Assembly (NCBI GenBank): GCA_963829245.1
Contig: CAWHIM010000037.1
Coordinates: 211,862-275,861 of the forward strand
From: an uncultured bacterium
GTDB taxonomy: Bacteria > Desulfobacterota > Deferrimicrobia > Deferrimicrobiales > Deferrimicrobiaceae
Direction of reading: 5' to 3'
DNA length: 64,000 nucleotides
In this document: one piece after another, positions 1 through 64,000 of the stretch
Position numbering within the stretch: the stretch's first letter is position 1
Layout: each line of letters starts with the position of its first letter
The notes under the pieces: generated by a model
What the model was told of the DNA's origin: nothing
What the model saw: only the letters and a program-made list of their open reading frames with translations
Databases searched by the model: none
Translations under genes and position numbers: made by a program

Positions 1-108
1 GTGGCGGACCACGCGTTCATCCTCGCCGACGGGCGGACGGTAGGCAAAGGCACCGGGGCGGAGCTTCTGGCCAACCCCGAGGTCCGCAAAGCCTACCTGA
101 GCGTCTGA
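1..108 (+). CDS. 3' end of a LivF-like ABC transporter ATP-binding protein (cut by window edge)
   Basis: Frame 1 reads VADHAFILADGRTVGKGTGAELLANPEVRKAYLSV-stop (TGA 106-108). The ...ELL.NPEVR.AYL tail is typical of LivF-type ATPases. Confidence 0.6.
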   Translation: MADHAFILADGRTVGKGTGAELLANPEVRKAYLSV

Positions 109-141
109 CGGGGTAAACATTGCCTGGGGAGGAGAAAGCTT

Positions 142-846
142 ATGGAATGCTTTAATTGCGCAAAATGCCCGAGCAACGACAAGGCATGCCGTTCCCCGGC
201 GGGGAAAGGGCCGGGATGGTGCCCTACGACGACGGAGCCGGAGGTCGTCGCCGCCAGCATGGAGAACTACCAGGAGCCGGACGTGATGGAATTTGCGCGC
301 TCCGCATCGATCCAGGAAGCCGAATGCTATGCCGGCAGGGAGGAGCGGCCCTACGTCCTCCACCCCGTCAAGCCCCGGCTGGAGGAGTTGATCGAATTTT
401 CGCGAAGGATGGGGTACAAGCGTCTCGGGATGGCGTTCTGCGCGGGGCTCGCGCACGAAGCCGCGGTCCTCGCGGGGATCCTTGAGGCGCAGGGGTTCGA
501 GATGGTCTCGGTGATCTGCAAGGCCGGCGGGGTGCCGAAGGAGGAGATCGGGATCCGGGACGAAGAGAAGATCCGGATCGGAGAGTTCGAGTCGATGTGC
601 AACCCCATCGCCCAGGCCTTATTCCTGAACCGCGCCAAGACCGATTTCAACATCATGCTGGGGCTGTGCATCGGCCACGACTCGCTCTTCCTCCGCAATA
701 TCGAGGGACTGACGACGGTCTTCGCGGTCAAGGACCGGGTGACGGGGCACAACCCGCTGGCGGCCCTCTACACGTCCAGGTCGTATTATCAAAGGCTGGC
801 GAAGCCGCGTCCAGGGGGTCCCGCGCCCAGGGAAGAAGGCAAGTAG
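142..846 (+). CDS. DUF1847-like Cys-rich metal-binding protein
   Basis: 234-aa ORF. N-terminal CxxC/C cluster (MECFNCAKCPSNDKAC), then AFCAGLAHEA and MLGLCIGHDSLF motifs that I associate with the DUF1847 family. Confidence 0.6.
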   Translation: MECFNCAKCPSNDKACRSPAGKGPGWCPTTTEPEVVAASMENYQEPDVMEFARSASIQEAECYAGREERPYVLHPVKPRLEELIEFSRRMGYKRLGMAFCAGLAHEAAVLAGILEAQGFEMVSVICKAGGVPKEEIGIRDEEKIRIGEFESMCNPIAQALFLNRAKTDFNIMLGLCIGHDSLFLRNIEGLTTVFAVKDRVTGHNPLAALYTSRSYYQRLAKPRPGGPAPREEGK

Positions 847-894
847 AGGCATCTTGGTTCGCGGCGGCAACCGGCAAGCACCGAAGGTGGACCA

Positions 895-2112
895 GTGGGA
901 ATCTCCCTGAAGACGGCAGCGGAGAAAACGGGATCCGGCGTCGTCTTTCCACTGGCCGTTACGCTTGCGGTCCAGGTACTGATTGCGATGGCCTCGATCA
1001 CGGTTCCCGTCCTCGCGCCCGTGGCATCCGCGGATACGGGGATTCCCCTCGCATACCTCGGGGTCTTCATGTCGTTCTTCTACGTAGGAGGCATGGTATC
1101 CACCCTCGTCAGCGGCGATTTCATCCTGAGGTACGGACCCATCCGGATCAGCCAGTGCTGCCTGGTCCTCTGCTGCCTCGGGTTGGCCGCGACGGCGGCG
1201 GGATCCGTCCCGCTCATGATCCTCGGCGCATTGCTGATCGGGGCCGGGTACGGGCCGGTGACGCCCGCGAGTTCCCATATACTGGCCCGGACCGCTCCGC
1301 CCGGCCGCTTGTCCCTTACGTTCTCCCTGAAGCAGACCGGCGTTCCGCTGGGGGGAGCGATGGCCGGGGCCCTTGTTCCTCCCCTGGTCCTGTTCTACGG
1401 CTGGAAGGGGGCGGCGATCGCCGTCGGCGCGGTCTGCGTCCTCCTGGCGTTCCTCTCAGAGCTGTCCCGGGCGAGCCTCGACATCGACCGGGAAAAGGGC
1501 CGGCCGATAAGTTTCAAGGGGGTTACGGGCCCGCTGAAAATGGTGCTCTCCCTTCCTCCGCTCCGGGAACTGGCCATGACGTCGTTTTTTTTCGCTTCCA
1601 TGCAGTTCTGCCTGAGCACCTACCTTGTGTCCTTCCTGACGACGAGCCTGGGTATTCCGCTGGTCCGCGCGGGGCTGGCGTTGACCGTCGCCCTGGGCGC
1701 GGGAGTCGTTGGACGCATCGTCTGGGGCGGCATCGCGGATCGGTTGATCATTCCGCGCCGGATGCTCGGGACGCTGGGCCTCGTCATGTCTCTATCGGCG
1801 GCGACGACCTGCTTCATCTCCCTTTCCTGGCCGTACGCCGCCATCGTCATCCTCGGGGCCCTGTTCGGCGCCTCCGCCGTCGGCTGGAACGGCGTGTACC
1901 TTGCCCAGGTCGCCCGCAAGGCGCCTTCCGGCATGGCGGGCGTGGCTACGGGGGGGACCCTGTTTTTCACTTACTTCGGGGGGGTGATCGCCCCTCCGCT
2001 CTTCGGCGGGATCGCGGGCGCCGGACACCGATACTCGATTGCCTACTTCCTGTTCGCCGTTCCCGTGTTCCTGTTCAGCCTGATGCTCTTCCGCGGACGG
2101 GGAAGCCGGTGA
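895..2112 (+). CDS. MFS transporter
   Basis: 405-aa ORF with about 12 hydrophobic segments and MFS-like loops; GTG start. Confidence 0.8.
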   Translation: MGISLKTAAEKTGSGVVFPLAVTLAVQVLIAMASITVPVLAPVASADTGIPLAYLGVFMSFFYVGGMVSTLVSGDFILRYGPIRISQCCLVLCCLGLAATAAGSVPLMILGALLIGAGYGPVTPASSHILARTAPPGRLSLTFSLKQTGVPLGGAMAGALVPPLVLFYGWKGAAIAVGAVCVLLAFLSELSRASLDIDREKGRPISFKGVTGPLKMVLSLPPLRELAMTSFFFASMQFCLSTYLVSFLTTSLGIPLVRAGLALTVALGAGVVGRIVWGGIADRLIIPRRMLGTLGLVMSLSAATTCFISLSWPYAAIVILGALFGASAVGWNGVYLAQVARKAPSGMAGVATGGTLFFTYFGGVIAPPLFGGIAGAGHRYSIAYFLFAVPVFLFSLMLFRGRGSR

Positions 2113-2166
2113 CCCCCCCATGACGTTCCCGGATCCTGCCCGCGGTTTTCGAAGGAGGGCTTTCGA

Positions 2167-2994
2167 ATGACCGAACGGTCCTTGCTGTTCGTACCCGGCA
2201 TCCGGCCCGACCGGTTCGACAAGGCATGGAACTCCGGGGCCGATGGAGTGATCCTCGATCTGGAGGATGCCGTTCCCGCCGACCGGAAGGCGGCGGCCCG
2301 TCAGGCCGTTATGTCGTGGATGTCGCCGAACCGGCCGGTGTTCGTCAGGATCAACGGCGCGGGAACCGACGAGTTCGGCGACGACGTGGCCGCCATCGCG
2401 CGCCCCGGCCTTGCCGGCGTGCTGCTGCCGAAGGCGGAAAGGGTCGAGGAGATCGTGGCGCTTTCCGGCACACTGGCGGGGACGGCCCGTATCATCCCCA
2501 TCGTGGAAACGGCCGCCGGATTGTGGAACGTCATGGCGATCGCCTCGGCCCCCCGGGTCCATCGGCTCGCCTTCGGGTCCCTGGATTTCCAGCTCGACGT
2601 GGGGATCGAGGGCGAGGACATCGAACTGCTGTACGCCCGGTCGCGGATCGTCCTTGCGTCGCGGGCCGCCGGTATCTATCGCCCTCTGGACGGGGTGACC
2701 ACCTCGATGGAGGACGATGCCCGGCTTGCGGCCGACGTGCACCGTGCGCGGCGCCTCGGGTTCGGCGGGAAGCTCTGCATCCATCCCCGGCAGGTCAAGG
2801 CGGTCAACGAGGGGTTTCAGCCGACCGTGGGAGAGGTCTCATGGGCCAGGGGGGTTGTGGAGGCATGCGATGCGAGTGCGGGCGAGGCGGTGAGGTTCGA
2901 GGGCAGCATGGTCGATCGCCCCGTGCTCGAACGCGCGAGAAGGATCCTGGAACAGGCATCCCGGGGCGGTACAGATCCCGCAAAGCGGACGTGA
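2167..2994 (+). CDS. HpcH/HpaI aldolase / CitE-like acyl-CoA lyase (citramalyl- or malyl-CoA lyase type)
   Basis: 275 aa. LLFVPGIRPDRFDKAWNSGADGVILDLEDAV and IPIVETAAG motifs are typical of citrate lyase beta / CitE-like lyases. Confidence 0.85.
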   Translation: MTERSLLFVPGIRPDRFDKAWNSGADGVILDLEDAVPADRKAAARQAVMSWMSPNRPVFVRINGAGTDEFGDDVAAIARPGLAGVLLPKAERVEEIVALSGTLAGTARIIPIVETAAGLWNVMAIASAPRVHRLAFGSLDFQLDVGIEGEDIELLYARSRIVLASRAAGIYRPLDGVTTSMEDDARLAADVHRARRLGFGGKLCIHPRQVKAVNEGFQPTVGEVSWARGVVEACDASAGEAVRFEGSMVDRPVLERARRILEQASRGGTDPAKRT

Positions 2995-3052
2995 TATCCC
3001 CCTTGGCCTCCCGTCAGGCGGAGGGACCAACCGGAACGAGGAGAGCGTCGAG

Positions 3053-4210
3053 ATGACCTTCAAGGAGAGTTACGAGGAGATACGACACGCCGTGCACGAT
3101 CTGTGCAGCCGGTTCCCGGATGCCTACTGGCGCAAGGTCGATGATTCCCGCGGGTACCCGGAAGAGTTCGTCAAGGCGCTTACGGACGCCGGGTGGCTTG
3201 CGGCCCTGATTCCCGAGGAGTACGGCGGTTCGGGACTGGGGGTGACCGAGGCTTCCGTCATCCTGGAGGAGGTGAACCGCTCGGGTGGCAATTCCGGGGC
3301 CTGCCATGCGCAGATGTACATCATGGGCACCCTGCTTCGGCACGGGTCGGAGGAGCAGAAGCGGGCCTACCTCCCGAAGATCGCATCCGGGGAACTGAGG
3401 CTCCAATCCTTCGGCGTCACCGAGCCGAACACCGGCACCGACACCACCAGCCTGAAGACCACCGCGGTGCGCAGGGGAGACCGGTACGTGGTGAACGGGC
3501 AGAAGGTTTTCATCTCCCGGGTGCAGCATTCCGACCTGATGACCCTCCTGGTCCGCACCACCCCGCAAAGCCAGGTGAAAAAGAAATCGGACGGGATGTC
3601 GGTTCTCCTTGTGGACCTGCGGGAGGCGATCGGTCACGGCATCACGGTCCGGCCCATCCAGACCATGATGAACCATGAGACCAACGAGCTGTTCATCGAC
3701 GACCTGGAGGTGCCCGTCGACAACCTGATCGGCGAGGAGGGGAAAGGGTTCCGGTATATCCTCGACGGGATGAACGCGGAGCGCATCTTGATCGCGGCGG
3801 AGTGCGTCGGCGACGGGTACTGGTTCGTGGACCGGGCCACCGCCTACGCGAAAGACAGGGTGGTCTTCGGCCGCCCGATCGGCCAGAACCAGGGGGTCCA
3901 GTTCCCCATCGCACGCGCTTACGTGAACATCGAAGCGGCGAACCTGATGCGGTTCCACGCGGCGGAGTTGTTCGATCACGGGAAACCGTGCGGCGCCGAG
4001 GCGAACATGTCCAAGCTCCTGGCGGCCGACGCCTCTTGGGAGGCGGCCAACGCGGCGATCCAGACCCACGGCGGATTCGGGTTCGCCTCCGAATACGACG
4101 TCGAGCGGAAATTCCGGGAGACGCGGCTGTACCAGGTGGCTCCCATCTCCACCAACCTGATCCTCTCCTACGTCGCCGAGCACGTCCTCGGACTTCCGAG
4201 ATCCTACTGA
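3053..4210 (+). CDS. acyl-CoA dehydrogenase
   Basis: 385 aa. GVTEPNTGTDTTSLKTTA, AAECVG and QTHGGFGFASEYDVERKFRETRLYQVAP are classic ACAD signatures. Confidence 0.9.
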   Translation: MTFKESYEEIRHAVHDLCSRFPDAYWRKVDDSRGYPEEFVKALTDAGWLAALIPEEYGGSGLGVTEASVILEEVNRSGGNSGACHAQMYIMGTLLRHGSEEQKRAYLPKIASGELRLQSFGVTEPNTGTDTTSLKTTAVRRGDRYVVNGQKVFISRVQHSDLMTLLVRTTPQSQVKKKSDGMSVLLVDLREAIGHGITVRPIQTMMNHETNELFIDDLEVPVDNLIGEEGKGFRYILDGMNAERILIAAECVGDGYWFVDRATAYAKDRVVFGRPIGQNQGVQFPIARAYVNIEAANLMRFHAAELFDHGKPCGAEANMSKLLAADASWEAANAAIQTHGGFGFASEYDVERKFRETRLYQVAPISTNLILSYVAEHVLGLPRSY

Positions 4211-5388
4211 TGCTGCCGCTTTCCGGAATCACGGTCGTCGCCCTGGAGCACGCCGTCGCCGCCCCGTTCGCGACGCGCCAGCTGGCCGACCTCGGCGCAA
4301 GGGTCATCAAGGTGGAGCGTCCTCTCGCCGGGGATTTCGCCCGCTCCTACGACGGGACCGCGCGCGGGATGTCCTCCCACTTCGTCTGGCTCAACCGCTC
4401 GAAGGAGAGCATGACGCTCGACCTGAAAGCTCCACAGGCCCGCGATGTCATGGCCCGTCTCGTCGACCGGGCGGATGTATTCGTGCAGAACCTGGCCCCG
4501 GGAGCCGCGGAGCGCCTCGGGCTTTCCGCGGATCGGTTGCGAAAGGACCACCCGCGGCTGATCGTGTGCGATATCTCCGGCTACGGGCCCGACGGTCCGT
4601 ATTGCGAAAAGAAGGCGTACGATCTCCTGATCCAGAGCGAGGCCGGGCTGCTCTCCATCACCGGGACGGAGGAGGTCCCCTCGAAAGCGGGCATTTCCAT
4701 CGCCGACATCGGCGCCGGGATGTACGCCTTCACTGGGGTCCTGACGGAGCTCTTCCGGAGGGAGAAGACCGGCGAGGGAGGGCACGTCGAGGTTTCCATG
4801 TTCGAAGCCTTGGGGGAGTGGATGGGGTACCCGCTGTACTATTTCGGCTTCGGAGGCTCGCCCCCGCACCGTACGGGAGCACGGCACGCCACTATTGCCC
4901 CATACGGTCCCTTCGAAGCGGGCGACGGCGGGACCGTGATGGTCGGCCTCCAGAACGAACGCGAATGGGCCGCCTTCTGCGAGCAGGTTCTGATGAGGCC
5001 GGAACTGGTTTGCGACCCGCGTTTCGACACCAACCCGAGGCGGGTGGCGAACCGGGAACCCCTGGAAGAGGCGATCCGCGAAATCTTCGACGGGATGACG
5101 GCCGGGGAGGTTGCGTCCCGCCTGGACCGGGCGCAGATCGCCAACGCCCGGATGAACTCCATGGAGGATGTTTGGCGGCATCCGCAGTTTACGTCGCGCC
5201 GCCGCTGGCGGGAGGTCGACTCTCCTGTCGGGATGCTCCCGATGCTCCTCCCCCCGTGCAACCACGGAGGGTTTGAGGCCCGCATGGACCCGATCCCCGC
5301 CCTCGGGGAACACACGGAGAAGGTCCTCGCGGAGCTCGGTTTCCCCGAAGATGCGGTGCAACGGTTACGCGCGGACGGGGTTGTCTGA
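4210..5388 (+). CDS. family III CoA-transferase (CaiB/BaiF type)
   Basis: ATG at 4210 overlaps the upstream stop (ATGA). MLPLSGITVVALEHAVAAPFATRQLADLGARVIKVERP... and DLLIQSEAGL match family III CoA-transferases. The track ORF begins further upstream, but that stretch lies inside the ACAD gene. Confidence 0.9.
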   Translation: MLPLSGITVVALEHAVAAPFATRQLADLGARVIKVERPLAGDFARSYDGTARGMSSHFVWLNRSKESMTLDLKAPQARDVMARLVDRADVFVQNLAPGAAERLGLSADRLRKDHPRLIVCDISGYGPDGPYCEKKAYDLLIQSEAGLLSITGTEEVPSKAGISIADIGAGMYAFTGVLTELFRREKTGEGGHVEVSMFEALGEWMGYPLYYFGFGGSPPHRTGARHATIAPYGPFEAGDGGTVMVGLQNEREWAAFCEQVLMRPELVCDPRFDTNPRRVANREPLEEAIREIFDGMTAGEVASRLDRAQIANARMNSMEDVWRHPQFTSRRRWREVDSPVGMLPMLLPPCNHGGFEARMDPIPALGEHTEKVLAELGFPEDAVQRLRADGVV

Positions 5389-5453
5389 CGCGCATGCGCC
5401 CGGCGAAGCGAAGGAACGGAACGAGTACGGAAACCAACAGGAGGGACGTTGTC

Positions 5454-5960
5454 ATGGCCACCAAGGAAGGATGGAAGGGACGCTTTTACGAGGACTTCGA
5501 AGTCGGCGACGTGTACCAGCACCCGCTCGGGCGCACGGTGACCACCACCGACAACATCTGGTTCACCCTGCTGACGCAGAACACGGCGCCGATCCATTTC
5601 GATCACCATTACGCGGCGCAGACCGAATTCGGCAAGCCGCTGGTGGACTCCACGTTCACGCTGGCCCTCGTCACCGGGCAGAGCGTCACCGACATCTCGC
5701 AGAACGTGATGGCCAACCTCGGCTGGGACACCGTCGTGCTTCCCCTTCCGGTGTTCGAGGGCGACACGATCTACTCCCAGTCCGAAGTGCTGGAGAAGAG
5801 GGAGTCCAAGTCCCGCCCGAACGTGGGGATCGTGAAGGTGAAGACCCTCGGCTACAACCAGGACGGCAAGGTGGTGATCAGCTTTACCCGGACGGTCATG
5901 GTCTACCGGAAGGGGCACGCTCCCAAGATCGGCCGGCTGGCGCCGGAGCAGGCGAAGTGA
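5454..5960 (+). CDS. MaoC-like (R)-specific enoyl-CoA hydratase (itaconyl/mesaconyl-CoA hydratase type)
   Basis: ATG 5454 is preceded by AGGAGG. FYEDFEVGDVYQHPLGRTVTTTDNIWFTLLTQNTAPIHFD is a hot-dog/MaoC dehydratase signature. Confidence 0.85.
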   Translation: MATKEGWKGRFYEDFEVGDVYQHPLGRTVTTTDNIWFTLLTQNTAPIHFDHHYAAQTEFGKPLVDSTFTLALVTGQSVTDISQNVMANLGWDTVVLPLPVFEGDTIYSQSEVLEKRESKSRPNVGIVKVKTLGYNQDGKVVISFTRTVMVYRKGHAPKIGRLAPEQAK

Positions 5961-7345
5961 CCCCGGGGGTCGGACACCTTACCGGGACCCTCGCCGGCTT
6001 CCTCGCGGGACTCCGTTTCGAGGACCTTCCGGCCTCCGTCGTCCTGCGCACCGAGGACCTCTTCCTCGACTGGCTGGGTTGTGCCCTGGCGGGCAAGGAC
6101 GCCAGGCCGGTCCGGATCCTCGAGGGATTCGCCGCCGCCATGGGGCCCTCCGGTGGCCCTAGCGAAATCCTCGTCTCCCGGAAACGCACCTCCCCGTTCT
6201 TCGCCGCTCTCGTGAACGGCGGCGCGTCCCACGTCGCAGAGCAGGACGACGTGCACAACGGGTCGGTATTCCACCCCGGGACGGTTGTCTTCCCCGCGGT
6301 GGTGGCGATTGCCCAGCAAACCGGTGCATCGGGGAAGGAGGTCATCGCGGCGGCGGTGGCCGGTTACGAAGCCGGAATCCGCGTGGGGGAGTACCTGGGA
6401 CGATCGCACTACAAGGTATTCCACACCACGGGAACCGCGGGCACGGTCGCCGCGGCGGTGGCGGCAGCCCGCTTGCTGCGGTTGGATCCCGGGAAGATGA
6501 GGGACGCCATCGGCAACGCCGGCACCCAGGCGGCGGGGTTGTGGGAGTTCCTCCGGGATGCGGCGGACTCCAAACAGCTCCACGCGGCAAAGGCCGCCTC
6601 GGACGGGTTGTTGTCGGCCTGCCTTGCCCGCGACGGGTTCACCGGGGCGTCGCGCGTACTGGAAGGGGAGCAGGGGATGGCCGCCGGCATGTCACGGGAT
6701 GCAGATCCTGGGCGGCTGACGGACGGGCTGGGAACCCGGTGGGCGATCGCGGAAACCTCCTTCAAGTTCCACGCCTGCTGCCGGCACATCCACCCCTCCG
6801 CGGACGCCTTGCTTACGCTTGTGCGCCGGCACCGGATTTCCGCCGGGGACATCGTGCAGGTGCGCGCCCATGTCCACCAGGCGGCCCTCGACGTCCTGGG
6901 GCCGGTCACAGACCCGCAAACCGTCCACCAATCGAAATTTTCGATGGGTTTCGCCCTGGCCTTGATCGCCCTTTACGGGCGCGCGGGGCTTGGAGAGTTC
7001 ACCGAGGCGGCGTTGCGGGAGCCCTCTGTCCGGGAATTCCTCCCGAGGGTGACGATGGTGCGGGACGAGGAGATCGACCGGGCATACCCTCTCCGCTGGA
7101 AGGGGCGGGTAGAGGTCACGACTCGGGACGGACTCCGTCTCGAGGAGCGGGTCGAGGTCCCGAAGGGAGACCCGGAGAACACCCTTTCCCGCAGCGAGCT
7201 CGAGGAGAAGGCGCTGCGGCTTGCCGCGTACCGCGGGGGGGCTACGGAGAAGGAGATGCGGGGTATCGTCGCCCGTGCGTGGCGGCTGCGGGAGGAGCCG
7301 GATCTGAAGTGCATCTTCGTGCCGTCCCCGGGTGGCGTCGCCTGA
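5957..7345 (+). CDS. MmgE/PrpD family protein
   Basis: GTG 5957 overlaps the MaoC stop. About 462 aa, with LRFEDLPASVVLRTEDLFLDWLGCALAG and the SFKFHACCRH motif typical of the 2-methylcitrate dehydratase family. Confidence 0.85.
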   Translation: MTPGVGHLTGTLAGFLAGLRFEDLPASVVLRTEDLFLDWLGCALAGKDARPVRILEGFAAAMGPSGGPSEILVSRKRTSPFFAALVNGGASHVAEQDDVHNGSVFHPGTVVFPAVVAIAQQTGASGKEVIAAAVAGYEAGIRVGEYLGRSHYKVFHTTGTAGTVAAAVAAARLLRLDPGKMRDAIGNAGTQAAGLWEFLRDAADSKQLHAAKAASDGLLSACLARDGFTGASRVLEGEQGMAAGMSRDADPGRLTDGLGTRWAIAETSFKFHACCRHIHPSADALLTLVRRHRISAGDIVQVRAHVHQAALDVLGPVTDPQTVHQSKFSMGFALALIALYGRAGLGEFTEAALREPSVREFLPRVTMVRDEEIDRAYPLRWKGRVEVTTRDGLRLEERVEVPKGDPENTLSRSELEEKALRLAAYRGGATEKEMRGIVARAWRLREEPDLKCIFVPSPGGVA

Positions 7346-7401
7346 GCCGGGGGGCGCTGGCAGCGTCGGATGCCGGCTTTGGCGGGAGGCCTTGCCGCGT
7401 G

Positions 7402-8046
7402 TCAGACCCTCCGACGGTTGTCGTCCGGGAAGGTATATTCCATGTGCCGTGCGGTAGCTCGTGCGACAGCTTCACCGTGATACCGCAGGACCACCCGGAG
7501 CGCCATGTCGATCCCGGCCGAGATCCCCGCGGAGGTGAAGATTCTCCCTTCCTCGACCACGTGCAGTTTGTCCTCCACGGTCACGTCGGGGAAGGAGTCG
7601 CGCATCCATCCGAGGGATCGCCAATGGGTCGTGGCCCGGTGGCCGTCCAGCAGGCCCGCCCGACCGAGCAGCATCGCCCCGGTGCAGACGGAGGTGAGCG
7701 TCTCCGCCGACCGGCCCCGGTCGGCGATCCACCGTATGAGGTTCCCGTTGTCGATCTCCTTGCGGGTTCCCCACCCCCCGGGGACGACGAGGACGTCCAA
7801 GGGGGGGCAGGTCGAGATCGTCGCATCGGGAAGGACCCGAAGGCCCCCTGACGCCCCGACCGGTTCGTCCCTTTCGGCCACCAGCAGGACTTCGAAGGGG
7901 GAAGGCTCCTCGCGCCGGCGGTCTTCGTTCAGGCGGACGACGGAGAAGACCTCGTAAGGTCCGCAGAAGTCGAGAACTTCCACGTTCGGGAAGATCAGGA
8001 TACCTACGCGCTTGCGATGAGACACGGAAGCCGCCCCCTGGATCAT
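7402..8046 (-). CDS. DJ-1/PfpI family protein (isocyanide-hydratase / GATase1-like)
   Basis: 214 aa. VGILIFPNVEVLDFCGPYEVF and the nucleophile elbow SVCTGAMLLGRAGLLDGHRATTHW. Confidence 0.8.
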   Translation of the reverse strand: MIQGAASVSHRKRVGILIFPNVEVLDFCGPYEVFSVVRLNEDRRREEPSPFEVLLVAERDEPVGASGGLRVLPDATISTCPPLDVLVVPGGWGTRKEIDNGNLIRWIADRGRSAETLTSVCTGAMLLGRAGLLDGHRATTHWRSLGWMRDSFPDVTVEDKLHVVEEGRIFTSAGISAGIDMALRVVLRYHGEAVARATARHMEYTFPDDNRRRV

Positions 8047-8179
8047 CTCCTGCAGACCTTATCATTGTCGCATGAATGCATCGTCCCCGACATGGAGGCC
8101 GGATGCCCCGGACTGGTGCATGATTTTTTTGAAAAGCCCCAATCCTCGGCATGGAAGGTCCCCGGTCCGGGGCGCGGGG

Positions 8180-8731
8180 TCACTTCCCCAACCAGGTCGC
8201 GACCACCCGGGGAAGCGCCTCCTCGGCCCGCCCCTGGATTTCCTCCTCGGTCAGGGTGCTGAGCGGGTGCCGGATCACCACGGGATTCAACCCCTCCATG
8301 CCCAACGCGGCGCGTTGCACGTGGGCCTCGTGGAGGAACTCGGATGTCACGATCACCGCCGTGGGAACGCCAAGCGATTCCAGGCCGATACTGTCATGCA
8401 TACAGCATGACGTGCACGAACCTCAATCGCCGATCGCGGTCAGGGCGACGTCGCTCCCCGCCGCGATCCGCCGGATCAGTTCATCGTCGGCAAACCGGGA
8501 GAAGCTCTCCTTGCAGTAATAGTTGACTTCCGCAAATGCGAATTTCTGCTGGAGCAGGTCCCGGGTTCGCCGGAGGAGCTTGTTGGCGTTCCACTTCGTA
8601 TTGTCCAGGATCCCAAGCCGCAATCCGTTCAGGTCCCTCACTCGCGGCGCGACGGGCCTGGATTCCACCTCCACTACCCCCCGAGGGTCGTAGACCGGTA
8701 TGTGTTTTCCGCCTGTATTTCCCTGCTGCAT
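8180..8731 (-). CDS. UGSC-family selenoprotein (183 aa, Sec at codon 103 encoded by in-frame TGA 8425..8423)
   Basis: ORFs 8731->8423 and 8401->8180 share one frame and are separated only by TGA. Read-through gives ...DVALTAIGD-U-GSCTSCCMHDSIGLESLGVPT... A SECIS-like hairpin starts 11 nt downstream. Confidence 0.7.
8393..8411 (-). promoter_or_regulatory. putative bacterial SECIS hairpin for the UGSC gene
   Basis: On the mRNA: UGA + 11 nt spacer + GUCAUGC-UGUAU-GCAUGAC. This is a perfect 7-bp stem with a 5-nt loop containing GU. Confidence 0.5.
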
Positions 8732-8776
8732 GGGATCCTCCTTTCCGAAGCCGGATGATCGAACGATTCCAATTCT

Positions 8777-9874
8777 TTAGAGCAGACAGGTGCCGTCGGC
8801 GCAGCCGGGACCCTGCTGCGTTCCCGGACCGCCCGCGGGGGCTTCGACGAGGCGCAGTACCGGAGTGGACATGTGTCCCCACCCGGGGATGAAGGCGGAA
8901 AAACGTCCCGCACCGCCTCCCGCCACGAAAAGGTGGATGTTCTCCGGACTCGGGACGATGGGTATGCGTGCGTCGGGATCCCGCCTGTACCAGCGGGGAA
9001 GGTTGCGATTGTACACCTTCCCGTACCGGTGTTGGAAGGCGAGTTCCCCGAAGGCGTTTCCCGAATACATCCACAGGTACGACTTGACGTCGTTGCGGTT
9101 CCACCCGCACTTGGCGATGGTGGCCGCGTGCTCCGGGCCCAACACGACGACGCAGTGCCCCTGGCTCACCGCCGTATTGTGGGCGATAGTACTCATCGCG
9201 GAGCACATGCTGTCCAGGATGCCCTCCGGGTCGTTGGAGACGTGGTTCACGACGCAGTGGGGCGCCTCGGCGGCGAACACGAACACCGTGGAGTCTTCGG
9301 CCCGGTATCCCTTCTCGACGTGGTAAGGGGCGAAGGGGCTCACCTCCTCGTTCTCGGCGATGGCGTACGTGTATTTCCCCGGGTGTCCGAGGGTGCTCTT
9401 GTCGAGATCTCCCGGCCAGCCGCCTCCGACGTTCAGCATGACGAGGCGGATGGCCCTGCCGATGGTCGCGTTGGCGCGGTTTCCCGATCCGAAGACGTTG
9501 CAGCCCGCGTTCATCCCGATCCGTTTCGCGACCGGCCCGTTCACGACGAGAAGGGGACAGGCGACGTGCGTCGTCGCCTGCACCCCGTTCAGGTTGAACG
9601 CGGTCTCGCACAGCGCGAGCAGCGCCGCACGGACTACGGAGCCATACTCGGGCCTGCATCCCGCCATGACCATGTTCACCGCCAGCACCTGCCGGGTCAA
9701 GCCTCCCCACCGCGGGGGCACCCGGCATTCGAGGTGCGCCGGGTCGCCTCCCAGCGCATCGACCGCGGCGTCGATCTTCTCCTGCGTCGGAGGCATGACC
9801 GGCAAACCGTCGGTGTACCCCTGCTCGAAATACCACTCGACCAGATCGGTCCCTTCGGGGACTTGTGCGTCCAT
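8777..9874 (-). CDS. conserved hypothetical protein (365 aa), co-oriented with the UGSC gene
   Basis: Long ORF with coding-like composition and a tight 45-nt spacing to the UGSC gene. I recognise no family motif (contains YTDGLPVMPPT, NLNGVQATTH, GSGNRANATIGRA). Confidence 0.65.
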   Translation of the reverse strand: MDAQVPEGTDLVEWYFEQGYTDGLPVMPPTQEKIDAAVDALGGDPAHLECRVPPRWGGLTRQVLAVNMVMAGCRPEYGSVVRAALLALCETAFNLNGVQATTHVACPLLVVNGPVAKRIGMNAGCNVFGSGNRANATIGRAIRLVMLNVGGGWPGDLDKSTLGHPGKYTYAIAENEEVSPFAPYHVEKGYRAEDSTVFVFAAEAPHCVVNHVSNDPEGILDSMCSAMSTIAHNTAVSQGHCVVVLGPEHAATIAKCGWNRNDVKSYLWMYSGNAFGELAFQHRYGKVYNRNLPRWYRRDPDARIPIVPSPENIHLFVAGGGAGRFSAFIPGWGHMSTPVLRLVEAPAGGPGTQQGPGCADGTCLL

Positions 9875-9894
9875 CGTTTCTCCTCTTTACACGG

Positions 9895-10818
9895 TCAGAG
9901 GGATTCCGACATGATCTCTTCGAGATAGCGGATGACCTCGGTGTGATCGCTGGACGGCCCCAGTCTGCTTTCCGCCTTCCTCCATACCTCCATGCAGCGC
10001 TGGCCGAGCGGAGTGGGGGTTCCGGCCGCATCGGCCGTTTCCATGGCGATCCCGATATCCTTTGCCATCAGTCCCAGGCTGAAGCCGGACGCGAAGGTTC
10101 TCGAAAGGATGAACTGGTTGAACTTGTTTTCGGTGCTGTTGTTCCTGCCGCTGGAGGCGTTGAGGATGCTTATGACGACTCCAGGCTCGAGACCGAAACG
10201 CTTCCCCGCCAACAGCGCCTCGGACGCCGCCAGCAGTCCCGCCGCGGAGACGTAATTATTGAGGGCTTTCATGGCGTGCCCCGAGCCGAGAGCGCCGGTC
10301 AGGAAGATCTGCCGTCCCATCGCCGACAACATGCCCCGGCAACGCTCGATGACCGCGGGGTCTCCGCCCGCCATGATCGCCAGCGTCCCTTCTTCCGCCT
10401 TGCGCACCCCGCCCGATACCGGCGCGTCGACCATCGGAATTCCACGTTCCGAGAGTTGTCTTCCAAGTTCGCGCGTGCCCACCGGGGACGAAGAGCTCAT
10501 GTCCACCAGAATGCTTCCCCGGGCAAGGCCGGGCAGCAGCGCGCTTCCTCCGCCACCCGCCTTCCCGAGCACCACTTCCCGGACCACATTGCCGTTCGGC
10601 AACATGGTAATGGCCACTTCGCATTGCCGTGCGAGATCCTCAAGGGAACCGGATGCCTCCGCCTTGTTCGTTGTCAGGAACCGGTCGATCCGGGATCGAT
10701 CCGAGTCGAACACATGGACGGAAAAACCGGCATCGACAAGCCGCCGCGCCATCGGATCTCCCATCTTCCCAAGGCCGATGAAACCAACTTTCCCGATCGG
10801 AAGACTCTGCCCTTCCAT
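9895..10818 (-). CDS. NAD(P)-dependent beta-hydroxyacid dehydrogenase (3-hydroxyisobutyrate dehydrogenase family)
   Basis: 307 aa. N-terminal Rossmann motif VGFIGLGKMGDPMARRL, plus AGGDPAV and GSGHAMKALNN motifs. Confidence 0.85.
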   Translation of the reverse strand: MEGQSLPIGKVGFIGLGKMGDPMARRLVDAGFSVHVFDSDRSRIDRFLTTNKAEASGSLEDLARQCEVAITMLPNGNVVREVVLGKAGGGGSALLPGLARGSILVDMSSSSPVGTRELGRQLSERGIPMVDAPVSGGVRKAEEGTLAIMAGGDPAVIERCRGMLSAMGRQIFLTGALGSGHAMKALNNYVSAAGLLAASEALLAGKRFGLEPGVVISILNASSGRNNSTENKFNQFILSRTFASGFSLGLMAKDIGIAMETADAAGTPTPLGQRCMEVWRKAESRLGPSSDHTEVIRYLEEIMSESL

Positions 10819-10827
10819 GGAGGACCT

Positions 10828-11238
10828 TCAGACTTTCAGTTCCGCGAAGACCTTTTTCGCCGTGCGGAAGCTGTCGATGGCTGCGGGGACGCCGCAGTAG
10901 ATCGCCGTCTGGAGAAACACCTCGCGGATTTCGTCCTTGGTGAGCCCGTTGTTGAGGGCCGCCCGGACGTGGATCTCGATCTCGTGCGGACGGTTCAGGG
11001 CGGTAAGCATGGCGAGGTTGATGAAGCTGCGGGTTTTCCGGGTCAAGCCCGGCCTCGCCCAGACCGTTCCCCAGCAGTACGTGGTGGTGAGCTCCTGCAT
11101 GGGGCGAGTGAAATCGTCCGCTTCCTTGAACGAACGGTCCACGTACTCTGCTCCGAGCACCTCGCGGCGGATCGCCAGGCCTTTCTTGAAAACGTCCCGA
11201 CCGGATCCGATTCCCTTTTTCGTTTTCCCCGCTGCCAT
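10828..11238 (-). CDS. carboxymuconolactone decarboxylase (CMD/AhpD-like) family protein
   Basis: 136 aa. WARPGLTRKTRSFINLAMLTALNRPHEIEIHVRAALNNGLTKDEIREVFLQTAIYCGVPAA matches the gamma-CMD family. Confidence 0.85.
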   Translation of the reverse strand: MAAGKTKKGIGSGRDVFKKGLAIRREVLGAEYVDRSFKEADDFTRPMQELTTTYCWGTVWARPGLTRKTRSFINLAMLTALNRPHEIEIHVRAALNNGLTKDEIREVFLQTAIYCGVPAAIDSFRTAKKVFAELKV

Positions 11239-12053
11239 CTTCCGCCTCCTTTTGGGTTATGGGTTCGCGACGCGGACCGATCCCCGCGATCGGTCCACCT
11301 GTATCTTAGTGTAAATATCTTCCGAACGTCTTTACGTAATTCGGATGGGGGGGCCGGATTGTAAACCCCGTGCGAACAACGGCCTTTTCCCGGGGGAAAT
11401 AGGGGTATGCCGAGATGCCGTCGACGGGGGAAACCTCTTGTGCTGTCGGAGAGGTTCCTGGGAAGCAGGTCGCCACAAACCACAATCAATAGCGCCTGAA
11501 TAACTGTTGAATAATGAATACTTGCGTGCCTGCATCGGGGTAGCCATGGTTTAAAAAAATCACTTGACGGATGTTGATGGATCGAAAATAATCAATGCCG
11601 TAAACCCTGCACCTCTTTCTTCCTTCTGAGGAGGGTTACGTCAACCGGTAATCCGTCCGCCTGACCGTCGCGGAGAGTGGCGATGAAGCGGGACCTGGAC
11701 AAGTGGACCGGTGCGAGGGAAAGGATTCTTCTTCCCTTCTCGAGGCGATACCCCGTTCTCTCTCCCCAATTCGATCCATTCAACTCTTCGAAGGCAATCG
11801 CTTTGGGACCGTAGAGGCCTGCCTTCGTGGAAGGCGGCAGAGTTTTCCGGAAAGGAGGTGAAGAAGTTTCCGAGATCACAAAAGGAGGGGGTGATTTGCG
11901 TACAGGCCTGCGGCATGGAAGGAAGCGAAGTCGATGCAAACACCTGTGAAGTGAAAAGAATCACGAAAAGAATGAAAGGGGGCAGAAAAGTCGGCGGCAT
12001 GAGGGAAACCAGACCTGCCGTTAACGTTTCAAGAAACCAGATAGGGGGGAACC

Positions 12054-14049
12054 ATGAGAAGCAAGAGTACCTGCGCATTGTGGTTTGTTGCAAGTTGTCT
12101 GTTGGTCCTTGCTCTAAGTATTGGCCCTTCGCCAGCGCAGGCGGCCGGCCCATCGCCGAATCCCTTTGGAAAGCCAACTGCGACTATATACTGGAACCCG
12201 GGGAATAACATCAAAACGGTCCCCGGTACCCGACCCACAGGGTGGCAGGACCAGACCCACTCGGAAATCCTGGCCCGCAATGGCGTCGTTGCCACCAGCG
12301 AACCTCAGGCTGCACAGGCCGGGCTGAAGATCCTGCAGGACGGCGGGAACGCCGTGGACGCGGCCGTTGCGGCGATGGCCATGATAGGTCTCCAGGAGTC
12401 GAACAGCACCGGTCTCGGGGCAGATATGTTCGTCACCATCTGGGACGCGAAGACCAAGAAGCTGTACCAGATCTCCGCGAACGGGATTTCGCCGAAAAAT
12501 TTCACCCGCGAACTCTTTGCATTAAACGGTTTCAACGTCGAATCAACCGGTACTTCTCCTTCTGGGCCCGTGTACGGCGGGCCGGGAACCACCGGCATCT
12601 GATGCCGCCATGGTCCCCGGCTCGGTAGACGGGTGGGACAAGATGCTCAAGCGGTTCGGCACCATGACCTTCAAGGAAGTGCTCGAACCCGCTCGCAAGA
12701 GCGCCATGGAAGGGTTCCCGGTGCATGAGATCATGGCGAGCAGTTTTCACGGTAGCAAAAGCAGCCTGTGTGATTCTGCTCGCGATCCCGACACCCCCAA
12801 GGTTTTCTGCAAGGGTGGAGATGTGCCGGGCTTGTACAGCATCTTCCGCAATCCGGACCTGGGGCACGCGTTCGAAGTGCTCCAGAAAAAGGGCCGTGAC
12901 GCCTTTTACAAGGGAGAGATCGCCCAGGCAATCGTGAATAAGGCGAATTCCTTGGGAGTCAAAGTTCCCGGAGGTGGGAGCAAGTTCTGGACCATGGATG
13001 ACCTGAAAAATTATCAGGCGAAATGGGTGGAGCCGCTCTCGACCAGGTACCACGGGTATGACATCTACGAGACGCCGCCCTCCAAGTCAAGGGTGGGCCG
13101 CCCTGGAGATGCTCAACATCCTCGAGGTGTGCGCCGAGAAAAAACCGTTTGATCTCGCCGCTATCGGGAAAGAGGACCCTTTGTTCACCCACATAGAGGT
13201 CGAGGCGAAAAAACTGGCCTACTCAGACCTCCTTCGGTATAACGCCGACCCGAGATTTCTTCACCGAGTTGTATGATTAAATTGAATCATTACTTCCACA
13301 ACAAAACGTATGCAGCAGGTCTCTGCGATAAACTCCAAATCAATCCTCCCCAAGCGAGACCTGCCGATGTAAAGGGAAATCTTCAGGGCGGGACGATCTA
13401 CGGTACCAGTGCGGACCGTTGGGGAAACATGGTCTCGTTTGTATACAGCGTCTATACCTCCTGGGGGACCGGGGTTACGATCCCGGGCTATGGATTCCAG
13501 CTCTCCAGCCGGGGAGGGATGTTCACGTTTGATCCCAACCATCCCAACACGATTGCAGGGCACAAGGAGCCCTTCATCACCATCATCGCCGGCTTCATCA
13601 TGAAGGACGGGCAGCCTGTGATGGCGTTCGGGAACATGGGCGGAGCCACGCAGCCCCTGGGGCACGTCCAGCACATCGTCAACATGATCGACCTCGGCTA
13701 TAACGTCCAGGCCACCAGCGACGCAGCCCGCTGGGACCACAGCCAAAGCGCAACCGGCGACACTTTAAGTCTGGATGTATACCTGTACGATGAAATCGGC
13801 CCAACTTTGGCATCGTGGGGACATAAATTTAGCAGTAGTAGTTATAAAGGCAGTCGCGGTCTCGGTGGCGGCTACCAGGGGATCCTGTTCGAACGGGATT
13901 ACAGCTTGCCGGTGCCAAAACTTCATTACGATGGTCACCGTTGGGACAAAGACAGAGACCGGGATCAAGATAAACTGCAACCTATTAACGGGGTCTACCG
14001 CGCGGGGACGGACTCCTTCAGAAAGGACGGTGCTGCGGTCGGGTGGTGA
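12054..14049 (+). pseudogene. ggt: gamma-glutamyltransferase, disrupted by three frameshifts
   Basis: GGT-like translation is spread over four ORFs: 12054-12602, 12610-13152, 13058-13276 and 13273-14049. It starts with a signal peptide and continues GVVATSEPQAAQAGLKILQDGGNAVDAAVA. The piece PPSQGWAALEMLNILE follows, and the Thr-nucleophile region reads GGTIYGTSADRWGNMVSF. Frames run 0, +1, +2, +1. Confidence 0.8.
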
Positions 14050-14091
14050 TCAATAAAGAAGGCTTGTTTCCAACCTGATGAATCAAGAAAA

Positions 14092-14123
14092 GGACGGGGC
14101 CGAAAGGCTCCGTCCTTCTTTTT
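14092..14123 (+). terminator. rho-independent terminator after ggt
   Basis: GGACGGGGCC-GAAA-GGCTCCGTCC: a 10-bp stem with one G-T pair and a GAAA loop, followed by TTCTTTTT. Confidence 0.6.
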
Positions 14124-14336
14124 CGGTCTCCCGTCAAGGGATATCTGGCCCACGGCCCTCGGAGGATTTTCCTGCGGGGGCTTCCATTGGGGTTGAACCC
14201 CCTGATTCATTTGGAGAGGCTTACGGGGGGCAGGTCACCCAAAGATGTATAATTCCTTGTGTACCGCTATCGTCGCGATCGCGGGTAGAGGGGGCGGGCG
14301 GCCTTGCGGCCCGCACGCTCAACGTGGGGGGCCACC

Positions 14337-15339
14337 ATGGAATACCGACGACTCGGCAACACCGGTCTCACCGTCTCTCGAATCTGCCTCGGTTGCATGA
14401 GCTACGGCGATCCCGCCGCGACATTGGCGGGATCGCCTCTGCGCTGGGAGTGGGCGCTGAGAGAGGACGAGGCGCGGCCGTTCTTCAAGCGCGCCTTCGA
14501 GCTTGGCATCAACTTCTTCGACACGGCCAACGTGTACTGCTTCGGGGCAAGCGAGGAGATCACCGGCCGCGCGCTTCGCGAGTTCGCCCGCCGCGAAGAG
14601 GTCGTCATCGCCACGAAGGTCTGGGGGGTGATGCGCCCCGGTCCAAACGGCGGAGGTCTCTCGCGCAAGGCGATCCTCCACGAAATCGACGCGAGCCTGA
14701 AGCGACTCGGGACGGACTACGTCGACCTCTACCAGATTCATCGCTGGGACAACGCGACGCCGATCGAAGAGACGATGGAGGCGCTTCACGACGTCGTCCG
14801 CATGGGCAAGGCGCGGTACCTGGGCGCGTCGTCCATGCATGCCTGGCAATTCGCCAAGGCGCAGCACGTGGCCGAGAGACACGGCTGGACACGCTTCGTG
14901 TCGATGCAGAACCACTACAACCTCCTCTACCGCGAGGAGGAGCGTGAGATGGTGCCCCTCTGCCGCGACCAGGGCGTCAGGTTTGATCCCGTGGAGTCCT
15001 CTCGCGCGAGGTTACCTGGCGCGTGCGCCGGAGACGAAGGGGACGAAGCGGTCGGAGACGGATCGCTTTGGCAAGACGCTTTATTCGTCGATGGCCGAGG
15101 CGGACCAGCGAGTGCTCGCCGGGGTCGACAAGTTGGCGAAGACGCGCGGTCTCCCTCACGCCCAGATTGCCCTGGCCTGGCTGCTCCAGAAGGAAGCCGT
15201 GACGGCCCCCATCGTGGGCGCGACGAAGATGGAGCACCTGGAGACGGCGGTGGGGGCGCTCGGCGTTCAACTGTCCGGAGAGGAAGTCACGGCGCTGGAG
15301 GCGCCGTACGTGGCGCATCCCATCGCGGGCTTCAGCTAA
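14337..15339 (+). pseudogene. aldo/keto reductase with one frameshift near 14970-14985
   Basis: The N-terminal part reads MEYRRLGNTGLTVSRICLGCMSYG...DLYQIHRWD...LCRDQGV in one frame. The C-terminal part reads GLIPWSPLARGYL...IVGATKMEHLETAV in the neighbouring frame. Together they form a full-length AKR. Confidence 0.8.
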
Positions 15340-15387
15340 GGCAGCGAACGTCGAACGTAGGGCCACCCCATGCGGGTTAAGATAATA

Positions 15388-15424
15388 CCCACCGGGAATT
15401 TCACCCCGGTGGGTGTTTTATTTC
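15388..15424 (+). terminator. rho-independent terminator after the AKR gene
   Basis: CCCACCGGG-AATTTCAC-CCCGGTGGG: a perfect 9-bp stem followed by TGTTTTATTTC. Confidence 0.7.
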
Positions 15425-15455
15425 TGTAAAAACAGCAAGGCGGGAGAGATGGATA

Positions 15456-15599
15456 TTGATCAAGGTGACACTCTCCCTTGAACCGGGCAGATACGAGTAC
15501 CGTTTTATTGCCGATGGCAACTGGGAGAACGATCCTTCATGTTCTTGCTGTGTCACTAATGAATTCGGAGGCGAGAACTGCGTCAGGATTGTCGCGTGA
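15456..15599 (+). pseudogene. remnant of a CBM48/AMPK-beta-type glycogen-binding domain gene (C-terminal half only)
   Basis: The frame reads ...IKVTLSLEPGRYEYRFIADGNWENDPSCSCCVTNEFGGENCVRIVA-stop. This resembles the GxYEYKFxVDGxWxxDP...NxFGxxN motif. There is no ATG and no N-terminal half. Confidence 0.35.
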
Positions 15600-15683
15600 G
15601 GGGTGACCGAGCTTGTTGCGTATCCCGGTTCGGCATTCGGTCGTGGATACTGTCAACTTGTTCCTGGCAGGCAAAGCGAAACG

Positions 15684-15711
15684 GAGAGACCAACCTTTTG
15701 GTTGGCCTCTC
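15684..15711 (-). terminator. possible terminator hairpin downstream of the ABM-domain gene
   Basis: GAGAGACCAACC-TTTT-GGTTGGCCTCTC: a 12-bp stem with one mismatch, 25 nt past the minus-strand stop. The U-tract is only weak. Confidence 0.4.
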
Positions 15712-15735
15712 GTCCCGCAGACGTATGATTTTCTA

Positions 15736-16071
15736 TTATGCCGCCTTCCGGTTTCGGGATGCCGCTCCCGGGGCAGGGAGCTTCGACGCCAGGACATCTA
15801 CATTCTCGATCACCGGAGGTGCGGCGAGGAGGTCAGGGGCTTTTGCCATCAACGCCGTCGCGACCCTGCCGGCAAGATGAGCCTGGCGCCCCGCCTCGCC
15901 CGGAAACGCATCGAAAATGCCGAACGTCGACGGGCCAAGGCGGATTGCAAACCACGCAACGGTTGCCGGTTCCTCCTGGACGATCGATAGGCCGGAGCGC
16001 AGGAAGCTCTCGACTTCCGCCTCCTTTCCGTGCTTCGCCTCCAGGCGCACGAATAGACCTTTATTGACCAT
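15736..16071 (-). CDS. antibiotic-biosynthesis-monooxygenase (ABM/Dabb) domain protein
   Basis: ATG at 16071 with AGGAGG upstream. MVNKGLFVRLEAKHGKEAEVESFLRSGLSIVQEEPATVAWFAIRLGPSTFGIFDAF is typical of small ABM/quinol-monooxygenase-like proteins. Confidence 0.7.
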   Translation of the reverse strand: MVNKGLFVRLEAKHGKEAEVESFLRSGLSIVQEEPATVAWFAIRLGPSTFGIFDAFPGEAGRQAHLAGRVATALMAKAPDLLAAPPVIENVDVLASKLPAPGAASRNRKAA

Positions 16072-16308
16072 ATGCGTCCTCCTTTCCGCCATCTGTAAAC
16101 ATGTTGACGCCTCCTCGTCGTTCCTACCGCAAGATAAGATTCCTATGAGATCGCCAAGGTTCCGGGAGCGGCTGATTCCATGGCGCTTCCCGGTAGTTCC
16201 ATGCATCTAAAGGTTCAAGGGCGTGCCAACCGATCGTGCGAGGCCGCCAAGCGCAAAGGCGAACGCTTGGATCGCCACCTGCGCGAACTGCGAAGGAAGG
16301 AGGGAAAA

Positions 16309-16806
16309 ATGACCGCAAGTCATGGTGCTGCCGCGAAATCGCTACATGTCGAGGACCTCGTCCTAAAGCGCGTCTTCGATGCGCCGCGCGAAGCCGTCTG
16401 GAAAGCATGGACCGACCCCAAGCGCTTCATCCTCTGGTGGGGGCCGAAAGGCTTCATAGCACCCGCCTGCAGGATCGATCTGCGCGTGGGAGGGAAGTAC
16501 CTCGCTTGCATGCGTTCCCCCGAGGGCCAGGACTATTGGAGCACGGGTGTTTATCGTGAGATTGTTCCAGGGGCGAAGCTTGTCTATACGGATAATTTTG
16601 CGGATGCGGATGGGAACGTGGTTCCGGCTTCGCACTACGGCATGCAAGGAAAATGGCAGTCGGAGCTGCTGGTGACCGTGACGTTCGAAGAAGATGACGG
16701 AAGGACGATAATGACCCTGCGGCATGTCGGGATCCCACCCGAGACGATGAACGATTGCGAGGCCGGCTGGAGTGGATCCTTCGATAAATTGGAAGGGATC
16801 CTCTAA
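16309..16806 (+). CDS. SRPBCC/AHSA1-domain protein
   Basis: ATG 16309 follows GGAAGGAGGG. LVLKRVFDAPREAVWKAWTDPKRFILWWGPKGF is the Aha1/SRPBCC signature. Confidence 0.8.
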   Translation: MTASHGAAAKSLHVEDLVLKRVFDAPREAVWKAWTDPKRFILWWGPKGFIAPACRIDLRVGGKYLACMRSPEGQDYWSTGVYREIVPGAKLVYTDNFADADGNVVPASHYGMQGKWQSELLVTVTFEEDDGRTIMTLRHVGIPPETMNDCEAGWSGSFDKLEGIL

Positions 16807-16824
16807 CTTCAGGAGGTGAGGAGC

Positions 16825-17193
16825 ATGCTGGATTTCAATTCCATCCTGGTTTTTTCCGAGGATCCAAAAAAACTCGCCGATTTCTACAAAAAGGTTTTTC
16901 AGAAAGATCCCGACTGGTCGGAAGGCGGTTATTACGGGTTCATGGCCGGCAAGGGATTCATTTCGTTTGGCCCGCATGACAAAATCCGGGGAAAGAACGC
17001 GAACCCCGAAAGGATCATGTTCAATTTTGAGACCAAGGATGTAAAGGGAGAATTCGAAAGAATCAAGAAGCTCGGGGCCGCGGTAGTCGCGGAGCCTTAC
17101 AATCCGGGGGAAGATCCGAAAGGGATGATCGCGACCTTCGCCGATCCGGATAATAATTATTTTCAGCTTTTGACGCCTTGGGAGAATAAATGA
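16825..17193 (+). CDS. VOC (glyoxalase/bleomycin-resistance) family protein
   Basis: ATG 16825 lies 9 nt after AGGAGG. About 122 aa, ending with ...GMIATFADPDNNYFQLL, which is typical of VOC proteins. Confidence 0.75.
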   Translation: MLDFNSILVFSEDPKKLADFYKKVFQKDPDWSEGGYYGFMAGKGFISFGPHDKIRGKNANPERIMFNFETKDVKGEFERIKKLGAAVVAEPYNPGEDPKGMIATFADPDNNYFQLLTPWENK

Positions 17194-17239
17194 TCGTCAA
17201 GATCGGGGGAGATTGAACCCGGGGAGTATCTCGATCGAA

Positions 17240-17275
17240 GGGGAATTTGGCCTCACGCCAAGTTCCCCTTTTTTT
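17240..17275 (+). terminator. rho-independent terminator
   Basis: GGGGAATTTGGC-CTCAC-GCCAAGTTCCCC: a 12-bp stem with one G-T pair, followed by TTTTTTT. Confidence 0.8.
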
Positions 17276-17373
17276 GTATTATTGGCCCGGGGGATTCGAA
17301 TGCGGCTCTCGTCAGGTACGATGCCGGGAGCGGATTTACCCATGACATCCGGGAAGAGGCAACGGGGAAAAGA

Positions 17374-18873
17374 ATGTACCTCCGTCCATGTCTGCCGCTC
17401 CTGATTGGAGCCGCCACAATATTGCTATGGGCCATGCCGGCGGCCGCTCAAACCGCCCCATCGGATCCGCCCGTACCTGCTGTACCGGCACCACATCGCG
17501 ACACGGTGGCAGGGGAGCCAGGAGCAGGAGTGCCCGCAGCAGCGTCCTCGACCGCGGGACCTCCCGGCATATGGGAGCGCGCAAATCTTCTGGGTGACAT
17601 CGGAGGCCTGCGGACATTTCTCGGGAACTACGGGATCTCCATCGGTCTCTCGGAGACCAGCGAAGTGCTCGGGAACGTCACGGGCGGAATCCGCCGCGGG
17701 GCAACCTACGATGGCTTGACGACGATGAACGTGGGTTTGGATACCGCCAAGGCGTTCCATTGGTCCGGCGGCACCTTCAACGTCAGCGCCCTGCAGATCC
17801 ACGGCCGCAGCCTCAGCGCCTCCAACCTCTACAATCTCCAGACGGCGAGCAATATCGAAGCCGACCGGGCGACGCGTCTCTGGGAACTTTGGTATGAGCA
17901 AGTGTTCTTGGACGGAACGGCGGCCCTGAGGATCGGCCAGCAAAGCATCGACCAGGAATTTATCGTCAGCCAATTCGCCTGTCTATACCTGAACGCGGCG
18001 ATGGGTTGGCCCATGCTGCCTTCGGCCGATCTCTACGCCGGCGGCCCGGCCTATCCGTTATCCTCGCCGGGCATGCGTCTCCGTGTGCAACCGATCGATC
18101 CGCTGACACTGCTGGGAGGCGTGTTCAACGACAATCCGCCGGGCGGTCCCTTCATCGACGATTCACCGGTACGTGGCAGGGAAGCGTCCGGCACACGCTT
18201 CAACCTGAACACCGGCACCCTTTTTATCGGCGAGCTTCAATATGCGGCCAACCGTTCCAATGCCGGGAAAATGAACTGCGATAACGTTTTTTGCGGTCTA
18301 CCCGGCACGTACAAGCTGGGCAGCTGGTATGACACCGCCGGCTTCCCCGATCAACGGTTCGACGCGGCAGGTGTGTCGCTCGCAGATCCGGCCAGCAGCG
18401 GCAACGCGCGAATGCACCGGGGTAATTTCAGCGTTTATGGCGTTGTCGATCAGATGGTGTGGCGTCAGCCGGACGGACCGCGTTCCGTCGGCGTCTTTGC
18501 CGGGATCATGGGGGCTCCCGCTGATCGTAATTTGGTCGATTGGAGCTTCGACGCAGGTGTGAACGTGAAAGCGCCGCTGCCGGGGCGCGTCGATGACACC
18601 TTCGGCATCGGTTACGGCTGGGCCCACATCAGCGCGCGCGCAGGGGACCTCGACAAGGATCGCGCAACGTTCTCCGGGTCCGCCATCCCGGTCCGCTCCA
18701 GCGAGACCTTCATCGAGCTGACATACCAGGCGCGGGTCTTGCCGTGGTGGACCGTGCAGCCCGATCTTCAATATCTGCGAAACCCCGGAGGACGCCTCCA
18801 GAATCCGGTAGACCCTACCAAGCGCATCGGCAATGAGCTGATTCTCGGTCTACGCACAACGGTCACATTCTGA
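17374..18873 (+). CDS. OprB-family carbohydrate-selective porin
   Basis: 499 aa with a signal peptide ending AAAQ. LLGDIGGLRTFLGNYGISIG...LWELWYEQVFLDGTAALRIGQQ matches the OprB family. Confidence 0.85.
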   Translation: MYLRPCLPLLIGAATILLWAMPAAAQTAPSDPPVPAVPAPHRDTVAGEPGAGVPAAASSTAGPPGIWERANLLGDIGGLRTFLGNYGISIGLSETSEVLGNVTGGIRRGATYDGLTTMNVGLDTAKAFHWSGGTFNVSALQIHGRSLSASNLYNLQTASNIEADRATRLWELWYEQVFLDGTAALRIGQQSIDQEFIVSQFACLYLNAAMGWPMLPSADLYAGGPAYPLSSPGMRLRVQPIDPLTLLGGVFNDNPPGGPFIDDSPVRGREASGTRFNLNTGTLFIGELQYAANRSNAGKMNCDNVFCGLPGTYKLGSWYDTAGFPDQRFDAAGVSLADPASSGNARMHRGNFSVYGVVDQMVWRQPDGPRSVGVFAGIMGAPADRNLVDWSFDAGVNVKAPLPGRVDDTFGIGYGWAHISARAGDLDKDRATFSGSAIPVRSSETFIELTYQARVLPWWTVQPDLQYLRNPGGRLQNPVDPTKRIGNELILGLRTTVTF

Positions 18874-18885
18874 ACAGTGGGAGGT

Positions 18886-19311
18886 TTACGAGTTATTATA
18901 TTTATTTCGGATGTCCTCTGGAATGAACATTGCGCAATACGGACATTCTATTGAATTTGACGGGATAGATTGTCGGCAATAAGGACATAAAATAGTAGAT
19001 TCCTTTGATGTATTTACAGATGGAACGAAATTGCATCCACAGTTCTTGCAAGCCCGCTCTCCTTTTGGGATAACCCCCTTGCATTTAGGGCAAACATATT
19101 GTGTATTTGGCGTTATTTTTTGCTTTACACCTACTATTAAATAAAGGATAATGCCGATTATTGGTAAAAATGTCACTGCAAGAATCCATTTAATATGATT
19201 ATTTCCGCTGAATTTGCTTTTTAATATATCTGCAATACACCAAATTGAAAGACTTAACGATACCAGAATTAATGGAATCGTTGGTGCCTCTTGAGATCCC
19301 ACGCGGAACAT
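18886..19311 (-). CDS. small membrane protein: PLD-nuclease-N-terminal-like TM domain plus two zinc ribbons
   Basis: 141 aa in AT-rich DNA. TM pair with KWILAVTFLPIIGIILYLIVG, then CPKCKGVIPKGERACKNCGC and CPYCRQSIPSNSIECPYC. Confidence 0.6.
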   Translation of the reverse strand: MFRVGSQEAPTIPLILVSLSLSIWCIADILKSKFSGNNHIKWILAVTFLPIIGIILYLIVGVKQKITPNTQYVCPKCKGVIPKGERACKNCGCNFVPSVNTSKESTILCPYCRQSIPSNSIECPYCAMFIPEDIRNKYNNS

Positions 19312-19340
19312 CTCCTTTCTCCTGCATACAATTCCGTCTT

Positions 19341-19808
19341 TTACCGCTCTTGTCTCTCCGAATGCTCCAGGTGCTCCTTGAAGGAGTTGAACGAGCCGGT
19401 GATAACTCCCGCCTGGTCGATGACCATGATTTTGTTGTCCGCGATAGCGTGTTTCGCATCGATGAATGTGGGGATGCCGTCGTTCGCAACGAACGGGACT
19501 GAAGTGTAATGCGCGATTCGTTGGCTCCCGTCAAGGAGAACGGTCACCTTTACCCCACGCTTGTGCGCGTCCACCAGAGCATTCGCGATCGGCGCGGAGG
19601 TGAAGGTGTATGCCTGGACCAGGATCTCCGTCTTCGCGTTCCCCAGTTCACGGACGACGGCTTCCGTTGCACCGCCATCGGGGGAGAAGAAAACTTGGAC
19701 GACCTCTGCAGCCAGTGGGCCGGCGGAGACCGGTGGCGCAGGAGAAGAGCTGGTATAGAGGAGGGGAAGAAACAGGCACCAGAACAGTCGAGGGCACTTG
19801 GCAGCCAT
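19341..19808 (-). CDS. Nuc-like phospholipase D family endonuclease, apparently degenerate
   Basis: 155 aa with a signal peptide. The FSPDGGATEAVVRELGNAKTEILVQAYTFTS...KIMVIDQAGVITGSFN layout matches PLD/Nuc. The expected HxK reads D-N-K, and the region after GSFN is much shorter than I expect for Nuc. Confidence 0.55.
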   Translation of the reverse strand: MAAKCPRLFWCLFLPLLYTSSSPAPPVSAGPLAAEVVQVFFSPDGGATEAVVRELGNAKTEILVQAYTFTSAPIANALVDAHKRGVKVTVLLDGSQRIAHYTSVPFVANDGIPTFIDAKHAIADNKIMVIDQAGVITGSFNSFKEHLEHSERQER

Positions 19809-19839
19809 GAAGGAAGTCTACACGGAATTTGCGAGGAGG

Positions 19840-20010
19840 AAAATCGCTCTGGACTGCATTCGTCCGGGGAAGCCGATCGAGAACGCCTACATAGAGAGCT
19901 TCAACGGTCGGCTCCGGCAGTGGCGGATGGGCTGCAACGAGCACCGGCCGCACACGTCTTGGGCAACCAGACGCCCGAGCAATTCGAGGCGGAATGGCAA
20001 CTATCCAGGG
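19840..20010 (+). mobile_element. IS3-family transposase (OrfB integrase core) C-terminal remnant, frameshifted
   Basis: DCIRPGKPIENAYIESFNGRLRQ ... EHRPHTS is in one frame and LGNQTPEQFEAEW in the next. Both are the conserved DDE-transposase tail. No N-terminal part and no inverted repeats seen. Confidence 0.6.
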
Positions 20011-20264
20011 CCGCGAAGGAGGGGATTGTTTTCAACTTCGGGTTGGACCAAAGAAGGGGGGAGGCTCACCTTGAGTCACCTCTTGTCGCGGTGCGCCGCA
20101 ATCCGGGGGACTCTGCCAAGTCGTGAGGAAAGGCATCAGGCCCTGGCCCTTTTCCTTTATTATTCCCTGTAGCAGAATAAAGCAATCGACCTGTTGTCCG
20201 GTCTTTCGGGTCGTTCGGAAGAGGAAAACCTCCTCGGGAGAGTCACCACAAGAAAGGAGAAGTT

Positions 20265-21368
20265 ATGGGCGGGAAAGGATTCCGGATCCTCTGCCTCACG
20301 GTCGTCGTCTGTTGCCTCGCCTCCGGGGTAGTCCTGTCGGCGGGAAACCCCGCCGGGCCCGGAACGGCCGCTTCCGTGGTGGCTGCCGCGCAAAAGGAAG
20401 GGAAGCTGATCGTCTACTCCACCACCGATGCCACCTCGGCGGAGCCGCTCCTGAAGGACTTCCGGTCCCTCTATCCCGGGATCCAGTTGGAGTACAGCGA
20501 CCTGAACAGCACGGAGCTGTACAACCGCTTCATCAGTGAAGCGGCCGCGGGGGTGGGCTCCGGGGACTTCCTCTGGAGCTCGGCGATGGACCTGCAGATC
20601 AAGCTCGCCAACGACGGCTACGCGATGGAGTACAACACCCCCGAAGCCGCGAAGCTCCCCTCGTGGTCGATCTGGAGGAACGAGGCGTTCGGTACCACCT
20701 TCGAGCCGATCGTATTCGTGTACAACAAGCGGCTCCTGGCGGCGAAGGAAATCCCCCGGACCCACGCGGACCTCGTGCGGTTGCTTGCCGCCGACCCGAA
20801 ACGTTTCCAGGGCAAGCTGACCTCCTACGACCCGGAGCGCAGCGGGGTCGGTTTCAACTACATCACCCAGGATGCCGCCATCGATCCCGGCTTCTGGAAC
20901 ATGGTGAAGACCTTCGGCCGCGTCGGCATAAAGCTGTACACCAGCACGGGAGCGATGATGGAGCGCATCCAGTCCGGGGAGCACCTGATCGGGTACAACA
21001 TGATCGGCTCCTACGCCCTGAAGCGCATGAAGAAGGATGCCTCCCTGGGCCTGGTCTACCCGAACGACTACACCCTCGTCATGTCGCGCATCGCCATCAT
21101 CCCGAAGGCGGCGAAGCACCCCAACGCCGCGAAGTTGTTCCTCGACTACCTACTCTCCGCTCGCGGGCAGGACATCCTGGCGAACCAGTCCCTGCTCTTC
21201 GCCATCCGCTCGGGCATCACGGGGGAAGCGACGGAGACGAGCCTTACGAAGATCCTCGGGAAGAGCCTGAAGCCGATCCACGTCGGTCCGGAGCTGCTGA
21301 CGTACCTCGACCAGGCAAAGCGGCTTGACTTCCTGAAGAAGTGGGAGCTTGCGGTGACCGGCAAGTGA
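20265..21368 (+). CDS. ABC transporter substrate-binding protein (Fe3+/family-1 solute-binding type)
   Basis: 367 aa with a signal peptide. KLIVYSTTDATSAEPLLKDFRSLYPGIQLEY is typical of FbpA/AfuA-like binding proteins. Confidence 0.85.
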   Translation: MGGKGFRILCLTVVVCCLASGVVLSAGNPAGPGTAASVVAAAQKEGKLIVYSTTDATSAEPLLKDFRSLYPGIQLEYSDLNSTELYNRFISEAAAGVGSGDFLWSSAMDLQIKLANDGYAMEYNTPEAAKLPSWSIWRNEAFGTTFEPIVFVYNKRLLAAKEIPRTHADLVRLLAADPKRFQGKLTSYDPERSGVGFNYITQDAAIDPGFWNMVKTFGRVGIKLYTSTGAMMERIQSGEHLIGYNMIGSYALKRMKKDASLGLVYPNDYTLVMSRIAIIPKAAKHPNAAKLFLDYLLSARGQDILANQSLLFAIRSGITGEATETSLTKILGKSLKPIHVGPELLTYLDQAKRLDFLKKWELAVTGK

Positions 21369-21370
21369 CC

Positions 21371-23047
21371 ATGCGGACCCCCACCCCTTGGAGGCGGATC
21401 ACCGTTGTGATCGCCACGGGGTGCGCGGTCCTGATGCCGCTTGGGATCATCCTCTACCAGAGTTTTCTGGACGCCCCGTTCTTTATGCCCGCGGCCAGGC
21501 CGTCGCTGTCGGCGTACCGCTACGTCCTCTGGGATGGGGACTTCCATCGCGCTTTCCTCACGTCCCTGGCCATCGCCCTGGGAATGGCCGGGATCTCGGT
21601 TCCCCTCGGGAGCCTGCTGGCATTCCTGCTGGTGCGCACCGATCTCCCGGGGCGCGGCTGGCTGGAGCCGGTCGTCCTCATCCCGATCTTCGTTTCACCG
21701 GTGGTTCTCGCCTTCGGGTACGTCGTATCCGTGGGGCCTGTCGGATTCTTCTCCCTCTGGTTCCGTCAACTGGCAGGAACGATCCCGTGGAACCTGTATT
21801 CGCTTTCCAGCCTTATCCTCATCGCAGGGTTGACCCATATTCCGCACGTCTACCTCTATACTTCCTCGACTCTCCGCAGCCTGGCATCGGACCTCGAAGA
21901 GGCGGCCCGGATCTCGGGGGCAAGCCCATGGAACGTGGCGCTGCACGTCAGCCTCCCGATGGTGTGGCCGTCCATCCTGTTCAGCGGCGTCCTCGTCTTC
22001 TTCCTCGGCTTCGAGCTCTTCGGGCTGCCGCTGATCCTGGGGGACCCCGAGGGGCTCCTTGTGCTGACCACGTATCTCTACAAGCTGACCAACCGGCTCG
22101 GAGTCCCTTCCTACCAGCTCATGGCGGTGGTGGCCGTCTCCATCGTGGCCATCTCTTTCCCGCTGGTGTACCTGCAGCGCCGCCTGCTGGGGATCTCGAA
22201 CCGTTACGTCTCCGTTCGCGGGAAAGGGATGTCGCAGCGTCCCCTTCCACTCGGTGCGTGGCGCTGGGTAGGGTTCGGGGCGATCATGCTCTGGCTGGCG
22301 GTGACGGTCGTCCTTCCGCTTTCCGGCATCTTCCTGCGATCGGTGGTCAGCTCGTGGGGCGAGGGGGTGATGCTCCGGGAGTCGCTCACCCTGGTCCATT
22401 TCCGGGATCTCCTGGAGGAACCTTCCCTGATCCGGGCCGTCCTCAACACCCTCGGAGTCGGTGTGATCGGGGGGGCGCTCGCGGTGGCATGTTACACGGC
22501 GATCGGGTTGGCGTTGCACCGGTGGAAGCATTTCTGGGCGAAGGTCCTCGATTACATGGTGATGGTTCCCCGGGGCATGCCCGGCCTCGTCGCGGGCCTG
22601 GCTTTCCTCTGGGTGTTCCTCTTCTACAAGCCCCTGGTCCCGCTTCGGAGCACGATGTTCAGCATCTGGCTGGCGTACAGTGTCGTGTGGCTGGCATATG
22701 GAATCCGCCTGATCTCCAGCGCTCTTTTCCAGGTCGGCCCCGAACTCGAGGAGGCCGCCCGCAGCGCGGGAGCCACCCCGAGCCAGGTGATACGCCATGT
22801 CACGCTCCCCCTCGTGCGGTTCGGGCTCATCGGCAGCTGGGTCCTGATCTTCATGATCTTCGTGAGGGAATACTCCACGGCGGTGTACCTCCTTGGTCCC
22901 GGTACAGAGGTCATCGGTTCGATGATCGTCTCGCTGTGGGGAACAGGTGCCGTGGATGTGGTGGCCGCGCTCTCGGCGATCAACATTCTTCTCGTTGCCG
23001 CCGGGCTGGTGATCGCCCTGCGCCTGGGGGTGCGTCTCCATGCCTGA
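21371..23047 (+). CDS. ABC transporter permease, duplicated (FbpB-like two-domain)
   Basis: About 558 aa with 12 predicted TM segments. Two EAA-like loops: EEAARISGASPWNV and EEAARSAGATPSQV. Confidence 0.85.
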   Translation: MRTPTPWRRITVVIATGCAVLMPLGIILYQSFLDAPFFMPAARPSLSAYRYVLWDGDFHRAFLTSLAIALGMAGISVPLGSLLAFLLVRTDLPGRGWLEPVVLIPIFVSPVVLAFGYVVSVGPVGFFSLWFRQLAGTIPWNLYSLSSLILIAGLTHIPHVYLYTSSTLRSLASDLEEAARISGASPWNVALHVSLPMVWPSILFSGVLVFFLGFELFGLPLILGDPEGLLVLTTYLYKLTNRLGVPSYQLMAVVAVSIVAISFPLVYLQRRLLGISNRYVSVRGKGMSQRPLPLGAWRWVGFGAIMLWLAVTVVLPLSGIFLRSVVSSWGEGVMLRESLTLVHFRDLLEEPSLIRAVLNTLGVGVIGGALAVACYTAIGLALHRWKHFWAKVLDYMVMVPRGMPGLVAGLAFLWVFLFYKPLVPLRSTMFSIWLAYSVVWLAYGIRLISSALFQVGPELEEAARSAGATPSQVIRHVTLPLVRFGLIGSWVLIFMIFVREYSTAVYLLGPGTEVIGSMIVSLWGTGAVDVVAALSAINILLVAAGLVIALRLGVRLHA

Positions 23048-24095
23048 CCTGTCCGTCTCGGAAGTCTGCAAGCGCCTCGGGGGGAACGTGATCCTGAAGG
23101 GCGTTTCCTTCGAAATGGCCCGCGGGGAAGTGATTGCGTTGCTGGGGCCGTCAGGCAGCGGGAAGACGACGCTCCTGCGCGCCATCGCCGGACTGGACCA
23201 TCCGGACACGGGCCGGATCACGCTCGGAGACCAGGTGCTCTTCGACTCCGATACGGGGCAGTTGGTCCCTGCCGAGAAACGGAATCTCGGGTTGGTTTTC
23301 CAGTCCTATGCCCTGTGGCCGCACCGCACGGTGTACGAAAACGTGGCGTACGGGCTCAAGCTCCGCAAGATACCCCCGGCGGAAATCCGCGAGCGGGTGT
23401 TCACCGTACTCGGACAGATCGGCCTGGAGGGACTCTCGGAGCGGCACCCGCACCAGCTTTCCGGCGGCCAGCAGCAGCGCGTGGCCCTCGCGCGCGCCCT
23501 GGTCTACAACCCCCGGGTGATCCTTCTGGACGAGCCGCTGTCCAATCTGGACACCAAACTGCGGGAGGAAGCCCGCGCCTGGCTCAGGGAGTTCATCGAC
23601 CGCCTCAACATCGGAGCGGTCTGCGTGACCCACGACCAGACCGAGGCGCTGGCGATCGCGGATCGCATCCTCCTTCTGTCGTCCGGCCGCATCGAGCAGG
23701 AAGGGACGCCGGAAGCAATTTACGGCGAACCGGATACCCTTTTTTCCGCGGAGTTCATGGGGAACAACAACCGATTCCCCGGGAAGATCGCAGAGATCCG
23801 GGGAGATCTGGCGAAGGTGGAGGGAGAGGGGTGGTCGCTCTGGGGGCGTCTCCGGGCGCAACACAGCCCCGGAGATCCTGCCACGGGGGTCATCCGGGTG
23901 GAGAAGACCTGCATCGTGGAAGCAGCGGGGGAGAATACGCTGCCCGCCCGGCTGGAGACCGCCATGTTTCTCGGGGAACAGTGGGAGTGCCTGTTCAGGG
24001 TCGGTGACCTGCGAATCCGCGTGTGGGCGGACGATGCTCCCGACCGGAAGCCTTCCTACCTTTCCTTCCCCTCCGGGATGCTCTGGGTGTTCTGA
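23040..24095 (+). CDS. ABC transporter ATP-binding protein (FbpC/PotA type)
   Basis: Walker [10 protein letters not shown], signature [15 protein letters not shown], Walker B ILLDEPLS, and a C-terminal TOBE-like domain. Confidence 0.9.
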
Positions 24096-24337
24096 CTCTT
24101 CTCCACTGAACTCTTGTTAAGCGATCATTCGATCGTACCGTTGGGCGAAAAACGGTGAGCAGGCCAAAGCTACGGGGAGAATTTAAAACGGGGCAACGTC
24201 GATGGGCGTTTCAGAAATTTGCGGTATTTTTTTGTTGCCATTGCCATGCGGATAATATTATATTAACAAGATAGACTCTTCTTTAACCACCTCAGTGGCG
24301 TTTTGCTACCAAATTCCAACCTCTGGAGGGGCACACA

Positions 24338-24742
24338 ATGGAAACCGTAGGGAATAACATTGACCTCATGGCGAAAGAGATTAAGGATACACTTACCGAT
24401 TTCATGCTAAACCACTCAAGGATTGAACCTCGGAGGCCATACGTTGATGAAGTTTGTTGTTTAACCCCGGAAGGAGATCGTTGTTTTGATTTCCTGGATG
24501 ATGCGGGGCGCAAGGTACAGTCCTCTTTGTCAAAAAGTTATGGCCTATTTTACTCTACGTTACATACGTTATTAAAGGATCAACCCGATGACGTGTTGTT
24601 AAAAATGTCGAAGCTTAACGAAGTGATTATTAGAACAATAGATCATAGGATTACTTTTTGTGAAAATACTAAACAAGCGTTACATCGTGGAATTGCGGCA
24701 CTTGATGACCAAATGAATTTGTTAAAATCTGTATCCGAATAG
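24338..24742 (+). CDS. hypothetical protein in AT-rich DNA (orphan)
   Basis: 134-aa ORF with GGAGG upstream of the ATG. No recognisable motif. Confidence 0.4.
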   Translation: METVGNNIDLMAKEIKDTLTDFMLNHSRIEPRRPYVDEVCCLTPEGDRCFDFLDDAGRKVQSSLSKSYGLFYSTLHTLLKDQPDDVLLKMSKLNEVIIRTIDHRITFCENTKQALHRGIAALDDQMNLLKSVSE

Positions 24743-25407
24743 AAAAGACGGAAAGAGTAACGCTAAGATTAAAGAATGGTAACGCATGGACAACATAATA
24801 GATATCGCCAAGTTAATAAAATATAAGGCTGATGTAGTATCAATTTGACTCTTGACGATGGCATGTGCCCGTATTCTGTCGTCTGTCCGAAACACTGCGT
24901 GCGTAAAAATCCTGAAATTCCCACGTTCAGTTGGTTTACTGCAGGAGGCAGGTTGCCCTGCAGCGGGTTTTCCCTGCGATCTCATGTTTGTCGATAAAAA
25001 CAGGAAATACTCAAGAGGCATGAAAATTGCCGTTCCACCCCCATCGCGTAAATCGGGGGTTATTTCGAAGAATGTGTTGCAGGATTGTAATATCCTCGTT
25101 CAATAATTTCATTTTTCGCGTTATTCCTGCGTTCCACTTCTTCCCGTTGCTTGTCTCGGCCCTCTCCATGCACCGAATCCGTTGCGCATGTTCCCGGAAA
25201 GAGTCCTGCGACAAGATCTGCAAGCGGATGTCCACGCTGGCGACCTGGTGCAGGAAACTCGCCGGGATCCCGCTGCTCCACTCCCTTCCCATACACCGTT
25301 TCTTTCATCACGGGAACCGTGCTGACGATCCACGGCCAACCGCCGTGCCCTCGCACTAGCCGATAGCGGGTTTTCCTTCAACGAACGAAAGAACAAGGAG
25401 ATCTTTC

Positions 25408-26775
25408 ATGAAAACATGCGGGACACGTGTTCCTTTCATCCTTTCTTCCGTCCTCCTGGGAGTCCTTCTGCTGACCGGTTGTGGAGGCGGCGGCGAAGGC
25501 CAGTCCAGTTCTTCGGAAAGCGGAACTGCCGGGCAACTTGCGGCGGTCCGCGCAACTTCCAAAGCGTCCTATCTGGTGGTGGCGTGGAACGACCTCGGCA
25601 TGCACTGCCTGAACCCGGAGTACGACACGGCAGTGATCCTTCCTCCCTATAACACGCTCTGGGCGCAGGTCATCCAGCGCAGCAACCCACCGAAACTGGT
25701 GACCTCCGGGATCACCGTGGAGTACCGGGTCGTGAACAACACTTACTCTTACGGGAAGCGATCCTATGGCGGCTTCTGGAATTACGCCCTGAAGCTGTTC
25801 GGGGTCAGCCTCCAGCGCGACACGGGTCTGAACCTGGACGATCCTCAGGTGCAAAACGGCCTTTCCGGGACGATGCTCGCCAAAGGGGACCATTTCCAGG
25901 CCAGCGGCATCCCCGTGACCCCGGTGTCGGACAACAACAGCTGGAACCCATACCAGGTGGCGGAGATCACGGTGAAGGACCGAACGGGGAATGTCGTGGC
26001 GAAGACGCGGACGACGATCCCCACCTCCGATGAGATCAACTGCGCGAAGTGCCACGGCTCCACCCCATTCCAGGACATCCTCGCCAAGCACGACGCCATG
26101 CACGGCACTTCGCTTGTCAACCAGAAGCCGGTCCTGTGCGCGAGTTGCCACGGGAGCCCCGTCCTCGGCCAAGCGGGTGCCGGCTCCTCGGGGAAGTATC
26201 TCTCCCAGGCGATCCACGGTTCGCACGCTTCGCGGGGGGCGACCTGCTACGATTGCCATCCCGGCAACAACACGCAGTGCAGCAGAAGCCTGGCTCACAC
26301 GGCGCCGGACGGGAACTGCCGGAAGTGCCACGGGACGATGGCGGACGTGGCGTCCTCGGTCTCCACGGGTGCGCGTACGCCATGGCTGGGAGAGCCGGCA
26401 TGCTCCACCTGCCACACCGGCGTGGCCGGAGTGAGCACGGGGACGGCGCTCTATCGTGCTTCCGCGGGGCACGGCGGGATCTATTGCGAGGGTTGCCATG
26501 GAAGCCCGCACGCCATGATCCCTTCCCGCGAGGACTCCGACAATTACCAGGCGATCCAGTACCAGGGCGCGGCGAAAACCCTGGCAAGCTGCGGCGCCTG
26601 CCACTCCGGGTCCCGCGGGGAGCGGGGAAACTTCTTGGAGGAGCATGGTAACGGCAAGACCCCTTCGGCATGCAACGTCTGCCACACGGGGTTCACCAAC
26701 CCTTCACAGGACCGTTGGCCCCACGCGTTCCAGTGGAAGGACCGCAAGGGGGCCGGCACGGTGAGGAACGACTGA
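25408..26775 (+). CDS. octahaem c-type cytochrome lipoprotein
   Basis: Lipobox LLLTGC. Eight CxxCH motifs in the C-terminal 270 aa: CAKCH, CASCH, CYDCH, CRKCH, CSTCH, CEGCH, CGACH, CNVCH. A haem-free N-terminal domain of about 190 aa precedes them. Confidence 0.85.
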   Translation: MKTCGTRVPFILSSVLLGVLLLTGCGGGGEGQSSSSESGTAGQLAAVRATSKASYLVVAWNDLGMHCLNPEYDTAVILPPYNTLWAQVIQRSNPPKLVTSGITVEYRVVNNTYSYGKRSYGGFWNYALKLFGVSLQRDTGLNLDDPQVQNGLSGTMLAKGDHFQASGIPVTPVSDNNSWNPYQVAEITVKDRTGNVVAKTRTTIPTSDEINCAKCHGSTPFQDILAKHDAMHGTSLVNQKPVLCASCHGSPVLGQAGAGSSGKYLSQAIHGSHASRGATCYDCHPGNNTQCSRSLAHTAPDGNCRKCHGTMADVASSVSTGARTPWLGEPACSTCHTGVAGVSTGTALYRASAGHGGIYCEGCHGSPHAMIPSREDSDNYQAIQYQGAAKTLASCGACHSGSRGERGNFLEEHGNGKTPSACNVCHTGFTNPSQDRWPHAFQWKDRKGAGTVRND

Positions 26776-26794
26776 CGTTCTCCGTACGCGAGGC

Positions 26795-26823
26795 GGGGGG
26801 ATACGGTGCCACCGTATCCCCCC
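26795..26823 (+). terminator. strong hairpin after the cytochrome gene (no U-tract)
   Basis: GGGGGGATACGGT-GCC-ACCGTATCCCCCC: a perfect 13-bp stem. Confidence 0.45.
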
Positions 26824-27044
26824 GAATCTCCCCCAGGAACCTTTCAATCGTCAGGTTCTTTATTGTATTTTTCAATGCAGCATAACGGTCGGTTTCAGCC
26901 GCGTTGCCGAGCGCAGCGGAGCAACGACGGCTGAACCCCGTTATCAGGCGTCGGAATTTCTGACGCGCCCATAGGTCAGTGAAATGAAATGTCGGCGCCG
27001 ATGATGCCTCTGCTTTCGGGTTGCTACGCTCGAAGGAAAACGCC

Positions 27045-27176
27045 ATGCTTGATCTCATTGAAAATGGGAGGACGGAGGCGTCCATGGAAGTGGGGCGGAT
27101 CGTCAACGAAGACACCGCGGAGGCGCTGCTCGCCGATACCAAGGTCCGGGACGCGTACTTGGGGGGCGGGCGGTAG
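27045..27176 (+). pseudogene. possible remnant of a LivF-type ABC ATPase C-terminus
   Basis: MLDLIENGRTEASMEVGRIVNEDTAEALLADTKVRDAYLGGGR-stop resembles the ...ENGRIV.EG.A.ELLAD..VR.AYLGG tail. There is no upstream ATPase body. Confidence 0.3.
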
Positions 27177-28033
27177 TGCCGGTTCTCTCCGCCGATCCCG
27201 AGCGGAAAAAGGCGATCCTCTTTCTCGTCTTCGCGGCACTCGGGTGGAGCCTCGGCGGCCTCCTCATCAAGGGGATCCACTGGAACCCGATGGCCATCTC
27301 GGGGATGCGCAGCCTGATCGGCGCGCTCTTCATGAGCGTCTTCTTCCGGAACATGAAGTTCACCGGGTCGTTCCATCAGGTCATGGGCGCCCTGGCCTAT
27401 GCGGGAACGGTCATTCTGTTCGTTTTGGCGAACAAGATGACTACCGCCGCGAACGCCATCCTCCTCCAGTACACCGCCCCCGTCTACGTCGCGCTCTTTT
27501 CTCCCTGGTTTCTCGGGGAGCGGTCGCGGCGCAGCGACTGGGTGGCCATCGCCGTGGTTCTCGGCGGCATGACGCTCTTCTTCCTGGACGACCTGTCGGC
27601 AACCGCCTATTGGGGGAATTGCGTCGCGCTCGGAAGCGGATTCTGTTTCGGCTGGCTCACCCTGTTCCTGAGAAAGCAGCGTGGAGGGTCGAACATCGAA
27701 TCGCTCTTCCTCGGAAACCTGCTCGCCGCCGCCATCGGCATTCCCTTCATGTTCTCCGGGCCGTCACCCGGCGCCGCGGGCTGGACGGGCCTTCTTCTCC
27801 TCGGGGTGTTCCAACTGGGGATCCCGTACGTCCTCTACTCGCTGGCGATCCGCCACGTCACCGCGGTCACCGCCATCCTCGTCTCCATGATCGAACCGGT
27901 TCTCAACCCGATCTGGGTGCTGATCGCGATGGGGGAACGCCCGGGCCCAATGGCGATCCTGGGTGGGGCGATCGTCCTCGTTTCCGTCACGCTTCGCAGT
28001 CTCATCCCCGCTCTGCGCAGCCGGGTCGCCTGA
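27176..28033 (+). CDS. EamA/DMT-family transporter
   Basis: 285 aa with 10 hydrophobic segments in two repeats; GTG start. Confidence 0.85.
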   Translation: MPVLSADPERKKAILFLVFAALGWSLGGLLIKGIHWNPMAISGMRSLIGALFMSVFFRNMKFTGSFHQVMGALAYAGTVILFVLANKMTTAANAILLQYTAPVYVALFSPWFLGERSRRSDWVAIAVVLGGMTLFFLDDLSATAYWGNCVALGSGFCFGWLTLFLRKQRGGSNIESLFLGNLLAAAIGIPFMFSGPSPGAAGWTGLLLLGVFQLGIPYVLYSLAIRHVTAVTAILVSMIEPVLNPIWVLIAMGERPGPMAILGGAIVLVSVTLRSLIPALRSRVA

Positions 28034-28108
28034 CCCGGTTTTCCACGGTTCGACCTCGATCTCTGCCGGACCTGGTAACGGCTTGCCGCAGGAATCCTCT
28101 TCCCGCCG

Positions 28109-29041
28109 TCAGGGAGGGCAGGCTCCGCAAGTGGACCGGAACAGGGAGGTGCTCAGGTATCGGTCCCCCCGGTCCGGTAACAACGCTACGATTGTTCCGG
28201 ACGAAAGACGCCTCGCCAGCTGGATGGCGCCCGCCACAGCCGCGCCGCTCGACATCCCGACGAAAAGCCCTTCCTCAACCGCAAGGCGCCGAGCGGTATC
28301 AAACGCGGGGTCGTCGTCGACGATCAATTTCTCGTCGAGGTTCTCTTCCCGGTAGATCGCAGGGACGATGGCCTCCTTCATGCTTTTGAGTCCCTGGATC
28401 TTGTGGCCCGGTTTGGGTTCTACCCCGACGATTCGGATATCCCTTCTTCTGCTGCGCAGGTACGCACCCGTACCCATGAGCGTTCCCCCCGTTCCCATCC
28501 CCGCCACGAAGTAGTCGATCTCCCCATCCGTCTGTTGATAAATCTCGGGACCCGTGGTTTCGAAATGGGCTCGGACGTTGTCCGGGTTGGCGTACTGGTT
28601 CGGCATGTAATACTCCTCCGGCGAATCCTCGAGGATGCGGTGAGCAAGCCGGATCGCACCATCGGTACCCTCATTGAAGGGGGATAGGACGAGTTCCGCG
28701 CCGAAGGCCGACAGGACCGCACGGCGCTCCATGCTCACACAGGCGGGCATCACCAGTTTGATCCGATACCCCCTCGCCGCTCCCAGCATCGCGATGGCGA
28801 TTCCCGTGTTTCCGGAGGTCGGCTCCAGGATGGTCTTACCGGGCGTCAAATCCCCCCGTTTCTCCGCTCCCTCGATCATGAATAGCGCCGGACGGTCCTT
28901 GACCGAACCGCCCGGGTTGTTTCCTTCCAGCTTTGCAAGAAGCCGAACCGCCGGGTTGGGATTCAGCTTGCGAAGCTCGATAACGGGAGTGAAGCCGATT
29001 GCGGATCGGAGATCATGGGAATTCATGATTGCGACAGGCAT
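28109..29041 (-). CDS. PLP-dependent cysteine synthase (CysK/CysM family)
   Basis: LEGNNPGGSVKDRPALFMI contains the PLP lysine. TSGNTGIAIA and GMGTGGTLMG are further signatures of this family. Confidence 0.85.
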   Translation of the reverse strand: MPVAIMNSHDLRSAIGFTPVIELRKLNPNPAVRLLAKLEGNNPGGSVKDRPALFMIEGAEKRGDLTPGKTILEPTSGNTGIAIAMLGAARGYRIKLVMPACVSMERRAVLSAFGAELVLSPFNEGTDGAIRLAHRILEDSPEEYYMPNQYANPDNVRAHFETTGPEIYQQTDGEIDYFVAGMGTGGTLMGTGAYLRSRRRDIRIVGVEPKPGHKIQGLKSMKEAIVPAIYREENLDEKLIVDDDPAFDTARRLAVEEGLFVGMSSGAAVAGAIQLARRLSSGTIVALLPDRGDRYLSTSLFRSTCGACPP

Positions 29042-29184
29042 TTTTCGCTCCTTGCGAGAATTTCGGTGTATCTAATAATGCACAAAATTAATTCTGCAGT
29101 CTACAGAGGGGAGAGATACGATTCATAAGCGGGATCTGTGACAATCTTGTGATTGGAGTACCGGTTTCCTTGTCGGAGCGATGG

Positions 29185-29418
29185 ATGAAGGTCCGCGTTG
29201 TCTGCTACGAAGGGTACAGGGCGGAAGAGACGCCCCGGGCTTTCCTGCTAGGGGAGCGCCGGGTCGAAGTGGTACGCATCCTGGACCGGTGGCGGGGGGA
29301 GGATCACGAGTACGTAAAGCTCGACGGCTCCGACGGCGCCCGCTATATCCTGCGGTATGACCGCTCTCGAGATGAGTGGGAGATCCAGATGATGGAATCG
29401 CCGCCGCCCACGGGTTGA
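29185..29418 (+). CDS. small conserved hypothetical protein
   Basis: MKVRVVCYEGYRAEETPRAFLLGERRVEVVRILDRWRGEDHEYVKLDGSDGARYILRYD... has coding-like composition. Function unknown. Confidence 0.45.
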   Translation: MKVRVVCYEGYRAEETPRAFLLGERRVEVVRILDRWRGEDHEYVKLDGSDGARYILRYDRSRDEWEIQMMESPPPTG

Positions 29419-29543
29419 TCATCCAGCCGATCGGGCAATCAAAAGGAGCTTCTCCGAGGCGGGATGATCCTGATCCACTTCTCCGCGTTCGGGAAATAAC
29501 CGGAAGGAAACAGGGGGGTGGGTCGTGATATCGGCCCACTCCC

Positions 29544-32329
29544 TTGCGATTCGGCAATACAATAAGGCCCATTCGATACGGGGGCGAAACGCTGGCTGAT
29601 ATCCTCCATTTCCTTCTGGTCCCTGACAAGTCTTCCGGAAGGAAGGTTCGCCGGGCGCTTGCATCCGATGGCGCCCGCTGCGGTGTCGTCGTCGGAACAT
29701 TCGGCGAGTTGGTGGATCAGTCGTGCAAAGCCTACCTCCTGAAACCCACCGAAACGGATTGGATGGAACGATTGGGCGAGGCGTCCCGAAAAGTAACGGA
29801 CGCTTTTTGGTCGGATAGCCTGAAGGCGGACCCGGACGGGTCCGTGGCGGTTCTCGACCGGGAGCTGCTACGGCTCCTTGCGGCCTTGGGGCCGGGGCGG
29901 GATCTCGCGCCGGTCGGAGAAATCCCGACTGTCCGACCGCGGGAAGCGGCACCTGGCGGATCTGTCGCGGCTTCACAAGGCGATGGGCCGCGATCTTCCC
30001 GATGGCCTCATGACGATCCGAAACTTGCTCGCGGCGGACGGGATCGAGGCCCTTCGGATCGTCAAGGTCTATCGTAAGGCCGGCTTTCCCTCTCTCTCCC
30101 CTTGGCAGGAAGCACTTCTCGGAAAACTCGCGACCGATGCCACGGGAGCGGGCGATCCGGAGCTTGAAACGATTCTCGCCGGTTGCCTGCTCCCTGGTCC
30201 CGCGGGAAAGGCAAAATCTGCCCTCAGACACCTCCAGGAAAACCTGTTTCGAACCGGTCCCTCGAAAGTCGCACTGGACGATTCCGTCACCTGCCTCGGC
30301 ATTAGGGATCTCCTCGAAGCGGCGGAGATCGCGGCGGGGATGATCCAAAGGGCGCTCGATGGCGACTCCCGGCTGGCAACATCGGAGATCGGCCTGCTTC
30401 TTCCGGGCGACGGATCCTGCGAAGATGCGGTGCGGGAAGTCTTCTCGAGGGCGGGGCTGCCGGTTTCCGGCCTGGAGGGGTCCCCCCGGCTTCGGAACCT
30501 CGGGGGCGAAGCGGTGTTCCTCTTCCTGGCCACCCGGCGACGGCCTGCTCCGGCGATGGCGCTTGCCGCCCTCTACTCCTCACCGCTGATGCCTTGGGAC
30601 GCTGCGACAGGGAACCGGCTCGCGATGCGGATCATGGACGGAAAATATCGTCCGGAAGCGCCGGCCGAAATGCCCGCCGAAGGGCGGCGGATGATGGATC
30701 TCCTGCGGGAAGAGCATGAGGCGCCAAGGTCCCTGGCGGAAGCGCTGAAGACCTTCGGATCCCTCCTGGCCGGTTCCGCTCCGATGGCTCGGCATGCCGA
30801 GGCGGCACGCGCCGCCCTCGAATCCCTCGGGGAAGCGATCCGGCGGATCAAGGGAAAAGATGTCCCTTGGGAGGAGCTCACCTCCCTCGTTCCGCAGGCG
30901 CCAGTCCCTTCCGGCGCGGGCCTCGAGCTGACCCGGGAAGGTGTGGCGCTCTTCCTCGAAAATGAGGAGCCTTGGCGGCCCGTCCGGATCCTCTTCGTCC
31001 TCGGTTTTTCGGGGGGACGATACCCGACAGGACCGGATCGTTCCCCGGTCTTCGATCCACCGGACACGGCCGCCCTGAAAGCGGATCACGGATACGCCCT
31101 CGAAACGCCGGAGGAGGGGATGGCGCGGCGGCGGGATCTTTTCCTCCGACAGTTGGGCGTGGTCAGCGATCGCGTCGTATTCCTTTCCCCGTTGCGGGAC
31201 GCGATGGGGGAGGATCTCGCTCCATCGGGGACCATCACCTTCATGTCCCGTCTCTATAAGGGGATCCAGTCGCCCGAAGATCTCTTGCTGATCCTGGAGC
31301 GGGAGTCGCACCGGTCGAGGGTCAAAGGTCTTGCGGAATGCTCCCCCGGCGGATCCTGTTCTCACCGGGGTTCTTGAGGTCCGGGATCCGGATCTGAAAA
31401 TCGACCTGCTGGTCGACGGGAGCGGGAAGCTCAGGCCGCTCTCGGCTTCCGGCTTCGATACCCTGATGGTTTCCCCCCTGGCCTGGTTCCTCCAACGGGA
31501 AAACATCGTCCCCCTGCGTTGGGCGCCGGAGGAACTCGACCCGATGACGAAGGGGACGCTCGCCCACGAGGTGTTCGAGAACCTGTTCCGCGCCGGGACT
31601 CCTCTGCCGACCGCGGCGAAGATCAAGTCCGCGGCCGGGAAACTTCTCAACGAAGCGATTCTGCGTCACGCACCGTTCCTGACGGGGTCCGAGTGGTACG
31701 TGGAGCGCCGAAACCTGCTGAACGACGTGGAAACGGCCGCGCTCCGCTGGAGGGACCTCCTTGATCGCAGCGGTGCGAACATTCTCGGCGTTGAAACCAG
31801 TCTCACCGGCGTGTTCGAGGGCGTGCCGATCCGAGGCCGGGCGGACCTTCTCCTGTCCCTCCCCTCGGGGCGCCTCTTCGTTGTCGACTACAAAAAGTCG
31901 ACGAGCCGGAGCCGCCGGAAGTGCATGGAGGAAGGATACGACCTCCAGGCCTCCCTCTATCGGCGGATGCTCCGCTTCGGCAAGGTGGCCGATGGGGGTG
32001 TGGAGGCGCTGGCCCGGGCGCTCAATGAAGGAGGAGAGATCGGGGTCCTTTATTACATGATGGACGACCAGCGGGCGCTGACCGACACGTCGGGCTGGAT
32101 CCCGCGCAGCGTCTCCGGGGTGCAGGAGCTGGGGAGCGAGATCTCGCGTAACGGCGAGGTCCTCGTTCGCGAGCGGATCCGGGCGCTCCGATCGGGCAAG
32201 ATCCCCCTCAACCGGGAGGATGACGCTGAAACCTTCGATAAGATCGGTGTGAAGACATACGCGCTGGAAGACAGCCCGCTGGTGATGCGGTTCGCCCACC
32301 CCGCGCCGGAAAAAGAGGACGTGGAATGA
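29544..32329 (+). pseudogene. AddB-like PD-(D/E)XK nuclease subunit, read in three frames (two apparent frameshifts or a split gene)
   Basis: ORFs 29544-30077, 29878-31377 and 31331-32329 step frames 0, +1, +2. The last part carries a RecB-type nuclease core (GVPIRGRADLLLSLPSGRLFVVDYKKS ... QASLY). Its stop overlaps the start of the downstream helicase (ATGA). Confidence 0.55.
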
Positions 32330-35300
32330 CGATCCCCCGGCTCACCGTCATCCCCGCCGGTGCAGGGTCCGGGAAGACGTACCGGATCCAGACGCAGCTT
32401 GCGGACTGGGTGGTCAACGGACTGGTAGCCCCCGAGCGCATTCTTGCGGTGACGTTCACGGAGGCCGCCGCGTCGGAGCTGAAGGAACGAATCCGGTTCG
32501 AGCTCGTGAAGCGCGACCGGATCGAGGATGCGCTGAAGCTCGAGGAGTCGTACATCTCCACGATCCACGGGTTCGGTTTGCGGCTTCTCACCGAGTTCGC
32601 CTTCGAGGGGGGGATCTCACCGTCCCCTCGACTCCTCAATGACGACGAACAGGGGTTCCTCATCCGACGGACGCTGGCGAAGACGGGGAAGGCGGATGCC
32701 GTCGCGATCAACCTGCGGAAGTTCGGATACCGATACGACCCGGTGAACAAGACGAGCGCCGAGGATGTCTTCCTCGATACGCTCCTGTCGTTGATCGACC
32801 GGCTCCGTTCGCTGGGCCGGAAAGGGGAAGATCCCGCGTTGGTCTCCGGGGCCGTGGATACGCTCCGACGGATCTACGGCCCGGTGGGAAACGCCGACGC
32901 ATTGAATCGTGCGCTCCACGGGTCCGTTGCACGCCTGCTGGAGCGATTCCCGGGAGACCTCTCCCCGGGGTTCGAGGGGAACGCCTCCGCGAGCGGGGAT
33001 TTCCGGGAGAACTTCCGGAGTTTGCGCCGAGCCGAGGATTTGGAAGAGGTGGCTTCCGATTGGAGCCTGTGGCTATCCCTGCGGAAGTTGCGCGTTTCGG
33101 GAAGAGGGGGAAAGGTCCCGCCGGGGTACGAGGATCTTGCGGGTGAGGTAATGTCCGCGGCAGGGGCGCTTCAAAAACACCCGGGGCCGCTGGCCGACGC
33201 GGAGTTGCACGTTTCGGCCCTCCTGGGGGCGAGCCAGGATTGCCTGGGAACCTACGGGGAGGAGAAGCGAAAGGCGAGTCTGGTCGATTTTCCGGACATG
33301 CTGGCGGGCGCCCACGAGATCCTCGCGAATCGTCCCGACGTCCTTGCGATCCTGAAAGGCCGTGTCGACTGCCTGGTGATCGACGAGTTCCAGGACACCA
33401 ACCCCCTCCAATTCTCTCTCCTGTGGAAGATCCGGGAGGCCGGGGTCCCTGCGCTGGTCGTCGGTGACGTCAAGCAGTCGATCATGGGGTTCCAGAATGC
33501 AGACCCACGCCTGTTCGAGCAGCTCGAGAAACAGTACCCGAAGGCCCGCGAGCCGCTGACCTTCAACTGGCGGGCTTCGGGGCCGCTGATGGAATGGGTC
33601 AACGCGGTGGGAGAAGGGCTGTTCGGGGCGGCGTACACGCGTCTGACGCCGAAGGCGGATTTCAAGAGCACGCTGGAATCCGCTCGAGGTCGTCGATGCC
33701 CCGAAATATATCCGTTCCGGTAGAAAGCGAGCCTCGTGGACGGCGGTGCGGATCAAGGCACTCCTGGAGGACGGGAAAAGCAAGGTCTGGGATAAGTACG
33801 CCAAAGTCTCGCGTCCCATTCGCGGAGGCGATCTCGCGCTCTTATGCCCCACTCGCAAACTGGTCGACCTGTATGCGGAGGTCTTGCGGGCGCTCGGGAT
33901 ACGCACTCGGATCGAACAGGACGGCTGGTACGGGTCCGGGGAGGTTCGGATTCTCCTTCACGCTCTCGAATACATCGCGGACGCCGACGACCGGCATGCC
34001 GCGCTCTACCTGGCGGTAACGGAACTCGGGAACCAAACCCTCGAGGCCGCGCTTGCTTCCCTCCGGCGCGGCGAGTCTTTGAAGGACCCGCTGCTGGAGA
34101 CGCTGGATCCGGTGAGGGCCGCGGCCGCGGACAAGACCATCGAGATATTGGTCTCCGAGGTGATCGTCGCGCTGGACCTCTACGGGAAGGCGGCCCTTTG
34201 GCCCGATGCCGCCCAGGCGCGTGCCAACATTCTTCGGTTTGAAGCGGAGGCGCGGGAGTTCCGGGAGGTGAACCGCCAGGTGCTCCTTTCGGGTGGATAT
34301 TACGGAACCGGGATCAAGACGTTCCTGTCATGGCTTGCCGCCAGGGTGGAGGAAAACGATGCGCAGCCGGATCCGCGGGTCGTGGACGAGGACGCGGTGA
34401 CGGTCACGACGTGGCACAGTTCCAAGGGGCTCGAATGGCCGGTCGTCGCGGTCTGTGGCATGCACCGGCAGATCAAGCCGCGCCTTCCCGACGTCTCGGT
34501 CACCTACGACGACTTCGATGATCTGGCGAATATCCTCCGGAAGGCCCGGGTCGAGATCGTCCCCGGCTTTGCGGCGGAGGAGACGACTGCGGCCTTTCTC
34601 GGACACCTCCAACCCGCCATGGAAGAGGAGGCGAGGCGGCTGCTCTACGTGGCCCTGACCCGCGCCCGGGAGAAGGTGATCGTCGAATGGCCGAGCCATC
34701 TCGCGGGGAAGGAGAAGTCGAATTACTGGTCCCTGCTCGTCGGGGCGGCGGGAATGGTCCTGGAGAAAGGCGGGATGCGGGTGAACGGAAAGGCGTTCCC
34801 TTCCGTCGTGAACCTGGCGGAAACGGACCTTGCCCCCTCGGTAGCCGCGTCCGAAGGGGAGCCGATCGCGCCGCTTTCCACGATCGGCCGGCGAGCGATC
34901 GCATATCGCTCTCTCCCGGTGAACCTGACGCCGGAGACGGTCACCCCCTCGCTGCTGCACGGGGATCCGGGGGAAGCTTCGCTCGCGGGACTTCTGCAGG
35001 AGGAAACGTACGGATCACCTTTCGAGACCGACCTGGAGGTCGTAGGGGCAGACCGCGGGCTGTTGCTGCATAAAAATTTCGAAATCCTGGGTGGCCGGCC
35101 CGGGCGCGTGGATCTCCTGGAAAGGGCAACCGGAGTGACGATCGACAAGAAGGGGTGCAGCCGGCTCGAAAGCGCGGTGGCCGATTTCGAGCGATGGTTG
35201 GTGGGGCGCTTTCAGCCGATCTCTGTTCGGCGTGAACTGCCTCTTCTGGGAGTGGACCGGCATGGGAGCGTGGTATCCGGCGTGGCCGACCTTCTCGTGG

Positions 35301-35506
35301 AAACGGAGGAAGGATACTGGATCCTCGACCATAAGTCCGACATCACGGACGACCGCGCCGCGCGCTTCGAGGCGTATCTCCCGCAGCTTCGTTGTTACGC
35401 CGGCCTCATTGATAAAGCGTTCCCCGGAAAGCCGGTGCTGGGGGTCGCGATCCATTGGATCACATATGGGAAGGTCAGCCTGCTTTCGGGGGAGAGGTCC
35501 GCATGA
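32326..35506 (+). pseudogene. AddA-like UvrD/REP helicase with C-terminal PD-(D/E)XK nuclease, one frameshift near 33672-33690
   Basis: Walker A AGAGSGKT, motif II LVIDEFQDTNP, VVGDVKQSIMGFQNA, and NWRASG. The frame breaks after PKADFKSTLE and resumes in +1 as LEVVDAPKYIRSG... The C-terminus has GVADLLVETEEGYWILDHKSD. Confidence 0.8.
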
Positions 35507-35649
35507 GCGGGAAGGTGCAGCCGAAGAAGATCCGGAAGAAGCCGGCTCCGATGAACAAGCCCGCCATGATGGACTGGGCGCTTCGGTTGCTGCGTCTCCT
35601 GAACGAGCGCAAAGTGCTCAACTCCCGGAATCGAGTCGGAGGAGTTTGA
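35503..35649 (+). CDS. possible small basic protein translationally coupled to the helicase gene
   Basis: The ATG overlaps the helicase stop (ATGA). 48 aa: MSGKVQPKKIRKKPAPMNKPAMMDWALRLLRLLNERKVLNSRNRVGGV. No other support. Confidence 0.25.
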   Translation: MSGKVQPKKIRKKPAPMNKPAMMDWALRLLRLLNERKVLNSRNRVGGV

Positions 35650-35758
35650 TGTCAACATCCGCATAGCGCAACGGTACCTCTTAACTATCGGCAGTTCTTC
35701 TGCAAAATAACTACAGAAGCGATAAAGAAAAATATTTCAATAAACGGATGATTCTTCC

Positions 35759-36409
35759 TCATTTCTTTCCGGGAAGGATTTTCTTGCCAAACCCGGAAAT
35801 TGCATCGCCCATGTTTTTAAGGGCCTTGCCGACCTCTTCAGGCACGTAGCTTGTGCCTTCGACAAGCTTGCCGGAGACCTCATGCCCCTCTTTGATGGCC
35901 TTGGCTGCGCCAGCCTTCAATTTTCGTCCTGACCATTCCGCAGCCTGTTCCATATGCTCTGCCGCCGAGTTAAGCGCATGGCCGGTCTCTTTTGTCTCTT
36001 TCCTGGCCCAGGAATCGGTCGCCTTGACATACTCATTATTCGCCATCGCGCGCTCAGCCCTTGAAAATGCATCTTTCAGCTTCTTGTCTGATTTCACAGC
36101 CCCCTTTTCAACGGAATCCGCCAACTTGTCCAGCTCCTCGCCTGAGGCCGTAAGCATCTTCTTCCCTTGAGTACCGGCGGACTCCGCCCCTTTCCTTAGA
36201 TAATCCGCACCCTTTCGTATCTCCGCGGCGGATGCATTAAAATCCTTTTTCAAATAGGACTCATGTGCCTTCTGAAAGTCAGCCCTTGGCTCCACTGTCT
36301 GGTCTTGTGCACCTTGTGCCGTCTGGGAATATGCCACCGGGGTAACAACTGCCTGGTTTAAGAAAAGAAATGAAAACAAGCCTGCCATCAAAAAAATCCG
36401 GCGCATCAT
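35759..36409 (-). CDS. secreted alpha-helical repeat protein (hypothetical)
   Basis: 216 aa in AT-richer DNA, with AGGAGG before the ATG. Signal peptide MMRRIFLMAGLFSFLFLNQAVVTPVAYSQ, then a K/E/A-rich helical sequence. Confidence 0.6.
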   Translation of the reverse strand: MMRRIFLMAGLFSFLFLNQAVVTPVAYSQTAQGAQDQTVEPRADFQKAHESYLKKDFNASAAEIRKGADYLRKGAESAGTQGKKMLTASGEELDKLADSVEKGAVKSDKKLKDAFSRAERAMANNEYVKATDSWARKETKETGHALNSAAEHMEQAAEWSGRKLKAGAAKAIKEGHEVSGKLVEGTSYVPEEVGKALKNMGDAISGFGKKILPGKK

Positions 36410-36977
36410 ATCGCTACCTCCTATTGTTGGTTACCGTTTCATTAAAACTAGATGTTGGCGGACTTTCCCTGGTTTCGTAGTCACCGTTGTATTCGCCGTT
36501 CGGGCTGGTATGATCGGTACTACGACACGCTCCTTGACAGCAGGATCCCTTCCATGGATCAGGCCGGCACTTACGGTAGGAATCCACACCACGGCATGGT
36601 TTCCAACACTTGATGGAGGACGCCACGATGGGGACAACGGCAACGGAAGCACGCGACAATGTCTGCCTGCTGGTTCTGGTGAATCCCAACGAAAACCCGT
36701 ATGAAAGATGCCGCCCTGAGGAGTGCAGCGTATGGTCGTGGGAGGACTGCTGCAACGCGAGCGGAAACCGGCTCGGCCACTGCGTCCTGGTGGACGAGAC
36801 TGTGCTGCCCGCCCAACAAAAATAAAAAATCAGCGAGAGCTTCGGAGGAAGCAGGGCACCCGCCCGCGCTACACCGGCGAGTGCCCTCTGGACAAGTTGC
36901 GTGCTCCTCGCCGCATCCGCGATCATAATCTCCAGTCTTCGAAGCGGACTTGTGAAAATGCCTGGGGGCTCTCACCG

Positions 36978-37781
36978 ATGATCGATAAACGCCGATCCCG
37001 CCTCCCGATCCCCCTTTTGACAGTCTTACTCGGAGTCTCGTGTATCGGCAAGGCTTTGCCTGTCGCGCATGCAACGACCATTGCAGGAATACGCACGCCG
37101 GCACAGGTGGTCATCGCGGCCGACAGCTTGGGGACGGCACGGGGATATCGGATCGAATCGACGCAGCCCGTCTGTAAGATATTTGCGGTGAAAGATTCCG
37201 CCTTCGCTATCGCCGGACTTGTAAGAGACCCCGTATGGAATTTCGATGCGGAGAACCTGACCGCGGACATTCTCCGGCGGAAAAACCGAGTAACGGAGAC
37301 CGCAAACGATCTTACGGAGCGGCTGGAGGCCATGCTCGGTTCCTACCTGGAGCGCCTGAAGAAGGGGAACCCTTACCTCTATGGGAAGTTGCTCGAAGAG
37401 CAGGGCGGGACCGTCACCTCTATTCTGCTTGCTGCTTACGAGGGGGATCAGCCCGTTGCGATTGGGATCTCATTTCGTGCATCGGAAGAAATGGGCGGTC
37501 GCGTCAAGATTACCGCAACGCGGGTAGCCTGTCCGGGGGATTGTCCGGACGGGGTGATGTATTTCTTTCTGGGCGAACGGCGCCCGATCGACCGATACAT
37601 TGCGGAACATGGCAGGGATCGCTTGGGGCCGGCGGATTCCGCCGCCCCCTTCCTGGTTCAGTTGGTCATTGATGGAGGGTCGAAGCTTGTCGGTCCTCCC
37701 ATCGACGTGATCGTTATCGACAGGCAGGGAGTATCTTGGCTTGCCCGGAAAGAAGGATGCGGAGGCGCGCCTTCCCCATAA
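36978..37781 (+). CDS. signal-peptide-bearing Ntn hydrolase resembling proteasome beta / HslV
   Basis: MIDKRRSRLPIPLLTVLLGVSCIGKALPVAHA followed by TTIAGIRTPAQVVIAADSLGT...CKIF...AIAGL. The TTI.G...VV.AAD block, the Asp at +17 and the Lys near +33/35 mirror the Thr1/Asp17/Lys33 proteasome pattern. Confidence 0.6.
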   Translation: MIDKRRSRLPIPLLTVLLGVSCIGKALPVAHATTIAGIRTPAQVVIAADSLGTARGYRIESTQPVCKIFAVKDSAFAIAGLVRDPVWNFDAENLTADILRRKNRVTETANDLTERLEAMLGSYLERLKKGNPYLYGKLLEEQGGTVTSILLAAYEGDQPVAIGISFRASEEMGGRVKITATRVACPGDCPDGVMYFFLGERRPIDRYIAEHGRDRLGPADSAAPFLVQLVIDGGSKLVGPPIDVIVIDRQGVSWLARKEGCGGAPSP

Positions 37782-37894
37782 ACCAAAGGCCCCGGGCAAC
37801 CCGCTCGGATGGTCATCTTCCCGATGTTGTCGTTGAGGAAAGAGTACCCGGCGTGCCCCGCGCCCGGCCGAGAGGGGAATGTGACATGCGTAGG

Positions 37895-37919
37895 GGAGTG
37901 GAGTGGAGTGGAGTGGAGC
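37895..37919. repeat. pentanucleotide tandem repeat (GGAGT) x4 plus one imperfect copy
   Basis: The sequence ggagtggagtggagtggagtggagc, read directly from an intergenic region. Confidence 0.9.
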
Positions 37920-37962
37920 ATCGGGTACACCGGGGAAGGGAAACCGGGATGCTGCTTCCCCT

Positions 37963-38349
37963 TCACAGCACCTCCTTCTCCTTCAAAGCCTGGGCGCATT
38001 TGCTCGTGCGAGGCTTCACAATGGCGAGGGCGATCTCGTCAATGTGCTTCACGATTACCTTGTCCCCGATTTCCAGTCCATTGAGCTGCTCCTTTACCTT
38101 TTCGTGAGCCTCGAATCTCCTCTCCCCCTTCGGTCCCTTCAGAGTCAATGTTCCCGCTTCTTCGTCCAGCTCTTCGATCGTCCCCGTGAACAGTTTCGCG
38201 CGGGGCTTCGGGACAATTTTCTTGCCGGTTTCCGCAGCCTCCTTCTTCACAGGTTGGGCCTGGGGGGGGGATTTATCCTTGGCACACCCACCCCCGGCCA
38301 TCGAGAGGGCGAACGCTGCAGTTGCGAGCACGGTGAACAGTTTTCTCAT
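37963..38349 (-). CDS. lipoprotein, hypothetical
   Basis: 128 aa. Signal peptide with lipobox MAGGGC, then a K/E-rich region. Confidence 0.6.
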   Translation of the reverse strand: MRKLFTVLATAAFALSMAGGGCAKDKSPPQAQPVKKEAAETGKKIVPKPRAKLFTGTIEELDEEAGTLTLKGPKGERRFEAHEKVKEQLNGLEIGDKVIVKHIDEIALAIVKPRTSKCAQALKEKEVL

Positions 38350-38375
38350 TTACATCCTCAAGGAGAAGTAAAGTA

Positions 38376-38402
38376 GGGCAGGGGGATCGTGTCCCCCTGC
38401 CC
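38376..38402 (-). terminator. hairpin terminator between the two small minus-strand genes
   Basis: GGGCAGGGGGA-TCGTG-TCCCCCTGCCC: a perfect 11-bp stem, 49 nt downstream of the stop at 38451. Confidence 0.5.
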
Positions 38403-38450
38403 ACCCGCTCGGGAAGCTCCTGAGAGGTTGGTACGTTTTCCAGAGATCGG

Positions 38451-38696
38451 TTACTTCTTCTCCGCAGGCGCTGCCGCAGGCGCTGCCTCGGGGGCCTTCT
38501 CCATCTTCTCCGCCTTCTTCTTCGCCGCCTTCTTCTTTGCCGCCTTCTTTGCCGCCTTCTTCTTCGTCACCTTCTTCTCCGCCTTCTCGCTCTTCTCCGC
38601 CTTCGGCGGCATCACGGCGTTGTCGGCCGCGAACGCGAAGCCGGTGACCGACATGGCGAAAGCAACGGCGAACAGTACTGACAGCAGTTTCTTCAT
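38451..38696 (-). CDS. small secreted Lys/Ala-rich (histone-H1-like low-complexity) protein
   Basis: MKKLLSVLFAVAFAMSVTGFAFA signal peptide, then KAEKSEKAEKKVTKKKAAKKAAKKKAAKKKAEKMEKAPEAAPAAAPAEKK. Confidence 0.55.
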   Translation of the reverse strand: MKKLLSVLFAVAFAMSVTGFAFAADNAVMPPKAEKSEKAEKKVTKKKAAKKAAKKKAAKKKAEKMEKAPEAAPAAAPAEKK

Positions 38697-38931
38697 TTCT
38701 TTCCCTCCGGGGAGATTTGGAATCACGAATTGTCCTTCAAGGACAGTGCCAAACCGATAAGGTAGTTCAACTAATTAATAATACATATCTATTCCATGTA
38801 ACCGGAAATCGCATATTGCGGCGGGTTCCCCAAAAGAGGTACCACTTCCTCTTTTGGGTGCTATGGATGATCCTGACGCATGGGGCGGACGATATTGTTC
38901 GCCCTCCAGTTCATGAAAATATCCGTGTCGG

Positions 38932-39735
38932 CTATTTCATGGCTTTTCCCTTGAAAAAAGTATAAATAAAAGTGCCGTCCTCCTCCGCAGTCCTGTACAA
39001 GTCCCTTATCCCTTTGTTCCAATCTGCCTCTTCCATCATGCCCGAACGTATCGCCTGCTCCTTGACGCCTTCGACCATTGCAATAAATGTTTTTTTCGTA
39101 AATCCCTCGACCAGATCCGGCTTGCTTGAATCAACGTAGATCGTTCGGGGAGATACGCTGATGTCGTCGAAGTTTGAATATTTTAATAATGGGTAAAGCT
39201 GTCTCCCGATCAGTGGATTTCCTCCCATCCCTGCCTGGATGTCGTCCAGGCACCGGATCACCTTTCTCGCGTCTCGACTTTCGGGATGAAAGTACGTGGA
39301 ACCTTGATCGCCTTCGATCACGGTGATCGTTCCCCCCCGTTTCAATACCCTTCGAAGATAGAGCAATGCTTCCAGCGGGTTCGGAAGATGTTCCAGGACG
39401 AAGCAGAGGAATAAATGGTCGAAGCTGTCATCCTCATACGGCAGATGGAAGATGTCGCTTTGACGAAACGTAACGTTCGTGATGCCTTGCGATGAGACAC
39501 GCTCTTTTGCGGCGCGAAGAGATTCCTCCGATACATCGACCGCGGTAAAATTCGCGTTGGGGCTATTACGCGCCAGAATAATCGTTTGCGCTCCAACGCC
39601 GCACCCCGCTTCCAGCACATTGCTTCCTGCCGGATACACTGTATCGGAGTGCAGGATGCCTGCCAGCGTGGTTGCCTGGTCAACCAGTCTAACGCTTTCC
39701 CTTGCCGAGTAACCGTGCACGTAGTTCTTGTTCAT
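38932..39735 (-). CDS. class I SAM-dependent methyltransferase
   Basis: ATG at 39735, in AT-rich DNA. Motif I VLEAGCGVGAQT, plus DHLFLCFVLEHLPNP and LKRGGTITVIE. Confidence 0.85.
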   Translation of the reverse strand: MNKNYVHGYSARESVRLVDQATTLAGILHSDTVYPAGSNVLEAGCGVGAQTIILARNSPNANFTAVDVSEESLRAAKERVSSQGITNVTFRQSDIFHLPYEDDSFDHLFLCFVLEHLPNPLEALLYLRRVLKRGGTITVIEGDQGSTYFHPESRDARKVIRCLDDIQAGMGGNPLIGRQLYPLLKYSNFDDISVSPRTIYVDSSKPDLVEGFTKKTFIAMVEGVKEQAIRSGMMEEADWNKGIRDLYRTAEEDGTFIYTFFKGKAMK

Positions 39736-39764
39736 CGAAAGATCGCTTTCTCCATCACGGCCCG

Positions 39765-40586
39765 CTACCGGTTCAGCAGGGAGGTCATCCGTTCCAGGTG
39801 TTTCCGTTCTTCCCGGGAGAGCGCCAGGAAAACCTCTCTGGACCGTTCGTCCGCGACGGCCCTCCCCATCTTGATATAACGGTCCAGGGCGTTCGCCTCC
39901 ATCGCGATGGAGAGTTCGAGGATCTCCTCCAGCGTCTTTCCTTTGGCCCACGCCAGCGTCTCTTTCAGCGGAGCTCCTCCCTCCAGAAATTCACCTGCCT
40001 CCATCCCTTCCAGGTGCGCGGGGTTTCCGCCCTTTCCGGAGACCCGGGCGTGAAGTTCACGGAGGGTTTCCTTGTGCCGCTCCTCCGCCTGGCCCATCGA
40101 CCGGAAGATCGAAGCGGCTTCCTCCTCTTTCAGGTCCTGGGAAATGCGCTCATAGAAGACGCGGTTCCCCTCCTCGAGAGCGAAGGATAGCGAAACCAGC
40201 TCTTCGGCCCGTGACGCCCGGGAGAAGTACGCAAGGCCTGCTTCATAAATCCCTTCCGCCACGACGCCGTTCCAGGCATCTATCCCTCCCGCCATGCTGT
40301 GTACCTGCGAAAAGCCGGCCTCCGAAAGCGTTGCCGCAGCGGCACGGCTGCGGACCCCGGCCTTTCAATAGGTGATGGTCGGCTTGGACCGGTCGAGGTC
40401 GCCGAGGCGATCCGTCAGCTCCGCCATCGGAATGAGCCGGGCTCCCGGAAGATGCCCGCTTTCGTACTCTCCCGGTTGTCGCACATCGACGAGATTGTAG
40501 GATTCGGCACTCTTTTCCCGAAGGAAAGCGCGGACCTCCCCGGCGGTCCATGTGGAAACGGGTTTGAAATAGTCGAAGATTCCCAA
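39765..40586 (-). CDS. selenocysteine-containing rhodanese fused to a ferritin/rubrerythrin-like di-iron domain (273 aa, Sec at codon 74, TGA 40367..40365)
   Basis: ORFs 40586->40365 and 40295->39765 are in frame. Read-through gives ...SKPTITY-U-KAGVRSRAAAATLSEAGFSQVHSMAGGIDAW, so the rhodanese active-site loop C-[RK]-x-G-x-R-[ST] has Cys replaced by TGA. The C-terminal domain has E...EERH...E...EERKH ligand spacing. Confidence 0.7.
40334..40353 (-). promoter_or_regulatory. putative bacterial SECIS hairpin for the rhodanese gene
   Basis: UGA + 11 nt + CCGCAGC-CGUGCC-GCUGCGG: a perfect 7-bp stem with a 6-nt loop containing GU. Confidence 0.5.
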
Positions 40587-40613
40587 GGCAAGCCCTCCTT
40601 CCTCCGGTTTCGT

Positions 40614-41748
40614 TCATTCCTCCCGCGATTCGCGGAGTTCTCCGGATACCTGGAATTTTCGCATGAATCTCAAGTCGAGGTAGTTCTTCAAGCGGAAGGC
40701 AAGCCGACCGCTCCAGACGATCTCTTTCCGCCGGAAAAGGCCCCTGCGATCTCCCAGGTTCAAGATCAGGAGATAGTCGCCCCCGGGATCGAATCGTTGA
40801 AGAGGCCTCCCGTCGAGAAACGCCGAAAGGTTTTGGTGGAGGGGGCGGTTCTGGCGCACGGCATAGACGCCGACCCGGGCCAGGGGGGATCCCGCCAGGG
40901 AGATGCAATCGCCGCCCCCGAACAGTTCAGGGTGGTCCACGCACTGCAGGTAATCGTTGACCAGCAGCCCCCCGTCCTCTCCCGTTGGAAGGCCCGAATT
41001 CCGAAAGAGCGGTGACGGGCTGATCCCGGTCGCGACGAACACCATGTCTCCCTCGAGAATCGCGCCGTTTTCCAACCGGATCCCTCCGTTGGCAATCGAT
41101 TCCGCGGAAACCCCCTCGATCGATTCGACCCCCCACCGGGCGAGGGCTCCTCGTGCCAGCGTACGCGCCTTCTCGGGGAAATCGCCAAGCACGTTCGACC
41201 GGGATACGAGAGTGATCCTTCCGATCCTGTCCGTTTCCTTCGCAAGATGCCCCAGATTTGCGGCAATTTCGACGGCCGCGGATCCTCCGCCCAGCACGAT
41301 GACGCGGATCCTCTTTCCGGCGTGGGCTTCCAGTATCTTCCTTCGCGCGGCAAGGATGTTCTCGATCGGCTTGACGGGAAAAACGTTATCGCCGGAGGGA
41401 TGGAGGAGATCCAATGGGACCGCGCTCCCCGTGTTGAAGGAGGCGGCATCGTACCGGACCTCGGATCCCGAACCGAGAACCAGGGCGCGCCGGACGGGAT
41501 CCACCAGGACCACGCGATCCTCGATGAACGTTGCCCCCCGGTCTTGCGCCATCTTTTTCACGTGGAAGCGGGCCTCGGCGGGCCGGTATATGCCCGGAGA
41601 GCAGGCCGGGACCCATTCCCGAATAGTAGTGATACGGGGAAGGGCCGATCAACGTGACGCGGTGCCCGGCCCGCACGGTATCCCGCAGGTTTGTCAGCGC
41701 CGTAAGGTGGGCGTGGCCGCCGCCCACGAATACCAAGTGCTTCGGCAT
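40614..41748 (-). pseudogene. FAD-dependent pyridine-nucleotide-disulfide oxidoreductase with one frameshift near 41585-41596
   Basis: The N-terminal part reads MPKHLVFVGGGHAHLTAL...RVTLIGPSPYHYYSGMGPGLLSGH in one frame. The continuation YRPAEARFHVKKMAQDRGATFIEDRVVLVD...VIVLGGGSAAVEIA...GGGDC is in another. Confidence 0.75.
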
Positions 41749-41970
41749 CTTCCCCTTTCCCGGTTCGAGGCCCCGTTGTTCTTACGGGTGACCCCCGAAA
41801 GGCGAATCCTGCAAGCTATCCTGGCTGAAAAATTTCGAGACGACTTTCTTCGCCCGCGGCGCCGGCGTTTCCATCAGCGATAAGAAACGCGAACAGTGGG
41901 CGACATTGGTAAACGGTTCCGGTGCTGATGGCACCCGAATTCCACCTCTCGAGTGGAACGGATGACCATG

Positions 41971-43077
41971 TCAACGATGTCGATGTGGCGCGAAAGCCTC
42001 CGGCACCTTGATCCGGGAAATCGTATATGTGCGGACATCCTCCTCGGGTTCGTCCCCCACAGTGGATGTCAGCGGAAGAGCGAGATTCGTCACGAACGCG
42101 CTGCCTTTTGAAAAAACGATGCTTGCCGGAAAGAGGAGTCCCCGGGGCGCACCATTTTCCCGGATGCCGAGGAAGTCGCCGAGGATTGCGACCACCCGCC
42201 CATTCCCGTTCAGCACCACGATTTCGTCAGCCTGGTTCGCAGCGACCCAGAGGTGTCCCGAAGTGTCGAAGGCGATTCCGTCAGCCCCGTTGATGCTTTC
42301 GGCGAAAACATCCACTTTTTTCGTCCCGAGATCCATCCGGAGTATCCGGTCGTCCCCGGTGTTGGCGATGAAAAGGCTCTTCTCGTCGGAGCTGAAAGCG
42401 ATCCCGTTTGCCCCAAAGGGGGGGAATCCCGTTGTCGCCAACAGCGCGTCGTGCGCGAACGTGGTGACGGGACAACTCACCGAGCAAATGTCGACGTGCT
42501 CGATCTGAAAGATCGCTCCCTGGAACGAATCGGAGACGAACAAGGAGCCATTGCTGTCGAAAGCCATTCCGTTCGGTGCGGAGGCATTGTTGCCGAAGTG
42601 GATCCCATCCTGGCTTCCATCCGGGTTGTCCACGGTCCGGTCCGGCGGGGCGCCGATGTGCGGAAGGAGGGCCACGTCCTCGATCGGGGTACCTTCATGA
42701 AAATCTGCGGGGATGCGCTGGATCTTCGATTGGGAACCCACCAGGTCCCCCGTGTTGCAGATGTACACCTTGCCGTCCGCCAGGTTGAATGCAAGACCCA
42801 GTAACGGTGTCCCCCCGAAATCCTTTTGCGAGACCAGCTTTCCGTTCGCCTTGAATCGAAGGAGCTTGTTGTTCCCATTGGAATCGAACGTGGCCACGAA
42901 GATTTCCCCGGTATCGGGATTGACTGCTATCCCTTCGGGGAACCGTATGCCATCGGGAAGCTGCACGAACTCCTTGGCGGCTAACCGGTCCACGATGAGC
43001 CCGCTGTCACCCCAGGCAACGATTGCCGATGCCGATAGCACAATGGATACCACCAGGCAAGATATCGTTTTTCGCAT
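41971..43077 (-). CDS. secreted beta-propeller protein (SMP-30/gluconolactonase/LRE-like)
   Basis: 368 aa with a signal peptide. Repeated PEGIAV / PNGMAFD / ANGIAFS / ADGIAFD blade motifs. Confidence 0.65.
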   Translation of the reverse strand: MRKTISCLVVSIVLSASAIVAWGDSGLIVDRLAAKEFVQLPDGIRFPEGIAVNPDTGEIFVATFDSNGNNKLLRFKANGKLVSQKDFGGTPLLGLAFNLADGKVYICNTGDLVGSQSKIQRIPADFHEGTPIEDVALLPHIGAPPDRTVDNPDGSQDGIHFGNNASAPNGMAFDSNGSLFVSDSFQGAIFQIEHVDICSVSCPVTTFAHDALLATTGFPPFGANGIAFSSDEKSLFIANTGDDRILRMDLGTKKVDVFAESINGADGIAFDTSGHLWVAANQADEIVVLNGNGRVVAILGDFLGIRENGAPRGLLFPASIVFSKGSAFVTNLALPLTSTVGDEPEEDVRTYTISRIKVPEAFAPHRHR

Positions 43078-43329
43078 GTTCTCCCCCCGATCGGATAAAA
43101 ATGTTCACCCACGTCAGACCATTCGACGCGCCGCCCCGAAGGTTGGTTTCTTGAAGTTGTCTTATTTGAAAGAGGATTCGATCCATATGCTCGATCTGTG
43201 ACTGTCTTGTGACCGGATTTCCTGCTTCCCCGTTGGACGAGCGGGAGATCCGGAGGATGGAATCGTCGCCACCCGCGGGGTGGTCTTCCTCCCGGTCCCC
43301 TTCGATCAGGCGCCTTGCGATGATCGGTT

Positions 43330-45054
43330 TTACGGAGACGAGGAACACCCCGGGGTCGAGGAACCCGCGGGATGGGTGGGGCGGGCCGCCTGTTCCGGCA
43401 CCGCCGTCTTCACGGGGTTGAACTGCTTCCACGTCGTGTAGCCGCCGCTCAGGTTCCATGCGCGGAACCCTCGCTGCCTCAGGATCCGTTCCGCGATATA
43501 TCCCCGGATGCCGACGGCGCAGTAGACGACGATGTCGCGGTCCCGCGGGAGCTCGGAGAGGCGCTCACGGATCTTCCCCAGCGGCATGAGCCTGGAGCCG
43601 GGAAGCGCGCCTGCTTTATGTTCCGCCGGCTCGCGGACATCGAGCAACAGGGAGTCCTGTGGAAGAGCGTCCGCATGGACCACCTGAGTTTCGCCGCGCA
43701 GAACGTTGGACGCCACGAACCCGGCGAAGTTGATCGGATCCTTGGCGGAACCGTACGGGGGAGCGTAGGCAAGTTCCAATTCCTGAAGGTCGTACACGGT
43801 CAACCCGGCCTGCATTGCGGTGGCGAGCACGTCGATCCGCTTGTCCACGCCGTCACGCCCGACGATCTGGGCGCCGAGGATCCGCCCTTCCCGCGTGAAC
43901 AGCAGCTTGAGATGCATCATCCGCGCGCCCGGATAATAAGTGGCGTGCGAATATGGATGGAGGTATGCCTTTACGTGCGCCACGCCCGCCTTCCGGAGAG
44001 CCTTTTCCGTCGCGCCGGTGCAGGCTGCCGTCATATCGAACACCTTGACCACAGAGGTGCCGAACGTGGTTTTGTACTCCCGCTCCGCGCCGAAGACGTT
44101 GTCGGCCGAGATTCGCCCCTGGCGGTTCGCCGGGCCGGCAAGAGGGATTTGGGACGAAAGGCCGAGAGCGTCCGTAACCTGGATGGCGTCGCCGATCGCG
44201 TAAATATCCGGGTGGCTTGTCTGCAGGCGGGTGTTGACGACGATTCCTCCCCGCTCTCCGATCGCAAGGCCGGCCGATTTCGCCAGGGACGTGTTCGGCC
44301 GGACGCCGATGGCAAAAACGACGAGATCCGCGGGGAGTTCCCTCCCGTCGCCAAGTCCGACGACGACCTCCGGAGTTCCGGAACCGTCCCGTTCCGCGAG
44401 GCGGCGAACGGCCGTCACCGTGCTCCCGAGCAGCACCTTGACGCCGTTTCGCTCCAGCTCCGCGATCAAAGGTTGCGCCATCTCGGGGTCCAGCGGAGGC
44501 ATGACCTGCGGCAGCATCTCCACCAGTGTCACTTCGACATTGCGCAGGCGAAGGTTCTCGGCCAGCTCCAGCCCCAGAAACCCGCCCCCCACCACGACGG
44601 CGCGTTGTATGCCGGCATCCACCCGCGCCTTGATCCGGTCCATGTCCGGCATCGTCCATAACATCATGACCGCCGGGTCGTCCGCCCCCGGGACATCGGG
44701 TCGGATCGGGCTTGCGCCAGTGGAGAGGATCAGCTTGTCGTAGCTTTCCGTGTACGTATTGCCTGTCGCCCGGTCCAGGATGGAGAGCGTGTGGGCCGCG
44801 GGCTCTACGGCTGTGACCTCGTGGCGTGTGCGCACATCCACGCCGGTTCGCGCATTGAACCGTTCCGGTGTCATGACCAGCAGGCTGTTGCGCCTTGGAA
44901 TGGCCCCACCCACGTGATACGGCAGGCCGCAGTTGGCAAACGATACGTACTCGCCCCGCTCGAACAGGACGATCTCCGCGGTTTCGTCCAGACGGCGCGC
45001 TCTTGCCGCAGCGCTGGCTCCCCCCGCCACTCCGCCGATGATGGCAACTTTCAT
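43330..45054 (-). CDS. CoA-disulfide reductase / NADH-dependent persulfide reductase with C-terminal rhodanese domain
   Basis: ATG 45054. MKVAIIGGVAGGASAAARARRL, redox Cys in SFANCGLPY, a second Rossmann motif VVVGGGFLGLELA, and a C-terminal rhodanese loop VVYCAVGIRG. Confidence 0.85.
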   Translation of the reverse strand: MKVAIIGGVAGGASAAARARRLDETAEIVLFERGEYVSFANCGLPYHVGGAIPRRNSLLVMTPERFNARTGVDVRTRHEVTAVEPAAHTLSILDRATGNTYTESYDKLILSTGASPIRPDVPGADDPAVMMLWTMPDMDRIKARVDAGIQRAVVVGGGFLGLELAENLRLRNVEVTLVEMLPQVMPPLDPEMAQPLIAELERNGVKVLLGSTVTAVRRLAERDGSGTPEVVVGLGDGRELPADLVVFAIGVRPNTSLAKSAGLAIGERGGIVVNTRLQTSHPDIYAIGDAIQVTDALGLSSQIPLAGPANRQGRISADNVFGAEREYKTTFGTSVVKVFDMTAACTGATEKALRKAGVAHVKAYLHPYSHATYYPGARMMHLKLLFTREGRILGAQIVGRDGVDKRIDVLATAMQAGLTVYDLQELELAYAPPYGSAKDPINFAGFVASNVLRGETQVVHADALPQDSLLLDVREPAEHKAGALPGSRLMPLGKIRERLSELPRDRDIVVYCAVGIRGYIAERILRQRGFRAWNLSGGYTTWKQFNPVKTAVPEQAARPTHPAGSSTPGCSSSP

Positions 45055-45563
45055 GGTGCCCCTCTTTCTATTGTGATTCGCCGGTGGTGTTTCAGGCATT
45101 CGAACGCGCCCCCAGTATATCCGTCCCGGCGGAAGGCGTGGGATGATAGGAGGGTGCATCCCACTGCCGCATGCGGCAAAGGAGATCTCCTCCGCCTCCG
45201 ACCCGTCTTTTCGTTTGGCGGGAGGCGATGACTGAAATTCGGGTTGTACCGGCAGGCCCCGGGCCGCTGAAGACGGAGGGGAGTGGCTCCAAAGGAGGTG
45301 ATGATAATCTCGACGTACTGTTGAAATTTTAAACTGATAATCTTCAAGAGATTCAACGCGTGGCAGGTAGCCTCCAAGAAGTGTAGAGAATATACACACA
45401 TTTCGGTTTTCCATCCCCCCTGGGATATGGTTGGTCATTTGCTATGGTTTCCCTTAATTAACAATATGTTATCTAATGTATGCGGGGGGTGGATCGAGAC
45501 TGGCATGGCTGATGCTGTAGATATTGATGCGGGAAGTGGGCTTCGCAGAGGGAGGTGGGAACG

Positions 45564-45644
45564 ATGGGGTACCTGGTGATCGGAATCGCGTACATCGTTC
45601 TGGCGGTGGCCGCCGTGGTGAAACCGCGGGCAGGGCATGCGTAA
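45564..45644 (+). CDS. possible 26-aa hydrophobic peptide upstream of the GcvH-like genes
   Basis: GGAGGTGGGAACG-ATG, then MGYLVIGIAYIVLAVAAVVKPRAGHA-TAA. Good SD spacing and a single TM-like helix. Too short to validate by eye. Confidence 0.3.
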   Translation: MGYLVIGIAYIVLAVAAVVKPRAGHA

Positions 45645-45701
45645 AACGTTCCGGGGAGTCGAGCGGATGAAACGAACCATTAGAGAAGAAGGGGTGCAGA
45701 G

Positions 45702-46412
45702 ATGAAAGAGACAAGGTGCCCTTTTCTGGAAACGAAAACCGTGACGTTCTGCAAGGCGTTCCCGTCGAAGATGATCCCGGTGAACCGGCTGTCCTCCTCG
45801 GGAGGCCTCTGCAACTCCTGCAACTTCGAGGAGTGCTCCCTGTACTGCGAGGTCCGGGGTGGCGGCATGGGGATGGAGCACGTTCGCGGATTCCATCTCA
45901 AGTCCGAGTACTACTACCACCCCAAGCACTTGTGGGTCGCCCCGTACGACGGAGAAGAGGGCGAGGCCCGGGTGGGGATCGACGACTTTTCGTCCCGGCT
46001 GATCGGAAGGGTCGACCGCGCATCGGTGCCCGCCGTCGGCGTGGCGGTGAAAGAGAACCACGTCTGCTTCCTCCTCCACTCCGGCCCGCGGACCGTCCAC
46101 CTGGTTTCACCCGCCGACGGGGTCATCAAGGCCGTCAACCCGAAGGTTGCCGCGGATCCCTCCATCCTCAACGACGATCCGTACTCCGAAGGCTGGATCT
46201 TCTCCATGCGGCTCAAAGGGGACGCGGTGAAGGGGTTGTACCACGAGAACGTCGCCCGGAAGTGGTTCGAAAGCGAGGTCGAACGGTTGCAGCGGGTCTT
46301 CTCTTCCGATTTGGGGATGCTGGCGACGGACGGGGGGGAGGCGCTCACGGATATCAGCAGCCGGTTGAACGACGCGCAATGGGGAAAGATCGTCAGTCAA
46401 TTTCTAGGGTAA
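45702..46412 (+). CDS. GcvH-like (glycine-cleavage H-fold) protein with Cys-rich N-terminus, no lipoyl-lysine
   Basis: N-terminus CPFLETKTVTFC...LCNSCNFEECSLYC. H-fold block HLWV...ARVGIDDFSSRLIGRVDRASVPAVG...VSPADGVIKAVNPKV..DP..NDDPYSEGWIF. The position of the ESVK lysine reads HSGP. Confidence 0.7.
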   Translation: MKETRCPFLETKTVTFCKAFPSKMIPVNRLSSSGGLCNSCNFEECSLYCEVRGGGMGMEHVRGFHLKSEYYYHPKHLWVAPYDGEEGEARVGIDDFSSRLIGRVDRASVPAVGVAVKENHVCFLLHSGPRTVHLVSPADGVIKAVNPKVAADPSILNDDPYSEGWIFSMRLKGDAVKGLYHENVARKWFESEVERLQRVFSSDLGMLATDGGEALTDISSRLNDAQWGKIVSQFLG

Positions 46413-46428
46413 GAGCAGGAGGTGCGCC

Positions 46429-47106
46429 ATGGTAGTCCTTCTCGTCGCAATCACGGTTCTCGCATGCATCGGGGTGGATCTGGCGCTCCGGCGGAGGGAA
46501 AAGGCGGCGGCGGAAGCCCGGTCCGTCGTCCGGGAGCCGGCCGCGCTGTTCCCTTCCCATGCGGCCCAGGAACTTCCCGGCGGCCTGTTCGTCCACGGCG
46601 GCCACACCTGGGCGAAGCTCGATTCCTCCGGCTCCGTACAGGTGGGCCTGGACGGTTTCGCGCAGGGAATCCTCGGAAGGGTCGACCGGTTCGAGCTTCC
46701 CGCGGACGGGGCGACGCTTCGCCAGGGCGAGCCGGCGTTCGCCGCCCTCCAGTCGGGCAAGCGGATCGAGTTCGTGTCCCCCGTCGACGGCGTCGTTTGC
46801 GCGGTGAATGAACGGATCAACGTCGACCCGGCGGCGGCGCGGAAGGAGCCCTACGAGAAGGGATGGGCGTTCATGCTCCGGCCGTCCAACCTCTCCCGGG
46901 ACCTGAAGAAGCTCCGGATCGGCGCGGAAGCCGCGGCGTGGCTGGAAAGGGAAGCCAGGAGTTTCACCGAGTTCCTCTCCCTGCACCGGGCGGTGCCCGC
47001 GGAAGTGGGGGCCACCCTGGCGGACGGAGGGATTCATGCCGAGGGAATCATGGAGACGATGGACGGAGAGATCCTGCAGATCGCGATCCGGAAATATTTT
47101 CGCTGA
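46429..47106 (+). CDS. membrane-anchored GcvH-like protein (paralog 2)
   Basis: AGGAGG before the ATG. N-terminal TM helix MVVLLVAITVLACIGV. H-fold block GHTWAKL...VQVGLDGFAQGILGRVDRFELPADG...VSPVDGVVCAVNERI...EPYEKGWAF. Confidence 0.7.
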   Translation: MVVLLVAITVLACIGVDLALRRREKAAAEARSVVREPAALFPSHAAQELPGGLFVHGGHTWAKLDSSGSVQVGLDGFAQGILGRVDRFELPADGATLRQGEPAFAALQSGKRIEFVSPVDGVVCAVNERINVDPAAARKEPYEKGWAFMLRPSNLSRDLKKLRIGAEAAAWLEREARSFTEFLSLHRAVPAEVGATLADGGIHAEGIMETMDGEILQIAIRKYFR

Positions 47107-47181
47107 CGTCGGATGCCCGTGTTCGGCGAGGCGCATGAGGGTCGTAGAGGAAGAAACGGCGGAAGACGCGGAGGTAGTGAG

Positions 47182-47892
47182 ATGGAAGGATTCAGCCTCG
47201 TAGACATCTATTCGACGAAGGGGATCGAATACCTGATCGCCACGGTATTCTTCTTCGGGTTCCTGGCCCTGCAGCGGTACATCCTGACGTCCGCTCCAGG
47301 GCGGGGAAAGAACCGGGATTGGCATGCCGGGCTTCCGTCCTGGTTCCGCGTTCCCGAGGGGTACGGCTTTCACCAGGGGCATACCTGGATGAAGGTGGAC
47401 CTTCTGAGCCCCGGCCGCCGGAGGTTGGTGAAGGTCGGGCTGGACGACTTCGCGCAGAAGCTCATCGGCAAGGTGGATGCCGTCGTGCTCCCCGCCGTCG
47501 GCTCCCGCCTGACGCAGGGGGACAAGGGGTGGAGCCTCATGGTCGATTCCGAGGCCATCCCGATGCTGTCGCCGGTGGATGGCGAGGTCGTGGCGGTGAA
47601 CCAGGCGGTTCTCCGGTCCCCCGGGATCCTGAGTCGGGATCCGTACGGGGAGGGCTGGCTGCTCAAGGTGAAATCCGACAGGATCGCGGCGGACAGCCGG
47701 AACCTGTTATCGGGGAAGGTGGCCCGGGCCTGGATGGAGACCTCGCTGGAAAACCTCCACCCGACCCGCCACGAAACCCTGGGGCCGGTGATGCAGGACG
47801 GCGGTCTGCCGCTGGAAGGGATCGCGCGGATCCTTGGCGGCGACCAATGGGCGGATCTGGCGAAGACGCATCTGCTGACGGACGTGGAGTAA
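47182..47892 (+). CDS. membrane-anchored GcvH-like protein (paralog 3)
   Basis: GGAGGT before ATG 47182. TM helix IEYLIATVFFFGFLAL. H-fold block GHTWMKV...VKVGLDDFAQKLIGKVDAVVLPAVG...LSPVDGEVVAVNQAV...DPYGEGWLLKV. The lysine position reads DS. Confidence 0.7.
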   Translation: MEGFSLVDIYSTKGIEYLIATVFFFGFLALQRYILTSAPGRGKNRDWHAGLPSWFRVPEGYGFHQGHTWMKVDLLSPGRRRLVKVGLDDFAQKLIGKVDAVVLPAVGSRLTQGDKGWSLMVDSEAIPMLSPVDGEVVAVNQAVLRSPGILSRDPYGEGWLLKVKSDRIAADSRNLLSGKVARAWMETSLENLHPTRHETLGPVMQDGGLPLEGIARILGGDQWADLAKTHLLTDVE

Positions 47893-48054
47893 CGCGGACC
47901 GGGGGGCGCTGCCGTAGTTTGTGCGGAGGGTGCCCCCCCGAACTTCCTCCATCGGCACGAAGGGAATCCCGCCGGTAGCCGAACGTACCGCAAATCCCGT
48001 GCAATCAGCCGCCTTGAAATGGAAATGACCTTGCCTCCGAATCGCGATCGGTGC

Positions 48055-49254
48055 TCATTTCCTCGAGGAAAGGTATTCCTGGAGCCGGTCCAGCGCCGTG
48101 TCGATATTTTCGATCGAGTTCGCGTAAGAGAAGCGGAGATACCCCTGCGCACCCTCGCCGAAGTCGATTCCGGGGGTGACGGCCACCCCCGTAGCCTCGA
48201 GGATCTCCATCGCGAGCCTCAGCGAATCCGGTTGGATGGAACGTGCGTCGGCCAGCACGTAGAATGCCCCCTGGGGGATTCTGCGAACGCCCAGGCCCAG
48301 CGCGCGAAGCCGTTCGACGATGTGACGGCGCCGCCGGTCGTAGGCGGCCCGCATGATTTCCACGTCCCGTCGCCCTTCCTTCAGGACGGCGATTCCGGCC
48401 CGCTGGACGAAATGATTCGCGCTGATCATGAAATTCTGGTGCAGGCTCTGCAGAACCCGCACGCTGGACCGGGGGACGATCAGATATCCCAGCCGCCATC
48501 CCGTCATGGCGAAGGTCTTGGAGAATCCCCCGAAGACAAAGGCGTCCGGATCGAACTCGAGGGCGCTGCGTTCCTCTCCCTCGTAGGTCAGGCCATGGTA
48601 CACCTCGTCGGAGATCAAGGGGATCGGCAGGGAAGCCAGCTCTTCGAGCCAGGCGGAGGGCAGAACCGAGCCGGCGGGGTTGGAAGGGGAGTTGACGAGA
48701 ACCCCGCGCGTCCGCGGCGTGATCCGACGGCGGACTTCCTCGGGGCGCGGCTGGAACCCGTCCTCCTCCCGGGTCCGGAGAAAGCAGGGGGTGCCTCCCG
48801 GGAAGCGGATGAAGTTGGGGTAGCAGGAGTAGCAAGGGTCGGAAAGGATGATCTCGTCGCCTTTGTCGAGCAGTGCCGAGAAGAGAAGGAACATGAGCGG
48901 GCTGGTGCCGGAGGAGACGATGATCCGCCCGGAGTCGACAGCGATGCCGTATCTCCGGGCATAATGCTCCGCGATCGCCTCACGCAGCTCCGGCAGACCG
49001 AGGGAATGGGTATAGGTGGTCTCCCCTTGCCGAATCGCTCGGATCGCGGCCTCGGAAGCCACCGCCGGCGTCGGGAAATCGGGCTCCCCTACGCACAGGT
49101 AAACGATGTCTCTCCCCCCGGCTTCCAGCTCCTTGGCCCGCTCGAGAACCTCCATCGCGAGGAATGGGGTAACCGCCTCGGCGCGGCGGGAGAAGCGCGG
49201 GTTCGTCTTGACGTTCTTCATTCGCCACAAGATAGCATAGTCCGGATTGGGCAC
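48055..49254 (-). CDS. class I/II pyridoxal-phosphate aminotransferase (aspartate/aromatic type)
   Basis: GEPDFPTP, SNPAGSV, and FSKTFAMTGWRLGY with the PLP lysine. The start may instead be the internal MKNVK at 49221. Confidence 0.9.
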   Translation of the reverse strand: MPNPDYAILWRMKNVKTNPRFSRRAEAVTPFLAMEVLERAKELEAGGRDIVYLCVGEPDFPTPAVASEAAIRAIRQGETTYTHSLGLPELREAIAEHYARRYGIAVDSGRIIVSSGTSPLMFLLFSALLDKGDEIILSDPCYSCYPNFIRFPGGTPCFLRTREEDGFQPRPEEVRRRITPRTRGVLVNSPSNPAGSVLPSAWLEELASLPIPLISDEVYHGLTYEGEERSALEFDPDAFVFGGFSKTFAMTGWRLGYLIVPRSSVRVLQSLHQNFMISANHFVQRAGIAVLKEGRRDVEIMRAAYDRRRRHIVERLRALGLGVRRIPQGAFYVLADARSIQPDSLRLAMEILEATGVAVTPGIDFGEGAQGYLRFSYANSIENIDTALDRLQEYLSSRK

Positions 49255-49368
49255 CCGCTGCGGATCGGATATTTCGCAGTAGACGCCGGCTTCCCGCCCG
49301 GGTCGCAGGAGGGGATTCCCGCACCTCGGGTTGGACCGATGACGGGGTGGGGCTCAGAGAGATTTTGT

Positions 49369-49417
49369 TTGACATCGGACCACCGAACATAATATTTTCT
49401 TGGCATTTCCTGAAATG
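49369..49417 (+). promoter_or_regulatory. candidate sigma70-like promoter plus palindromic operator upstream of the IclR gene
   Basis: TTGACA at 49369-49374, an AT-rich TAATAT/AATATT element 15-16 nt later, then the perfect palindrome CATTTC-CT-GAAATG at 49404-49417. A further GAAATG lies 14 nt downstream. Confidence 0.35.
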
Positions 49418-49445
49418 TCGTTTCACATAGCGAAATGAGACCCAA

Positions 49446-50240
49446 TTGAAGGCATCGACCATCGTGATCAAATCGGCTCAAGATGCCTTATCGGTACTCA
49501 AGGCCTTTACCCGTATGCCGGTCGAATCCTGCCTCCGCGATATCTCCGCTCATGTGGGTCTGCCAAAGCCGAAAACATACCGGATCCTTTCGACTCTCGT
49601 CGAATCGGGATTCGTCGAGCAAGATCGGGCATCCCGGAAATACCGCCTTCATTACGGGATCCTCGATCTCGCCGACGCACTGCTTTCGAATCAGGATGTC
49701 AGGACGGTCGCCCGTCCGGTCCTCGAGGTCCTTGCGAACGAGATCGGGGAAGGAATTACGTTGGCGGTTCCCGCCGGCGATGAAATCGTGTTCATCGACC
49801 GGATTCATGGGGGTTCCCACGTTCGCTTTTTCTGCGATGTCGGGAAGCGGCTTCCTCTTCACGTGGGTGCTGCGGCCAAGGCGGTACTGTCCAACTTGCC
49901 TCCCACTGGTTTCCGCGCCTATCTGGACTCGATCCCGGCGGGAAAATTAACCTCTTATACGATTACGACGCCCGAACGACTTTGCAGAGAGAGGACGGAA
50001 ATTCGCGAGAAAGGGTACTCCTTCAGCGACCAGGAGGTCGACGAGGGAATTTCCGCCGTCGGCGCAGCGATTCTCGATCGTTGCGGAAACCCCGTGGCCG
50101 GGGTTGCCATTGCTTCCCTTTCCATAAAGATGAACCCCGCCCGCGTGAGGGTATTGGGCGAAAAACTGGGGCAGGCAGTCCAGGAAATTTCCACGACGAT
50201 GGGGTATCGAAGGGAACTTCATGCGGCTCGATCGGGTTGA
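49446..50240 (+). CDS. IclR-family transcriptional regulator
   Basis: 264 aa. N-terminal wHTH (ALSVLKAF...RDISAHVGLPKPKTYRILSTL) and a C-terminal IclR effector domain (SFSDQEVDEGISAVGAAI). TTG start. Confidence 0.85.
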   Translation: MKASTIVIKSAQDALSVLKAFTRMPVESCLRDISAHVGLPKPKTYRILSTLVESGFVEQDRASRKYRLHYGILDLADALLSNQDVRTVARPVLEVLANEIGEGITLAVPAGDEIVFIDRIHGGSHVRFFCDVGKRLPLHVGAAAKAVLSNLPPTGFRAYLDSIPAGKLTSYTITTPERLCRERTEIREKGYSFSDQEVDEGISAVGAAILDRCGNPVAGVAIASLSIKMNPARVRVLGEKLGQAVQEISTTMGYRRELHAARSG

Positions 50241-51096
50241 GGAAAACATCTGTTACCTCTTCTCCCCGGAACAGTCCCCGGTAGCAAGGATCGGATCGGG
50301 AGAAACGATCACGGTGGAGACACGTGATGCCTCCAACGGGCAGATCCGGCCGGGAGGGGAGGGTCTTGTCGATCGTTCCAGGCTGTTGCCTGTGACCGGG
50401 CCGATCGCCGTAACCGGCGCGGAACCGGGCGACTCCATCGCAATCACAATTGAGTCCATCCGATTCGTGCCGGTAGGATACGCGTGGATCCGCGAGGGAA
50501 ATGGCCTACGGCCGGTTCGACTGGAGACGCCATACCATGTCCAGGCGATCCCGGTCGGCGAGCGCGTCATGCTGCCGGGCGGTCTGTCGATTCCTTTGCG
50601 GCCGATGCTTGGGATCGTAGGTGTATCTCCGGTGCAGCCGGTCTCGACCCGCGTCCCTGGCAGTCATGGGGGAAATCTGGATTGTCCTCAAGTTGGACCT
50701 GGGAACACGCTCTGGCTGCCGGTGTTCGTCCCGGGAGCCAACGTGTCGATCGGAGACGCCCATGCCGCCATGGGGGACGGGGAGACCAGTGGCACCGGGG
50801 TGGAAACCGAGGCATCCGCGGATTTGACGGTGACTCTCCACAAAGGACGTCTCCTTGATGGCCCCGTCGTCACGACACCTGCAAAGACCGTATTCCTCTC
50901 CTCCGGCCCTACGCTCGAGGGAGCGATCCGCAGGGCTCTCGATCGTGCGGTCGAGGCCATCGCCCTCCACCGGCATCTCTGCGAGAAAGACGCGTATATC
51001 GTTGCAAGCGTCTCGGGAAACGCCCGGATCTGCCAGGTCGTCAACGGGGACGTCACCGTTGGGTACGAGGTTCCGAGGGAGGTGTTGCCGTGGTGA
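50221..51096 (+). CDS. acetamidase/formamidase family protein
   Basis: FSPEQSPVARIGSGETITVETRDASNGQI, GPIAVTGAEPGD, HGGNLD, and SIGDAHAAMGDGE are typical of FmdA/AmdA. Confidence 0.8.
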   Translation: MRLDRVEENICYLFSPEQSPVARIGSGETITVETRDASNGQIRPGGEGLVDRSRLLPVTGPIAVTGAEPGDSIAITIESIRFVPVGYAWIREGNGLRPVRLETPYHVQAIPVGERVMLPGGLSIPLRPMLGIVGVSPVQPVSTRVPGSHGGNLDCPQVGPGNTLWLPVFVPGANVSIGDAHAAMGDGETSGTGVETEASADLTVTLHKGRLLDGPVVTTPAKTVFLSSGPTLEGAIRRALDRAVEAIALHRHLCEKDAYIVASVSGNARICQVVNGDVTVGYEVPREVLPW

Positions 51097-51911
51097 GAAT
51101 CGCCGCTTTGCAGATCGACATCGCCTTGGGAAACCCGGAACACAACAGGAGCGTCATCGTTGGGCTGGCCGCGTCTACCGATGCGGACCTCGTAGTGTTC
51201 CCCGAATGTGCCCTTTCCGGGTACGCCTTCGACGGCGCCGAAGAGGCAAGGGCGCATGCGGAGTCGATCCCCGGGCCTACGACCGAGGCGCTGCTTTCGG
51301 TGGCGGTTTCCAGGCGTCGTTGCATCGTCGTCGGGATGCTCGAACGTGAAGGGGACCGGATGTGGAATTCCGCTGTTCTTGTGACCCCCGACGGGAAGAT
51401 CGCGAAGTACCGGAAAACCCATCTTCCCTGTCTCGGGGTGGACCGGTTCGTCGTTCCCGGTGATCGTCTTTCGGTCTTCGACACCCCGGTCGGTCGACTG
51501 GGGATCCAGATTTGCTATGACCTGCGATTCCCCGAGAGCGCGCGCTGTCTCGCGCTGGAAGGTGCCGAGATCCTGGTCGTTCCGACGAACTGGCCCCGAG
51601 GCGCCGAGGCCATCCCGGAAATCCTGCTTCCGGCAAGGGCCGTGGAGAACGGCGTGTTCGTCGTGGCGACAAACCGGGTCGGCACCGAGAACGGGACCGA
51701 ATACATCGGGCAGTCGGCGATTATCGACCCACGGGGAAAAACACTGGCCAACATGGAAAAAGGCGAAGGGTCAGTCATCGCCGAGGTCAATCCCGCAAAG
51801 GCCCGTGAGAAACACATCGTCCGAAAGCCTGGAGAATACGAAATCGACCTCGTCGCCGACCGGCGACCCGATCTGTACGGGCCGCTCGTGCGGACGGATG
51901 GAAATGTCTGA
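51090..51911 (+). CDS. carbon-nitrogen hydrolase (nitrilase superfamily amidohydrolase)
   Basis: The catalytic triad context is present: VFPECALSGY (Glu), KYRKTHL (Lys) and LGIQICYDLRFPE (Cys). Confidence 0.85.
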   Translation: MVRIAALQIDIALGNPEHNRSVIVGLAASTDADLVVFPECALSGYAFDGAEEARAHAESIPGPTTEALLSVAVSRRRCIVVGMLEREGDRMWNSAVLVTPDGKIAKYRKTHLPCLGVDRFVVPGDRLSVFDTPVGRLGIQICYDLRFPESARCLALEGAEILVVPTNWPRGAEAIPEILLPARAVENGVFVVATNRVGTENGTEYIGQSAIIDPRGKTLANMEKGEGSVIAEVNPAKAREKHIVRKPGEYEIDLVADRRPDLYGPLVRTDGNV

Positions 51912-52788
51912 ACTGATCGTTCAGCAGATCGTCAACGGGATCGTCCTGGGGAGCATCTATACGCTCGTTGCGTTGGGACTGACGCTCATCTACGGGATCC
52001 TGGAGGTCGTCAACTTCGCCCACGGGGAGTTCTACATGTTCGGGGCCTTCGTGGCCTTCCTCGGTGTCAGCCGGCTGGGCATGCCCTATCTGCCCGCGAT
52101 TGCGGTGGCCGCCGCCGTGAGCGCGGTTTTCGGCTTCGTCGTCGAGCGTCTCCTGATCCGCCCCCTCATTCGCCGCGGGGCACCTCCCATCAACGGCGTC
52201 CTTATGACCGTCAGTTTATCGACGTTCCTGATCGGGTCCTTCGGGTATCTCTTCGGCGCCGACCTGCGGCAAATCCCCTCTCCTTACATGAAAAAGGTTA
52301 TCCATGTCGCGGGCGCGTTTCTTACGGTGCAGCGCCTCCTTGTCCTCGTCGTGGCGGTCTTCCTCATTGTCCTCCTCGCCGCCATCGTCAAGTACACCTT
52401 GCTCGGGAAGCAGATGCGCGCGACGGCCCAGAATATCGAGGCGGCCCGGGTCGTGGGTATTCCGATCGACCGCGTATTTTCGATCACGTTCATGATCGGC
52501 GCAGCGCTCGCGGGAATCGCGGGGTCTCTCGTGGGGGCCATGTTCGTAGTGGAGCCGACGATGGGCCTTCAAATCGTGGTGAAAGCCTTCATCGTGGTGA
52601 TCGTTGGCGGGATCGGCAGCATCGAAGGGTCGATCATTGCCGGATTCGGCTTGGCGCTGATCGAGACGCTGGCAGGTGCGCTGCTCCCGGCGGAGTTCAT
52701 CGACATCGTGGGTTTTTCGGTCATGATCGTCGTCCTGCTTACAAAACCGACCGGATTTTTCGGTGTCAAAGCGGTGCGCCGTGCATAA
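51904..52788 (+). CDS. LivH-type ABC permease
   Basis: MSELIVQQIVNGIVLGSIYTLVALGLTLIYGILEVVNFAHGEFYMFGAF is the canonical LivH N-terminus. The ATG overlaps the upstream stop. Confidence 0.9.
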   Translation: MSELIVQQIVNGIVLGSIYTLVALGLTLIYGILEVVNFAHGEFYMFGAFVAFLGVSRLGMPYLPAIAVAAAVSAVFGFVVERLLIRPLIRRGAPPINGVLMTVSLSTFLIGSFGYLFGADLRQIPSPYMKKVIHVAGAFLTVQRLLVLVVAVFLIVLLAAIVKYTLLGKQMRATAQNIEAARVVGIPIDRVFSITFMIGAALAGIAGSLVGAMFVVEPTMGLQIVVKAFIVVIVGGIGSIEGSIIAGFGLALIETLAGALLPAEFIDIVGFSVMIVVLLTKPTGFFGVKAVRRA

Positions 52789-53770
52789 GGCGGGGATCGT
52801 CGGGGTCGTTTCGGCCACTGTCCTTGCCGTGCTCCTTCCGCTGGGCCTGACGCAACCGTATCTTCAGCACCTCCTCGTGGCATCCGTGATCAACGGCATC
52901 CTGGCCGTCAGCCTCGGGATCGTGGTCGGGTTCCTCGGGGAGCTTTCCTTGGCGCACGGGGCGTTCTACGGGATCGGGGCCTATACCTCAGCCCTGCTGG
53001 CGAAGAACTTTGGGGTGCCCCTTTTCCTCGCCCTTCCCGCGGCCACCCTTGGGGCGGCCTTGACGGGGTTTCTCATCGGCATCCCCGCCCTGCGGTTGAG
53101 CGGCCACTATTTCGCGATCGCCACCCTGGGGTTCCAGGGGATTGTGATCCTTCTGATCACCAACCTCGTCGAGATCACACGGGGGCCCATGGGACTTTCC
53201 GGCATCCCGGCCCCTGGGGGGATCCACCTGTTCGGGGTCGGGATCTCGTTCCAGACCAAGACGGGATTCTACTACCTCTCCCTAGCCGTCCTGTTGGTCA
53301 CGCTGTGGTTCACGTACAATCTCATGCGTTCCAAGTTCGGCCAGGGGTTCATCGCGATTCGCGAGGACCCTCTGCTCGCAGCGTCCGTCGGTATCCGGAC
53401 GAGGAGGTATCGACTCCTGGCGTTCTGCGTCAGCGCCGGCATTGCGGGCGCCGCCGGCAGCCTCTACGCCCACTACACGTTGTTTATCAGCCCGGACTCT
53501 TTCAACCTCGGCGAGTCCGTCTACATCGCCACCATGGTGATCATCGGGGGCATGGGAACCATTTCGGGCCCGCTGGTGGGCGCCGTCCTTCTCACGATCC
53601 TACCCGAGATGCTGAGAGTGGCCGGCGGGTTACAGTTCGTCCTGTACGGTCTGATCGCCATGGTCGTGATCATCTTCATGCCCAAGGGGATCGTCGGCAT
53701 GGCCGCAACGTATCTGTGGGGGCAGCGGGACGCGCGGATCGCGGCGCCCGGAACAACGACCGGGGAGTGA
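52763..53770 (+). CDS. LivM-type ABC permease
   Basis: LSLAHGAFYGIGAYTSALL and LRLSGHYFAIATLGF motifs. The start is uncertain: GTG 52763 or GTG 52781. Confidence 0.85.
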   Translation: MSKRCAVHKAGIVGVVSATVLAVLLPLGLTQPYLQHLLVASVINGILAVSLGIVVGFLGELSLAHGAFYGIGAYTSALLAKNFGVPLFLALPAATLGAALTGFLIGIPALRLSGHYFAIATLGFQGIVILLITNLVEITRGPMGLSGIPAPGGIHLFGVGISFQTKTGFYYLSLAVLLVTLWFTYNLMRSKFGQGFIAIREDPLLAASVGIRTRRYRLLAFCVSAGIAGAAGSLYAHYTLFISPDSFNLGESVYIATMVIIGGMGTISGPLVGAVLLTILPEMLRVAGGLQFVLYGLIAMVVIIFMPKGIVGMAATYLWGQRDARIAAPGTTTGE

Positions 53771-53774
53771 GGAC

Positions 53775-54542
53775 ATGGATCTTCTGGCCGTCTCCAACGT
53801 GTCGAAATATTACGGCGGTCTCGCGGCGAACAGCGATGTGTCGTGCCGCATCCGGGAAGGGGAGATCGTCAGCTTTATCGGCCCGAACGGAGCCGGGAAG
53901 ACGACCCTCTTCAACCTGATCTCCGGTGTTGAGAAGGCCGATCACGGCACGATCGAGTATGCAGGCAGGGACATCGGCGGAATGGAGCCCCCGGAGATTG
54001 CCCGCATGGGACTTGTAAGGACGTTCCAGCAGACGAAAATCTTCCGCGACGTGAAGGTGAAGGAGGCGGTGATGATCGGTCGACACATCCACGACCGGAC
54101 ACGCTTCCTTGGCGCCCTGCTGGCGAGCCGAAGCGCGCGCGCGGAGCGCGGACGCAGCATCGAGGAGGTATCCGGGATCCTCGCCTTCCTGGGGTTGTCT
54201 TCTCGTGCGGAATCGGTTGCGGGCAATCTCGCCTACGGCGATCAGAAGTTGCTGGGGATCGCGATCTCCCTCGCGGTGGGGCCGAAGCTCCTGTTGCTCG
54301 ATGAGCCCGCCGCAGGCTTGAACATCCAGGAGTCGGTCCGGCTGATGGAGATTATCCGGAGGATCCGGGAAAGGGGGATCACCATCGGCCTGGTAGAGCA
54401 CAACATGAAACTCGTTATGAATATATCCGACCGCGTCCTGGTGTTGAACTACGGGGAACTCATCAGCGAGGGTACCCCGGGAGAGGTGCGAAAGGACCCG
54501 GGTGTCATCGAAGCCTACCTGGGTAAATCCGCAAATGCTTGA
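53775..54542 (+). CDS. LivG-type ABC ATP-binding protein
   Basis: Walker A GPNGAGKTT, LAYGDQKLLGIAISL, Walker B LLLDEPAAG, and the tail VIEAYLG. Confidence 0.9.
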   Translation: MDLLAVSNVSKYYGGLAANSDVSCRIREGEIVSFIGPNGAGKTTLFNLISGVEKADHGTIEYAGRDIGGMEPPEIARMGLVRTFQQTKIFRDVKVKEAVMIGRHIHDRTRFLGALLASRSARAERGRSIEEVSGILAFLGLSSRAESVAGNLAYGDQKLLGIAISLAVGPKLLLLDEPAAGLNIQESVRLMEIIRRIRERGITIGLVEHNMKLVMNISDRVLVLNYGELISEGTPGEVRKDPGVIEAYLGKSANA

Positions 54543-55239
54543 GCTCAGAGACGTCCACGTCAGCTACGGTTCCGTTCCGGCGCTGAGGGGAGTGTCCGTG
54601 CATGTCGGGAAAGGGGAGATCGTCGCCCTGATCGGTGCCAACGGCGCGGGGAAAACGACCACCCTCCGCTCCATCCAGGGACTGGTCCGGCCGAGTGCTG
54701 GAAGCATCTGGATGGACGGCGGGGAGATCACCCGCACGGTTCCGCACAGGATCGTCGCCGGCGGGATTTCCCATTGCCCTGAAGGACGCCAGGTGTTTCC
54801 CTCCATGACGGTCCTCGAGAACCTCGAGCTTGGCGCGGTCGCCCTTGCGGAACGGACCGGGTTCGAGGCGCAACTGCAAACCGTATTCGACCTTTTCCCG
54901 CGTCTCCACGAACGCAGGCGCCAGCTCGCCGGGAGTTTGTCCGGGGGGGAGCAGCAGATGCTTGCCATCGGCAGGGCGGTGATGGCCCAACCGCGGGTAC
55001 TGCTTCTTGACGAGCCCTCCATGGGGCTGGCCCCGATCGTGGTCGAGAACATTTTCGACATGATCAGGATGATCAACAGCCGGGGGGTTTCCATTCTTCT
55101 GGTGGAGCAGAACGCTGTCCTTGCATTAGAGATTGCCTCGCGAGGGTACGTCCTTGAAACCGGGCGGGTCGCCCTCGAGGGGCCCGCGGGGGAGCTTACC
55201 CGGAACAAGCACGTCCAGGAGGCGTACCTGGGTGTTTAG
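54535..55239 (+). CDS. LivF-type ABC ATP-binding protein
   Basis: MLELRDVHVSYGSVPALRG, Walker A GANGAGKTT, LSGGEQQMLAIGRAV, and the tail HVQEAYLGV. Confidence 0.9.
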   Translation: MLELRDVHVSYGSVPALRGVSVHVGKGEIVALIGANGAGKTTTLRSIQGLVRPSAGSIWMDGGEITRTVPHRIVAGGISHCPEGRQVFPSMTVLENLELGAVALAERTGFEAQLQTVFDLFPRLHERRRQLAGSLSGGEQQMLAIGRAVMAQPRVLLLDEPSMGLAPIVVENIFDMIRMINSRGVSILLVEQNAVLALEIASRGYVLETGRVALEGPAGELTRNKHVQEAYLGV

Positions 55240-55711
55240 GCGGAATGCAGGCATCGCGGTACTCGCCGCACTCCTGGCCGGTTTTTCCGGAATCGCACGC
55301 GGGGACGACGCTCCCACGCGGTGCGGGGAATGTGCAAGGGCCTGCGACCTGGTTCGTGGGTTCGGGCAGGGGGAAGGGGGGCGAGCCGACATCGGTTTTC
55401 TCGTTGATCTGAACATGCGCGGGTGGAAGCCCCAGTCGACCCGGGGGATCGAGATTCTCGGGTGGAGCGCGGTTCCGCAGAAGGAATCGCAGTGCCTGGT
55501 CTATTACACGTACAGGGAGCGGGAGGAGATCTCCCTGGTTTGGCGGGTGGATATCCGCAGCGGGGACCTCACCCCGCTGACATCGTTGACCGAACGCATT
55601 CAAAAAATGGCGGAGTATTACCGGGAAACGACAACAAGAAGCAAGGAATCGTCGGAAGACGATCGGAGTGAACCAAACAGATGGAGGAGGGTATCGCCAT
55701 GCGGAAAGTAG
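55232..55711 (+). CDS. hypothetical secreted protein embedded in the ABC operon
   Basis: GTG 55232 overlaps the LivF stop. Signal-like VFRRNAGIAVLAALLAGFSGIARG, then a CxxCxxxC motif (CGECARAC). No family recognised. Confidence 0.4.
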   Translation: MFRRNAGIAVLAALLAGFSGIARGDDAPTRCGECARACDLVRGFGQGEGGRADIGFLVDLNMRGWKPQSTRGIEILGWSAVPQKESQCLVYYTYREREEISLVWRVDIRSGDLTPLTSLTERIQKMAEYYRETTTRSKESSEDDRSEPNRWRRVSPCGK

Positions 55712-56859
55712 GTTTGTACGCGTTCCTGCTCATCCTTTGTTTCGCCGTCGCGGCCGGGGCTGCCGAACCTGTCAAGATCGGGGTCGTCCTTCCGTTTACC
55801 GGACCGGTGGCCTCCGACGGGGGAAGGACATTCAACGGCATCCAGCTTGCCGTGTCGGAGATCAATGCCAAGGGAGGCGTAACGATCGGAGGCAAGAAGA
55901 GCCCCATTGAGATCATCAAGGAGGACAGCACGTGCAATCCGCGGCTCTCTGTCGCCGCCACGGAAAAACTGATGACGCGCGACATGGTATCGGCCGTCAT
56001 CGGTGATTTCTGCAGCACGTCGACCTTGGCCGACGCCGAGGTGGCGAAACGGAGCGAGGTGTCCTTGATTACCCCGATATCGATCGCTCCTTCGATCACC
56101 AAACAAGGGAACATCTGGGTTTTCCGGACGGCGGACAGCTCCGACATGATGGCCCTCGCATTCGTGGACTACGCGGTGAAGAGCCTCGGAATCAAGCGCT
56201 GGGCATTCCTGGCGCGCAACGACGACTACGGGCGGGGGAGCGTGGAGTCGATGAGCCCGCTGATAAAGAAAGCGGGCGGATCCGTAGCGGCCGTAGAGTA
56301 CCACCCGCAGGGGGCGACGGACTACTACACGCTACTGACCAAGATCCGGAGCACCAAGCCCGACGGCATAGCGCTTATCGCCAACTCCGCGGAGCACTCG
56401 GTGGCCGTCAACCAGATGGCGGAACTGGGGATGACCAGGGAGGTCAAACTGCTCGATCCTACCAGCGCCTACTTTAATCCCGACTTTCTCCGGCTCACGG
56501 GAAAAAACTCCGACGGGATGGTAGGGCCAACGCGGTACGTTGACGTAATCGACACCCCGGCGAACAAGAAGTTCGTCAAGGAATACCAGGCGGCCCACAA
56601 GGAGAACCCGGACAAGTTTGCACAGAGCGGCTACGAGACCGTCCACATCCTCGCGCAGGCGATCGCGCGGGCCAACGGGACCACCCCAAAGGCAGTCAGG
56701 GATGCGTTGACCAAGACGAAATACAAGGGAATCCAGGGACGGGAGTATCATTTCGATGCCACCAACCAGTTGGTCATCGATGAGTACATCGTCCAGGTAA
56801 AGGGTGGCGTCTACAATGTCCTCGGCAAGGTGTCAGGCGAGGCTGTCACCGGTCAATAA
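55699..56859 (+). CDS. LivK/LivJ-type periplasmic substrate-binding protein
   Basis: MRKVGLYAFLLILCFAVAAGAAEPVKIGVVLPFTGPVASDGG... is typical of type-1 periplasmic binding proteins. An alternative start lies at 55681. Confidence 0.85.
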   Translation: MRKVGLYAFLLILCFAVAAGAAEPVKIGVVLPFTGPVASDGGRTFNGIQLAVSEINAKGGVTIGGKKSPIEIIKEDSTCNPRLSVAATEKLMTRDMVSAVIGDFCSTSTLADAEVAKRSEVSLITPISIAPSITKQGNIWVFRTADSSDMMALAFVDYAVKSLGIKRWAFLARNDDYGRGSVESMSPLIKKAGGSVAAVEYHPQGATDYYTLLTKIRSTKPDGIALIANSAEHSVAVNQMAELGMTREVKLLDPTSAYFNPDFLRLTGKNSDGMVGPTRYVDVIDTPANKKFVKEYQAAHKENPDKFAQSGYETVHILAQAIARANGTTPKAVRDALTKTKYKGIQGREYHFDATNQLVIDEYIVQVKGGVYNVLGKVSGEAVTGQ

Positions 56860-56960
56860 TCGCTCCAAGGATCCGGGCACATCGAAAGGGGTGCCCGGAT
56901 CCGCTCCTTGAACTCCGCCGTCCCGCGGTCATGGGAGGGATCTTCCTTTCGCCTTCCTCG

Positions 56961-58016
56961 CTATTCTTTCGGCAAGGACGCCAAGTCGATGACGAAGCGG
57001 TATTTGACGTCGCTCCGGAGCATCCGCTCATATGCCTCATTGATCTTCTGGATCGGGATCTGCTCGATGTCGGACACGATGCCGCGCTCCCCGCAGAAAT
57101 CGAGCATCTCCTGCGTCTCCCGGATCCCGCCGATCAGCGAACCGGCAAGCTGCCGACGCCCGAAGATCAGGCTGCCGACGTTGGGCGACGGGTGCGGCAG
57201 TGCGGGGACGCCGAGCATGCACATCGTGCCGTCGCGCCGGAGCAGGTTGAGGAACGCGTCGAGATCGTGCGGCGCGGCCACCGTGTTCAGGAGGAAGTCG
57301 AACCGGTTCGCCTGCTTCCTCATCTCGTCGGAGTTCTTCGATATGACCACTTCGTGGGCCCCCAGCCGCTTCGCGTCGTCGGCCTTGCCCGGAGAGGTCG
57401 TGAACAGCACCACGTTCGCACCGAACGCGTTGGCAAGCTTGACCGCCATGTGCCCCAGCCCCCCGAGGCCGACCACCCCAACCGTGTCTCCCTTCCCGAC
57501 CTTCCAGTGCCGCAGCGGGGAGTACGTCGTGATGCCCGCGCACAGGAGCGGGGCAACCGCGGGGAGATCGAGGTTCGTCGGCACCCGCAGGACGAACCTC
57601 TCGTCGACGACGATGCAGCCCGAGTAGCCGCCGTAGGTCATCCCGCCCGTGTGGCGGTCGGGGCTGTTGTAGGTGAAGATGATCTCGTTGCGGCAGTACT
57701 GTTCTTCCCCTTCCATGCAGTCGGGACAGCGCCGGCACGAGTCGACCATGCAGCCGACCGCGGCCAGGTCGCCACGCATGAACCCTTTCACCCCGGAGCC
57801 CACCTGCGACACCCGCCCGACGATCTCGTGGCCCGGCACGACGGGGTAGGTCGTTCCCTTCCACTCGTTCCGCGCGATATGCAGGTCGGAGTGGCATACT
57901 CCGCAGTGGAGAATCTCGATCCGGACGTCGTTCTCCCCCGGTTCCCTGCGTTCGAAACGGAAGGGGTCCAGCGGTGCCGTCGCGCCTTTGGCGGCGTATC
58001 CCACCGTCTTGGTCAT
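56961..58016 (-). CDS. zinc-dependent NAD(P) alcohol dehydrogenase (cinnamyl-ADH/MDR family)
   Basis: GVCHSDLH zinc site, structural zinc CRRCPDCMEGEEQYC, and Rossmann motif VGVVGLGGLGH. Confidence 0.9.
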   Translation of the reverse strand: MTKTVGYAAKGATAPLDPFRFERREPGENDVRIEILHCGVCHSDLHIARNEWKGTTYPVVPGHEIVGRVSQVGSGVKGFMRGDLAAVGCMVDSCRRCPDCMEGEEQYCRNEIIFTYNSPDRHTGGMTYGGYSGCIVVDERFVLRVPTNLDLPAVAPLLCAGITTYSPLRHWKVGKGDTVGVVGLGGLGHMAVKLANAFGANVVLFTTSPGKADDAKRLGAHEVVISKNSDEMRKQANRFDFLLNTVAAPHDLDAFLNLLRRDGTMCMLGVPALPHPSPNVGSLIFGRRQLAGSLIGGIRETQEMLDFCGERGIVSDIEQIPIQKINEAYERMLRSDVKYRFVIDLASLPKE

Positions 58017-58126
58017 TGCCGTTCCCCCTCCCTCTCGCGGATGATTCAATATCGATGCTCCGCCGGCGGGAACCGTTTCAGGGAGCTCCACATGCTACGA
58101 GCGCCTTTATATCCTATTGGAACCAT

Positions 58127-58621
58127 TCAGCCTTTTTTTAGTTTGGCGACGGCTCCTTCCACGCCTTTTTTCAATTCGTCGAGGGCCGCTTCCGCGCCGC
58201 TCCGAAGATCCTCCCATGCTTCCCCGCCCGTCCTCTTCAGTTCCTCCAGTTTTATCCTTGCCGTTTCCTGGCTGGCGCGCAGGCCTTCGATCTGCTCCAG
58301 GTATTTTCCCTTGGCATCCGCGCCCAACTTGTCGGCCTTCTTTCGGATCTTTTCGATCTCTTCACCCCATCCGTTGAGCGTGGATTCGATCTGCTCCAGG
58401 TAATGTTCCCTGGATCCGGTCACGGGCTCCTCGTATGCCAACACCCGGATCAGGCCGATCGTTTCCCCCGAGTTCCCCGTCGTGGAAGAATCGCTGATGG
58501 AGATTACTTTCCTGATCCCCCGGGATGCGATGAAGTCGCTGATCTCTTTGTCCAGTTCGTCCAATTCATGACGGGTATGAAAGATCTGAAGTTGGGTGGT
58601 AAAGGATTTCACCTTGATCAT
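58127..58621 (-). CDS. hypothetical protein (Cse60-like N-terminal domain plus coiled-coil)
   Basis: 164 aa. MIKVKSFTTQLQIFHTRHELDELDKEISDFI..., then a K/E-rich helical region. Confidence 0.5.
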   Translation of the reverse strand: MIKVKSFTTQLQIFHTRHELDELDKEISDFIASRGIRKVISISDSSTTGNSGETIGLIRVLAYEEPVTGSREHYLEQIESTLNGWGEEIEKIRKKADKLGADAKGKYLEQIEGLRASQETARIKLEELKRTGGEAWEDLRSGAEAALDELKKGVEGAVAKLKKG

Positions 58622-58918
58622 GGCGGAAGGTTCCCCCTTTCCCTCGTTGCAGCCCTCATGGTTCGAAGCCGGTGTGCGGGGAAAAGTTTCGGTCAGGAGG
58701 ACCGGGGCATTACCCCTGCCGGCGGGTCGTCAGCAGCCTGCGGCAACCTGCGTCCTTTCCAATACATCAAAACACGTACCGAAACGGCGGTGCCGCCGGG
58801 CGCGGGAGGAGGGGGCGCACGATGATCGGCTTGCCATGCAAACCCCTTGTGCGCAGGAAGATGCGCCGCCCCGTCCACGGCGGGAAGGCGGCATAAAAGG
58901 GAAGAGCGGGGAGGACGC

Positions 58919-61834
58919 ATGGGGACGGATTCCGGCCAGGATGTTGTAAAAGCAAAGGGGCAGGAGATCTTCCGGCTCATGGGGGAGGCAAGGCCGGCCC
59001 TCTTCGACAGGGGGTGGTGGGCGGGCCGGATGATGGAACGGGTGATGCGGGACACGTCGCTCAAGGTCCCGCTGTTCCGTTTCGTGGACGTCCTCCCCGC
59101 CTTGAACGATCGCCACCAGATCGCGAGGCACGCAAGGGAATATTTCGCGGACGGAACGTCGCCGCTCCCATGGTTCGTGAATTTCCTTCCGTCCTACCTG
59201 GTGAAGATGGGCGTTACCCGTTTTTCCAGGATCTTCATCGCCGGGGAGACCCCCCGGTCGGCCCTTAAAAGCCTCCGGCGACTGCGCGACGAGGGGAAAC
59301 CTTTCACCGCCGACATCCTGGGGGAGGCGGTGGTCTCCGAAGCGGAGGCGGAACGGTACAGGGACCTTTACCTGCTGCTGGTGGACACGCTCTCCAGGGA
59401 GGTATCCGGCTGGCCCCCGATCGACCCGCATTTGGAGCCGTCCTTCCCGCGCCTGCACATTTCGGTGAAGATCAGCTCCCTGTATTCCCGCATCGGACCG
59501 GCCAATCACGAGGACAGCGTCCGGGAGGTTCGTCGGAGGCTGCTGCCCATCCTCGCCAAGGTCCGGGAAGCGGACGGGTTCGTGAACCTCGACATGGAAA
59601 CATACGACCTGAAGGAGATCACGCTCGACGTCCTGAAGGAGACCCTGGACGATTCCGGGTTCCGCGGATGGGACCACGCCGGGGTCGCCCTCCAGGCGTA
59701 TCTGAAATGTGCGGAGCGGGATCTGCGGCGGCTGATCGGCTGGGCGAAGGAGGGAAACCGGCGCATCACGGTCCGCCTGGTGAAGGGGGCCTACCGGGAA
59801 TACGAAACCATTGTGGCTCGGCAAAAAGGGCGGGAGAACCCCGTGTTCCCCCGGAAAGCGCACACCGACGCGAATTTCGAGCGGTGCGTGGAGATCGCCC
59901 TGGAAAACCACGAGCACGTGACGCTTGCCGTCGGCTCGCACAATGTGCGGTCGATCGCCAAGGCGCTGGCGACGGCGGAGAGGCTCAAGGTTCCTCGAGA
60001 GCGGTACGAGTTCCAGATGCTCTACGGCATGGGGGAACCGATCAAGCGCGCGCTCATGACGATGGGGTTTCCGGTACGCGAATACGCCCCGATCGGGGAG
60101 CTTCTGCCCGGAATGGCGTACCTGGTGCGGCGCCTGCTGGAAAACGCCTCGAACGAAGGGTTCCTCCAGAGGGCGTTTCATGGCCATGTTCCTCCGGAAG
60201 ACCTCCTCGCGGAGCCGGAACGCTTTGCGGAAGCGCCGCGCGACAGGGAGGCGGAAGAGGTAAAGCCGTTTTCCAACGAGCCGGTCGCCGATTTCACGAT
60301 CAGGGAATCCCGTACAGCCTTCCGCGATTCCCTCACGGAGGCGGGAAACCGGATGCGGGAAAGTTATCCCGCTGTCATCGGCGGAAAGGAGTACCGGCAG
60401 GGGGAACCGATCGTCTCCGTCGACCCGGCCCGCCCGCGGGAAGTCGTGGGGACAGTCTGCGGCATTACGCGGGAGCTCGTCGATCACGCGGTGCGGGCCG
60501 CCCGCGAGGCGCAAAAAGGATGGTCGCGACGTTCCCCCGGGGACCGGGCGGCGGTCCTGTTCCGTGCCGCTTCCGCGGCGCGCCGGCGGAGAGGGGAGCT
60601 CGCGGCATGGCAGGTGCGCGAAGTCGGGAAGAGCTGGCTGGAGGCGGACGCCGACGTGGCCGAAGCCATCGACTACCTGGAATACTACGGCCGGGAGATG
60701 ATCCGCCTGGGCAAGGGCGCACGGTTGGGCGACTGCCCCGGGGAAGAGAATATCTACCTGTACCGTCCGCGGGGCGTGGGCCTCGTCATCGCGCCGTGGA
60801 ATTTCCCCCTCGCCATTTCGGTCGGGATGGCCTCCGCGGCGCTGGTCACCGGGAACGCCGTCCTCTACAAGCCATCGAGCCTCTCTCCCGTCAACGGCTG
60901 GCTCGCGTTCTCCCTGCTGCGGGAAGGCGGGGCGCCCGACGGCGCTCTGAATTTCATCCCCGGAAAGGGTGACTCCATGGGGGATCGCCTCGTCGGCCAT
61001 CCGGAGGTCGATTTCATCCTCTTCACCGGGTCCCGGGCCGTGGGCCTGCGGATCGTGGAGAAGGCTGGACGGACCCGGGGGGGACAGAAGTCGGTCAAGC
61101 GGGCCGTCGTGGAGATGGGGGGCAAGAACGCGATCCTGATCGATGCCGATGCCGACCTGGATCAGGCGATTCCGGCGGTCATCTCCTCCGCGTTCGGGTA
61201 CCAGGGACAGAAATGCTCCGCCTGCTCCAGGGTGATCGTCCACGCGGATTGCTACGACCGCTTCCTGGCCCGGCTGTGCGAGGCGGTCAATGGGCTGACG
61301 GTCGGACCGCCGGAGGACCCCTCCAACGGGATCGGGCCCGTAATCGACGCCGCCGCGAAGGAGAGGATCCAGGCGATCATCGAACTCGGGAGGCGGGAGG
61401 GGAAGGTGGCCGCGGAAATCCCGGTCCCCGGCGAAGGGTATTACGTATCCCCGACGGTCCTCACGGATCTTCCCCCGGATTCGAAGATCTTGAGGGAGGA
61501 AATTTTCGGACCGGTGCTCGCCGTCATCCGTGCCGGAGATATCGAGGAGGCCGTAGGCCTGGCGAACTCCTCCGACTATGCATTGACGGGAGGCCTTTTC
61601 TCCAGGAGTCCGGCGACGATCCGGCGCGTCGGGGAGACGTTCGATGTCGGCAACCTTTACATCAACCGTGGAATCACGGGCGCGGTCGTGGGCCGACAGC
61701 CGTTTGGAGGATTCCGGATGTCGGGCGTCGGCTCCAAGGCGGGTGGGCCCGATTATCTCCTGCAGTTCATGGAACCGAGGGTCATCACGGAAAACACGAT
61801 GCGAAGGGGGTTTTCCCCCGACGTCCTGCCTTGA
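58919..61834 (+). CDS. putA: bifunctional proline dehydrogenase / L-glutamate-gamma-semialdehyde dehydrogenase
   Basis: About 971 aa. The PRODH barrel ends with YEFQMLYGMGEP...YAPIGELLPGMAYLVRRLLEN. The ALDH domain has EMGGKNA and GQKCSACSRV with the catalytic Cys. Confidence 0.9.
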   Translation: MGTDSGQDVVKAKGQEIFRLMGEARPALFDRGWWAGRMMERVMRDTSLKVPLFRFVDVLPALNDRHQIARHAREYFADGTSPLPWFVNFLPSYLVKMGVTRFSRIFIAGETPRSALKSLRRLRDEGKPFTADILGEAVVSEAEAERYRDLYLLLVDTLSREVSGWPPIDPHLEPSFPRLHISVKISSLYSRIGPANHEDSVREVRRRLLPILAKVREADGFVNLDMETYDLKEITLDVLKETLDDSGFRGWDHAGVALQAYLKCAERDLRRLIGWAKEGNRRITVRLVKGAYREYETIVARQKGRENPVFPRKAHTDANFERCVEIALENHEHVTLAVGSHNVRSIAKALATAERLKVPRERYEFQMLYGMGEPIKRALMTMGFPVREYAPIGELLPGMAYLVRRLLENASNEGFLQRAFHGHVPPEDLLAEPERFAEAPRDREAEEVKPFSNEPVADFTIRESRTAFRDSLTEAGNRMRESYPAVIGGKEYRQGEPIVSVDPARPREVVGTVCGITRELVDHAVRAAREAQKGWSRRSPGDRAAVLFRAASAARRRRGELAAWQVREVGKSWLEADADVAEAIDYLEYYGREMIRLGKGARLGDCPGEENIYLYRPRGVGLVIAPWNFPLAISVGMASAALVTGNAVLYKPSSLSPVNGWLAFSLLREGGAPDGALNFIPGKGDSMGDRLVGHPEVDFILFTGSRAVGLRIVEKAGRTRGGQKSVKRAVVEMGGKNAILIDADADLDQAIPAVISSAFGYQGQKCSACSRVIVHADCYDRFLARLCEAVNGLTVGPPEDPSNGIGPVIDAAAKERIQAIIELGRREGKVAAEIPVPGEGYYVSPTVLTDLPPDSKILREEIFGPVLAVIRAGDIEEAVGLANSSDYALTGGLFSRSPATIRRVGETFDVGNLYINRGITGAVVGRQPFGGFRMSGVGSKAGGPDYLLQFMEPRVITENTMRRGFSPDVLP

Positions 61835-62737
61835 TCAGCGTTCGAGATCAAGATGCGCCCGGATCGCCTCGATCGTAGGGATCGCGGCACGTCCCCCCAT
61901 TCCGCGGCAGGAGAGGCCGGCGGCGGTGTTGGCGAAGGCGAGGATCTCCCGGAAGGGAAGACCTTCGAGGAGTGCGTACAGGAAGCCGGCGTGGAAGACG
62001 TCCCCGGCACCCGTGGTGTCCACCGCCTCTATGCGGATGGAAGGCGAGAAGATCTCATCCCGGCCGGCGCATCCGAACGCCCCGCGGGGGCCGAGCGTCA
62101 CCGTGGAGGTCCTGGGTGCATAACGGCGCCGGATTTCCCTGGCGCCATCTTCCGCGGAGACCCCGGGTAGGAGCAAGCCCGGGAAGTGTCCGGCGGCCAC
62201 GATGTGATCGCACAGGGACAGAAGTTCCAGCGTCCCGTCCTGCACCTTTTCCGCGTCGAGAACGACCGGGACGCCCGCGGTCCGGGCGGTCCTCGCAGCG
62301 ATAATCGCCGGGGGGACGTCGTGACCGTCGAGAAGGAGCGCCCGTGCCCGCCGGATGTCGTCAAGCGGCAGGTCATCCGGTGTTACCCGGATCCGCGGAT
62401 CCCGGTCCCACAGGATGGTCCGCTCGCCCGTTTCCTTTTCCACGAGAATCACCGCGAACTGGGAAGAGGCGCCGGGAACCGTCCGGACGTGGGAGAGGTC
62501 GACTCCCTCCCGCGAAAGGAGCAGGGATGAAAGCCGTCCGTGCTCGTCGTCTCCCACATTCCCGACATATTTGCACCGGCACCCCCAACGGGATAGCGCC
62601 ACCAGGGCGGTTGCCACCTGGCCTCCTCCCTCTCGCGCGAATGCGGACATCCGCAACTTCTCGCCCGGCACCGGGAACCTCGGCAGACCCACGAGGTAAT
62701 CGACCGCGTTGAGTCCGATCCCGACGACGTCGAACAT
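61835..62737 (-). CDS. PfkB-family sugar/nucleoside kinase
   Basis: MFDVVGIGLNAVDYLV..., GGGQVATA, and the C-terminal DTTGAGDVFHAGF motif. Confidence 0.8.
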   Translation of the reverse strand: MFDVVGIGLNAVDYLVGLPRFPVPGEKLRMSAFAREGGGQVATALVALSRWGCRCKYVGNVGDDEHGRLSSLLLSREGVDLSHVRTVPGASSQFAVILVEKETGERTILWDRDPRIRVTPDDLPLDDIRRARALLLDGHDVPPAIIAARTARTAGVPVVLDAEKVQDGTLELLSLCDHIVAAGHFPGLLLPGVSAEDGAREIRRRYAPRTSTVTLGPRGAFGCAGRDEIFSPSIRIEAVDTTGAGDVFHAGFLYALLEGLPFREILAFANTAAGLSCRGMGGRAAIPTIEAIRAHLDLER

Positions 62738-62894
62738 CGGTCGCCTCCGTTCCTCCACCCGGATCACCCACCTGCACGGACGAAAACCCCATGCGAGCAA
62801 CCACCATGCCGGTGGGCAGTTCCGTCAACTCCCGGGTCGGCGCATCCGAAGGGAAAGGAGAATTACCGGTATGACATCCTTCTTTTCCACGTCC

Positions 62895-63887
62895 TCAAAC
62901 CGTGACGACGATTTTTCCGTTCTGCTGGTTGGATTCCATGTAGCGGTGGGCATCGACGATGCTTTCGAGCGGGCGGAAGATCCGGTCGATGACCGGCCAG
63001 AGCGCCCCCGACTTCAGCCCGTCGAAGATATATTTCCTCGCCCGTTCCATGCGCTCGGGTACCGACACGATCTCGAACAGGGTGTACCCACGCAGGCTCA
63101 AGCCTTTCTGCATCGCCACGATCAGCGGGAAGGGGGTGGGCTCCATGCTCAGGAGGCCGTACAGGAAGATGGTGGCCTCCCGCGCGGCGGCGGCGGCCAG
63201 GGTCTCCACGGAAGGTCCGGCGACCGCGTCGAAGATCAGGTCGGCCCCGCGTCCTTCCGTGATCTCCATGACTCGCGCCGCGAGGTCCTCTTTTTCGGTG
63301 ATGATCACGTGATCGGCACCGCCCCGTCGCAGCATCTCCGCTTTTTCCGGTTTCCGTGTGGTGGCGATCGAGACGCCCCCGGCGGCGTGGACAACCTGGA
63401 TGGTGGAGTAGCCGACGCTGCTGCTGGCCGCGGTGATCAGCACGTGTTGTCCCTTCCGGAGTCCGCCGTGCTCGATAAGGGCGCCGTAGGCGGTCAGGTA
63501 CGCCACCCAGATGGAGGCCCCTTCCTCGAACGAGAGGTTTCCCGGGAACGACGATACGGCGTCGGACGGGACGACGACGGAATCCCCGTAGACGCCGTAC
63601 TTCCCCATGGAAAAGGCGGGAAGCGTGTTGACCCGGTCCCCGACCTTGAAGCCGGTGACCCCCGCCCCGACGGCCTCGACGGTACCCGCCGCCTCGTACC
63701 CGAGCCGGGAAGGAAAGTTGGGTGCATCGAGATAGATTCCTTGCCGAAAGAGGGATTCCGCCCGGTTCAGCCCGATGGCCTTGACGGCGATCCGGACCTC
63801 GCCTTGCCCGGGCGGCGAAGGCGCCACTTCCTCGATCCGGAGCACCTCGGGCCCGCCGGTCTGGTGAAATCGGACGATCCTCGCCAT
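62895..63887 (-). CDS. NADPH:quinone oxidoreductase (zeta-crystallin-like MDR)
   Basis: 330 aa. RFHQTGGPEVLRIEEV, VRIAVKAIGLNRAE, and AASSSVGYSTIQV. It lacks the zinc ligands of classical ADHs. Confidence 0.85.
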   Translation of the reverse strand: MARIVRFHQTGGPEVLRIEEVAPSPPGQGEVRIAVKAIGLNRAESLFRQGIYLDAPNFPSRLGYEAAGTVEAVGAGVTGFKVGDRVNTLPAFSMGKYGVYGDSVVVPSDAVSSFPGNLSFEEGASIWVAYLTAYGALIEHGGLRKGQHVLITAASSSVGYSTIQVVHAAGGVSIATTRKPEKAEMLRRGGADHVIITEKEDLAARVMEITEGRGADLIFDAVAGPSVETLAAAAAREATIFLYGLLSMEPTPFPLIVAMQKGLSLRGYTLFEIVSVPERMERARKYIFDGLKSGALWPVIDRIFRPLESIVDAHRYMESNQQNGKIVVTV

Positions 63888-64000
63888 CGTTCGCTCCTTT
63901 CCGCGATTTGCGCCACCTGATAGATACCTGTATCAGTTCGAAGCCCGCCGTCGGGTCAAAGTTTCGCGCCGGAGAGGAAGAGGGCTCGTGGAATCGGCCA

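Follow-up and report, generated by a model that had tools for sequence, protein, structure and literature searches.

Positions 45564-47892 of the window (the whole 64-kb stretch of DNA that was analyzed) contain g0, a conserved micro-ORF for a 26-aa membrane peptide, together with g1, g2, and g3, three paralogous genes that are intact and encode proteins with the fold of the glycine cleavage H-protein. Judged from sequence and gene context, the products of g1-g3 are not glycine-cleavage proteins. The triplet is instead the remnant or a paralog of an operon that is conserved, under predicted sigma-54 control, and in other loci includes HmcB- and HmcC-like genes. We give about even odds (roughly 0.5) to the reading that g0-g3 are cytoplasm-facing, non-lipoylated subunits or partners of an uncharacterized Hmc-like quinone membrane module. 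The gene system as a whole, H-protein paralogs and an Hmc-like module under a predicted sigma-54 two-component switch, is widespread, and no description of it was found in the literature searched.

Genes in the Window

The first gene, g0 (45564..45644, + strand), encodes the single-helix membrane micro-protein MGYLVIGIAYIVLAVAAVVKPRAGHA and has GGAGGTGG 5 nt upstream. A TM-like micro-ORF had been suspected at this position in the preliminary description, and it is real: 53 of 57 loci carry g0 intact and with a Shine-Dalgarno site, its residues varying while the hydrophobic pattern is retained. The product of g1 (45702..46412, + strand; 236 aa) is soluble. Its first 50 residues form a Cys4 module, residues 57-175 are the GcvH-fold core, and the C-terminus is extended by a helical part with a DGG motif. 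Core and DGG extension recur in g2 (46429..47106, + strand; 225 aa) behind an N-terminal TM helix, and in g3 (47182..47892, + strand; 236 aa) behind an HmcD-like N-terminal motif and a TM helix. The open frame of g3 extends back to 47113; the start used by the orthologs is the ATG at 47182. Pairwise identity among the three proteins is 29-35%. The preliminary description had proposed tightly packed genes, one for a Cys-rich paralog and two for membrane-anchored ones; this layout was borne out, and the ORF coordinates give the same gaps of 16 and 75 nt.

H-Protein Fold and Lipoyl Site

The H-protein fold claimed for all three proteins was confirmed. Their Pfam GCV_H scores (g1, 67.5; g2, 68.5; g3, 68.4 bits) are well above the cut-off of 22.2 bits. 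The AlphaFold model of g1 has a pLDDT of ~90 over residues 57-175; it adopts the barrel-sandwich hybrid fold and superposes on solved H-proteins, with Foldseek matches to the GcvH structures 1onl, 3a8i, and 3ab9 at an E value of 1e-12 and TM scores of 0.88-0.91, and an rmsd of 1.5-1.7 Å to 1onl and 3a8i. Against the NCBIfam GcvH models, g1-g3 reach 57-75 bits, far under the cut-offs (TIGR00527, 115.85; NF002270, 117). Residues C6, C17, C37, C45, H73, H76, W78, D94, and D210-G212 are invariant in the g1 family.

The canonical lipoyl-lysine had been reported as lacking in the three paralogs, and this was confirmed for all of them: the residue aligned to it is P in g1 (HSGP), G in g2 (QSGK), and S in g3 (VDSE). 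In the ungapped phmmer alignment of g2 with E. coli GcvH, the lipoyl Lys stands opposite the Gly of QSGK and the Lys of g2 one position on, which agrees with the one-residue shift noted before. Across 148 family domains, the canonical column holds G, D, S, N, or E and rarely Lys, and the column after it holds Arg in 64 domains versus Lys in 29. Because Gly, Asp, or Ser occupies the canonical column and Arg is more frequent than Lys in the next, lipoylation of family members is unlikely; the same 64 to 29 ratio disfavors lipoylation on the shifted Lys of g2.

The proteins might nevertheless carry a non-canonical group, with g2 lipoylated or acylated on its shifted Lys, or other members modified on a hairpin Cys, and so work as swinging arms in the way of LbpA in sHdr. 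Besides the position of the g2 Lys, this idea draws on a Cys located two residues before the canonical site in 28 of the 148 domains, and on the thiol/disulfide carriers that Hdr-type and Hmc-type complexes use elsewhere (PMC6067878 for LbpA). However, no hairpin position is conserved across the family domains, g1 and g3 have neither Lys nor Cys at the hairpin site, and neither the window nor the conserved neighbors of related loci were found to include a lipoate ligase, a lipoyl synthase, or a CCG-domain protein. We consider a carrier role very improbable.

A Pfam scan of the 40 large ORFs of the 64-kb window detected no GcvP, GcvT, lipoate ligase, or lipoyl synthase domain; the sole Lpd-type domains belong to a CoADR-rhodanese protein with the CoADR SFxxC motif. 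Likewise, no link to gcvP, gcvT, or lpd was found among the conserved neighbors of 88 related loci, so that the locus, as the preliminary description had held, is not a glycine-cleavage system. More than 3000 database proteins are nonetheless named "glycine cleavage system protein H" although unable to be lipoylated. Since the family is automatically misannotated in this way, metabolic reconstructions are wrong where they assign these genes of MBNT15, Desulfobacterota, KSB1, and Calditrichota MAGs to glycine cleavage.

N- and C-Terminal Modules

The N-terminus of g1 contains six cysteines with the pattern C6-x10-C17-x19-C37-x2-C40-x4-C45-x3-C49. The cluster is thus present as first described, except that one spacing is x4 rather than x5, and only four of its six cysteines (C6, C17, C37, and C45) are invariant in the family. 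With only these four conserved, a candidate Cys4 metal site is more probable than the larger cluster implied earlier. The module had no match in a profile search against PDB sequences or in per-member Pfam scans, and in the AlphaFold model of g1 it is not folded (pLDDT below 50). The family also carries a second uncharacterized module, CxxC-FDQ.

At the N-terminus of g2, residues 2-19 are hydrophobic and uncharged, and RRREK comes after them. The g3 model has a helix over residues 6-36, and in g3-type orthologs an N-terminal motif (D8, I9, T12, K13, G14, I15, E16, and Y17) is invariant. These orthologs match the NCBIfam HmcD model NF045712 over residues 10-34 with 18-24 bits (cut-off 34) and E values of 2e-5 to 2e-3, and many of them carry the Pfam domain PF28260 "DVU_0533". 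The N-terminus of g3 in the window has no direct match to NF045712, though it contains the invariant motif. The C-terminal extension of the family comprises ~60 residues with an invariant DGG. The Cys4 module, CxxC-FDQ, and the DGG extension together are three uncharacterized sequence modules that the family adds.

The Full Operon in Related Genomes

A search for the triplet in other genomes recovered g0-g3 as part of a larger operon. We call a locus type 1 if it contains the full operon, and type 2 if, like the window, it is without the Hmc-like genes between g2 and g3. In ~45 MAG loci from Deferrimicrobiaceae and MBNT15, the gene order is histidine kinase, archaemetzincin (M54), sigma-54 response regulator, g0, g1, g2, HmcB-like Fe-S protein (nrfC), HmcC/NrfD-like membrane protein (nrfD), and g3. 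In these relatives nrfC and nrfD overlap by 11 nt, and nrfD and g3 by 22 nt. The nrfC product is an HmcB/HybA-like 4Fe-4S protein, and the nrfD product is an HmcC/HybB-like, quinone-interacting membrane protein of the NrfD family. The NrfC-like protein scores 354 bits to HmcB, under the equivalog cut-off of 420, and the NrfD-like protein scores 408 bits to HmcC (equivalog cut-off 550) and 253 bits to HybB.

The order TM-GcvH-like, nrfC, nrfD, HmcD::GcvH-like also occurs in several loci of KSB1, Calditrichota, and unclassified MAGs, with variants in Nitrospirota, Gemmatimonadota, and others, and g2-type orthologs lie directly upstream of nrfC in several phyla. Kinase, archaemetzincin, and regulator are upstream of the operon in type-1 loci, and downstream or divergent in other phyla. 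The periplasmic domain of the kinase contains CxxCH and Cx4CH motifs. A cytochrome c3-like small gene follows nrfD in one relative only. We rejected a functional link to the divergent CoADR-rhodanese gene of the window as unsupported; L008 has an alcohol dehydrogenase there, and the neighbor is not conserved.

In the literature, we found no description of GcvH-like proteins with NrfD/Hmc-like genes, nor of an archaemetzincin with sigma-54, and the association is unmentioned in the NrfD reviews and the MBNT15 genome paper examined.

The loci outside Deferrimicrobiaceae give weight to a different function. Across 27 such loci, only the kinase/regulator (present in 22) and the M54 peptidase (in 19) are conserved as neighbors, with NrfC in only 8 and NrfD in only 7; in 19 of the 27, the GcvH-like gene accompanies kinase, regulator, and peptidase without nrfCD. 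The GcvH-like proteins therefore have a role independent of a cis-encoded Hmc-like module. They could be signaling partners, that is, effectors, connectors, or feedback regulators of the kinase, the sigma-54 regulator, and the archaemetzincin, following a feedback logic like that of Psp or MgrB, with NrfCD as optional co-regulated cargo. In Desulfobacterota loci a soluble Cys-rich GcvH-like gene is the sole gene beside the regulators, the family member P0127 fuses a receiver domain to a Cys4-GcvH-like unit, and the window locus itself persists without nrfCD. On the other hand, where nrfCD occurs, it lies between the membrane-anchored forms, the gene order is fixed, genes overlap, and g3 carries an HmcD-like helix, an arrangement typical of subunits; the proteins also have no DNA-binding or enzymatic output domain. 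We regard a purely signaling function as somewhat unlikely.

A Second, Paralogous Locus Type

No nrfCD genes were found anywhere in the 64-kb window. The g2-g3 spacer (47107..47181, + strand) forms the junction without hmcB- and hmcC-like genes, and part of the 3' end of nrfD survives in it. Where L006 has 2197 bp, the window has 49 nt, and a frame overlapping the spacer reads EVVRWKDSAS versus EVVRWTVSAS at the NrfD C-terminus. The same junction is present in L008, L009, L015, L025, and L027, making six loci with the window; in g1-g3 these have 83-97% identity, and none of the reading frames is disrupted. An assembly artifact was rejected as the cause of the missing nrfCD, since the junction recurs at 93% identity in L008, whose flanks differ, and is shared by four further loci. 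Three MAGs contain both locus types. In type-2 loci nrfCD can be repositioned, just downstream in two and upstream in one.

The window triplet could also be a decaying remnant, left after deletion of the Hmc-like genes and with no function of its own. The missing 2.2 kb relative to the standard operon and the surviving scrap of nrfD would fit decay, as would the kinase and regulator genes, which are absent at the locus. Against it are the intact frames at a junction common to six loci, the repositioned nrfCD, and the retention of the sigma-54 promoter, Shine-Dalgarno sites, and g0. The dN/dS values of 0.19-0.41 also argue against decay, though this signal of selection is weakened by the 99-100% identity of g1 and g2 between the two locus types within a genome. 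Because of that identity, gene conversion from the full locus, and not selection on this copy, may keep the window genes intact, and could mask decay. Taking these points together, we think it very unlikely that the triplet is without function.

Promoter and Upstream Elements

A sigma-54 (-24/-12) promoter with the sequence TGGCAT-GGCTG-ATGCT is predicted at 45501..45516 (+ strand). It has the -24 GG and -12 GC at correct spacing and is conserved: a GG-N10-GC element lies ~200 nt upstream of g1 in every locus aligned (~150 nt in L040, L046, and L001), and in type-1 loci the activator gene adjoins. No sigma-70-like site was found within 45000-48200. An Rfam scan of 44900-48200 for a riboswitch or other RNA gave nothing in the 650-nt leader.

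Two palindrome-like elements upstream of the promoter are candidate enhancer-binding-protein sites. Element 1 (45318..45336, + strand) is cTGTTGAAattTTAAACtg; the TGTTGAA...CAAC element is at equal distance from the promoter in type-1 loci, where it lies beside the response regulator, and in type-2 loci. Element 2 (45381..45399, + strand) is GTGTAGAGAATATACACAC, and its second half-site is degenerate in the window. Palindromes of the type TGTAGAGA-N2-TCTCTACA are present ~110 nt upstream of the promoter in type-1 and type-2 loci and in the distant L040, L046, and L001. The sigma-54 activator is not encoded in the window; because promoter and upstream palindromes are kept, the same regulator probably activates the window copy in trans.

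Proposed Role

If g0-g3 are subunits or partners of the Hmc-like module, then the HmcD-like helix of g3 and the N-terminal helix of g2 would mediate docking of these proteins on the HmcC-like subunit, where g0 would dock as well. The positive-inside rule suggests that the H-fold domains and DGG extensions of g2 and g3 face the cytoplasm, where soluble g1 could join g0, g2, and g3 through its putative Cys4 metal site. The H-fold would then serve as a protein-binding scaffold rather than as a swinging-arm carrier, and may have a regulatory or coupling function at the cytoplasmic face of the quinone module. For QrcD, HybB, and HmcC, proton uptake has been proposed at the cytoplasmic face (PMC6303296). 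The window copy would be a source of additional or alternative g0-g3 for a module whose genes lie elsewhere in the genome.

More tentatively, the H-fold without its lipoyl arm could be a cytoplasmic module, HmcD-fused, self-anchored, or Cys4-bearing, that links an Hmc/Hyb-type quinone module to a circuit of heme-sensing kinase, sigma-54, and archaemetzincin. Among the quinone-interacting units of anaerobic respiration, two-subunit modules of the NrfD family are the most common. Were such a link real, it would define a previously unrecognized class of these complexes whose cytoplasmic face is non-redox (or Cys4-redox) and which would act in both respiration and sensing, across at least six bacterial phyla. 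The fusion of an HmcD-like helix to a recognizable soluble domain offers a handle on the location and contacts of HmcD, and the family adds a recurrent link to archaemetzincins.

Comparison with Known Systems

GcvH (PF01597, TIGR00527) has the same fold and shares the core motifs HxW, SPxxG, and PYxxGW. The window proteins differ from it in having no lipoyl Lys and no gcvPT context, and they score half the NCBIfam cut-off. H-x2-H-x-W, DDF, and the C-terminal DGG extension are specific to the family, and unlike GcvH the window-type proteins have an N-terminal TM helix or Cys4 module.

LbpA of sHdr sulfur oxidation is likewise GcvH-like, outside glycine cleavage, membrane- or redox-associated, and often multicopy (PMC6067878). 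However, LbpA retains the lipoyl Lys, to which dedicated ligases attach lipoate, and its gene is located with hdr genes (PMC6067878), whereas the window proteins have no lipoyl Lys and no shdr or lipoate-ligase neighbors.

Other diverged H-fold proteins are GcvH-L of the SirTM/macrodomain operon (PDB 5a35), a weaker structural match (E value 5e-6) which, unlike g1-g3, keeps its Lys, and the families TIGR03077 "not_gcvH" and NF045810 "GcvH-related protein", against which the window proteins score 25-48 bits versus cut-offs of 144-150. The TM and Cys4 modules and the DGG extension are absent from all of these.

With the Hmc complex of Desulfovibrio (HmcABCDEF), the relatives share HmcB-, HmcC-, and HmcD-like parts in hmcBCD gene order; as in Hmc, HybAB, and QrcCD, their Fe-S subunit is Tat-exported and their NrfD subunit belongs to the HmcC/HybB branch. 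They differ in that the HmcA multiheme cytochrome, the HmcE cytochrome b, and the HmcF CCG protein are not among the conserved neighbors, all matches fall under the equivalog cut-offs, and the window itself is without the B-like and C-like genes. In the system described here, the HmcD-like helix is fused to an H-fold domain, and two further H-fold proteins and a micro-protein are added.

Gene Triplet and Lipoyl Site

A 26-aa membrane micro-ORF (g0, 45564-45644, + strand), with the Shine-Dalgarno sequence GGAGGTGG 5 nt upstream, precedes three GcvH-like genes on the same strand: g1 (45702-46412, 236 aa), g2 (46429-47106, 225 aa), and g3 (47182-47892, 236 aa). ORF analysis returned the span of 45564-47892 and the intergenic gaps of 16 and 75 nt reported in the preliminary description; its micro-ORF ahead of the triplet also held, g0 and its Shine-Dalgarno sequence being intact in 53 of 57 loci. 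The open frame of g3 extends back to 47113, and the start is at the ATG of MEGFS... in all orthologs. Since the GC3 of g1, g2, and g3 is 0.83-0.85 in a genome of 62% GC, we consider them real genes. Their products match Pfam GCV_H with 67.5-68.5 bits (cut-off 22.2), score about half of the cut-offs against the NCBIfam GcvH models, and are 29-35% identical to one another.

The AlphaFold2 model of g1, based on 47 homologs, had a pLDDT of ~90 across residues 57-175. In Foldseek, it matched the solved H-proteins 1onl, 3a8i, and 3ab9 (E 1e-12, TM 0.88-0.91, rmsd 1.4-1.7 A). With the GCV_H matches for all three proteins, this confirmed the H-protein fold proposed earlier. The lipoyl site reads HSGP in g1 and VDSE in g3; when phmmer aligned g2 to E. 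coli GcvH without gaps, the Gly of QSGK faced the lipoyl Lys, and the Lys of g2 fell one residue later. This alignment and the family columns agree with the earlier claim that the canonical Lys is missing from all three.

The family alignment comprised 148 domains, drawn from 150 sequences representing clusters at 50% identity. The canonical lipoyl column contains mainly G (48), D (25), S (15), N (15), and E (14), and the next column R (64) and K (29); this second column is generally basic, and the shifted Lys of g2 seems to be one variant among others there. No position is conserved in the hairpin columns, and these proteins are unlikely to act as carriers through an unusual modification. Judged from these columns, which lack both the Lys and a conserved hairpin position, the whole family is a predicted H-protein derivative that cannot be lipoylated. 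The database name "glycine cleavage system protein H" is therefore misleading for these proteins.

Conservation of at least 90% was found for the second His and the Trp of H-x2-H-x-W, the first Asp of DDF, the Pro and Gly of SPxxG, an Asn, PY-x2-GW, a Trp, and the last Trp; across the family, values are lower for the first His of H-x2-H-x-W, the second Asp and Phe of DDF, and the Ser of SP. Among g1-type proteins, H73 and H76 are both invariant. DGG is invariant across the 148 domains, within a C-terminal extension of ~60 residues. Two short proteins of 88 and 71 aa (locus L089, 7673-7939 and 8937-9152) consist of a TM helix and a C-terminal "...G(L/F)TMADGGD" without the H-fold core, which suggests that the DGG segment may be a functional unit by itself.

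N-Terminal Modules

The Cys cluster described for g1 was partly upheld: six Cys are present, but only C6, C17, C37, and C45 are invariant in the g1 type. These four fall in a module of ~45 residues (C-P-F-L-x6-F-C-x2-x-P-x-K-M-I-P-x10-C-x7-C-x2-Y), which had no match in Pfam or PDB and gained no confident fold in the AlphaFold model. The N-terminal TM helices predicted for g2 and g3 were recovered. In g2, a hydrophobic helix opens the protein and RRREK comes next; the helix of g3 is modelled at residues 6-36, with basic residues after it, and g3 also carries the invariant g3-type motif D8, I9, T12, K13, G14, I15, E16, Y17. By the positive-inside rule, the H-fold domains of g2 and g3 would be cytoplasmic.

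The Operon in Related Genomes

Homologs of g1 with 59-93% identity occur in MAGs named Candidatus Deferrimicrobium or Deferrimicrobiaceae. A published genome analysis assigned this lineage to candidate phylum MBNT15 (PMC9386147). The search for the triplet in other genomes that had been proposed, carried out on one genome per GTDB species with classification by tblastn, returned 80 loci, ~45 of them with the full operon order. In all long contigs examined, this order is histidine kinase, M54 archaemetzincin, sigma-54 response regulator, g0, g1, g2, a Tat-signal Fer4_11 protein (nrfC), an NrfD-family protein (nrfD), and g3. The genes nrfC and nrfD overlap by 11 nt, and nrfD and g3 by 22 nt. The archaemetzincin has an intact HExxHxxGxxH motif. 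In the kinase (L006 6070-7668; orthologs in L003, L040, and L089), two TM helices flank a ~170-residue periplasmic domain with conserved CxxCH and Cx4CH, suggesting redox sensing through haem c.

Best matches were HmcB (354 bits) and HybA for the Fe-S protein and HmcC (408 bits) and HybB for the NrfD-family protein; both proteins score below the equivalog cut-offs. At E <= 1e-10, a profile search with g3-type sequences yielded 3156 proteins, and the recent Pfam family PF28260 "DVU_0533" is present in many of these; in the hmc operon of Desulfovibrio vulgaris, DVU0533 is HmcD. This family shows that the HmcD-like segment had already been noticed by curators. NCBIfam HmcD matches residues 10-34 of g3-type orthologs (E 2e-5 to 2e-3, 18-24 bits, cut-off 34); the N-terminus of the window's g3 gave no match to this model, though the invariant motif is present. 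On these matches, the gene order in the relatives corresponds to hmcBCD, with HmcB-like, HmcC-like, and HmcD-like products.

A Copy without nrfCD

No homologs of nrfC, nrfD, the kinase, M54, or the regulator were found within the 64-kb window. Its positions 45452-47117 are 91% identical to 9752-11413 of the full locus L006, and 47167-47936 are 89% identical to L006 13611-14380; 49 nt stand in for the 2197 bp with nrfCD. The NrfD C-terminus, EVVRWKDSAS, is still legible in an overlapping frame at the g2-g3 junction. An assembly error was ruled out because L008, from a different genome with different flanks, is colinear over 45297-47905 at 93.4% identity. The same junction occurs in L009, L015, L025, and L027. 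Among these type-2 loci, which lack nrfCD between g2 and g3, nrfCD lies just downstream in L009 and L025 and divergently upstream in L015; it was not found within 8 kb of L027, L008, or the window locus. In a more divergent Deferrimicrobiaceae MAG (L059 1112-1943, g1 53% identical), g3 also directly follows g2; because the junction sequence differs, the contiguous arrangement may have arisen more than once.

Three MAGs hold a full (type-1) locus plus one or two type-2 loci. Copies inside one MAG share 99-100% identity in g1 and g2 and 93.5-98.6% in g3 (L009/L010, L015/L016, L024/L025/L027), compared with 88-94% and 81-98%, respectively, for copies from different MAGs. The higher identity within MAGs points to gene conversion, and thus concerted evolution, among paralogous loci that lie on different contigs. 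The dN/dS values between the window and L008 (0.19, 0.23, and 0.41 for g1, g2, and g3) and between g3 paralogs inside one genome (0.3-0.66) are compatible with function; given gene conversion, they are weak evidence for selection on the window's own copy. That the triplet is a decaying remnant is unlikely.

A predicted -24/-12 element, TGGCAT-GGCTG-ATGCT (45501-45516, +), lies 200 nt upstream of g1 and is kept in every locus aligned, distant loci included. Two candidate palindrome-like elements (45318-45336 and 45381-45399, +) are common to type-1 and type-2 loci. Scanning 45000-48200 gave neither a sigma-70-like promoter nor an intrinsic terminator, and the leader of the triplet matched no Rfam family. 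Because the promoter and palindromes are kept and the regulator is absent from the 64 kb, the locus probably responds in trans to an activator whose gene lies elsewhere.

The divergent neighbor (43330-45054, -) encodes a CoA-disulfide-reductase-type flavoprotein with an SFANCGLPY active-site motif and a C-terminal rhodanese domain, persulfide/polysulfide-reductase-like. The mechanical ORF reaches 45438; the real start is the ATG of MKVAIIGG at 45054. This gene is not conserved beside the triplet, its place being occupied by an alcohol dehydrogenase in L008. Antisense to its 5' end, 44900-45035 (+) matched Rfam V_AS7, a Vibrio antisense RNA (78 bits, gathering score 90, E 3e-14, running into the scan edge); the match is probably due to conservation of the coding sequence for FAD binding, not to an RNA gene. 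The window also encodes a multihaem cytochrome c with c7/c3/MtrC-like domains (25408-26775, +), a branched-chain amino-acid ABC transporter, an IclR regulator, and a formamidase-like gene (51460-56859, +), and a trifunctional PutA (58847-61834, +).

Distribution and Association with Known Systems

The order TM-anchored GcvH-like, nrfC, nrfD, HmcD-type GcvH-like recurs in several loci, e.g., in an unclassified deltaproteobacterial MAG (L063), Calditrichota (L066), and KSB1 (L073), frequently accompanied by a Cys-rich GcvH-like member. Variants have a different protein upstream of nrfC (one Nitrospirota locus), both GcvH-like genes upstream (L067), or the Cys-rich member downstream (L085). In Gemmatimonadota, nrfC and nrfD are directly followed by a protein of 413-421 aa with a TM helix and two tandem GcvH-like units (P0131, P0391-P0401). 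A cytochrome c7-like gene lies 3' of this double gene (L092 1456-2655), and a tetrahaem cytochrome c3-like gene 3' of nrfD in the lineage with the short DGG proteins (L089 11413-11793); their products may serve the module as electron partners in the periplasm.

In Desulfobacterales, Desulfarculaceae, and Syntrophobacteraceae, soluble GcvH-like proteins occur beside M54, regulator, and kinase, without nrfCD. They have one or two copies of another Cys4 module before the H-fold (L064-L088), C-x-W-x3-G-x6-7-C-x5-C-x2-C-x-F-D-Q, with a further form C-R-H-x-L-x-G-R...C-x5-C-x2-C-x-Y-D-Q; this module had no match in Pfam. When all ORFs from 27 loci outside Deferrimicrobiaceae were clustered, the only conserved neighbors were kinase/regulator (22/27), M54 (19/27), NrfC (8/27), and NrfD (7/27), and one family member (P0127) joins a receiver domain, Cys4, and a GcvH-like domain. 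That the two-component system and archaemetzincin are associated more tightly and more broadly, and that one protein is fused to a receiver domain, casts doubt on a purely structural role; that the GcvH-like proteins are signalling partners of the two-component system is a serious rival reading, against which the fixed gene order, overlapping genes, and HmcD-like helix are subunit-like. The data best fit non-lipoylated, cytoplasm-facing H-fold proteins that are part of an Hmc/Hyb-like quinone-interacting module and its sigma-54 circuit.

Cytoplasmic proton uptake to the quinone site has been proposed for QrcD, HybB, and HmcC (PMC6303296); speculatively, proteins attached to the HmcC-like subunit on its cytoplasmic side could act at this point. 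We found no paper linking H-protein-like proteins to NrfD/Hmc/Hyb modules or to archaemetzincin/sigma-54 systems, and the association is absent from the NrfD-focused papers and from the paper on MBNT15 genomes. The H-protein fold and Hmc/NrfCD modules are known kinds; their association appears new. Compared with Hmc, the relatives match the hmcBCD order but differ in that the HmcD-like helix is fused to an H-fold domain.
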